Shown one piece after another: positions 1-64,000 of a stretch of 64,000 nt of DNA (its first letter is position 1; each line of letters begins with the position of its first letter). A program made the position numbers and the translations under genes. Location: assembly GCF_040938485.1 (NCBI RefSeq), contig NW_027271017.1, forward strand, positions 186,001 to 250,000, written 5' to 3'. This stretch comes from Diadema antillarum. Lineage: Eukaryota. The notes beneath the pieces were generated by a model. The model saw only the letters and a program-made list of their open reading frames with translations, was not told the origin of the DNA and did not search any database.

Positions 1-80
1 TAGGCAAAATAAATTGTCGTTTCATCACTTTTTTTTTAAAAAGAAAACCCGACAGAAATATCAACTTCATTTATCATATA

Positions 81-598
81 AGGGAACCCAAACCCAAAGA
101 GCAATGTGGATTGAGTGAAAGCAGCAACATTAGTAGAACACTTCAGTGAAAGTTTGAAAAAAAAAATGGACAATTGATTCAAAAGTTATTTATTCTTAAA
201 GTTTCGGTGTTGGAACCGCTGGATGAGGAGACTACCAGAGGTTATGGCATATGAGTGGAAAACAATTATAAAGAAAATGATAAAATAAATTCAACTAAAA
301 TTCATTTCTCTAGCATAATGAAAGAGGACTTGACTACCGCTTTCAGAAAGCAGGGGTAAAAACAGTATCAAGTTGATGGAATGTGTAATTTTCTGTATAT
401 TTTCTTAATATTGTCCACTCATAATACGTCATAACATCTAGTAGTCTCCTCATCCAGCGGTTCCAACACAAAAAAAAAACATTAAAAATTCATAACTTTT
501 GCATTGATTGTCGGTTTTCCTAAAACTTTCACTGATGTATTCTACTAATGTTGCTACTTTCACTCAATCCACATTACTCTTTGGGTTTGGGTTCCCGT
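81..598. mobile_element. Foldback MITE (Kolobok-like non-autonomous DNA transposon family), probably inside intron 3 of actin-like locus 1
   Basis: Long imperfect inverted arms (GGGAACCCAAACCC...GGGTTTGGGTTCCC; AGTAGAACAC/TGTATTCTACT; GGAACCGCTGGATGAGGAGACTAC and its reverse complement). Same family as the TTAA-flanked copy at 47600-48168. Boundaries approximate. Confidence 0.7.
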
Positions 599-846
599 TT
601 TAGTATCAATTTGACAAATAATCATCATCTTTCCCATTGAATACTTTCCTTACAACACTGTTCATGCCATAAAAATCAAGAACTTCGCTGTTTGAAAACA
701 AGAACATCTCAAAGACAGGTCAATTACATAATCCCTCTCGAAGAATGTTTGAGTTGCTTACAAAATAAGAGAAATAATCGACAGATGTGACCCTTTTGCG
801 AGCATGCAACAGGAACATGAGAACATCATCTCCCTCAGGAACGTAC

Positions 847-2927
847 CTGAGGTAACAAATGAAAGGCCTCTCTTGTTTAAAAGGTTCTGTAGGTAATTGG
901 TCAAGTCGATTCCTGCAAGGTCCATTCGCTGGACGGCGTGGACGATCGCCTCGCCGTCGCGGACAGGGACGACCTGGCACACGCCTTCCCCGATGTCGAG
1001 GACAAGGGAATCTCGTTGACTCGCCAGGACGGCAGCGTTGGCGAAGAAGATCCCAGGCATGTCATGCTTCTCGATCATCACCTGATTGTCGAGAAGACGA
1101 TTGTCCAGTCCAGATATGTGAAAGAAAACAAACGATATAAATCACGTAGGAATGAAAACGTTACTTTACACTTGTCAAAGATTTACACTTCTCAAAGATA
1201 ACTTGACTGCATTAGAAGGAGCCCATGTTCTGTCATTTTACGGATTATTTGAAGGTGATTCAAGCAGCATTAGTTAACGTAACTTAAATGAGCAAAACAC
1301 TTCGACAACATAGGGAAAGAATGAGAGACGGCAACAGCACAGAAATAAACCGTCCGGTAACTTCTTTGTGTGTATGTGTTTGATTGTTAAATTTTTATGT
1401 TTCATTCATACTTGATCAGGTACAAACAAAATGAATAATTTCTGAAATAATTACACTTTACTTAAAAAGCTAACCCACATTGTCGAGGCATGACAAATGA
1501 AAAAAAAAGGTACGTTTAAAGGGTGCAAGTAAGCTGCCTCCGTAGAGCAGGCATTGGGTAGGGTTATTTGGGGGTTATCATTCTGAACGACAGTGGCCAT
1601 TCTGATACGAGCAACCCAGAATTTTGCTAATGGAAGAGTCGCGTCACGTTACATCTTGTTGCTTGGACTCGAGTCAAGTCTACAGGCTATTAAAGGTCGT
1701 ATTATCCAAACGTCACGAAATTTTGCATGATTAAAGAATAATTTTACGGTAATGGTATACATCTCAGAGTTTTCAAAAAAGGAAAAGAAAAACTAACACC
1801 TTGTTACTTGGGAACACGCTCGTCATTTGTACAGGAAATAACGGTGGGAATTTCTTTCGGGTTCCGAATAAATTCATTTGAATCTTTGGTACTTCTCCAC
1901 GATAAAGCAGTTTCCAGTTTTATCATTCTGAGGAAAAGTCTTAGTTACCTACCACAACAATATACCAGCTTTTGAATAGAATCTTGGAGCTTTTAAGGTT
2001 GCAAAAGGGACACACAGGCTTTAAACACAGATGTCTTACCTCAGTCATCTTTTCCCTTTGTGACTTGGGATTGAAGGGAGGTTCCGTGAACAAGGTGGGA
2101 TGCTCTTCGGGACAAGCTCGATGACTGTTGTAGAAAATACGACCCACAAGCTTCTGAATATCATCCCAGTTTGTGACAACCCCGCGCTGGACGGGGTGCT
2201 GAAGGTCGAGCAGCCCGCGTCTCTCTAGCGCTTCCTCGCCGACGTACCGCAGCTCGCTATAGTACACCATACTTGGCTGGATAAGCTTTATCAAAAAATA
2301 AATTAAAAAAAAATGACATGAAAAGTCCGACAGAAATATATAAGACTTGGATTATAATGCGAGAAGACTTCATAATATCTAGAAATCGAAAGGCCAAACA
2401 TCGGAGTCTTAATAGTATAAACTGATGGAAATACGGATGAAATATGAAACAAGGATTCCATTAAGTTAGAAAAAAATCTGATTTGTTTTTCCTCGAAACG
2501 TCACCATCATCATCTACGGTGTGGCATTACATTGAAACCGAGCGATCTTGCAGAGTAAGCTTCAGGTCGGCCTTTCTTTTGTAAAGGTGGATATATTAAC
2601 TTTGAACAAACTTGTCTTCCCCAGCTACTGTTCTTGAAATAATGATGATGATCATAATTGTCTTAGGGGCACAAATCATAGTTGGTATTGGATAGCACAT
2701 TCCACCACCCCAACCCGCATGATTCATGCGTATGAAGGCATTTGTAACCATCTTTGATGATATACCACACAATGCCAAAGGTACTTGCATTGACATCTTA
2801 CCTGGTGCTTTGGCCTTCCAGCAAGGGCGGGGATAGAAGTTCGAGGTTCGTCTTCACCGGCGAAGCCCGCCTTCCACTGCCCCGACCCGCTGTCGATCAT
2901 GAAGCAGCTGTAATCGAGTTCATTCAT
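847..2927 (-). CDS. Divergent actin-like gene, locus 1 (partial: exons 1-3; last exon lies left of the window)
   Basis: Exons 2927-2802 ([42 protein letters not shown]), 2276-2040 (PSMVYYSELRYVGEE...REKMTE) and 1081-847 (VMIEKHD...LSFVTS-G). All have GT-AG boundaries at actin intron positions 41/121/204. A probable leader intron runs from donor 4426 to acceptor 2985. Confidence 0.9.
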
Positions 2928-3894
2928 CGTGATCGACTCTGGTATCGCAGCGTTAGCAACTGTACGGCTTCAGACCGCGCTTTACTGCGGAAAATTCAAA
3001 CGGGTTACACTGCACGTCACCTTACCCCTTGCCGTAAATACCGAAACATCGCTGATCATGGATATGTTTCCAGAGAACCAACTTACTTATGCAAATTATT
3101 GCTCTACGTGACTCTCCCTAGTTGATGTTGTTCCTGGTGTTGTATAAGATTGATTGTGTATCGTTTCTTCAATTGAAGTTCTGAATCAATACTGTGCCAC
3201 AGTCACGAAAAATTGACAACCGAAAGTATACACATGCAATCAGACAAAACCAGTACAGATAGTCCTCTTGATACACTCAACAATGCGCTGTTTTAGACAG
3301 CACTTGCTAAGGACAGTTCAGCTCATCCTCTTGTATTGTTCTACCGATGGGTCTTATCACCACCTCAACGTTAAGGTTTCTGTTCTCAAGAGAGGTAGGC
3401 CCTAGTGTGGTTGAAATATCTTGTCTAACTCGAATTCGAATCCAGGGCCTCCCAGCTAATAAGACAGAGCTTTATTTAGTACATGCGTCGTACACTATCA
3501 CTGTGCTTTTACGATCTCTCTTCGTGGAAAAAAAATGAAATAGCTGTGAAGATGCTAAGTTCGAGTTGTATGGAATGGATCCAAAACTGAAATCCATTTT
3601 CTAATATTCTTGTTTGTATCCTGATGCTGTAGACAGTCGGCTTAAATGTGTAGTATATCCGTGTCATATATCAGTTTTCTTTCACGGGAGATGTTTTTTT
3701 TTTTTTTTTTTTTTTTTTTTGCTATGGGAGGGGGGGGGGGGGGGTGACCCACTGACGATCGGTGAGTCATGACAAGCAGAGGGCCGTACGTGTGCGAAGA
3801 GATATAGGTCATATTCAGTTGTTCAAGATATTACAAATGATCGACACTGTCCATGCTGCTGACAGGATCCAGCGAGGTTTAGTAGCAGCTATGC

Positions 3895-3950
<56 letters not shown>

Positions 3951-3955
3951 TAGTA
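3895..3955. repeat. (GTA)n microsatellite
   Basis: Directly visible tandem AGT/GTA run followed by a degenerate tail. Confidence 0.95.
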
Positions 3956-4914
3956 TAGTACACTGTAGTAATATAGCAGTACTTCAGCAGTTAGCAGTAG
4001 TAGTAATAGCTATAGCAGGCCACTAAGTACAGTAGCTAGGTATACGTTGGTAGAGGTATAGCAGTAAAGTTAGCAGTTGTAGTAATGTCTGATGTATTTA
4101 CATTATGAATACAATATTACACTATCATGACTATGTACCTTGTTTTACCAATGTCGTTAGAAATGGTAGATGGGCGTGGCTGAGCTAGCGCGAGAGATTG
4201 ACGCACATGGCATACAGAATATCATAACAAACGTACAACCGAACCAGCTCAGAAAGGCGTGCGATACCAAAATACGTCCGTTGCATGTAGACAGTAGACC
4301 TATCTCTACGGAAGTACAGTGTATACCTCTCTCATCGTTTCCGGGTCTGCAACAGAAGGGCTCTGGCGGTCAAAACATGATACAGATTGTAGTATGAATA
4401 CATCGATAGGAATCACCGTGTCTTACCTGTTTAGTAAAATAAGTCAAGTGATCCCCCCGCAGTGATCGTGCACAGACTCATGCTCGGCCGTTGTATCCAG
4501 CCGCTAGCCGCTATAAGTTATGTCCTCGAGTCGGGTACACTTTCGCTTCATCTGAAGGTAGAGACCCACTGTACGGGTCGATATCGCTGTAAAAAATTAA
4601 TGTCACGGGTGTATCAAGCTTCAGGGGATGTCTCTAGACGACATCTAGGCAAAAATCATCACAACGTTCACACAATGCCCACAACACACTGTCGTGTTTT
4701 ATTAGTGTCGTTCTGCACTCTCTTCACTGTTATAGCGGTACGTTGTTTACGGCAGGAAGCTACTCGATGGACACCCTTGCGTATGTGTGTGTGTGTACAA
4801 GGAGATTTCTCGACAGAAGTTGTATAGCCTGAATACCAGACGTTTTCTTTTGCGAAGATATGGAACGATGCTCACGGTCACCGGACGTCAACATTGCCTC
4901 GGGCGAGAATGAGA

Positions 4915-5165
4915 AGGGCGGCTAGTATCTGATCAGTGGAAATCAGTGGGAATGCTGGGGATGATTGGTCCAATCCTTTTGGGATTCATTTAGGAGTACA
5001 TTATATATCTATTGTTGTGTGAAAATTCTTTGCTTCAGAATGGTTTCATATTCAAGTAATGTGCAGTTCAATCGCCCCGTCACTGTTCAGTACAGGCATG
5101 CTAACCTAGAAAAATTAAACTGCACATTACTTGAATATGAGACCATTCTGAAGCAAATGATTATA
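4915..5165. mobile_element. Truncated copy of the TTAA-type foldback MITE at 17249-17605
   Basis: Direct similarity to 17255-17500 (GGCTAGTA..ATCAGTGGGAATGCTG...GAATATGAGACCATTCTG). The right arm is incomplete. Confidence 0.8.
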
Positions 5166-5290
5166 CAGACTTATGTTCAATTCAATTCAATTCAATTTAA
5201 TTCAATAATATTGACGTTTTATAATGTTTCTGAGATGTGAGATTCCATCGGCAGATAAAATTTGATAGAAGCTGGGACGGCATTTTTTTA

Positions 5291-7107
5291 TTAGGTGATC
5301 CGAGTATCCTCTCGGATCACCTTCTGTATCTGTACTGAATCTTTCTTCTTTCTTTGTTTCTTTCTTTATTTCTCCTCAAAAGTTGTGCAGAGGTTAGCTC
5401 AGAAAGTGCATTGCCTCTCAATGTCAAACTTATACCATATATGTATCATGTCGCAAAGACGACAGCACAAGTAAAATCATAGTGATCAGTCGACCGTGAC
5501 GTCACTATGACGTCATTATATGAAAACACATTTTCATGCATATCTCATTAATGGAATGGAATATTTCAATGAAATTTACGTCACATATATTTCAAGTCAA
5601 GCGAATTCTACTCATATTCTCAAAATTCATTTTTATCTCAAAACGCGCGCGTACGCGCGCGTTGAAATATTTGTATGCTAAAATCGAGCTCAAAATTTTT
5701 TTGCACACGTTTCAGACCATTTGGAGCATTTTTTGAAAAATTGAAAAAATTGGACGGACGCGTACGCGCGCGCACATATTCGCACGCACAGCTAATATGA
5801 AATAGAAATTTTCAATTTTTTCACACGGATCAGATGTCCGAAATGTCAAGGAATATTTCTACCAAGTTTCAAGTCGATCCGATTCAATATGACGTCATAC
5901 GGGCCCGTCAAAGTTGAAATTCCGCGCGCGCGTCAATGGCGCTATACAGTGCAACTATGCCAAAAAAACGCCAATTTTAAACCCGATTTTACTCGCCAGG
6001 ATGGACGGTGACCCCCCATTTTCTTTACATATTCTGAAAGCTGATGAGTTGTACATGTCATTTCATGGGTTGGCAATGCTGGAAAAATGATTAAAAGATA
6101 TCAAATTTCTTAATAAAGTAAAAAAAGTAAATTTTCAAAATGACGTCATCAAATTTCAAGTTTACTCGAACGTATCTCACTTATCCTTTGCCAATTTCCA
6201 TCTAAATTTCAATATGTTGTAGCTTATGAAATGCTCTTTCATAAATGTAGTTACATATTTTTGATTAGATAACGACATCACCTCGAAAAAATGGATTGAA
6301 GGTAACCTTGTCAAATTTGACCAGTTTACGTGTAATCTCTATGGGAGTGCAATTTTTATGGAAATGAAAATTGACATGACTATCTTTATCGAGCACTAGC
6401 TCACTTATGCTTGGGTGAATTTCTCTAAGATTTTAATATGTTGTAGCTGAGACGTAGGGCTATCGTAAACGTGCCCTTTGTTTTTTCATACGTTGTCGGG
6501 ATCACGTAAAAAAACTTGGTTGAAATTACAGCTTATCTTCGATGTATTGTAATATTTCTTTCTTTTTACAACTTTATGTGCAATAACTCAAGAAAAACAT
6601 ACCCTATCACCACCATATTTTGCACATGTTTAGTTCATGTCACGAACATTATTTCATAAAATAACAACTACTTAATCAGACGCCATCTTGGGTATGTAAA
6701 TTAGGGTCAAAGGTCGTAGATGTTTCATCCTGTATCTTGGTGAATACATGTCCTATCTTTCCCATATTTTGCACACGTAAAGACCATGTTACAGGAATCA
6801 TTTCATAAAATAACTACTTTTTGCTCAGATGCCATCTTGTCTGTGCAAAGTGGGGTCAAAGGTCATATGTACTTCTTTTTCTATCTTCGCTATGACGTAT
6901 TATCTCTATGGGAGGGAATTTTTTAGATGTGAAAATTGACATGACTCTCTTTATCGAGCACTATCTTACTTATGCTTCGGTGAATTTCTCTCAGATTTTA
7001 ATAAATATGTTGTAGCTGAGACTTTGCACTATCAGGACTCGAATCATTGATTTAAAAAAAAATCGGATCACCTTAATTTGTCAGTGATGACAAATTACAA
7101 TCTCTAG
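5291..7107 (+). mobile_element. Non-autonomous Helentron/DINE-1-like element (~1.8 kb)
   Basis: 5' T-run; AGGTGATCCGAG (5293-5304) with a nearby inverted copy (5311-5322); TCTT-type microsatellite; 3' subterminal TCGGATCACCT (7063-7073); 10-bp stem-loop (7074-7097); terminal CTAG followed by TT. Internal direct duplications, about 6330-6450 vs 6900-7020. Confidence 0.65.
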
Positions 7108-7110
7108 TTT

Positions 7111-7354
7111 ATAAGTGCATTATGAAAGTTGAATGAAATAAAAGATTTATTGGAAAGAGTAGCTATGTGTTTGCGTATAAGAGGAAGGGGAGGGGGGAGA
7201 AGGGGGGGGCTAAGGAACCTATATATTTTTTTGTTTTTTTGTTTGTTTGTTTTTTGCTATGGGGGGGGGGTGACCCCCTTCCTCTTATACGCAAACACAT
7301 AGCTACTCTTTCCAATAAATCTTTTATTTCATTCAACTTTCATAATGCACTTAT
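7111..7354. repeat. Perfect 80-bp inverted repeat with 84-nt spacer
   Basis: 7111-7190 is the exact reverse complement of 7275-7354 (compared by eye). Confidence 0.9.
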
Positions 7355-10300
7355 GCAAAAATAAATGAACGGGTCTTTTCATTATTGAATGTTCTCAGCA
7401 TAAAATGAGACTCCATTTGAGTATTATAAGAACGACCCAAGTCCATGGAAGACCATTTCGAGTAAACTTTAAAAAAAACTTCGTATCTTTTTTATTTGTC
7501 CAATAATATTCTATTTAACTGTGATGGGAAGGCAACATTGTATATACAAATCAGAACATATATTATTATGACAATTAACATTTACATTAATTGTGGAGAG
7601 GCCATTTTGTGTGGTGGACTTGGGTCGTTCTTTGATTCATATTATACATGATATTCTGCTATAGAGATGAGAGAAGGATGAGAGAGGGCGCTATTATATG
7701 AATGTAAGAATGACCCAAGTCCTTCATTCTTACATTGATATAAGATTTAACTCATTCATTTCAGGCACTTCCGGGGGTAATTAGGATTTATCATTTATAC
7801 ACAAGATGAGTCCATGCATAAGCTACAATTTCCCATGTCAAACTGAATTTGGCCAAAAATTGGACTCGGGTCGTTCTTATATTCATGTCTTCATTTACTT
7901 CCATCGTATGTGTTTTTTAATCTTTGTAGGTCTTGTTGATCTTTTTGCATCATTTACTGTTATCATTACTACATTGTAGTGCCATGTTTTCTACTATCGT
8001 AATACTTTTGTTAAAATTTTGATTATTGCATTCGCCATGGTTTATATCATTTGAATTGAAGTTTGATTGTTTGTTTGTTTGTCTTTCTTTTTTAAATGCA
8101 GGAATAAACTGTTCCATTACCCAACCCAAACCCAAACAAGTCAGCCCTTTCATGAATCTAGTATGGTTTCCAGACACTTTGCCATATTTCATAGTCCTTT
8201 CCATCCGCCCACGACAGCCGTGGCACCCGTGCCTTTAGCCGAGATCCATCCAGCTGGACCGGTCACTTCTCTCGTCGTTAGAGGGCGTGAATATTCTGGG
8301 AAGCAGCACAGTTCGATGTACTGTAATAATCATTATTAGGCAGAATGATGGTCTTGAAGTCATAACTACCGTGAATCAGAAATAAATCAGACATTTCGTG
8401 TCCAACCCCTCACCCGAATCCTGCCGTGCACCTACCCACACCCATCCACCAACACACACACACACAGACACTCTCTCTAGCTCTCTTTTGTAGTACGTTT
8501 GTTTGCCTATCACACAATATTACAAGTATTATTGTCCCCCAACCCCAATTCCGCACCAGCACACACCATTACCATATGTGGCGAAAATTTTCGGTCGATT
8601 TCCCTCTCATGAATATTCATGTTTGGCATTCAAATTGAGATTTCCTATGCTACACGCATTGCATGAAGTTATATTGTTTTGATTTCGCCATATACTAAGA
8701 ACTAGTATACTGTAGATCCTGAAAAGCATATAAATAGCACGATCACAGTGCCACTACTGACACTAATCAAACATGAAATGTCAATATGTAAACACGCACT
8801 GCATGTTAGTAATATATATATATATATATACGAACAAAGTTTAACTAAGGTTTCATAAATGTGTCTTGTATGCCCCCAAAATCGACGACCCCCCCCCCCC
8901 CCCCTTAGATCTTTGGGCGTTCTGGGAAATAATATGTATATAAATTTACAAGCATAGGAAAAAAAATCCCTCTCAAATCTGATTCATCCAGCCAAGAAAT
9001 ATGAATATTTATTATTGAAGTGGAGTTGAAATCCAAGTTGCTCTTGATTCTGAGAAAAATTACAGCATCCCTTGTGAATGTTATGTGAACGTGGGCTGCA
9101 TCCATCGTGACTGCACGTGTTATAACTTTACTCTACCTACAGGTAAGAAATGTTACTATCATTTACCTTCATTAAATTATCTTTCATTCTTTCTGAGTAG
9201 TCAGTTGGTAAATTGTTTACGATATAATTATATCTCTAAAGCAGAACTTCATGGTTTCTCCTTTACAGAAGAAGTATTGGTATCATGATTGTCACTGCTT
9301 AGTTACTGAACGTCAATACGTTTTTACCACAAAATAATGAATTGGTATTGTGTATTTTTTGTATACATAGGCCTATTAATTATGGTAGATATGTCATTGA
9401 TGAATGTTTCATCGGTGAGTAGTTTCCATCATGTACGGATTAGAATCATAAACTAAGTCTTATTAGCGCGATTTATTATTGATTGATATATGAATCAATT
9501 GTATTGTATTGGACTCGGTAAATTATCAAGCACACGGACTAAGAATGTCATATCAGTGATTTTAAGTGTAATTTACATCTTGTTGGATTTTCGCTTAGTT
9601 TTATTGTTCCATATTCCACATTCACATGTAAATCATAAACATATTAAGAATTGAAAGCGCAAATTGTCTATTACCAAAAAAAAAAGGATAACAAAAATGT
9701 GGAATGCGAGGAATCTACTATCACAAAGAAGCAATATGCTTGTAGAGAGGAGATTCCCAGAAGCTATTAGAAAGGAGTTCTTACATGAAACTTACAGTTG
9801 CCACAAATGACAAATTATGAAGTGAGAGCTGAATATGTCGAATAATATAACAAAAGATAGATTTGAGATTATTTTAGACTGAACTACAAAGACCTGCGTG
9901 ATAAACATTACAGTGATAACAATCTGAGATCAGTGGTGAACAAAAACAGCCAAAATTATCATCCCTCATCAAAATACTGCTATTATCCTTATTGTTATTA
10001 TTGTTATTATCATTACATTAAGTCTAATGATTTTTTTTCTTCGCACATAGGGGCCTACATCCTACAAGTTTTGTCTTTTTTGAATTAGCGGATCCCTCTA
10101 TGATGTCCATTTTTCGAATTTTGCATGTTGTTTATTTACTTCTAATCACTTGAGTTTTATGACTATGTATAATCATCGTAAAGTGCTACAATCATTTGTA
10201 CTTTTTTTTTCATCCTATACAGATTTACGCACCTTATTTTCTGTTACAAAAAAAAAAAACACATATGTCTGTAATTATGTTCTTGTTGAAAAATGAAATA

Positions 10301-11357
10301 AAAATTGAACTGAATTGAATTATTATTATCATTATTATCAATATTATCATTAATATTGTTATTATTATCATCATCACAATTATCATCACCATCATACACT
10401 TGTATCTTTTCCTACAGATTTAGACTTTCAAAGCACCCTGTACCGCCTCTGGACAAGGGTAACAAATGACATCTTGTTATACAAACACCTAATAGTTATA
10501 AACGGAGAACTGTAAACATTGACTGTACTTTGACCGAACCAAACCATCTAATGTCAACCATAAAATGGGGAAAGGCAGTTTATATTGATATTATGTATGA
10601 TATTAGCACGCATGCAGATCGCAAGAAGACTAACCTGGCAGAAGCTTCTATAGTGGAAAGACAGACCCAGTCAGTTCAACTCCCTGATGTACAGCATCAG
10701 TCACGGTAAGATATAGCCCTATAGAAGTAATATGAAGGACTACTTCTCAGTCAGTATTCCATTGGTGAATTCTTGTTAGACATACAGCATGTACAGCATG
10801 TGAGCTGAAAATACTATTGATCTCCCTTTTTCTCATCAATCTACTTTATATCGTGATCCCATCTTCTTGATTTCTACGTTTGACTATATACATATTTGAA
10901 AGTTGCCTATAAGATTCACCGGGTAATATCAAGTACAGCAAAGTATACATACTATAAACAACACGTGTTTTATTCTTCCCATTTATTCTTGACTGCTTTA
11001 GTGTGTTTATAATGTGCATGATTATATGTGAGTGTATAATTATTATGTGTGTTTATGTCTGCGAGTGAGTGCGTTTGTGTGCATAACTGAAGATGCTTAG
11101 AAAACAATATTTTTGGTACATGTAGATGTTTGAAGCAAAATATTTCACCTTTAATTGGGTCGTTCTGTAGAGCATTATGAAATGAACTTCACTGTACTGG
11201 ACTTGCTGAATTAATACATATTACAAATTTTCATTACTAAGAGACCTGAGATTATCTGTATTATCATCCTTTGGAAAGTCGAGTGTATTATTTTCATGAT
11301 TATAATTCCTGATTCATTCTGTGTTATGTTTTGTTGGAAAAGGAAGAATGACAATAA

Positions 11358-11442
11358 ATGAATTGAATTGAATTGAATTGAATGGAACGGAATGGAATGG
11401 ACTGGAATGGAATTGAATTGAATTGAATGGAGTGGAATGGAA
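11358..11442. repeat. (GAATT/GAATG)n pentanucleotide repeat
   Basis: Directly visible. Related runs occur at ~5177-5205, ~39125-39180 and ~55055. Confidence 0.9.
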
Positions 11443-11506
11443 TATTGCATTTAGGCGATCAATCCTCTTTGACTTTACAATCTTTGAAAGCTATACAAGA
11501 ACCATC

Positions 11507-14500
11507 ATGGCACAGGCAGACGAAGAGGTACCGCCCGTGATCATCGACGTCGGGTCTCTCACTTGTCGGGTAGGGCTGAAGGGTGATGAGGATCCGCGAA
11601 CTGTCTTCCCGTCGGTCGTAGGTCATCTCCGAAGAGAGGTAAGGGGAGTCTGAAACTGATGACTTCAACTACATCATGTGCATACTCCATCCCCCGATTC
11701 TTAGGATCAAGTTATTTATGTTCGAGTAGTATAGCCATAGAAAACGCGATAGGGTCATCCCACAAGACCCTCACCCATGAGTCATATACAGCCCACAAGT
11801 CCAACAGCCCACGATTTCGACACTAGCCAAATAAAACCCATGAGACCGACGCTAGTTAAAACAGCCCAGGGGGTGTTTCATAAAGCTGTTCGTAAAGTAA
11901 TACGAACGACTTACGAACGACTGGTGATCGGTTCTTGTTCTGAATTATTGAAATTCTGATAAGTAGGTCTATAGCACTTCAGAACTGATCACCAGTCGCT
12001 CGTAAGTTGTTCGTAACTTTACGAACAGCTTTATGAAACAGGGCCCAGGAGTTCCACAGATACACGGGGTTTAATGTCTCAGTCTCTTGGGCCTTGTTTG
12101 CTTAGTGTCGAACTCATAGGCTATATGAATAGCGAGCTGTATAACTCGTAGGCTATATGACTCGTGGGTGTCGGTCTAGTGACGTGCACCCAATGCGACT
12201 ACCACCACGGCCGTAAGGGAGATTTCACAAAACATTATGCTGATTCGGTAAACCCAGAAATCTGTGGAACACTCAGTGAAGTTTTGAAGATAGTCATGCA
12301 ATCTATTCTAAGGCTATGAATGGATATACCTTTGTTTAATCCTCCTCGATTCCACAAGAATTAGAATATATTAAGCGATTGTTAACATGATATATACACA
12401 TAAAATAAAGAAAAGAAGACCACTCAACATGCTCAAACTAGGTCTTTCAGAACACAATAGTTGAGATTCGGAATTGTTTTCATCGTTAAGAGTATCGTTC
12501 TACCAATTTGACATCACGAAGCTTGTTTGGAAGGTTTCAAACCATGGACAGAGTGCACGTTAAACTTTGAACTTTTTTCTTTCGACCCCGGCCTTTCGGA
12601 GTGTGAGAAATATTCAACATGCACCAGAAAAATTTTTTTAAAAGTCTGCGAAATTGATATCTTAATGATAATATCAATAATAAATTGATACCTTTCGCTA
12701 TAACGAATTACCCTTAAACTGCCACGCAGTATTTTACAAATCTTTCTGCATTCAGTAAATCTACAGATGTGCTTTGGGAAACTTCCTATTTAAGATTCAA
12801 TCAATTCGATTGTAAGTTCTGAATTCATCTAAATCCTGAATGAAATGTACATTGCCCTTGATCATGTTTATAACTGCTCCAATTATCAGGATATGTTACT
12901 CAACTTTGATGTTAAATGATAAATGTGCAAAAAGTTTTGTGTTTATCATTTTTGTTATGTCTTTAATATTGCAAGATTCTCAAAATTCATCGAACTTGCA
13001 TTGTGTCTTCTAGATTGTAACCTAAAGCGTGGTAGGCAAGAGTTCTTATGTTGGAGAAGAGGCTCTGAGCAAGAGAGGTATCTTAAACCTCGTTTGGCCT
13101 GTCGAAGACGGGATCGTCACAAACTGGGACGACATGGAGAAGATCTTTCATCACATTTTCGACAACGAGCTCAACGTCGACGCCAAGAACCATCCCGTCC
13201 TCCTCACCGAGTCCCCGAGTAACCCGAAGGCCAACAGAGAGAAGGCCATACAGGTATCACGGCTAAAATATTTTGTTCTTCTGCGTCTTGCAGTTACAAA
13301 GTCTGGTGTACAAAGACAATAGTTGATTATTATGTAGTAGGAGCCTATTACATTCTAATATTTTAAACCGATTTTAAAATTCGGAATAGGGTCAAACCTG
13401 CCTTACCGGCCACCTATATACACCTGTCGTATACGGCCATTAAAAAAATATAAATGAATAGATAAAAATAGACCCCCCCCCCCCCCAAAGAAAAAAAAAT
13501 CCTCCGAATGAAAAGCCATGTTATAGACCCTGTCTCTATAGCTGATCTCGCGCTCATTTTTTCTCCTTTTTCTCACAAAAGAACAGCCATCGGATGAAAA
13601 GAGTGGGTAGCGGCGAAAATTGAATAAACTCAAACTCAAACTTGGGTCTGGAAAAATTGATTGACATGGGTTAGCTCTCAGAGTGTATCACTCCCGTCTT
13701 GTCCTTCGTTCTTGCCCTCAGTGCTTGTTCGACACGTTCGGCGTCCCTTCCGTCTTCATAGTCAGCCAGCCAGTCGCCTCAATGTTCGCTGCCGGGCGAA
13801 CGACGGGTGTCGTATTGGACGTCGGGGCAAGAGTTGGTCACGTGGTACCGATTTACGAAGGCCACTGCCTACGTCATGCCATCCGTCAAGTAGCATCAGC
13901 TGGCTCCCATCATTCGGAATACTTGCTGGGACTGCTTAAGGATCGTGGATATAACAGCGAGACATTAGGTACTGGTTTACGCCTTTACGTTCTTTATTGC
14001 CTCTGACGAATCAAAGGGCAGATTATTCATAATGGTGCAAGGCTCGACAATATCGGTAGACCATTCGCCCGGGGCACTAAAACTTGGTGTCAGTGTTAGG
14101 ACAATATCAGAAGATGGTTACATTATTGATGCGTTTAAATATGTAGACACTCAAAGGGCGATATTGAAAATACTAGGAATAGACAGAAAATTTCAGAACA
14201 AAACGCTCTCACTTGATAACTCGTATAATTCTATAATGATATATTACTTATTATTATATCATATGATATATTACATTGGATAACGTCAGCAACTTGCTTT
14301 TAAATAGATTTCATTGAAATATCTATTCCTTCCTTCCACTGCATACTTCACCGATCAGTGTGGTAAGATTCTAACTGATAATAAAGTAATCTACCAGTTA
14401 TCACATTCAATGTAAATTATTTTAAAATTATTGAAAATTTATGTATTACCGACATATACCAATTTGGAATACGCAGTTAGAGTCAGTATATTGTGCACTG

Positions 14501-15069
14501 TTTGTATGTACAAAATGTAAATCTTTAATATCTTTACTTTTGGTAATTATTTCCTTTGGTGGTATGAAGACATGAAGACGGTGGACGACATCAAGGAAAA
14601 ACTTTGCGGCGTTGCTCGCGACTTCGATCGCGAGACAGCGAACCCTCGGACGATCACAGAAACTTTTCAGCTGCCTGACGGCCACTCCATCACCATCGAC
14701 AAGGAAAGGCTTCTCGTTCCCGAAGTTTTCTTCAAACCCACGCTCCTGGGCAAAGACTCTCCCGGCATCCACCGGGTCATCTACGACGCCGTGATGGACT
14801 GCGACGCCGAGCTCCGCAAGAAACTTCTGGCCGGTGTCATACTCGCTGGAGGTGCGACCATGTATCGTGGGCTCCAAGAACGGCTGCAAGACGAGCTCGG
14901 CACCGTGGTGCAACCACCGGCTCGAGTGAAAGTCATTCACCCCAAGAAGCATTCTGCTTGGATGGGTGGGTCCGTCTTGGCTGCGTTTGCACCCATCAAA
15001 CAGCAGTGGATTAGCAAGAAAGAGTATGAGTGCCACGGTCCCAGTATCGTTCACAAGAAGTGTTTCTAA
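11507..15069 (+). pseudogene. Divergent actin-like locus 2 with one in-frame stop (possible pseudogene or null allele)
   Basis: Exons 11507-11638, 13014-13253, 13722-13968 and 14570-15069, ending ...IVHKKCF*. The best exon-2 acceptor (TTGTGTCTTCTAG) gives the expected 80 codons but reads ATT GTA ACC TAA (13023-13025). The exon-4 acceptor is a weak AAG. Confidence 0.8.
11770..12170. mobile_element. Nested foldback elements: PIF/Harbinger-like MITE (11870-12045) inside an older imperfect inverted repeat, intron 1 of locus 2
   Basis: Inner TIRs GGGGTGTTTCATAAAGCTGTTCGTAAAG / CTTTACGAACAGCTTTATGAAACAGGGCC with a possible CAG 3-bp TSD. Outer arms CCCATGAGTCATATACAGCCC.../...GGCTATATGACTCGTGGG. 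Confidence 0.6.
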
Positions 15070-17248
15070 ACTTTTTGCTACTCACCATACTGTATCCCCT
15101 CTCATATCAAATGTTGCCAGAGTAACCTGAAGACAATAACCATCTCCTACACTTCAACATACAAGAATGCTTACATTAAAATCGTCTCATGTAATGTTGC
15201 TGTATATCACAAGCCTTCGTGTGTACAAAGCGATAGAAAACAAACAGTGCGGCTCTTGTTAAAATTCGTCTCTCTTAGATATTGATATAATTATAACATA
15301 ATGTTCATTTGTAAGAAATACATAACTGACTATTTTTAAGATGTCTGTCGTCTCTATGTTAGTTACGATTTTGCTCGTAATTCCAATATTCAGTACTTTT
15401 TATGCATATGTATGTACTATATTCCGTTCTTCTACCCTCTTTCTAACCGGCCTCTATATTAGATTTCTAACTGTATGATATGTCAGAAACATGCTTGTTA
15501 CTTGATCCCATTTACATTATTACTTAAGATCAGGATCGTTTTGTAAACTGTAATTCTATACTCATAGAACGTGTAGAAGGAATGACTTCATTTTCTTTCT
15601 TTTCCAATAATGATAAAAATAATGAAATGGATTCTAGATATTCATTTTATTTTGCATTGCACTGATTTTTGTGATTGTGTCGGGTAAAATTGCGATATCG
15701 GAAATTAATTTTAATTTGATTTGAATTGACTTTCGAAGCAAGTAACTTGTTTCTTGATGAGAGTTTGTTGTCTCAATGTATCCTCACCTTCCTCGTACTC
15801 TTACCACATGCTTAATTAATCTCTGCTGCTCAAGTACATGATGCTGTCAAGTTACAACATGCAAAATGTGATATCTCCCGACCTGTTTAGGGTTGTGTTT
15901 GACAGAGCAAGGTTTGTTTGTAGATTATACAAATTAAATAAATCAACGATTTATTTGTTCTTGTATTTAAGACAATAAGATGTTTTCACTCATTTTTACC
16001 TCGCATTGTTCTAAATCTGCCCGTGGAATCGGTATTTCTTTAGCCTCATTTTTTCGAACTATTCAGTAGGAAAGAAGACAATGGCTTTTCGTATTTACAG
16101 CTCAAATTTGACGAAGCTACTTTATTTTCAAGAAGTGTTATTTTCATTTGATTAGAATAACCGATCTTGATAATTGAAACTCATTAGTGGTCGACATTAA
16201 AAAAAAGTAACCGTACTCGGCTTAAAGTGCAATTCCATTGCATGTTCAAGATGACTTCGATTAAAACAAAATGGAATGTAATTAAACAACCTAAATGCAT
16301 GAAATGGAATAATGTGTACAAGAATCGGACATAAAAGACAAAATAGGCTTCAACAGTGGTATCGATTGTACAACCATGGCACACTCTGTATGGACAAGTA
16401 ACAGAATAGTTGATGATGTCACAACCTGTATCCAGGTTTATACACAATGACATTTTCCTATCATCTCCTCTTTTCTGCAACTCTTGAATGTAGTCCTAAT
16501 CCGTTTGTGATTGTAAGCCTCAACTATACGAGAATACAGAGGTGTATGAAATGTAACACACTAAACTGTTGACATGACCATAGAATCTTGTATATGTATG
16601 TCAATGTATCTTGTAGCTTTTATATCTCTTTGGGGAGACTCACTGTTTTTGTAATAATGCTCTTGCCTGAAAGTGATAATCCACCCTTATGATATTCAAC
16701 TTTTCTGTATTATGCAAATTGCCATAACGAAAAAGTTGGGAATTTCTCTTTTTGTGTCTCTTTTTCAGTCAGCGTTCAGCAAATTTGGAATTAGACACCA
16801 GAATGTTGATTTTAGTTTTGCCTGTCATTTAATTTAATTTAATTTCATTCATTTCTTGTTTCTGTATGGTACAAATTAACAATAAAAATAAAGTCATCGT
16901 TTATCACGGCTATAATGTTGCATATGAGAAATAAACATGTCATTCATGAGAGAAAACATATGATAAGAAATACAAAGTAGAAAAATCAAATTACCAGCCA
17001 GGAGGGTCCCCAGTAAGCCTTTATGCGTTCAGATTCAAGGACTGGGACAAGTAGTTCAGGAAGAACAACATTTTCTGGTTGAACTGAGAGGCCATGTTGA
17101 AATAAAAGAAACTAAAATCCAATTCAAACGCCCCTTGGGGCTGTTTGATATAATGGAAGTTGTAATAATTATAGCATTACATGACTGTTAACAGTCGGTG
17201 TTAGTGCTAGTATTTCTCTTTGGGCAAAAGGATTCTTAAGATTCTTAA

Positions 17249-17605
17249 AGGGGATGGCTAGTAACCGATCAGTGGGAATCAGTGGGAATGCTGAGGGATG
17301 ATTGTTCCAATCCTTGTGGGATTCATTTAAGAGTACATTATATATCTACTGTTGTGTGAAAATTATTTGCTTCAGAATGGTCTCATATTCAAGTAATGTG
17401 CAGATTAATGCCCCGTCACTGACCAGGGATGCTTACCTGGAAACATTAAACTGCACATTACTCGAATATGAGACCATTCTGAGGCAAATAATTTTCACAC
17501 AAGAATAGATATATAATGTACTCTTAAATGAACCCCACAAGGATTGGAACAATCATCCTCCAGCATTCCCACTGATTCCCACTGATCAGTTACTAGCCAT
17601 CCCCT
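17249..17605. mobile_element. 357-bp palindromic MITE with TTAA target duplication (Kolobok-like)
   Basis: TTAA|AGGGGATGGCTAGTAAC...GTTACTAGCCATCCCCT|TTAA; the arms pair over most of the length. Confidence 0.85.
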
Positions 17606-18339
17606 TTAAGAATCAAGAACTTATAATCAAAAGTGTATTGATATGGGTATATACATATAATTCAAGTTCATGCTGCATTCAACAACAGTTTATTTCAGAA
17701 CACTGTTGGTGAATACAACATGAACTTGGTTTCAATTTTATTTTTGATGATATCATCATACCAACACGTAGACAGCTTACTCAATAATTATTACATATTA
17801 TATATCATTTTCATGTTATCATGAGAATGTAGACATTTCGAATCCGAGAAAATTGCCAGACGATTAAGTGATTTGACTTGAAACCACATACATGCCTGTA
17901 AAAATATATATAAAGAAAGACATAAACATGGTATTTTCCTGCACATATCTTAACTCCACACCCGATTTTCTCATATCTGAGCTTACCTGGTGGACTACTT
18001 TCTTGCTGGTCTGGGTTACGTTTGTCGAAAATAAAATGGTACAATCAAATCGTGCAAGGGGAATATCTGAACTAATATTTGGGGATTTTACCAAGCTTTC
18101 AGATCACATTGTATGTAGGGCCTCATATGTCTAATTTGCATATTTCGGTATAGTCCACGGAGTTCACAGGACATTAAGGGAAACTCGATCAACCAAGTCG
18201 TGTGTTTTTTTTTTCATGCACAAAATAAACTGCGGGCTACGAATTGTCCGTGTGTCAGTGTGCGTATAATATCCAAGTTTGTGTGCGCATGATATCCAAG
18301 TTTGTGTGTATACAAAAATTAATGATGTCTGTGTGTGCT

Positions 18340-18830
18340 TTGACGGACGTGTAATACAGTGAACTCGTATAGCACGCTTCAGTTACAAATATATTGTACA
18401 CTGTAATATTCCTCTCCGTGAAATATTATGAACATTTTTTATGGTGGGTATTCAGCTTCGCTGCCTTGTGTGTTGTGTTCAATCGACAATCCACTTTGTG
18501 AAATGGGGCATGCCGGTGAGCAGGCGTGAGAGAATTGCTGCAAACTACGAATAGAACAGTGTACATGCCACTATGATAGTGGAGTGAGAACCGACGCGGA
18601 GGAAGTCAGCCGGCCGCCGGAACAGCCTCGGCATGGTGTGATGCGAGGTCCCGTCTCATCCAGCGAGGTTAATTGCAATCACATTACGTAGGTATACAAA
18701 TAATACTTCATCGTGATATGTGATTAACAGTAGCTGAATAGGGATCATTAAAGGGGGGGGGGGGGGGATGACGGGGATATAGATTGTGGGGGAACTTGTA
18801 CGTAGGCTATATGGAACCGCGTGAGGTATA
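18340..18830 (+). promoter_or_regulatory. Conserved upstream module / putative promoter and 5' non-coding exon of locus 3
   Basis: Collinear patchy similarity to 33055-33515 upstream of locus 4 (GGACGTGTAATA, GCTTCGCTG, GGCATGG..ATGCGAGGTCCCG, ACTTCATCGT, AGATTGTGGG, donor-like GTGAG at 18821). Function is inferred. Confidence 0.5.
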
Positions 18831-18926
18831 TCCGTCAGCAAACAAACAATGCAGATATAGATTTGATAGGACTATAAGTGTCTAAGTAGGCCTACATTAT
18901 AAAGGTTGGGTAAGTAGAGTAGCAGA

Positions 18927-19090
18927 NNNNNNNNNNNNNNNNNNNNNNNNNNNNNNNNNNNNNNNNNNNNNNNNNNNNNNNNNNNNNNNNNNNNNNNNNN
19001 NNNNNNNNNNNNNNNNNNNNNNNNNNNNNNNNNNNNNNNNNNNNNNNNNNNNNNNNNNNNNNNNNNNNNNNNNNNNNNNNNNNNNNNNNN
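18927..19090. other. Assembly gap (N run)
   Basis: 164 N. Confidence 1.
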
Positions 19091-19362
19091 GAGTTGAACA
19101 GTCATTAACTGCTACGCTAACCTAATTATTTTGGTAGACACATGTAGATGATAGATACAAATATAGGTGATGTAGCTGATGGTTTATATATTCCTGGGCA
19201 AGCCCGTGGATTCTGCATGCACGAGTATTCAGAGAATGCATGCCCTCATAAATGATATGAAAAAAAAAAAACCGCATAGAATTATAGTCGCAGTATTGAA
19301 AAGTAAGTTAAAAGGCATAACAACAGCGCCGGACATTCATAAAGAATGATAGATATATAGAA

Positions 19363-19405
<43 letters not shown>

Positions 19406-19853
19406 GAGGATAGAGGGAGGGGTATTATCATACAACAGAGAGATATGTTTCAAATCATATTAGTGAGCATTATAATACGTTTTAATGTCAAACTGCGCCT
19501 TTTTACGGTTGATCATAATACCATACAAGATCTGCGTGAAGTGTGTGGATATATAAGCAAACGTGCAAACAGGTAGAAAAGCACCAACCGTTTACTTGAC
19601 AAAGTGCAGTGGGTAAAGGCTATATAAGTCTTACATTCTGTGTGAATAATACTTGTCAGTCTTGGGACCCGTTCGACCTAAATACGAAATGACGACTGAA
19701 TGAGCACCACTTTCTTTTAACAAATTGAAGGTTAATACTCTGAGGAATTGTAGAATTGATCACCTCCGGAATTGAGATCAATTTCATCAAATGTAATAAC
19801 GTAATAGACAATCATTCTTACATGTATGGTGTAGAAATATTGTAGAAATATTT

Positions 19854-22800
19854 TGTTATGTACGCGTTAATACTTATGTATGAAATAGGAGGAAAGTTGG
19901 AGAACTCAATAACAAGCGTGCACGCCAAGAAGTACCTTTCCGAAGCTGACTTTATTTCGCACTGCGCAGGCGCAGCATACACTGAAGACGTGTCAGTGCG
20001 TGACACGTGACCTGTACTGTTCTTCATATATAACATCTCTCCCCCCTTAGCTGAAAACTCATTTATGATAAACTTCCAAATAAACCAAAAAACAAAATAT
20101 TTCTTCTCAAACCACAAAATTATAATTTTTTCATTTGAAGTAATGTCGCCAAATATTTGCATAATTGTAACTCTTTTATTTTCTTCATCTTTGTTTTCAT
20201 ACATTAATATATTTTTTTAATAACCCAAATGACTTAAGATAATCACTAAGCACCAAGTCCGGAAATCAAAGTCCTTAATCCTGGTCAGTTCGAGTCCGTT
20301 CATTAAAATCCGTAGTAATCTGGCTTCCGTCTTTCGCGTTTGGGATACGTCTTGCGCGTCGCTTCGACTACTACTTCGTTGTCGGTTCCTTTACGCGTCT
20401 CGACAGCAACATCGTCGTTGTGATCGTGCTCGCCGTCAACTGGATGATCGTTTACCGCGTTTTCATCATGGTTGTCGACTGCATTTTCACCACGACTGTT
20501 GACTGCATTGTCGCTCTCTGCTTTGTCATCGCGAGACGCGACACTCGCGTCCATCTCGACTGCTCTGTCATTGTCTTCTTTCACGGAGTGCGTCATTCTC
20601 GCTTTCAACTGATCGATATGTCGTTTCCAGCGAAACTTCTGACCCCTGAAGACGACCTCCACCGTGTATAGCATAGGCCCTGCACGCTCGATGACGACTC
20701 CAGGCACGTATTTGTCTCCCTGCCCGTAGTTTCGCGCGTACACCGGCGCATGAACTTCGAATTCGCGAAGTGGTGGAGAACGGCGACCTTGCATTTGCGA
20801 ATTTCGCTTTCCCTCGACAACTGAATCGACATCAGGCACCGCTGCCGAGAGTCGTGTTCGCAGTTGTCGCTTCATGAGCAGCTCCGCTGGCGTCTGCATC
20901 GTCGTTGAGTGCGGAGTTGTTCTGTAGCTGAGAAGGAACCGTGACAATTTCACGTGAAGAGGTCCGCTCATTTTTTTCAATGCCGCCTTCACAGTTTGGA
21001 CCGCGCGCTCCGCTAGCCCGTTTGTAGCGGGATGATATGGCGCTCCTCGGATGTGCTTTACGGCATTCTTGCTCATGAATGTCGCAAACTCCTCGCTCGC
21101 AAAACACGGTCCGTTGTCGCTGACGAGCGTGTGTGGCAGACCGTGAGCGGCGAAGATTTCTCTCAGCTTGTCTATAGTCGCTTCACTGGTAGACTTCTTT
21201 GTGATCGCGACTTCCATCCACTTTGTATGGGAATCAATGACGACAAGGAGCATTTTGCCGTCGATGGGACCGGCGTAGTCGACGTGAACGCGTGACCAAG
21301 GTTGTGACGGTCGTTCCCAGGGACACCGTGGCGCTTTTGCTGGATCGCGTTGGTGTATCTGGCACTGAGCACACGATTTCACTCGCTCCTCCAACTCCTT
21401 GTCGATTTGTGGCCACCATACGTAACTGCGAGCTCTTCCTTTCATAGCCACAATTCCTGGGTGCGCAGCATGGATTTCATCTAGCATTTGTGCACGACCC
21501 TGCTGTGGTATCACAACACGAGTTCCACACAATATCACACCATCTTGTACGCTCAATTCATCGCGTCTGTTGACGTATGGCTTCAGCTCATCATCTTTCG
21601 TCAGCATCCGCGTATCTGGCCATCCATGTGTCACAAAATGCCGAACTCGCGACAACGCTCGATCTTTCGATGTGAGGGCGCGTATTCGCGCTGGTGTGAG
21701 TGGCGTCTTCTCCATCGCGTCCATGAGGAGGGCAATGTCACCAGGTACGGGTACGGCTGCGATCGTAGGTGCCAGCGGAAGGCGGCTCAATGCGTCAGCA
21801 TTCGCATTCGCTGCCCCCGCTTTGTGCGTTAGCTGGTAATCGTACGCTGAAAGAGTGATTGCCCAACGCACAACTCGCGGTGATGCCATGTGGGGTATCG
21901 CTTTGTTTTCTCCAAACAAACCTAAGAGAGGCTTGTGGTCAGTGACAATTTCGAATTTCCTTCCGTAGAGATATTGGTGGAATCTTTTGACGCCAAACAC
22001 GATCGCCAGTCCTTCCTTGTCTAGCTGCGAATAACCGCGTTCCGCTTTGCTCAGGGTACGTGATGTGAATCCAATGGGCCTTTCCGATCCGTCAGACATT
22101 TTGTGCGCTAGTACAGCTCCAACGCCGTATGGACTTGCATCACAGCACAAAATCAACTCTAAGCTCGGATCGAAATGAGTGAGAACACTTGCCGATTTGA
22201 GCAATTCTTTTGCCCGTGTGAACGCGTTCACATGTTCGCGTTCCCATTTCCATTTTTCGTCCTTACGAAGGAGACGGTGCAGAGGCTCTAGCGTGGTCGG
22301 AAGGTGAGGCAGGAATTTGCCGTAGTAATTCAGCATTCCCAGAAACGCTCTCAGCTCTTTGATGTTGCTGGGTGGGGGTGCATCGGTGATGGCTTTGACC
22401 TTGTCGGCGGTCGGGCTGAGTCCTTTGGACGTGATCGTGTGTCCCAAATATTGGACTTCATCTGCGAGGAAGACACATTTCTCGTGCTTGAGTCGGAGTC
22501 CTGCTTCCTCGAGAGTGTGAAGAACGCGTTCGAGGTTGGCGAGGTGATCACTGATTGATTCACCTGTGATCAGCAAGTCATCCAGATAAACAGCTACCCC
22601 TGGAATGTCCGCTAGCAAAGTTTCCATTGCTCTCTGGAAGACTGACGGTGCCGTAGAAATACCGAATGGCATTCTGTTGTAATGAAACAATCCCCGATGC
22701 GTGTTTATCGTCACAAATTCGCGAGAGTCTGGATCCAAGACTAGCTGCTGGTACGCATGCGACAGGTCTAATTTCGTGAAGTGCTGTCCCTTGACTAACT

Positions 22801-34511: not shown

Positions 34512-34620
34512 ACGGAAGCTCGGTGATCTCGTGGAGATGACGCCTGTCCGGAAATCAGGAGGTCGTAGGTTCGAATCCTGCTCGAGTACGCACACCCATG
34601 ATTATCATGGCTACTACTAG
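34512..34620 (+). mobile_element. tRNA-derived SINE head
   Basis: A-box-like AGCTCGGTGATCTCGTGG, B-box GGTTCGAATCC (34568-34578) and a CCG anticodon-like arm; the acceptor stem does not close. Confidence 0.6.
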
Positions 34621-34823
34621 AACACTGATCAATTCAGTGCTTATTTACGTCGCTGTAGGGCAATTTGTCAGTCAGTTGCATGCAAAACTTATTTCCAACT
34701 GAATTGTGCCGATAGATGACATATCGTATATATCGTTGATCACTGTCTCTGCTGTTTTCTTTTTCCCTTTTCCTTCGTATCGACCCCTCCCGCCTTTTAA
34801 TTCGCCTAGAGAATGTCGCAGTA

Positions 34824-37800
34824 ATGACGACCGAACCAGAAGGGGGTGGCACAGCGGTAGTCATCGACTGCGGCTCTCGTACGTGCCGGGCGGGCTTCGC
34901 GGGGGAAGACGAACCACGGGTGACCTTCCCAGCCGTTGTAGGACGTCCGAAGAAACAGGTGCACCGCTATTGTCATTGTCATACTGTTCACTCGTTGGTG
35001 TTTTTTTTTTCTTGGAAGTATTGTAATCTATATATTTTCCCCTTCATCATATTATCCTCTTTCATGTTTCAATTCTAATGCATTTCTTCCTCATTTGCTT
35101 CTTCTTTTGGTTTTGTTATTTCTCAAAGTTCTTTGTAGAACAATTAGTTCATGCTTTTGTCATGTGCCACCATGATTTTTGTAATGGATTGCTTTATGGA
35201 TTGCCGGTCAAACAGATACAGAGATTACAATCAATACAAGACTCTGCTGCACGAGTAGTATCCAAAATCAGGAAACATGAACAAATTTCACCAGTTTTAA
35301 AAAGCTTACACTGGCTTCCAGTGAAAAATCGGATTTAGTTTAAGATACTGTTATTAGCATTTGAGTGTTTTCATATGTTTGCTCCACATTATCTAAGGGA
35401 GCTACTTCATATCTACACACCAGAGAGGAAATTTCGATCAAAAAGTAAAGATGTATTTATTATTCCATCCAGAAGAACCAAATTTTACGGAGAACGAACA
35501 TATGTTTTTAATGCCCCTACTTTATGGAATAATTTACCTCAGAAATTAAGACAAATTACTGATAGATTCAAGTCTGCCTTGAAAACGCATTTGTTTACAG
35601 TGTAAGCAAACATGAAGCTCGGTACCATCACTGTAAGTGCAATTGTATGTTTTTGTATAGTCTTTTCATTTTTTATTTCTTGAGCGCATATAAAGGGACA
35701 TTATCACTTTGTGTTATGCGCTATATAAGCACTGTCAATTATTATTATTATTATTATTAATTTCTGCCACCCCCTTCTTATTTTTTTTTTTTTTTTGCTT
35801 GTAGAATCCCTCCTTCTTTTGCTTCTCAATTTCCCGTTCTTATTAATCTCCTTGCGTTCTACCTTTCATCTCTTTTTGCTGTACTAGCTCCTTGCAGCTT
35901 TGAGGCTGCTTTTTAAACAAGAGCCTATACGGTATTAACGAACATTTTGTGATTAATATTGACACAAAAGCCGCGAAGTGGCCGATTCAAATTCGTTATC
36001 GTACACACCGTGAAATTTATGTAGGACACGTCAACCGACTCAGTGGGTGAGAAGGATTTTCATATCGGACGTGAAGCGGAGGAGAAGAGGGAGATGCTTC
36101 AGAAGAAATGGCCAGTAGAATTTGGGTTCATCTATAACTGGGACGACATGGAGAAGATCTGGCATCACACTTTCTACGACGAGCTCCAGGTCGTCCCCGA
36201 AGAACGCCCGGTCCTTTTCACTGAACATCCGATGAATCTCACAGTCTACAGGCAGAAGTTGGCGCAAGTGAATTCATTTTGCTTGATCCCATCCCACCCC
36301 CACCCCTATATCTGTTCCTTTGTCCTTCCTTACGTTGCCATTTCAGTGTACACGAGTGCGCGGACAATGGTCGATTAAGACAAGTAATAGATGTTGTGAT
36401 GAAATGAATGAAGTGTTAAATAGGTTACTTCTTTCAGAGAAATAAACGGAGAGAGGGAGAGATGAAAAAGTTGGAGATGTATAGATATGAAAATGCTTAC
36501 ATTTCTAGAATGGAGGGACTTTAATCTAAAAAAAAAGACGTAAATTGACTTCACACGCAAAGAAGAATTTGATTTATTTTTACGAGAGTATAATCAGTAT
36601 TACGCTCTATGTTCATGTCGTGCTTCAGCGGAATTGCTATGTACACATAGATTGGGGCAAACGGTGAGTAAAAAAAACCTAAGTACTCTAAGATTCGACT
36701 TATATTCCTTTAGGAAATGTTTGAAAAGTTTGAGGTGCCAGCCCTATACCTCCTCCCCCACGCCGTGGCATCCCTCATCGCTGCCGACATCACCACGGGA
36801 CTCGTGCTCGACGTCGGGCACGGCAGCATCCACACGATTCCCGTGTACGAGGGCCACGTGCTGAAGCATCAGGTGCGTCACATGGACTTTGCCGGTTCCA
36901 CACACTCTGAGTTGATGTTCGACCTGCTCAGAAAAAGGGGCTACCCGTTCGAGACCACCGGTGAGTAAAGACAAAAATAACATGTGATTTGTCATAGTAT
37001 TCCATGTGACTTCAATAAATGAAATAGAATCAGATAAGCAGAATAGCTAAAATTCATACAGAGAGGACATCAAGGACATAGAGTAAAAAGGTGAATGAAT
37101 TTTGTAAAATTGTGGTATTTTTGTTTGTTTGTTTGTTGTTGTTGTTTTTTGTTTGACTGACTTACTGATTAGAGTTAATGGTCGCAAAAAAGGTGACTGG
37201 TGTAGATTAAAGAGGTGATATAATATACGCCTCAAAACCTCCTGCTGGTTTGGACATGTAAGGCATCTGTGATTACCCTGATTTGGTAGATAATTTAACA
37301 ACTTACTATAACAACTGTTTTCCCTGCAAAAAGGCTACAATAATATTATAACGTTAAGGAAAATTTGAATTCTTGTTTTTATTTCCATTGCCATAGCGGA
37401 TTGGAGAGTTGCCACTGACATCAAAGAGAGGATGTGCTACGTCGCTCTCGACTTTGAAAGAGAAATGGAGATCGCAAACTCTATTATATCGTCGACGATC
37501 ACAGAGCACTATACTCTTCCAGACGGAAAAGTCGTGACCGTCGCAAAAGAACGATTCGTCGTTCCCGAACTCTTTTTCGATCCCAGTCTAATGGAACTCG
37601 AGGTGTCAGGCATCCACGAGATGATTCAGTATACGGTAATGAGATGCGACGTCGACATCCGGAACGATCTCCTGGCCAACATCGTACTCTCCGGTGGACC
37701 CACCATGTATCCCGGGCTTAGCGAACGACTGCAGAAGGAGCTTGCCATTTTGTTTCCGTCGTCAACGGAAGTTAAAGTAACGGCACCACGGAACCACGCT

Positions 37801-37917
37801 TCGTGGGTCGGAGGGTCAATGTTCGCTACCCAAAGCCCACTCAATGGGGGTCTATGGGTCTCTAAAGAAGAGTATGACGAATACGGACCTTGGATTGTTT
37901 CCAGACGCTGCTTCTAG
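34824..37917 (+). CDS. Divergent actin-like gene, locus 4 (381 aa), tandem paralogue of locus 3
   Basis: Exons 34824-34958, 36025-36267, 36714-36960 and 37397-37917. GT-AG, open frame ending ...WIVSRRCF*. Confidence 0.93.
35120..35760 (+). mobile_element. 5'-truncated L2/CR1-group LINE 3' fragment in intron 1 of locus 4
   Basis: Translates [17 protein letters not shown]...[21 protein letters not shown]...APHYL...[15 protein letters not shown]...[10 protein letters not shown], the typical L2 ORF2 C-terminus, with a stop codon and an (ATT)n tail. Confidence 0.88.
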
Positions 37918-37976
37918 CTCTTAAAATATTATCAAAACCATCATATTGCTCCACAAATTTAAGATTAAAGATAAGT

Positions 37977-38012
<36 letters not shown>

Positions 38013-38400
38013 GGGGGGGGGGGGGGATATCATTGTACTTAATATACAAATCACAATGGCTACAAGTGCGTTATCCTTAAAAAAGGAGCAGATATCAAAG
38101 GCGAGACGCTGCGTCAAGATCTTCAAGCGCATCTAAATAAGTTGTCTAAATAATCAGTTCTTAAATCTCTTGATTGGTGAGAGAAATTATTGGTTGTAAG
38201 ACAAAGTGTAAGATTTGTATCAATACTCAAATTCTCAAAGTACATATATGCGATAACTTTGTTGCTGTCAAATGTAACTCTTCGCAGTGCAGGCGTAACA
38301 TAATTATCAAAATCCTTGAAACACATAAACCTACTAATCTAAATTCCCCTGTCAAGAAACGTTCTCTCATAATCTCTGTTGTAACATCTAAAATTAGTCA

Positions 38401-38444
<44 letters not shown>

Positions 38445-38765
38445 GCTGTTGTTTCAAGAAACTATTTATGTATGACTAACCACGATATAGCTCGTATGAT
38501 CTGATGATAACGATAGTAATTTTGTTTGCCAAATCTTTCGGTTGTATTCATAAACGCATACATAAGTACATAACTATTATATCTACGTGCAATGCCAGAA
38601 AATCAAATCGTTGTTGTTGTTTTTTTGTAATAATATTCGAGCTTTCATCTGTAATGACGACCGTATCATTAATCATCATTATCATAATAATAATTTCCTA
38701 TTCTGCACTTTTACAAACAAACTGATTAGCGCTATTACAACAACAAAGACAACGACAACAACTGG

Positions 38766-38797
<32 letters not shown>

Positions 38798-39595
38798 AAC
38801 AACTAACAGAATACACCGACATCTTAATCAATATGATGGGCACAATTTGGCTTTGAGTTTCAGTGGATCACTTCTTTCCACCATGGACCCAAGGATCCAT
38901 GTTTCCACCATCTGATTATTGAATGTCCTGTCAACTTTTGAAAAGTTTATATTGCTTCCCTTATTACATTTTTTGTATTTATTTCTTTTCAACATGCTCT
39001 GTTTTGTAATATTCTTTTTCATTCACTTTGGACTACACGTATTCTTTGCACATCAATCAGTACAATTTGTGAAATGTACATTTGCATTATGTTTTACCTC
39101 ATTTGAAAAAAAAAGATAACTTTAATTGAATTGAATTGAATTGAATTGAATTGAGTTGAATTGATTTGAATCTAATTGAATTGTTAGTGTCGTTCTTGTG
39201 TTGATAGAGGGTATGCAACATCAAATTCCCTTCTGTGTTGGGCGTGGTTTGTAAATATACTTGCCTGAAAACCATGTTGTTCTCTGCGCTCTTTATTTCC
39301 TCGTGATTTTTAGGATAATTTCATATCACCCTTTCTTTCATTAATTTTATTTGTGCATTTCCCCTCTCTTTTCTCGTTTTCTTGTACCTAATTTTCTCTC
39401 TCTATTAACACACAAACATTCAACCACCCCGTACACATATAATGAGGATCTTCGTACATGTAATTTTATTTCACGTGGTTCACACAAATTTCAAAGATGA
39501 AAAGAAGATACTGTAATGCTTTATCAGCGTCCAACAGCTATTAATGGTACACCCATTAAAAGTTGTTGGATGCTGATGATGATGATATATATATT

Positions 39596-39790
39596 NNNNN
39601 NNNNNNNNNNNNNNNNNNNNNNNNNNNNNNNNNNNNNNNNNNNNNNNNNNNNNNNNNNNNNNNNNNNNNNNNNNNNNNNNNNNNNNNNNNNNNNNNNNNN
39701 NNNNNNNNNNNNNNNNNNNNNNNNNNNNNNNNNNNNNNNNNNNNNNNNNNNNNNNNNNNNNNNNNNNNNNNNNNNNNNNNNNNNNNNNNN
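39596..39790. other. Assembly gap (N run)
   Basis: 195 N. The equivalent position in the other arm (~54570-54660) is a CA/TA microsatellite. Confidence 1.
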
Positions 39791-41043
39791 NTCTAATCAA
39801 CTTATACTCTATATTAGTTGTTTCTTTTATGATTTAAAAGTCTTCATCTTCTCTCGTCCCCTGTGTCTCCCTGTCTCTTCCCTTTCTTTGTCTCTCTCTC
39901 TTTCTCTTCTCTACAAAATGAGCCACACAATTCAAAATGTGGGACAAAACCCATTCTTAATCTTTACCATGATATATATTTATTTACAATATTGCTTTAC
40001 AAAAATACATCGATATGATACATCTAGCGTTGTTTTCTGCTGCTCGGACAAAAAAAAACAAAAACATGATATTGCATTTATGTCTCAAAATGGTCTTCCC
40101 TAGGAAATTTCCACCTCCATGGTATACCATTCTACCTCTCGGATATAAAAAAAAAACCCCGAAATAACTTATTATTGCCTTTTTGTCTCAAAGGTGGTGC
40201 GTACCATAATTTATGCAGGTTCTTTCACAATTCGTTTGTGTCAACGTATATACTTTATTATATTTTCTTCTCTTATATTATTAGTTAACATGTACCGAAA
40301 GCATATGAGGACCTATTATTATGTCATTTTCACATGTCATTATCGTTCCCTACAATTACTGTCAGACTGATCAGGGTGATATTAAGATGATTAAGTTCGG
40401 TTTTGCCACTCTTCCGTTTTTCATAACTAAAAGATATGAAATCAATGCAACTGACACCAAATTACATGAAAACGGTTAACTTTGCTTACAGAAACGTATA
40501 CATTTTGCGATAAATACAGTGTACTTGTACTACCATAATATCTCGGAGACAGCGAGGGTTCACATTTCATAGACCAATATCGGTTGCATACGCTATCATG
40601 CTCCTTCTTACCTTAAGACGATCTGATGATATTGCAAATACTTTGCGATATCCTGCTTTCCGTTGTCCCCGCTATAACTGATATATTGTTTTTAAATCTT
40701 TTCCGCAGATAATCTGATTCTATAATCTTTTGTTTCTAATTGTAAAGTGTTGTTTTGCCACTTTTGTTGGTGACTGCTTTTAGGAACAAAGGCATCTTTC
40801 AATGAAATAAAACATGTGGAAACGCAAGACAAAGGTCTGTTCCTTTTTAACTTTGTTTGGTTGTCTAAACAACCAAACAATCTTGATATAACTTCAGCGA
40901 TAGCATGATCAGGTGCGTAAGACAGTAAGAGCGACGCACATGGCAGTTCCTTGATGGAACAGTCAACGCAACTCTTACTAAGTATGCCTACTACAGAATA
41001 CACAAGGTATATCAAAGTCCATAGAATTCAGCCTTGAAATGAT

Positions 41044-43804
<2,761 letters not shown>

Positions 43805-44258
43805 TTAGTGTATATTGTGTTTATCAAGGGAAGTCGTCCGAAACTGGAAGAAAACAATGATTAAAATGAAAAGTGTTAGCGCTCATTGTGTGAGAAAGGA
43901 CAGAGGCTTAAAAAAAAAATACACGCCTTGACCTGAACTGGAGGTGCATAGTCAAGAACATGGTTTTTGACCAGTATTTGTCTAATCTATTCTTGAAACT
44001 ATTTACAGACGTTGGAGGAATTTCATGAATTTTACAGGAAACAAGATTTTTTTTTTTTTGGGGGGGGGGGGAGGGGGAGGTGATGAAGTTTATCGGGCGT
44101 TCAGTTAGAATTTATCAAACCTTTTCAGAAAGACAATGTATAATTAGCCTTGTACAAAATCAAATGAGGAAAGAAAGAATCTTGAAAAAAACATGTAATA
44201 AGGGATTAACGTATATAATTATGACACTTAAAATTAGATAGTGTCAAATATCGTTTAC

Positions 44259-44521
44259 CTATAATTTGTTGCTGATCGGCTGACTGCTGACTGCACCGAA
44301 GACCTGGTTGAATTCCTGTTAACTTTTCTCAAGATGTCCCAAAACTTCTTCCTGGATGCTGGGTCCTATAGATGGTCACTTCTGTGTGTATGGCCGGTAG
44401 ATCTGTCTTCTCATGAAGGAAAGTTTCCAATGACTTATGAAGCTAGACCTCGTCCAGTATTTATACACATCTGGGATCAGAAATTACTTGCGCAATGTTA
44501 GATCGCAATGTCCTTATATGG
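44259..44521 (-). promoter_or_regulatory. Locus 5 promoter and non-coding first exon
   Basis: CArG box CCATATAAGG (44512-44521), TTGCGCAA (44488-44495), TATAAATA (44458-44465), leader donor AG|GTAAAC at 44258, acceptor at 43844. Confidence 0.8.
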
Positions 44522-46861
44522 TTCGCTCTGAAACCTAGATGATTCGATCTCAAAGGATCTTTTTAAAAACGATTACTGGAGCTGTGCGCATTTGAAATCT
44601 TGTCGTGGTATTGTCATGAATATTCATAGTCAGTTAGAATCGCCGGTGGCAGATAACGAAGTGAATAAACAAGACCAACTGGAGCAGAGTTTTGTTTGCT
44701 GTTGATTTGATTACTCATTCACTCTTCTATTGTTACTCTCTCCATACGCTCTGTCTGTCTCTCCCCTTCGCTCTCTCTTACAGATGTTTATAAGAAAAGA
44801 GCCAATCGCAAGCGGTGATTCACCAACATATATAACAATAAGAGTTTTTACATGATTCTATGTCCTAGGATAAAAATTGAAGGGTGCTTGACCACTTATG
44901 TACATTACGATGACATAACAAAGAAGGTAGGGCTATACATCTAATAGACAAACGCTAAATCATAATGATAATAAGATATTTGCTCTGAATCCTCGTATCT
45001 TTCAGCTTTTCATTCATACAGTGTATTTGCTGACGGAACCTTTCAACTGATTTTGAAGAGAGGGCGAAGAATAATGATTGTCCATCTGACAGACAGTAAA
45101 ATTTGATATCATTGTGAAATGTGACAGTCCATTAATCCTTAAAAAAATGTTGTCAGCACAATTACCAAAGAAAATGGATTAAAGCAATCGCAATTTGGTT
45201 ATTCGTAACTATCAACAAGAAAAACGGGATATGGAATAGGTGGTTATTGGGGTAGGTATTAATCTTCGGTAATTCCAGTCTCTCGTTTCACTGAATGATA
45301 CGGTTATCAATGTCGCAATAATAATGACTTGAGCGTTGTTATGATCACCATGTGTGTAAGTGTGTAGATGTATGTGTGTGTGTGTATGGAGGGGGGGGGG
45401 GGATGGAGCAGTTGCTCTCTAATACCTTATTTGGTCAACTACCTGTACACTGCTGCCCAGTCAACAACAGTATACAGCTTATAGATGGCAATATGAACCC
45501 ACCGTGGACATACCAAATAAGGCAGTCACCGGATCCACGACTTTTTTTTTTTTCAAATATGTCCCAGCAACCCGATAAATGTTTTTGTCTGACAAAAAAA
45601 AAATGCACATGGATGTACAACAAATCAATTTGCTCAGCGTCTTTAATTCATGAAATTTGAATAAAATTTTGATGCTTCTTTTTCATTCGCTCTTTCGCTC
45701 TCCTAAAATAGATAATAATGATGCTACTGCAACGTAAAGTAGCTGGGGTCCTCGGAATCTGAAACGGGAGCAACATTACATGAATTCTGTTGGAGGAATG
45801 TGCATTGCTCATTGTTTTCAATCGAAATCTTTTCTTTTTACCACAATATTAAGAAGAACGACATCACATTATGCTCTCTACGTACCGCCGAAAAATAAGC
45901 CGTGTTCACTCTTACCCTACCCTATATGGACTGCTCAACTCAGAAATCATAATTATCCACCGTACATACAGCAGGTTGCCAATGGGTGCAACAGATACCA
46001 TTGCTCTGTGTTTCGGGCATGTAAACACTGGCCAGGGTTCAATGCCCATATATGGAGACATCCGATTCTCTTGAGCGATCACAATTTGCATGACTGTTTA
46101 TCTGTACACACTAGAATATCGATTGACGATCCAGGATCAAAGTTAGTCTTTAAAGAATAGACAGCGATTCGGCGGCTACCTTGACTACCTACCCGTGTCA
46201 ATGCAATCAAAATTCTCGACCTTTTTGTTTTTTAACTGACATTACAGTGCTAATATTTTCAGCCTTTTAGTTTCATAAATCGTGGAAACCACGTATCATT
46301 CTGATTTGTCGACGAGTGAGTGTCTAAACCAGGCCTTCATGATTATTGATAAACTTGGGCGTTTGTATACACAAAATATGCTATAGAATTTCATTATCAG
46401 TAATTTTGCATCACAATATAAACAAAAAGCAGTTGAGTATTAGGGGCCTACCAAGAAAGCAGGAGACGTAATAGGTTACTCTGTTATTATCAACTTTTGC
46501 TATTCTTTGTTTGTTTGTTTTTCTCACATCATTCGCTTCATTTTGTGTTTTTCTGATTGTGTCATACGATTATTGACGGTGCTATTAACAGTGCCGATTC
46601 AAATTTACTTCTGTTCAAGGATTGTGAGAAATGTACCGGGCACTGATTTTGAAGACGTTTGATTTTGGCTTAATCTGGTAATCAACCACAACACTTAATT
46701 CAAAAATTGCTATGAAGAGGCCTGGGGGACCAATCACATCATATTTTGTTTATAAACGTATAAAACAAGAACAACAAATAAAAGCAAAAACAACAACAAC
46801 AACAACAAATCAAAAGTATTATAAAGTAGGTGTGACTTTGTAGCACTGTCTTTAACAGACT

Positions 46862-46892
<31 letters not shown>

Positions 46893-46929
46893 GTGAGGGA
46901 GGAAGGAAGGAGAACTTGTGTGTGTATAT

Positions 46930-46951
46930 TATGTGCATGTGTGCTTGTATG

Positions 46952-47000
<49 letters not shown>
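46930..47000. repeat. (TG)n microsatellite (with (GA)n at ~46862-46890)
   Basis: Directly visible. Confidence 0.95.
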
Positions 47001-47003
<3 letters not shown>

Positions 47004-47201
47004 TAGTTCTGTTTTCGTCTGTGTAAGTTGCATATGCAGTAACATAAACGGTCTGAAATCTAGACTACAGTATCTAAACGTACTCAATCCGCGAGTGTAC
47101 AGCTGTATTTTGGAGCACAACGTTCTAGTAACCCGTGCTAGATTGGTGGGGGGGGGGGGGGGGGGGGGGGGGGGCGGGGGCGGGGATGGTGATGACAAGC
47201 G

Positions 47202-49879
47202 GGGGAATCCCCAATCGTCATCCGAAGTGACTCACTAATCTTGGCCGTATGGGGGCTGGTCACTGCAGGAGACGTTTTGGGGTCAAGCATGATTGTCAAG
47301 AAAAAACAAAAAACAAAACATGACGCGTTCTGTGACTAACATGCTCACTTTAGTTGCTACCTTATCTATCATTACTGCCTCAGTAGTTGGAGTACTCCTC
47401 GTATACTTCTACTATTATCACAGCTGCCACTGTCTTTACTACTTCTATGATTGTAATATTTTACTACCACAGTACATGTACTACTTCTACTACTATTATC
47501 ACTATATCACAACTAAGACGAATTACTGCTCCTACCGTTTCCTTTGGTGCTTCTACTACAGTATCTAACACTTTCCACGTAATGTTCCATCTGTATTAAA
47601 GGACAAGTTCACCTTCATAAACATAAGGATTGAGAAAATGCAACAATATTAGTAGAACACATCAGTGAAAGTTTGAGGTAAATTGCACAATCGATGCAAA
47701 AGTTATGAATTTTTTAAATTTTTGTGTTGGAACCGCTGGATGAGGAGACTACTACAGCTTGTGAGTCATATGCGTACAACAGTACAAAGAAAATGTAAAA
47801 GAAAATTCAACATATTTTCACTTTTTTGGCATGATAAAAGTGCACTTGACTTGCCTCTTTCTAAAGGCAGGGGGAATAATATTACCCATAACATTTGTCG
47901 GTAACGAGTCAGGGGAATGTGTACTTTTTTCAAAAGATGGAATTTTGTGAAATTCTCCTTATATTTTCCTTATATTGTTGTACGCATGTGACATCTAAGT
48001 TATTCATACACTGCAGTAGTCTTCTCATCCAGCGGGTACTGCACAAAAACTTCAAAAATTCATAACTTTTGAACGGATTGTCTGATTTTCCTCAAACTTT
48101 CAATGATGTGTTCTACTAATATTGCTACATTCTCTCAATCCTTATGTTTATGAAGGTGAGCTTGTCCTTTAAAAGGACTACATGTTGTATAACCATTACA
48201 TTACATGTATTTTTATCAGAGATATATAAAAAACAAGCCTGTTTACTGTTATCTTAAATGAACTTTTCCCCTATATTCATGCTCGTAATGGAACTACGAA
48301 CTGGCTCATTTCAATTGCAGAAGGCAGTAGTGACGAATTGTTATTTACAAAATGAAGTAACTTAAGTGATCCGCACCTGTTACTCATGGGGGATTCCCCT
48401 TTTCATGGGGCGTGGCAGGTAAACAGATGACCACTCCAAACGCTTCATGAGGGGTAAACCAAACAACTAATCATCACTCACTGTGGACTTATGCCCAGTA
48501 ATCCTCTGAGTCACTCATATCGCCCCAGAACCATTATACATGGCTCTAAACCCATATAGGGGTATTCCCCTACGTGAAGAATAAGGTCATTCTGGAAGTA
48601 GTCTGATATCCAGACCTTGAAGGACTTTAAAGTGGATAGAGGAACAGTACACGGAGAACTGCGGAAATGCATCAATCATTGACACATTTTGAGTGATGAT
48701 ATTTAAAATGTACTAAACTTATTAATGAGGGAAGTTAAAGATCATGATAGAGAAAACGAAGGTAACTAGACGTATGCATTTATGCATGTACATTTAGGGC
48801 CTACTTCAGGAAAAATAAATCTTGTATTTTATCTATTATTTCGTTTGTTTGTTTGCTTGCTTGTTTTGCTTTGTTTTAGTTTGTGAGGGCCGTTTAAATG
48901 TTAAACGGCTGAATATTGTATTGTGAGCAGTGTAGCGGTGTAGGCCTATGTGTACATGATTATCCTCTAGTTACAAGTGCATTACGATTATAAGCTCGTC
49001 ACTGTATAGAAGTATAGAACACCAACAGCCACATAACTCATTATAGTTTCATAACACTTTTCGTATTCCTTGCACTCCGCGAACATGAACCAAAAAATGT
49101 GATTTGTTGAATTTGAATGGACATAATGCACTCAATTTATATGTAATACTAATACACTTACATACATTATACACACTGACTGGACTTCGGCGTTTCACAC
49201 TCAAAGAGGGTCTGCGTGGAAAGACTAGGTCTGTGTTTGCCGCATCCATTATTTGAACAGAAGCCCTCCTCGATTTATATGCAAATGAGATGATCCGAGG
49301 GACTCCGTATTGACACGTTCCAAATATGGACATGCTATTGTCGACTTCATATCGTGCCCTCTTGTTCGGCAGTGGCGTAATGGTCAGCCCCTAACTTGGA
49401 TGTCAGATCGTACGAGTATTTGACTCACTGCTGTCTTGCAAAATAGCCATGAATCTTACCGGAATTACTCGTAGCTCAGATCCAAATTATGCAAAGCTAA
49501 TATTTAATGTGATCAAGTTGATACCAACGGCGGTTCAGGTAACTAGGAACAAAACTGATTACACTTATATCATTCTGTGTTGATCGTGATGACAATGAAA
49601 AAAAAACAGAGGAAATTTCTTTTTGAATCGGTTGTTATTTCTTTATGTGCTCAATAGCGATACAATAGAAGAAACAGGAGAACGAATTTTTGATTAAATT
49701 TCATGCTTCAATCTCAGATTTTCCAATAGTTGTTTGTGTCTAATGCACATGTACACTCAGTCACGACACAAATTACATTTATGATTCTAAATACTTGTAA
49801 TGCGTGTAATGATGACTTATTTAGAATTGGTCAAGCTCCTACATTGTGTAAACGCTATCACATCCAAACCCCTGACTCA
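47202..49879. promoter_or_regulatory. Candidate enhancer cluster (NF-kB-type and AP-1-type sites) between divergent loci 5 and 6
   Basis: GGGGAATCCCC at 47202-47212, GGGGATTCCCC at 48389-48399, GGGGTATTCCCC at 48559-48570. TGA(C/G)TCA at 47228, 47762, 48507, 49421 and 49873. These are motif matches only. Confidence 0.4.
47600..48168. mobile_element. Foldback MITE with TTAA TSD (Kolobok-like)
   Basis: TTAA|AGGACAAGTTCACCTTCATAAACATAAGGATTGAG...CTCAATCCTTATGTTTATGAAGGTGAGCTTGTCCT|TTAA. Confidence 0.88.
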
Positions 49880-50174
49880 CTATGCACACTTATGGCCTCC
49901 TTTTTAGACATTGGGGGAGAGAGAAAGAAGGGGGATGGGTTATAGCAATAGAAGGTTCAATGAGTAATGCTTCGTTAGAAAACGAAGATCGAATAAACTT
50001 TGTTCAAAGTACAATGTAGTGCCTGACGCTTGTGCCAGGTTATCATGTTTACTCACTTTATTGTAACCGGTCACGAATGAATGCGCGCGCACTTAATGAA
50101 TATTCAAGTGGAGAAGTAACAAAACTAGAAATGCAGAGAATTGTTGTTTCTCAAAAGCCAGGTTTCCGGGTAAA

Positions 50175-50462
50175 CCATATAAGGCTACTGTTATCTAACC
50201 TTGCGCGAGTAATTTCTGATCCCTGATGTGTATAAAAAATACTGGACGAGGTCTAGCTTCATAAGTCATTGGAAACTTCCCTTCATGAGAAGACAGATCT
50301 ACCAGCCACACACACAGAAGTGACCATCTAGGACCCAGCATCCAGGAAGAAGTTTTGGAGCATTCTTGAGAAAATCTGAAAGGATATCCATATTCATATA
50401 GCACTACATCAACCAATTGCATTCAGCAATTTTGTAGGAAGCCGATCGTCAACAAATTATTG
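50175..50462 (+). promoter_or_regulatory. Locus 6 promoter and non-coding first exon
   Basis: CArG CCATATAAGG at 50175-50184, TATAAAAA at 50231-50238, donor G|GTAAGC at 50463, acceptor TTTTCAG at 50737. Confidence 0.8.
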
Positions 50463-50770
50463 GTAAGCATTATAGATAAGACTATTTAATTTTCGTTTTC
50501 AATTACATAAATTTTTATTACAAGTTTTCCGAGGATAGTTCTTTTCTTCATTTTTATTTAATGTGAAGATAATTATGCACAGAGTTCTTCTGAAATGGTT
50601 TTATAAATTCTAAATAAATTCCCGACAAAAAAAAAAAAACAAACTACACAACAAAAATAGTCTCGGTTTCATGTAAAGTTCATCAATAATGAGAGCTATC
50701 ATTTTTAATTTCTATCATTTATTCATTTCATTTTCAGACAACATCCCTTCGCTTTTCAATCTTTTTATAA

Positions 50771-53290
<2,520 letters not shown>

Positions 53291-54150
53291 ATTATTTATC
53301 GGCTGAAGTATGGAACTTGAAATATCGTGTGCATTCTTTTGCAGGCATGATTAGTAGTGTGTCCGTTGTTCCATCAAAGAGCTGTCACGTGCAGCGCTCT
53401 TATATACCCGATCATGCTAACTCTAAAGATACATACTGGTAAGTGTGTAGGGTTGTTTTGTTAAATGGAGTAGACAATTGTGTGTTTCCACATGTTTTCT
53501 TTCATTGAAAACTACATTTGTTGCCAAAATCAGTCGCAAACAGAAGTGACAACAACACCTCACAATTAGACAAGAATGAAATTTCTACAGAGTATTGATG
53601 CAAATGGACTGCAAAAATCACTTAAAAATAATAAGATGATAACACTTAAAAATGATATAGCTGTGTCAACAGAACACAGGTTGTGGGAAAATATTCTTAA
53701 TGTCATCTAATTCTTATAGTGGATAGAAAGAATGTATGCATCAAAGATTGGTCTACGAAATGTGAACCAGCGCTGTCCCCGAGATACTGTCGTACTCGTA
53801 TCCTTGCTCATAACACTTGTCCGTATAAGCAATGGTTTACGGTATATCTTATGTCGGTTTCAGTTGCATTGATTTTTGTTCTTTTGAGTTATTAAAGATT
53901 GAAGAGTGACGAAGCAGTATAATCATAATTATCTTGATATCACCCTGCGCAGTCCGACAATAATTATGGTGAAAGATATAGTGACTAATGTAATGACATG
54001 GATCCTGTCTTGTATGTTAACTCATTTAAAAACAAAAGAAGAAAATAATTTATTCTGTAGTATACCTTAAAATATGTTAAAATGAATTTCGATGAGAACT
54101 TACATGAATTATCTATGCACCATCTTTATTGAGACAAAAGAGGAAATAAT

Positions 54151-54212
<62 letters not shown>

Positions 54213-54454
54213 CCAAGCAGCGGTTTGGTAGATCAGGGATGTGAAAACTTCCCTGGGCAATGCTGGGTATAAGATCATCTTCAATGTCTTTGTGAGATAA
54301 ATGCAAAACCATGTAAATATATAATATTTATTTTTATTTTTTTGTAAAGCAATTGTAAATAAAATGTATACTATTGTTACGGTAAATCATTGAGATTAAG
54401 AGATAGGTTTTTGTCCTACATTTCGTATTGTGTTGGTCATTTTGCAGAGAGGAT

Positions 54455-54486
<32 letters not shown>

Positions 54487-54606
54487 AATAGGGGACGAGA
54501 GAAGATGAAGACTTTTAAATTACAAAAGGAACAACTGATATAGAGGTATAAGATGACTTGATGACTAGAAATACTATTGAACAGACACACACATACACAC
54601 ACAAAC

Positions 54607-54639
<33 letters not shown>

Positions 54640-55829
54640 CATACATATAAATATGAAAAGGAGAGGTTGGAATGTATTATTAGTGTTAGCGTCCAACATC
54701 TTTTAATGGGTGCACCATTAAAAGTTGATAATGCATTAAGATCTCTTGTTTTCATCTGTTTTGTGTGAACCAACACGTGGACTAAAAGCCTCATTATGTG
54801 TATAGGGTGCGGTTGAATATTTTTGTGTTAGTAGAGAAAGAAAATGAAGTACGAGAAAAAGAAAAGAGGGGGAAATATAGACATGAAATAGGTGAAAGGA
54901 AGGGTGATACATATGAAATTATCCTAAAAATATATCGAGGAAATAAACTGTAGAAAACAGCATCATGGTTTTCAGACTTAGTACCATGCCCTATATACAC
55001 AGTAGTCAATTTGATTAATGACAGTCTTATACCGACACATGGAAGATAACAACAATTCAATTCAATTACAATCATTTTTTTCTCAAAAGGGTAAAACATA
55101 ATACAAATGCACATTGTCACAAATTGTATTGATTAAATGTGTACAGTATACATGTATTCCAAAGTGAATGTTAGAATATATCACAAAACAGATTACATTA
55201 TATTGAAATGAAATGAATGATAAGGGAAGAAATGCAAACTTTTCAAAGGTGAGAGGAAAGGAGTGATAAAATGAAATGTATTGCTTGGAAGAAACTCTCA
55301 AACTGAAAATCACATTTCGACTCTTCTCATCTGAATAATTCAGAGGCCTGGTTATTTTGTTTTTTGTTTTTGTTTTGTTTTGGTATCGTAGGGCTCTTAT
55401 CGGTTTCCTTAATGAAGGTTATTTGTACTACTGAAGAACCAATCCATCGTCAAATCAGGTGAAAACTCGAATGTTAATACACAAGCAATTTTGATTATTT
55501 GGCAGTGTACTTATAGATAATGTATAGTAATGTACTTTGGAGAATCCTTTATTGGATTCCAAATGCTAGGTCTTGTATAAACAAACATATTTAGGTATAC
55601 ACGGTTCTCAATAAGGGGAGATGGATTGGTATAAATATGTATCCCTGACTATGGGAGATGAAATAAATCATTAGATAATATTTTGGGTAAGTAAATTACT
55701 GTTACAATCAACCAAAATGCGTGCAAGTCGTTTATTTCAAGATTTTTCATCATCAGAAAGGAAAGGACCGGTATGTGATCTTTTATAATAGGACCATCGT
55801 TCGTTCGTTCGTTCGAATTTTGTTTTGCT

Positions 55830-56700
55830 TCTCAAATCAAATCAAATAAAATATGAATAACATCAATGTGACACATTCAAACCAAATATAACCAAATGAC
55901 AAAGGAGCAATACAAAACAAAAGTGCAGTTGATATTACATGCATAACAAAAATCTTTGTAAAACATTGATTGTTACATAAAATACAAATAAGGCAGTATA
56001 TTTGATTTAATAAGGAAGCAGGAGACCTTCAGCATAGGCATAGCTTGACTTGGCTGATGGCCTCATTGGGAAATATAACTAAGGTTTGCCTCTCACTGAA
56101 AGTACAGTTTGTTTGTTTGTTTGTTCTACATTACAATAGTATGCTTTATAGGGAAAAGATGTGAATGAGTGTTGTGCAAGTGCAATAGGTGACTTGAATG
56201 TTTGTGTTGGGGCCATTTATAACATATAATTATTCTTCCGTTTATCAATACAATGATACTAATAATTTCACACCTAAACATATACAAAATCATATCAAAT
56301 TATTATAATTTATTTTACTAAATATATTGAGTTAACATAATTTCTTTAAACTAGCTTTAAAAAAAAAAACCAAAGATGTTCGTGTCTTTAGGGAGTCGGG
56401 TAAAGCATTCCATGTATCAGGTCCGTGATGTTTCACTGACCTGAGCTATAAGAGATTTTGGATTATGTAGATGAAAATCTGTTGAGTGTCTTGTAGGGTG
56501 CGAATAAAAGTTAGTATTATAATCGAAAAAGTTTTGTGGTAACAAATTTTGCGTGTACTTATACAAAAATATATAAGTTTGAAACGTATGTATATCATCA
56601 TTTAACACATTTAGCTGCTTGAATAACGGGGTCGTATGCGCTAAATACGTAGAGTGTGAACATATTCTGATCGCCTTCTTTTGCAATAAAAACAATAAAT
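55830..56700 (-). mobile_element. Degenerate Crack/CR1-group LINE 3' fragment
   Basis: The ORF at 56417-56695 reads LQKKAIRIC..STYLAHTTPLFKQLNVL...FLYKY..NLLP...HPTR, a typical post-RT region. An (ATTTG)n tail lies near 55835-55850. Boundaries approximate. Confidence 0.7.
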
Positions 56701-57033
56701 TTACCTGCGTCTTATTACAATTATCTCAAACAATATTACAATATGCCATATGAGGGAAAATAAATGCATTGTAAATCATATGTAATGATTTAGATGACAA
56801 CAAATGTCGCAATTTAGATAATATACCAATCTGTTTGGATATAACCGTTATAAACTTTGTTCAAAGTGCAGTGTAGTGCCTGATCCTTGCGTGCTAGGTC
56901 AACGTCTTTACTCACTTTATTGTAACAGGTCACGAATGAATGCGCGCGCACTTAATGAATATTCAAGAGGAGACGCATCAAAACTAGAAATGCAGAGAAT
57001 TGTTGTTTCTCAAAAGCCAGGTTTCCGGGTAAA

Positions 57034-58031
57034 CCATATAAGGCTACTGTTATCTAACATTGCGCAAGTAGTTCCTGATGGTCCCAGATGTGTATAAAAA
57101 TACTGGACGAGGTCTGGCTTCATAAGTCATTGGAAACTTCCCTTCATGAGAAGACAGATCTACCGGCCATACACACAGAAGTGACCATTTATAGGACCCA
57201 GCATCCAGGAACAAGTTTGGGACATCTTGCGTTTTCACAACCCTGGATGCCCAGTTCGCTTCCTGTCAGATAGTCATGTGATGTCTGGTTTGTATGCAAA
57301 TGAAACAGCTATGAATAATTACTGTATGACAGCCAATCGTTTTGCAGTTACTTAATATATGCAGTATTTTGTAACCAATCAAAATAGTATTGCCTTTTTG
57401 ACCATTGAGAGCTTGCCCAGATTATTTTGTAGACCCCACAATTTATTCAGTCCTGCTGTAACTTTCACAGAGTGATCATCTTGTTGTGTCTCAATTTTGC
57501 TCAGATCTGACGCTTCTAGCAGACAATTGAAACAAGAGTGTCAGGCACTATATGCGTCTCCAAAATGACAATTTAACATGGAAATCACTTTTGTATCACA
57601 TGAATCAATGATACTATTTACTTACGTTCATTGTAGCAAGAGAAGAACTGCCGGCGTTTAGCAGATCTACGTGTATTAGTTAACCGTATGTATAGTGGTG
57701 TTGCAGACGACTTCCGAATGTATAGACTGCACGATCGATCCCATCGCGGAGCAAATATTGTGCGATCAATGGGATTTGTGTGCACGTTCGCCCGCCTGAG
57801 GCTCGTTCAAGAATATTCAAACTGCCAATTACATTATTTTATCGATGGCAACCTAACATCGCTTTCATGCAACGGATTTCAAGAACGATGGTAGGCTACC
57901 ATCGATGGTAAGAGAAGCGATGGTTACTTACCATCTTTTTTAATGGTAAGAAAAAGTTTTATGCAACAGCGCACAGTTCTTCCGTGCCGTCGGCATTTTT
58001 TTTTTCGGCAGCCGATTGTCAGCAAATATTG
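57034..58031 (+). promoter_or_regulatory. Locus 7 promoter and non-coding first exon, interrupted by a ~0.72 kb insertion
   Basis: CArG at 57034-57043, TTGCGCAA at 57060-57067, TATA at 57093-57100. Similarity to the locus 5/6 leader stops at ~57230 and resumes at ~57948, ending GCCGATTGTCAGCAAATATTG|GTAAA (donor 58032). Confidence 0.7.
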
Positions 58032-59094
58032 GTAAATATTTGAATGTTCAATGTTTTTACTTTGTTTGCTATTAAATTTATCAATGTACTATATTTGTTG
58101 ATTATGATAATGCTTTTCTTGGCTAGAGGCTTAAAATGCGTCGATTTTATCACGATCTGATGGTTTCTCTGATAGGAATTATGGCATCCAACAAAACAAA
58201 CTATGTATGTCTGCATTCTTATACTAAGTATTCCCAAGGAGGTTTGAGAGATGGAGTTCCAACTGGCTGTAATTGTTCATACAGCTGCTAATTTTCTATT
58301 GATGCACAAAAGAATTCCACAGGTGCATTATTGTGCCTTTGATGATCAGGGTTCCATGCCGCTGTCTTTTTGAGCAATCTGAAGCTTCATTTTAAACTCA
58401 AACATTATATCGTCTATATTCTGCTTGTTCATTTGTCAAATAAAATGAATGTTCTCTTAATGATAAAGCATACGAAACAAAAGTAAATCCCGTCCTAGAT
58501 TATGTACAAAAATGTAAACCTGAGCTGTATGTCGTGAAAATATTTGAAACTGTACTCTCACTACAAAGCCGATTTTATCATCTTTCCGATCGCTTGCGAC
58601 AAATGAAACTGATAAGGTATAATTTTCGAGTATAGTTCTTTATTCATTGATATGTTAGATTAGTGTAAAGTCATGTAAAAACGAGTTATTCTGATTTTCA
58701 TTTCATCAATTTTTGCACAATTTTTATTCGCGCATCCTCGTGCCTATACTATTAATGTGCCGCTTGTTTTCGAGGAAGGGACGGCGAAAAGCAATTACCA
58801 TCATAAAGACATATCTTCCATTGAGAGTGACGAGTCATGATGCAATCCACATGAATCCATTGTCTTCCTATCTGTGAGGCAGCTCCAGTTTAGCACATAC
58901 TTCAAATATTTCTGAGTGGCGGCATGAAACATGGGATCAAAAGGAATGAGACTGTTGTTACTCCATTTCTGAAACCTCCTTGGTATTCCTTAATTGACTC
59001 CATGCTGATAATGTACGGGTGTATTTCATTCTATTTCACACAGATTCACTTGGCCTCTTACTTGGCTAATGAAACCAAAACAAATTCAACAAAT

Positions 59095-59333
59095 ATGGCC
59101 GACTTCGTGAATGATGATGTCGCTCCCCTGGTCATCGACAACGGATCTGGGATATGCAAAGCTGGCTTCGCAGGGGATGATACACCACGGGCTGTCTTCC
59201 CTTCTCTTGTTGGAAGACCAAGACACTATCCAACTTCCCCGGTAAAACGATAACCCCTCTCCATACTTAATTGTAAAATATGTTTCATTTGACACTGTTT
59301 GAGTTCAAGAAAAATCTCTTTCTTTCTATTTCA

Positions 59334-59364
<31 letters not shown>

Positions 59365-62300
59365 ACGTTCTATCACATTCCGCTGCCTTGATCAAGTAAT
59401 TGAAGAAAAAAATTATAAAACAACAACATAATTAATTGGCAGGAAATGTTGAAAGAGGGGGAATTAATATGACTTTATGAGAAAAGTTAAGGTTCCATTT
59501 CATGTGTCTTGGAAAATAAAAATGAAATTAAAAATTAATGACTAATTGATAATGTGTACATTGTATTTCGTACTCATACCATCTATATTATCAGTATGCA
59601 TCGTAGTAATGCCTAGTACAGTATATCTATAAAAATGTAGGTTTATATAGTGAAATATGAAAGAAATTAATGGACATAATGTACTAATTTGCGAGATGAT
59701 ATCAGAGTCTGAGTTATGATACAAGAATTCATGTTATAATTATTTCATCACTATTTAATGTGATAGGAAATGCGAACCAAACATTCGATTAAGTTCCAAT
59801 TGACAATATTGTGAACGGTGATATATACGTTCTACAATGTACTAAATTTTACCCACTCAGATATTCACGGCTGATGGCATGATACCCAAAGACAGCTACG
59901 TCGGATACGAGGCCCAAAGAAGGTGGGGCATTCTCAGCCTCAAATACCCGATCGAACACGGCATCGTCACCAACTGGGACGACATGGAGAAGATCTGGCA
60001 TCACACGTTCTATAACGAACTACGTGTCGTCCCCGAAGAACACCCGGTACTTCTCACCGAGGCCCCGATGAACCCGAAAGCAAACAGGGAAAAGATGACG
60101 CAGGTACAATCTTCCTCCCTTTTGTCTTGTAATATTATTGAGTCACCATTTCTCTCGGTTTGTTTGTTTGTTTGTTTGTTTGTTTTTCGTCTTTCCGCTA
60201 GTATGAAATCAAAAGGTTCAGTATCAATAGTCATATTAGGTCCTCAAGTTTTTATCAACTACAGTTTCTTGGAAAATAATTATAACGGTATGTATAGCTT
60301 CATTTCTCTTTATGCTGCATGACATTGTGTATATGTTACATCATTCGTTTTTCTCTCCCGTTGCTGGTAGTTCTAACTTTCTAACTTCTAACTTTCTAAC
60401 GACTTAGGACCTATGTAAGATTATTCGTATTTATGTTCTGTGTAATGTTGGGTTTCACTCCGGATGTACCAGCTTTTTAATTAAAGTCACTTTCCACTCT
60501 GTGGAAAACTATCACAATGAATTCATTTAACTTTTACTGATGGTGATGATAAAATAATTGTGTCGTCAGTCGAGAACAAATTATACTCAATTTTCATTTA
60601 AGATCACACTAAGATCACTTGAAAATGTCTGCATACATAAATGGTGCCTCGCTCGGATGACTTCATTAGTTTGATCAACTTGCTACTTTCCTTAGCATTG
60701 ATACCATAAGTTTAATCATAACATCATACTATACTTTGTACATTCCGTAGACTTTATAATATTCTAGACATATTGTATATTTGCATGTTACGTCACTTTT
60801 GACATTGATATACTGTACTAAAAGCCTATAATAATTATCATATATTTTTTGAACCCACATTCTACAAGCTGTGCTTTTTCGTGGGTTCCTCATATTACAC
60901 GTCAATTATACGTCTTTATACATTTGTGCAATTTTGATTCAAACTGACCACTGTGTTCAAAACATTTTTTTTCAAAATAAAATGGAATATAAAACTTATA
61001 TGAAATATGGAATATGGAACATGAATAAAAAAAATTTTTATTCTTCTGCTAATATGTAAAATACCACTATAAACTTACTCACACAATATGACGCAACACC
61101 GCATGGACTTATTCTTATCTTTTTTTTATTCTGTGCAGATCATGTTCGAGACGTTCAACACACCAGCCTTGTACGTAGCCATCCAAGCCGTCATGTCCAT
61201 CTACGCCTCGGGACGGACAACAGGGATCGTCTTCGATGCTGGTGATGGCGTCTCCCATACCGTGCCGATCTATGAAGGCTACGCCCTCCCTCATGCTATC
61301 CTTCGTATGGATCTGACCGGTAGAGATCTCACAGATTACCTGATGAAGATGCTCACCGAGAGAGTCTACACCTTCACGTCCACAGGTAGAGATAAAAAAT
61401 GTGATTTATCTCTTGCTTGAATTTGAATTTACTGCCTCCATTTCTGTTTTAAACTTCAGTGTCATACATCACTTGCCTTGGGTAACAGTCGAACACAGAC
61501 TAATACGTTTGTTTTTGTTGATCAAACTACAGATCACATGATGAAGATTCCCACCGAGAGAGGCTACACCTTCCCGTCCACAGGTAGATGTGATTTATTT
61601 TAAACAATAATTTCTTGCTTTAATAGTAAGAATTTATTGTTTCAATTTCTATTTTTTATGTCTAAACTTCAGTGTCATACGTCACTTGCCTTGGGTAAAA
61701 GTCGAACACAGACTAATAAGTTTGTTTTTGTTGATCAAACTAGGACATTTTACGTTTATTTCCCTTTGATTAATGAAGCATAGGGCCTACATATTATCAT
61801 AACCGTCTTACGGAAAGTACTGTAGATGTCACGGGTTTGATAATTTGTTAGAAAATGTATAGAACAAACAAATATTGAATTAAGCAATCTTGGGAATTTT
61901 GTTTGATTTAAAGCCGAGAGAAATATTGTTCGCTACATCAAGGAGAAGCTCTGCTACGTCGCCCTCAACTTCGACCAGGAGATGGAAGCCTCCGCGAGGT
62001 CATCGTCCCTCGAGAAGAGCTACCAGCTTCCCGACGGTCAGGTGATCACCATCGGCAACGAACGCTTCCGGGCTCCCGAGGCGCTCTTCCAACCGTCCTT
62101 CCTGGGCCAAGAGCTGGCCGGAATCCACGAGACCACCTTTAACAGCATCATGAAGTGTGACGTAGACATCCGAAGGGATCTCTGTAGCAACACCGTCCTC
62201 TCTGGTGGGACCACCATGTTTCCTGGAATCGCTGACAGGATGCACAAGGAGCTGACGGCCCTAGCTCCTCCATCCATGAAGATCAAGATCATCGCTCCTC

Positions 62301-62431
62301 CAGAGAGGAAGTACTCGGTCTGGATCGGAGGCTCCATCCTGGCTTCCTTGTCTACCTTCCAACAGATGTGCATCAGCAAACAGGAGTACGATGAGTCGGG
62401 ACCAGGCATCGTTCACAGGAAATGCTTTTAA
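59095..62431 (+). CDS. act: Divergent actin, locus 7 (384 aa predicted)
   Basis: Exons 59095-59241 (12-nt insertion before the donor CCG|GTAAAA), 59861-60103, 61139-61385 and 61914-62431. The frame is open throughout. Confidence 0.88.
61331..61741 (+). repeat. Tandem duplication (~200 bp unit) of the exon 3 end plus intron 3 start of locus 7
   Basis: Unit 1 is 61331-61528 and unit 2 is 61529-61741. Both contain ACAGAT..ATGAAGAT..CACCGAGAGAG..TACACCTTC.CGTCCACAGGTAGA and CACTTGCCTTGGGTAA.AGTCGAACACAGACTAATA. Confidence 0.92.
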
Positions 62432-63423
62432 ATCATTTGAAGGCTGAATTATGGAACTTTGAATGCATGTCCCGCGTACATTCTGGCTGTTGTGTTCGAT
62501 TTTCTGTAACAGAGCAGTAATATTGTGCATTGCTCTTACGTCCCTGTTGCTGAAGTTTTGATTAGTTTGTTTTGTTGTATGGGGGAATTTTTTTCTACAC
62601 GTTTCATTTCTTGAAAAATACTTGTAGGCAAAACAGCTGTCAACAGAAGTGACAAAAATATCAAATTACAATCAGAAATGAATGGTTGAAATGAAGAGAT
62701 TACCATAGTAACTGAGAAATAAGCTTTGATTCGAATGAACTATCAGGTAAGTTTTAATCGCGGCAAAGATCAAAGCAAATATCATTTGTACCTGCGACAA
62801 CTGGACACATGTTGTGGCAAAGATGTTCAGTGTTATCTTGCAGAACATTTTTTATCCGTTGTCTACGTAATTTGGTAGTCACCGTATCCTTAACACACCC
62901 TGTTCCCTTAAACATTGCTCTCCGTAACAGAACATATCTGTTATTGCAGGTTATTGTCTGGTAATGTCCGATGGTAATTGTGATAGACGTTCACATCAAC
63001 ATTTAACATCATCCTGTGCTTATAATATTATGCTGTCGACTATGTCAACTCAATATTTAAAAAAAATACTATACAAAAAAAATGAACAAATTACAAGTGA
63101 GCTTTTTTCTATCTTTCAATCTTTGAGACATGTATCTAAGAATATATGCTATGGTGATACGAGCACCAGAAAATGGCGGTAAAATGTACCATATCCGTGT
63201 AATATTGTAAACTGACTGTAAAATACATGTACAGTATGATTGCTTGTATTCCAAAAAGCTGTGTCCTGCATTTCTGTATGCCTCATCTGCAGAGTGAGCA
63301 AAGAAGAGAGAGAGAGAGATGGAGTCGGGGGGGGGGGGGGTAGATATCACTTGGACTCACTGGAGGAAGTTGAAAATGGAACAGACACACAAAGCATATA
63401 ATTGATGCAATACAAGTATATGC

Positions 63424-63476
<53 letters not shown>

Positions 63477-63529
63477 ATATATTTAGTCTAGGTCCAAACA
63501 TGTTGCGAATTCACGTATTGGCTCCAATG

Positions 63530-63716
63530 TAACGAAGAATAAACCGGTAATGCAATATTTCGCCAATATAGAGTTTATTGAGCAACTCAAATTTTCATTG
63601 ACATTGACATTCCGCGTCGAGACTCCTGAAGAAGGTGGATGGAAGCCACCGAAAATTTGAGTTGCTCAATAAACTCTATATTGGCGAAATATTGCATTAC
63701 CGGTTTATTCTTCGTT

Positions 63717-63717
<1 letters not shown>
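63530..63717. repeat. Perfect 67-bp inverted repeat, 54-nt loop, between (TA)n tracts; probable Penelope-like element remnant
   Basis: 63530-63596 is the exact reverse complement of 63651-63717. The loop and right arm carry a hammerhead motif and AATAAA. Confidence 0.85.
63619..63667 (+). ncRNA. Putative minimal type-I hammerhead ribozyme
   Basis: Stem I ACTC (63622-25) pairs with GAGT (63659-62). Core CTGAAGA at 63626-32 plus an extra A; stem II GGTGG/CCACC with a 7-nt loop; GAAA at 63651-54; loopless palindromic stem III AATT. Predicted cleavage after U63658. Confidence 0.6.
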
Positions 63718-63747
<30 letters not shown>

Positions 63748-63797
63748 TGTATAGTATGTGTGTGTGTGAGAGAGTGTGTTTTGATAGATAGAGGAAA

Positions 63798-63823
63798 TAC
63801 TACTACTACTACAACTACTACTT

Positions 63824-63859
<36 letters not shown>

Positions 63860-63870
63860 TTACTACACTA
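63798..63870. repeat. (ACT)n microsatellite
   Basis: Directly visible. Confidence 0.95.
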
Positions 63871-64000
63871 GGCCTACCACCACAAGTCAGTACAAGGGCA
63901 GCAACGACAGCAACAAAACTACTAATAGTACAGTACTTTCAACTTCACTTCTCACTCTATAGTTCTACCTCTGTTACTATAAGGGCCTATCATATTATGT

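What the first reader, a model, noticed from the sequence alone, without database searches (positions are those of the whole stretch)
11507..37917. Loci 2-4 form a clade of predicted hydrolysis-deficient, toxin-site-free actins
Seen: a shared 2-aa deletion in the PPERKYS loop (PKKHS, PRNHA, PRNHA), K18R, loss of H73 (D/Y/F), loss of R177 (Q/H/H) and D157 replaced (A/Q/H). Loci 3 and 4 also have Q137H. D11, H161, the GG..MY.G motif and the terminal CF are kept, and frames 3/4 are intact. Established: H73 (SETD3-methylated) and R177 form the phosphate-release back door; R177 is the target of C2/iota/SpvB-type ADP-ribosyltransferase toxins; Q137 is catalytic. Inference: a pseudo-ATPase actin subfamily kept by selection, possibly structural, a decoy, or toxin-resistant. 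This is the best candidate here for an undescribed system.
Basis: partly seen in the sequence, partly recalled or inferred. Interest (0 to 1): 0.75.

Follow-up and report, generated by a model that had tools for sequence, protein, structure and literature searches.

The report
Diverged actin-like gene trio in Diadema
Three neighbouring sea-urchin genes are strongly diverged copies of actin with a rewritten ATP site; selection has kept them in the genus Diadema, yet half the copies in this animal are broken, so they look like dispensable, lineage-specific actin-like genes and not a new system.

Summary
The window is Diadema antillarum (C129 of the uncollapsed 1.75-Gb diploid assembly). Loci 2-4 are four-exon genes with GT-AG introns at the same three positions as their neighbours, and they form a clade (100/99 support) with three intact D. 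setosum orthologues.

They are already RefSeq models named 'actin-like', 'actin-1-like' and 'actin-5-like'. No protein outside Diadema is closer to them than ordinary actin (55% identity or less).

Selection was real: dN/dS is 0.30 for L3 against L4 (dS 0.32) and 0.08 between the two L2 haplotypes (dS 0.073).

The genes are nevertheless dispensable in this animal:
- L2 has an in-frame TAA in this window, and a roughly 570-bp MITE in exon 3 on the other haplotype.
- L4 has a nonsense codon on the other haplotype.
- The window L3 allele has a young gypsy element 85 bp upstream of its ATG and a 4.15-kb transposon in intron 2.

The assembly gap is intergenic.

Best reading: lineage-restricted 'orphan' actin-like proteins with a remodelled nucleotide pocket, D-loop and filament contacts, comparable to the non-canonical Arps of flies and mammals. 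Loss of hydrolysis, a decoy role and toxin resistance are untested. No RNA data could be reached. Another note of this scan (s1-229747), on another piece of this genome, reads a similar actin-like cluster the same way.

The parts
11507..15069 (+). L2, an actin-like gene. Exons 11507-11638, 13014-13253, 13722-13968, 14570-15069. This allele carries an in-frame TAA at 13023-13025 (codon 48). RefSeq gives only a 288-aa truncated product, XP_071487914.1.
13023..13025 (+). Derived nonsense codon in L2 exon 2. It is TAA here and GAA (Glu) on haplotype C608 and in the D. setosum orthologue.
18927..19090 (.). Assembly gap. It is intergenic, between L2 and the gypsy element, and lies in no actin exon.
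19850..24628 (-). Young Ty3/gypsy LTR retrotransposon. It has two identical 187-bp LTRs and one 1359-aa ORF. It ends 85 bp upstream of the L3 ATG and is absent from the other haplotype.
24713..32535 (+). L3, an actin-like gene. Exons 24713-24844, 25335-25577, 30402-30648, 32015-32535. The ORF is intact at 380 aa. RefSeq annotates only the last two exons here (XP_071487915.1, 254 aa).
25893..30040 (.). A 4.15-kb insertion with 33-bp terminal inverted repeats in intron 2 of L3 (coordinates approximate). It is absent from the other haplotype, where this intron is about 670 bp.
34824..37917 (+). L4, an actin-like gene. Exons 34824-34958, 36025-36267, 36714-36960, 37397-37917. The ORF is intact at 381 aa and equals XP_071487917.1. 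The allele on C608 has a TAA at codon 117.

Best explanation
L2, L3 and L4 are tandem, lineage-restricted actin-like paralogues of the sea-urchin genus Diadema.

Shown:
- They descend from an actin gene with introns at codons 41, 121 and 204.
- Their common ancestor acquired a remodelled nucleotide pocket (P1 loop D-x-G/S-S-L/R-T-C-R; D157, H73 and R177 lost; a 2-residue deletion next to K336) and a polar D-loop.
- These states were then kept under purifying selection in both D. antillarum and D. setosum.
- The modelled L4 protein still folds as G-actin.
- The genes are not essential. In the sequenced animal 3 of 6 alleles carry coding lesions and a fourth has transposons in its promoter region and an intron. 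Each haplotype keeps one clean L3/L4-type gene.

Inferred:
- The proteins probably still bind adenine nucleotide.
- They do not perform actin's polymerisation-coupled hydrolysis and gated phosphate release, and they do not enter filaments as normal subunits.
- They act as accessory, probably tissue-restricted actin-like proteins, with L3 and L4 partly redundant.
For: Identity and annotation. The genome is D. antillarum; C129 and C608 are the two haplotypes of an uncollapsed 1.75-Gb assembly (PMC13511894). RefSeq models exist for all six alleles, and three intact D. setosum orthologues exist (XP_072170600.1, XP_072170601.1 and XP_072170603.1).

Clade. Support is 100/99, and the 2-residue deletion is shared.

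Selection.
- L3/L4: dN 0.094, dS 0.319, omega 0.30 (bootstrap 0.21-0.42).
- L2 haplotypes: 18 synonymous against 6 non-synonymous differences, omega 0.08.
- An ORF evolving neutrally at 0.15 substitutions per site stays free of stop codons in 0.6% of simulations.

Family and fold. Pfam Actin scores 351-370 bits, against 483 for an ordinary sea-urchin actin. The AF2 model of L4 has pLDDT 79 and matches G-actin at TM 0.88-0.93.

Restriction. An exhaustive HMMER scan and two word-indexed searches found no non-Diadema protein closer than conventional actins, at 55% identity or less.

Remodelling.
- The pocket is 47-53% identical to actin but 60-63% identical between the L2 and L3/L4 branches, against 47-50% over the whole protein.
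- The D-loop is 8-15% identical between the two branches.
- The lateral contacts are 33-41% identical between the two branches.

Lesions.
Against: - No expression data could be reached. No RNA run was listed, so transcription, tissue and the true intron-1 junction are unknown.
- RefSeq itself uses a different junction for L3 on C608 and for one D. setosum gene.
Branch-specific dN/dS is therefore missing, and recent relaxation in D. antillarum cannot be excluded.
- Three broken alleles of six is a lot for selected genes.
- Nucleotide binding, hydrolysis and polymerisation are inferred from residues only.
- The AF2 model has low confidence at residues 341-359, next to the deletion. This may reflect the shallow 20-sequence alignment.
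Confidence: 0.6

Rival explanations
1. All three loci are unprocessed pseudogenes drifting neutrally. The open frames are leftovers.
For: L2 is broken on both haplotypes: a TAA in the window and a MITE in exon 3 on C608. L4 has a nonsense allele on C608. The window L3 allele has a gypsy element 85 bp upstream of its ATG and a 4.15-kb transposon in intron 2. No RNA evidence was obtained.
Against: dN/dS is 0.30 (CI 0.21-0.42) for L3/L4 at dS 0.32, and 0.08 between L2 haplotypes at dS 0.073. Both exclude 1. All three are intact in D. setosum. Every splice site is a canonical GT-AG. The neutral simulation leaves an ORF free of stop codons in only 0.6% of trials. The lesions differ between haplotypes, so they are recent and segregating, not ancestral.
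Confidence: 0.12
2. One reading: a selected pseudo-ATPase actin subfamily whose point is insensitivity to R177-directed ADP-ribosylating toxins, or a decoy role.
For: R177 is replaced in all members and in D. setosum. The back-door residues H73 and R177 are changed together (role of these residues: PMC10643162, found).
Against: R177 is one of dozens of changes. The neighbouring R183, D184 and L185, the P1 loop, the D-loop and the plug are also rewritten, as expected from general release from filament function. No toxin-related or immune context was seen nearby. The genes are dispensable in this animal. A minor non-polymerising paralogue would not protect the bulk actin pool.
Confidence: 0.05
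3. They are working filament-forming actin isoforms with normal ATPase, merely fast-evolving.
For: The fold is predicted as G-actin. D11, D154, H161, K213/E214, GG.TMY and the C-terminal CF are kept.
Against: They are only about 50% identical to actin. G15, D157, H73 and R177 are lost in all three, and Q137 in L3/L4. The hydrophobic D-loop residues that dock into the next subunit are replaced by polar ones. The plug and lateral contacts are 33-59% identical to actin.
Confidence: 0.08
4. L3 and L4 are functional, while L2 is being lost in D. antillarum. This is a mixed fate within the clade and refines the best explanation.
For: Both L2 alleles carry independent disabling lesions. L3 and L4 each have at least one clean allele. 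The L2 orthologue is intact in D. setosum.
Against: The L2 haplotypes show the strongest purifying signal of all (omega 0.08). An in-frame alternative acceptor 27 nt downstream (exon starting at 13041) could skip the TAA. RefSeq models L2 on C608 with the MITE left out of the product (XP_071501820.1).
Confidence: 0.4

Closest known systems
Non-canonical, lineage-restricted actin-related proteins of Drosophila (Arp53D and the obscura-group Arp paralogues; PMC8291977, PMC7038667)
   Same: They arise by duplication of an actin or Arp gene, are confined to one lineage, evolve much faster than the parent, keep the actin fold, and are individually non-essential for viability.
   Different: Some of the fly genes arose by retroduplication (Arp2D). 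These are tandem copies that keep their introns. The fly genes are shown to be testis-enriched and under positive selection. Expression and positive selection could not be tested here.
Mammalian germline actin-like proteins (ACTL7A/B, ACTL8, ACTL9, ACTRT1-3). From my own knowledge, plus bioRxiv 10.64898/2026.08.21.746286 for ACTL8.
   Same: They are actin-derived proteins roughly 40-60% identical to actin, with altered polymerisation surfaces and an accessory role.
   Different: No orthology. The Diadema proteins are closest to conventional actins, not to any of these. The tissue is unknown.
Conventional sea-urchin actins (the canonical gene on contig C298, and neighbours L5-L7 in the window)
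   Same: The same Pfam family, the same fold and the same C-terminus. L2-L4 share three intron positions with L5-L7.
   Different: About 50% identity. The P1 and P2 phosphate loops, H73, R177, the D-loop and the plug are changed, Q137 too in L3/L4, and there is a 2-residue deletion at P333-E334.
Nucleotide-binding but hydrolysis-poor nuclear Arps such as Arp4/BAF53 (from my own knowledge)
   Same: An actin fold with a non-canonical phosphate loop, in which the nucleotide may be structural and not turned over.
   Different: Arp4 is ancient and universal, and it has characteristic insertions. No orthology or shared insertions were seen here.

Membership tests
Actin family (Pfam PF00022) | Full-length match above the gathering score | tested here: met
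   351-370 bits against a cut-off of 27 for the L4, L2 and D. setosum proteins. Exon-wise matches were found in the genome scan.
Actin family (Pfam PF00022) | Actin fold with four subdomains | tested here: met
   AF2 model of L4: pLDDT 79, pTM 0.76. Foldseek top hits are all G-actin or F-actin at TM 0.82-0.93.
Conventional actin isoform | Near-identity to other actins (typically above 85%) | tested here: not met
   49-53% identity to the canonical D. antillarum actin and to PDB actins.
Conventional actin isoform | Canonical catalytic and phosphate-gate residues: DNGSG..K18, H73, Q137, D154-x-G-D157, H161 and R177 | tested here: not met
   G15, K18, H73, D157 and R177 are replaced in all three. 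Q137 is replaced in L3 and L4. D11, D154 and H161 are kept.
Conventional actin isoform | Hydrophobic D-loop and plug used in filament contacts | tested here: not met
   The D-loop is 23-31% identical to actin and polar. The lateral contact set is 33-59% identical. The contact lists come from my own knowledge.
Conserved Arp classes (Arp1-Arp10) | Orthology to a class found across eukaryotes | tested here: not met
   The best non-Diadema hits are conventional actins, not Arps. Nothing outside Diadema exceeds 55% identity. The tree puts the clade apart from the conventional actins, alongside the array's other diverged loci.
Lineage-restricted non-canonical actin-like proteins ('orphan Arps') | Derived by duplication and confined to one lineage | tested here: met
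   A tandem array with shared introns. Orthologues were found only in D. setosum.
Lineage-restricted non-canonical actin-like proteins ('orphan Arps') | Accelerated evolution but still constrained | tested here: met
   omega is 0.30 for L3/L4 and 0.08 between the L2 haplotypes. The clade has long branches in the tree.
Lineage-restricted non-canonical actin-like proteins ('orphan Arps') | Germline or otherwise tissue-restricted expression | not testable with these tools
   The look-up of sequencing runs listed no RNA run, so read laying could not be used.
Lineage-restricted non-canonical actin-like proteins ('orphan Arps') | Positive selection at some sites | not tested
Unprocessed pseudogene | Disrupted frame | tested here: inconclusive
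   Met for both L2 alleles and for the C608 allele of L4. Not met for either L3 allele or for the window allele of L4.
Unprocessed pseudogene | Neutral substitution pattern (dN/dS about 1) | tested here: not met
   The bootstrap intervals, 0.21-0.42 and 0.01-0.19, exclude 1.

The most novel reading that the evidence does not exclude
The clade encodes actin-fold proteins locked in one nucleotide state: they bind ATP or ADP but neither hydrolyse it nor gate phosphate release. Selection would keep them as regulators of filament ends or of actin-binding partners. L3 and L4 would be kept as a redundant pair in which complementary null alleles segregate, which would make the trio a natural experiment in turning the actin ATPase into a pseudo-enzyme.
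Probability: 0.12. Interest if true: 0.6.

Novelty: new member of a known kind. Interest (0 to 1): 0.35.

Why it matters
If expressed, these genes would extend the phenomenon of 'orphan' actin-like proteins to echinoderms. So far it has been studied in flies and mammals. They would also give three natural variants in which the phosphate loops, the H73/R177 back door and the D-loop are rewritten together on an intact actin fold. That is useful for asking which parts of the ATPase cycle the fold itself needs.

The segregating null alleles make D. antillarum a ready source of natural knock-outs.

Otherwise this is ordinary gene-family turnover in a highly heterozygous genome. The genes are already annotated by RefSeq.

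Tried and rejected
- RNA evidence. The look-up of sequencing runs (kind rna) on 34700-38000 listed no run.
Only protein-level comparison with D. setosum was possible.
- Joined (spliced) models of L2 and L3 were not sent to any search tool. Searches used one exon by reference (window:32011-32532) and RefSeq protein ids returned by the tools. The joined step was done only inside local scripts for alignment, dN/dS and trees.
- Orthologues outside Diadema. None turned up in the exhaustive scan or in two word-indexed searches capped at 8000 candidates. Orthologues diverged to about 50% identity would be hidden among conventional actins.
- Monophyly of all diverged loci of the array (L1, U1-U3 and L2-L4). 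They grouped at 93/97, but together with unrelated long-branch proteins from a dragonfly and a fungus. I treat this as possible long-branch attraction.
- Orthology of L4 to one particular D. setosum gene is unresolved (support 50/10).
- A motif regex for the deleted loop across fetched proteins was too narrow and gave nothing useful.
Full report
**What the window is.**
A six-frame Pfam scan of the window's own assembly places the window at C129:186001-250000 of a 1.75-Gb, 2963-contig genome. Nearly every actin hit in that genome occurs twice, on different contigs. Protein searches name the organism. RefSeq proteins of Diadema antillarum lie on contigs of exactly the lengths of C129 (7,133,265 bp) and C608 (1,134,287 bp). 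The genome paper states that the 1.75-Gb assembly (annotation release GCF_040938485.1-RS_2025_02) kept both haplotypes: 84.4% of BUSCOs are duplicated and heterozygosity is 2.52% (PMC13511894). C608:938-958 kb is therefore the second haplotype of the stretch under study.

**Anatomy.**
The window holds seven actin-family loci. Three are near-conventional: L5 at 41047-43804 on the minus strand, L6 at 50795-53290, and L7 at about 59.1-62.4 kb. L1 is diverged and lies on the minus strand, running off the window start.

The three loci of the finding all share the intron plan of L5-L7, with GT-AG at every junction.
- L2: 11507-11638, 13014-13253, 13722-13968, 14570-15069
- L3: 24713-24844, 25335-25577, 30402-30648, 32015-32535
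- L4: 34824-34958, 36025-36267, 36714-36960, 37397-37917

My L4 model equals RefSeq XP_071487917.1 residue for residue.

The assembly gap (18927-19090) is intergenic, and no exon-like match lies near it. The same gene order stands uninterrupted on C608, so the finding does not depend on continuity across the gap.

I aligned the proteins to C. elegans actin 1d4x, whose residue numbers equal the usual actin numbering, and to the canonical D. antillarum actin.

| Actin residue | L2 | L3 | L4 |
|---|---|---|---|
| K18 | R | R | R |
| H73 | D | Y | F |
| Q137 | Q | H | H |
| D157 | A | Q | H |
| R177 | Q | H | H |

- P333-E334 are deleted in all three.
- D11, D154, H161, K213/E214, GG.TMY.G and the C-terminal CF remain.
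- The hydrophobic D-loop is replaced by polar sequence, one residue longer in L3/L4, and the plug is altered.

**They are a clade, and Diadema keeps them.**
A maximum-likelihood tree joins L2 with L3, L4 and two D. setosum proteins at 100/99. A focused tree gives the same support. The 2-residue deletion is an independent shared character.

D. setosum has intact full-length orthologues with nearly consecutive accessions: XP_072170600.1 (L2 type, 95% identical), XP_072170601.1 and XP_072170603.1 (L3/L4 type, 80-90% identical). The derived pocket states are the same in both species.

Outside Diadema nothing is closer than conventional actin, at 55% identity or less. This holds in an exhaustive HMMER scan of 1.84 billion representatives with the last exon of L3 and in two searches with full-length orthologues.

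**Selection.**
- L3 against L4: dN 0.094, dS 0.319, omega 0.30, bootstrap interval 0.21-0.42. Every exon is below 0.42.
- The two L2 haplotypes differ by 18 synonymous and 6 non-synonymous codons, giving omega 0.08 at dS 0.073.
- The L3 and L4 alleles differ by 4 synonymous: 2 non-synonymous and 3: 2 codons respectively.
- A neutral simulation leaves an ORF of this length free of stop codons in only 0.6% of trials at 0.15 substitutions per site.

Long-term neutral decay is therefore rejected.

**The genes are nevertheless dispensable here.**
- The window L2 allele has TAA at 13023-13025, where the other haplotype and D. setosum have GAA. RefSeq accordingly gives it only a 288-aa product.
- The C608 L2 allele carries a palindromic MITE of about 570 bp inside exon 3, plus a 6-bp in-frame deletion. 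RefSeq XP_071501820.1 leaves the MITE out of the product.
- The C608 L4 allele has ACA changed to TAA at codon 117, and RefSeq gives it 254 aa.
- The window L3 allele is coding-intact. It has a gypsy element with two identical 187-bp LTRs (19850-24628) ending 85 bp before its ATG, and a 4.15-kb element with terminal inverted repeats in intron 2. Both are absent from C608. RefSeq annotates only its last two exons.

Each haplotype thus retains one clean L3/L4-type gene: L4 on C129 and L3 on C608. Neither haplotype retains a clean L2.

**Likely mechanism.**
Shown:
- Pfam Actin scores are 351-370 bits, against 483 for an ordinary urchin actin.
- The AF2 model of L4 (pLDDT 79) superposes on G-actin at TM 0.88-0.93. 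Confidence is low at the D-loop and at residues 341-359, next to the deletion.
- The nucleotide-pocket positions are no better conserved against actin (47-53%) than the protein as a whole.
- Those pocket positions are better conserved between the L2 and L3/L4 branches (60-63%) than the whole protein is (47-50%).
- The D-loop (8-15%) and the lateral contacts (33-41%) are not conserved between the two branches.

Inferred: the pocket was remodelled once and then kept. The adenine and ribose contacts (K213, E214, G302, M305, Y306) survive. The phosphate loops, the D157 contact and the H73/R177 gate described for phosphate release (PMC10643162) do not. The most likely state is a protein that binds nucleotide but lacks actin's polymerisation-coupled hydrolysis and gated Pi release, and that cannot make normal longitudinal contacts. 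It would be an accessory actin-like protein, not a filament subunit. I found no evidence for a decoy or toxin-resistance role.

**Comparison with what is known.**
The closest described category is the lineage-restricted, fast-evolving non-canonical Arps or actin-like proteins of Drosophila and mammals (PMC7038667, PMC8291977). The origin by duplication, the lineage restriction and the accelerated but constrained evolution are met here. Germline expression and positive selection could not be tested. The genes are not members of any conserved Arp class and are not conventional actin isoforms.

Another note of this scan (s1-229747), on another piece of this genome, reads a similar actin-like cluster the same way. 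I reached my reading independently and tested it here.

**Limits.**
- No RNA run was listed.
- Joined exon models were used only in local scripts and not in search tools.
- The contact-residue lists come from my own knowledge.

Noticed in passing
window 19850-24628 (-): An apparently very young Ty3/gypsy LTR retrotransposon. Its two 187-bp LTRs are 100% identical, and it has a single 1359-aa gag-pol ORF (20303-24382). It is inserted 85 bp upstream of the L3 start codon and is absent from the other haplotype. Observed only.
   Followed up: partly
window about 25893-30040: A 4.15-kb insertion with 33-bp terminal inverted repeats and no long ORF, in intron 2 of L3. It is absent from haplotype C608 and is probably a non-autonomous DNA transposon.
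   Followed up: partly
window 47596-48172; L010 (C608) about 4451-5031: A palindromic MITE family of about 575 bp. The copy in the window is 97.9% identical to the one that interrupts exon 3 of L2 on the other haplotype. Older copies (75-85%) lie near several other actin-like loci of the array.
   Followed up: partly
C129:153-190 kb (loci L011-L014) and window 847-2927 (-): Four more strongly diverged actin-like loci (U3, U2, U1, L1) lie upstream on the minus strand. They have their own pocket changes: H161 to D or Q, and H73 to R in L1. L1 ends in KKCQLF. Their grouping with L2-L4 may be long-branch attraction.
   Followed up: partly
whole array against C298:2189-2193 kb: Every array member with exon 1 in hand has an intron after codon 41, which the canonical actin gene on C298 lacks. 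The locus at C129:295.7-298.6 kb lacks the codon-121 intron. This suggests the array descends from one ancestor with introns at codons 41, 121 and 204.
   Followed up: partly
window 11.4-15.5 kb against C608: The two haplotypes are far more diverged around L2 (5-12% in non-coding DNA, dS 0.073) than around L3 and L4 (about 1.1-1.3%). The cause is unknown.
   Followed up: no
window 24844-25357 (L3 intron 1): RefSeq uses a different donor/acceptor pair for L3 on C608 and for one D. setosum gene, giving QVHPFSSS in place of Q|DASTDST in the D-loop. Two in-frame splice choices exist, and only RNA reads can decide between them.
   Followed up: partly

What the first reader, a model, noticed from the sequence alone, without database searches (positions are those of the whole stretch)
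59095..62431. Locus 7: CArG-driven actin with R62W and a rebuilt D-loop, a candidate non-polymerising feedback or decoy actin
Seen: an open frame with a 12-nt plus a 3-nt in-frame insertion giving [17 protein letters not shown], and substitutions D56Y, R62W, G197V, E207N, D211Y, D222N, Y294C and W356C. The ATP motifs, H73, Q137, R177 and the 143/345-349 cleft are intact. Established: the engineered R62D mutant cannot polymerise, and monomeric actin binds RPEL motifs to hold MRTF inactive and repress SRF/CArG genes. Inference: an SRF-inducible monomeric actin could be a built-in negative feedback on MRTF-SRF, or a sink for actin-targeting toxins. Early pseudogenisation is equally possible.
Basis: partly seen in the sequence, partly recalled or inferred. 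Interest (0 to 1): 0.7.

Follow-up and report, generated by a model that had tools for sequence, protein, structure and literature searches.

The report
Decaying duplicate sea-urchin actin gene
This is an extra copy of a sea-urchin actin gene that still reads as a whole protein but gathers damaging changes about ten times faster than its sister copies, so it is most likely a duplicate in decay rather than a purpose-built regulator.

Summary
The sequence observation is correct: a four-exon actin with an open 384-codon frame, two in-frame D-loop insertions and all eight listed substitutions. It is the third tandem copy of a sea-urchin actin subfamily (loci 5, 6, 7). Relatives in Lytechinus and Strongylocentrotus keep R62, D56, G197 and W356 and have no insertion. 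The assembly holds a second haplotype, which allowed selection tests. Locus 7 has dN/dS 0.44 against 0.044 for the other actins. The two alleles differ by 11 amino-acid and 8 silent changes, against 7 and 48 in three sister genes. Changes beyond residue 62 hit conserved positions as random mutation would. The CArG box is inherited from the sisters, and repeats inserted into the untranslated leader exon put 22-24 upstream ATGs ahead of the start codon (start site inferred). Best reading: a duplicate under strongly relaxed selection (0.6). Neutrality is not complete (omega=1 rejected at p=0.017; no stop or frameshift), and changes cluster in residues 41-62, so a functional non-polymerising actin remains possible (0.25). 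The MRTF-feedback or toxin-decoy role has no specific support (0.05). Expression could not be tested.

The parts
57034..57043 (+). CArG box CCATATAAGG, identical in loci 5 and 6 and in the second haplotype
57093..57099 (+). TATA box; the promoter block 57026-57229 has about 5 locus-7-specific changes in 200 nt, as conserved as in loci 5/6
   Evidence: alignment counted by eye
57122..57229 (+). 5' part of the untranslated leader exon (start inferred as TATA+30)
   Evidence: homology to loci 5/6 ends at 57229
57240..57976 (.). Two interspersed repeats (57240-57511 and 57514-57976) inserted into the leader exon, present in both haplotypes
   Evidence: many genomic copies at 74-87% identity
57985..58031 (+). 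Displaced 3' end of the leader exon with its splice donor (ATTG|GTAAAT)
   Evidence: local score 72 against locus 6; 100 shuffles give 34+/-4, maximum 48
58235..58982 (.). 748-bp MITE-like element with terminal inverted repeats and a 7-bp target duplication GTATTCC, in the 5' intron; absent from the second haplotype
59044..59241 (+). Coding exon 1 (inferred acceptor at 59043, ATG at 59095, out-of-frame upstream ATG at 59069); 12-nt in-frame insertion at 59227-59238
59861..60103 (+). Exon 2: 3-nt insertion at 59873-59875; cluster of amino-acid changes in residues 42-62; R62W codon at 59924-59926
60339..61051 (.). About 713 bp of intron 2 absent from the second haplotype
61139..61385 (+). Exon 3 (F132L, L142I, A181T, I192M, G197V against loci 5/6)
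61529..61742 (+). Tandem duplicate of the end of exon 3, its donor and part of intron 3, in both haplotypes; holds a possible 51-nt in-frame cryptic exon at 61533-61583
   Evidence: sequence read directly
61914..62431 (+). Exon 4 (acceptor AAG where loci 5/6 have CAG; E207N, D211Y, D222N, E241Q, Y294C; W356C codon at 62369-62371); 16 of the 19 allelic differences lie here

Best explanation
Locus 7 is a tandem duplicate of the sea-urchin actin subfamily of loci 5 and 6 whose protein changes about ten times faster than its sisters, and it is likely a redundant copy in decay that makes little working protein. Steps: (1) Whole-gene duplication, shown by collinear promoter, leader, four exons and introns. 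(2) Repeats inserted into the leader exon (shown); these would put more than 20 upstream ATGs before the start codon and throttle translation (inferred; start site assumed). (3) With the sisters supplying the function, selection relaxed (shown as omega 0.44 against 0.044), and substitutions accumulated with little regard to conservation (shown for residues 63-375). (4) The 3' part and promoter were probably homogenised with the sisters by gene conversion, leaving an older 5' tract where the D-loop changes sit (mosaic shown, conversion inferred). (5) Any protein made would likely fold less well and not polymerise (predicted). Decay is incomplete: the frame is open in both alleles and some constraint remains or was lost only recently.
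For: Branch model: omega 0.44 on locus 7 against 0.044 elsewhere, p=2e-14; omega=1 not rejected for the 3' part (p=0.10) or the 5' part (p=0.16). Allelic N:S 11:8 against 7:48 in loci 5, 6 and the next cluster actin 'L8', Fisher p=2.3e-4. Residues rare among homologues (<1% in 352 aligned segments): 9 of 11 fixed 3' changes and 10 of 11 allelic changes, against 82% for random changes, 2 of 33 for loci 5/6 and 11 of 47 for L8. R62, D222 and W356 are kept by 6, 7 and 7 of 7 cluster paralogues only about 50% identical to actin, but are lost in both alleles. W356C and G268D are listed as pathogenic and S350P as likely pathogenic ACTA1 variants (PMC11918651 supplements). The inferred leader is 909-923 nt with 22-24 ATGs against 177-202 nt with 1. 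There is a polymorphic MITE, a 713-bp indel and a partial exon duplication. The 4 aligned camarodont relatives lack all eight listed changes and the insertion.
Against: omega=1 is rejected for the whole gene, p=0.017. Only 11 allelic amino-acid changes occur where local non-coding divergence predicts 19.6 (P=0.027); exons 1-3 have 1 against 7.2 expected (P=0.006, split chosen after seeing the data). There is no stop or frameshift where 2.7 are expected (P=0.065), and both fixed indels keep frame (P=0.05-0.07). Residues 41-62 show 10 N:1 S against 6:8 in the rest of exon 1 (Fisher p=0.033), which uniform decay does not predict. Allelic N:S does not differ from that of 7 divergent actin-like neighbours (32:43, p=0.30). 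Only 3 of 30 locus-7 changes hit positions those neighbours keep (21% of positions). The promoter block is as conserved as in the sisters. 9 of the 11 allelic changes are on the other haplotype, so the window's allele may be the healthier one (2N:4S against 9N:3S, p=0.14).
Confidence: 0.6

Rival explanations
1. A functional but weakly constrained actin-like protein that has given up filament formation. Subdomain 2 (D-loop to R62) was released or remodelled while the nucleotide site and barbed-end cleft were kept, so it would act as a monomer or a pointed-end cap in one tissue, on the same path as the roughly 50%-identical actin-like genes of this cluster.
For: Clustering of changes in residues 41-62 (9 N in 50 sites in exon 2a; p=0.02-0.03 within the old tract). 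In-frame indels, open frame, deficit of allelic changes in exons 1-3. Conserved promoter. Neighbours show similar allelic ratios. Precedent in Drosophila lineage-specific Arps (PMC7038667, abstract start and passages).
Against: Random-like changes elsewhere. Loss of W356 and D222, which all 7 divergent neighbours keep. Two alleles differing at 11 residues. Disrupted leader. No orthologue with these changes among the 120 rows listed in each (weak: only about 8,000 candidates scored, clusters show one representative). A five-residue D-loop insertion alone need not block polymerisation: in Arp2 it did not change rates in vitro (PMC12632905, abstract).
Confidence: 0.25
2. One reading: an SRF-induced monomeric actin that binds RPEL motifs and brakes MRTF-SRF, or soaks up actin-targeting toxins.
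For: CArG present. Y143, G146, E167 and 345-349 unchanged; G146 and E167 are RPEL contacts (PMC2583105, passages). R62D is a non-polymerisable mutant and MRTF binds monomers (PMC6503952, passages). The genome has RPEL-motif genes: 10 of 14 matches over the Pfam cut-off, in two allelic pairs of loci.
Against: CArG boxes also lie near loci 5 and 6 and in the four other actin loci scanned, and are a general feature of actin promoters with monomer feedback already built in (PMC12868001, passages). R62W is not R62D. The leader is disrupted. The second allele carries S350P and Q353H beside the cleft. Nothing here bears on toxins.
Confidence: 0.05
3. A fully dead pseudogene whose frame is open by luck and is partly reset by gene conversion, with some allelic differences being assembly errors.
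For: Mosaic history. Exon 4 allelic changes match neutral expectation (10 against 12.3). One conventional actin has two compensating frameshifts in one haplotype only, so errors may exist in the assembly.
Against: Whole-gene omega below 1, deficit of changes in exons 1-3, no disabling change. Sister genes show only 7 allelic amino-acid changes in three genes, which caps the error rate.
Confidence: 0.1

Closest known systems
Conventional actin (Pfam PF00022; human beta-actin)
   Same: 468 bits over residues 7-384; about 83-84% identity; nucleotide motifs, H73, Q137 and the barbed-end cleft kept.
   Different: Five extra D-loop residues; R62W, D56Y, G197V, E207N, D222N, W356C; omega ten times higher.
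Echinoid divergent actin subfamily (loci 5/6; P0181, P0182 Lytechinus; P0185, P0208 Strongylocentrotus; automatically named 'actin, cytoplasmic' or 'CyI-like')
   Same: Shares M110, M140, A155, D224, H314, L317, S324 and G368; same introns and promoter as loci 5/6.
   Different: All of them keep D56, R62, G197, E207, D211, D222, Y294 and W356 and have no insertion; loci 5/6 are under strong purifying selection (dN/dS 0.015-0.04 between them).
Engineered non-polymerisable actin R62D
   Same: Loss of Arg62; cleft intact in the window's allele.
   Different: Trp rather than Asp; about 30 further changes and indels; no evidence of expression or folding.
Lineage-specific actin/Arp duplicates of Drosophila (D-ActL1-3, Arp2D, Arp53D)
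   Same: Young duplicates of cytoskeletal genes, fast-evolving, some retained and some pseudogenised (PMC7038667, passages).
   Different: Those have shown testis expression and positive selection; neither is shown here.
Arp2 D-loop microexon
   Same: Five extra residues in the D-loop (PMC12632905, abstract).
   Different: That is an alternative exon retained over 600 million years; this is a private pair of insertions in one gene.

Membership tests
Actin family (PF00022) | Full-length match to the actin profile | tested here: met
   468 and 463 bits against a cut-off of 27 for the two alleles
Actin family (PF00022) | Phosphate loops, H73, Q137, adenine pocket | tested here: met
   unchanged apart from M16I and the subfamily's S155A; residue list partly from recall
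Conventional polymerising actin | Conserved D-loop, R62 and filament contacts | tested here: not met
   D-loop +5 residues, S60R, K61R, R62W, G197V, E207N, E241Q; D-loop and 240-249 contacts from PMC7247010 passages
Conventional polymerising actin | Strong purifying selection | tested here: not met
   omega 0.44 against 0.044
Conventional polymerising actin | Forms filaments in vitro | not testable with these tools
   needs pyrene or TIRF assay
Echinoid divergent actin subfamily (loci 5/6) | Diagnostic residues and grouping with loci 5/6 | tested here: met
   locus 7 + 5 + 6 clade has bootstrap 100 in the whole-gene and 3' trees; the 5' tree is unresolved; residues
Unprocessed pseudogene | Disabling stop or frameshift | tested here: not met
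   open 384-codon frame in both haplotypes
Unprocessed pseudogene | Neutral evolution (omega = 1) | tested here: inconclusive
   rejected at p=0.017 overall, not in either part alone; allelic N:S compatible with neutrality (p=0.15-0.20) but N count low
Unprocessed pseudogene | No functional product | not testable with these tools
   needs RNA and protein data for the species
R62D-like MRTF-repressing monomeric actin | Intact RPEL-binding cleft and ledge | tested here: inconclusive
   sequence intact in the window allele; S350P and Q353H in the other; W356C and L142I in both; binding not tested
R62D-like MRTF-repressing monomeric actin | SRF-inducible expression | tested here: inconclusive
   CArG present but shared with sisters; leader interrupted by repeats
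R62D-like MRTF-repressing monomeric actin | Represses SRF reporter, binds RPEL | not testable with these tools
   cell and biochemical assays needed

The most novel reading that the evidence does not exclude
Locus 7 is a natural non-polymerising actin caught in the act of leaving the filament. Its pointed-end face (residues 41-62, 197, 207, 241) has been remodelled while the barbed-end cleft is kept, so it caps pointed ends or holds RPEL, WH2 or profilin partners, MRTF included, and is the youngest recruit to a cluster that has already produced at least seven actin-like proteins of about 50% identity.
Probability: 0.15. Interest if true: 0.65.

Novelty: new member of a known kind. Interest (0 to 1): 0.25.

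Why it matters
As a decaying duplicate it is an ordinary birth-and-death product of a multigene family, though a clean snapshot of an actin about halfway to neutrality with both alleles in view. If it is expressed and folded, it would be a natural counterpart of engineered non-polymerising actins and a direct test of how actin-related proteins arise from actin. The more solid by-product is the cluster itself: a conserved echinoid actin subfamily with an altered D-loop next to at least seven roughly 50%-identical actin-like genes. My two literature searches on sea-urchin actin gene families (listings only, open-access library) showed no description of it.

Tried and rejected
Expression: the one search for RNA runs (window 59040-62700) listed none; that is no evidence either way, and no reads could be laid. 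Structure: AlphaFold2 with a 9-sequence alignment gave mean pLDDT 28.8, unusable; it was not repeated and no fold search was run, since family membership is plain from sequence. No RPEL complex prediction was run, because such a pair would tend to pass by likeness to solved structures. Orthologue search with the exon 4 of locus 5 was swamped by multi-domain actin fusions. Earlier findings of the scan: nothing. RPEL search at the default threshold found nothing; at E<=10 it gave 14 matches. My early note that the leader-exon donor was lost was wrong: it is displaced to 58031. The AAG acceptor of exon 4 was considered as a splice defect and set aside, because the conserved L8 gene also uses AAG at exon 2. 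A separate donor gene for the old 5' tract was sought and not found: only the allele matches intron 1 (16 of 16 candidates scored). Papers: two look-ups of a cryo-EM F-actin paper failed, so the role of residues 197, 207 and 60-62 in filament contacts is partly from recall; the search for W356C/G268D/G197S in main texts found 0; PMC3038201 passages added nothing; some searches were seen as listings only. Rows dropped: the conventional actin on contig C25 (frameshifted) was left out. In one search the 5' set wrongly included G42I (shared with loci 5/6); without it 7 of 12 changes are to rare residues, and I did not recompute that P value. Counts come from trimmed tblastn segments and carry some intron spill (locus 5 gave 7 N against the exact 4).

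Full report
Observation. The four coding exons (59095-59241, 59861-60103, 61139-61385, 61914-62431) have GT-AG introns after codons 41, 121 and within 203/204 and give an open frame of 384 codons. The product is identical to P0121, a predicted (XP) protein that its source names 'actin, cytoplasmic-like' of the sea urchin Diadema antillarum. Pfam gives PF00022 at 468 bits, and the best solved relatives are beta-actins.

Context. A search of the own genome shows most actin exon-4 hits in pairs on different contigs, as expected of two haplotypes. The partner of this cluster (contig C608) is collinear, with introns and flanks about 98% identical apart from indels. Its locus-7 product equals P0093. 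Locus 7 follows loci 5 and 6, which are 379-aa actins with D-loop [12 protein letters not shown] further relative (L8) lies 48 kb on, and seven actin-like genes of 47-51% identity lie upstream. Proteins with the same diagnostic residues occur in Lytechinus and Strongylocentrotus. All 4 that I aligned keep D56, R62, G197, E207, D211, D222, Y294 and W356 and have no insertion. Part of the 'rebuilt D-loop' is therefore an old subfamily trait, and the rest is private to locus 7. No orthologue with the private changes appeared among the 120 rows listed in each; this is weak, since only about 8,000 candidates were scored and clusters show one representative.

Selection. The two alleles of locus 7 differ by 11 amino-acid and 8 silent changes (pN/pS 0.42-0.47). 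Loci 5, 6 and L8 together differ by 7 and 48 (Fisher p=2.3e-4). D211Y and Y294C are confined to the window's allele; the other has S66I, Y240H, G268D, L271R, S350P, Q353H, S365W, G368R and I369M. My own MG94 branch model (11 sequences, fixed topology, no rate variation, inserted codons dropped) gives omega 0.44 for locus 7 against 0.044 for the background (p=2e-14). omega=1 is rejected at p=0.017 for the whole gene but not for the 3' (p=0.10) or 5' (p=0.16) part. Gene conversion violates the single-tree assumption, so these are approximate.

Kind of change. Scored against 352 aligned actin segments from the proteins fetched, 9 of 11 fixed changes beyond residue 62 and 10 of 11 allelic changes introduce a residue seen in under 1% of homologues. 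Random non-synonymous changes do so in 82% of cases, loci 5/6 in 2 of 33 and L8 in 11 of 47. R62, D222 and W356 are kept by 6, 7 and 7 of the 7 divergent neighbours yet lost in both alleles. The exact changes W356C and G268D are classed pathogenic and S350P likely pathogenic in human ACTA1 (PMC11918651, supplement rows). The sparing of ATP, H73 and cleft residues has P=0.14 by chance.

Regulatory region. The CArG (57034) and TATA (57093) are shared with loci 5 and 6, and CArG boxes are a general feature of actin promoters (PMC12868001, passages). Homology to the sisters' leader exon stops at 57229 and resumes near 57985, with the donor at 58031. Between lie two multi-copy repeats present in both haplotypes. 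With the start taken as TATA+30 (assumed), the leader is 909-923 nt with 22-24 ATGs, against 177-202 nt with one in loci 5/6. A new start within or after the repeats would escape this and cannot be excluded. A 748-bp MITE-like element sits in the 5' intron of the window's allele only. Intron 3 holds a duplicate of the end of exon 3.

Mosaic history. Intron 1 barely aligns with those of loci 5/6 (scores 54-59; shuffles 38-42), while introns 2 and 3 are 76-83% identical. The locus-7 stem is 0.195 neutral substitutions per site in the 5' part and 0.027 in the 3' part. The D-loop changes thus sit in an older tract, and the 3' part was probably homogenised by gene conversion (inference).

Evidence against simple decay. 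Local non-coding divergence predicts 19.6 allelic amino-acid changes under neutrality; 11 are seen (P=0.027). In exons 1-3 there is 1 against 7.2 (post hoc), while exon 4 fits neutrality. 2.7 disabling changes are expected and none is seen (P=0.065); two in-frame indels have P=0.05-0.07. Within the old tract, residues 41-62 have 10 N:1 S against 6:8 for the rest of exon 1 (p=0.033), as if subdomain 2 was released before the core. The allelic ratio does not differ from that of the divergent neighbours (32:43, p=0.30), and only 3 of 30 locus-7 changes fall on positions those neighbours keep. The promoter block is well conserved. Each signal is modest and several tests were run, but they point the same way: constraint is much reduced, not clearly gone.

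Mechanism. Most likely (0.6) a redundant duplicate with a crippled leader, under relaxed or recently lost selection, whose product would fold and polymerise poorly. Second (0.25), a weakly constrained non-polymerising actin-like protein. A long-dead pseudogene gets 0.1. The specific MRTF brake or toxin decoy gets 0.05: its premises (R62D is non-polymerisable, MRTF binds monomers, RPEL binds the subdomain 1-3 cleft) are right (PMC6503952 passages; PMC2583105 passages), and RPEL-motif genes exist in the genome, but nothing specific to locus 7 supports it. A five-residue D-loop insertion did not alter Arp2/3 polymerisation rates in vitro (PMC12632905, abstract), so the insertion alone proves little. 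Expression is untested.

Verdict. Real feature, correctly described, most probably ordinary birth-and-death evolution in an actin array. Novelty: new member of a known kind. Interest 0.25; 0.65 if the non-polymerising reading (probability 0.15) held.

Noticed in passing
window 41043-43798 (-) and 50795-53290 (+); P0181, P0182, P0185, P0208, P0217: Loci 5/6 belong to an actin subfamily shared by diadematid and camarodont urchins, with D-loop HQ-IIM(A/T)GMG(S/N/P)K and about 37 differences from cytoplasmic actin, under strong purifying selection; not described in the listings.
   Followed up: partly
window 720-37917 and G000:C129:154300-183000: At least seven actin-like genes of 47-51% identity in one tandem cluster, with pooled allelic N:S about 32:43; they resemble lineage-specific Arps and are a better lead than locus 7.
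   Followed up: partly
L035:3700-6580 (G000:C129:295.7-298.6 kb): A further divergent actin (L8; P0219, orthologue P0213 named D. setosum) that lacks the intron at 121, has K113R and D179N, and shows no allelic amino-acid change.
   Followed up: partly
window 20303-24412 (-): An open 1369-codon gag-pol-like frame of an LTR retrotransposon (identified by its motifs from recall); spacing of the flanking genes on contig C608 is about 5 kb shorter, so it is probably present in one haplotype only.
   Followed up: no
window 58235-58982: MITE-like element with CAAGG termini and a 7-bp target duplication; all 38 other hits scored are 91-95% identical, out of 4220 candidates. Termini resemble P-element types (recall).
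   Followed up: partly
window 61533-61583: The duplicated end of exon 3 forms a possible 51-nt in-frame cryptic exon with its own AG and GT; it retains the ancestral G197 codon.
   Followed up: no
window 42928-42930 (-): The exon 2 acceptor of locus 5 reads GAG in this haplotype and CAG in the other, a possible splice-weakening variant.
   Followed up: no
L040:6370-7020 (G000:C25): A conventional actin with two compensating frameshifts; its partner L055 is intact, so possibly an assembly error.
   Followed up: partly
G000:C129:2532139-2538081 and C609:275866-308100: Two genes with RPEL motifs (three close together; one plus two), candidates for MRTF and Phactr by arrangement (naming from recall).
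   Followed up: no
window 24725-32535: Locus 3 spans 7.8 kb here but about 3.7 kb on contig C608, implying a polymorphic intronic insertion of about 4 kb.
   Followed up: no
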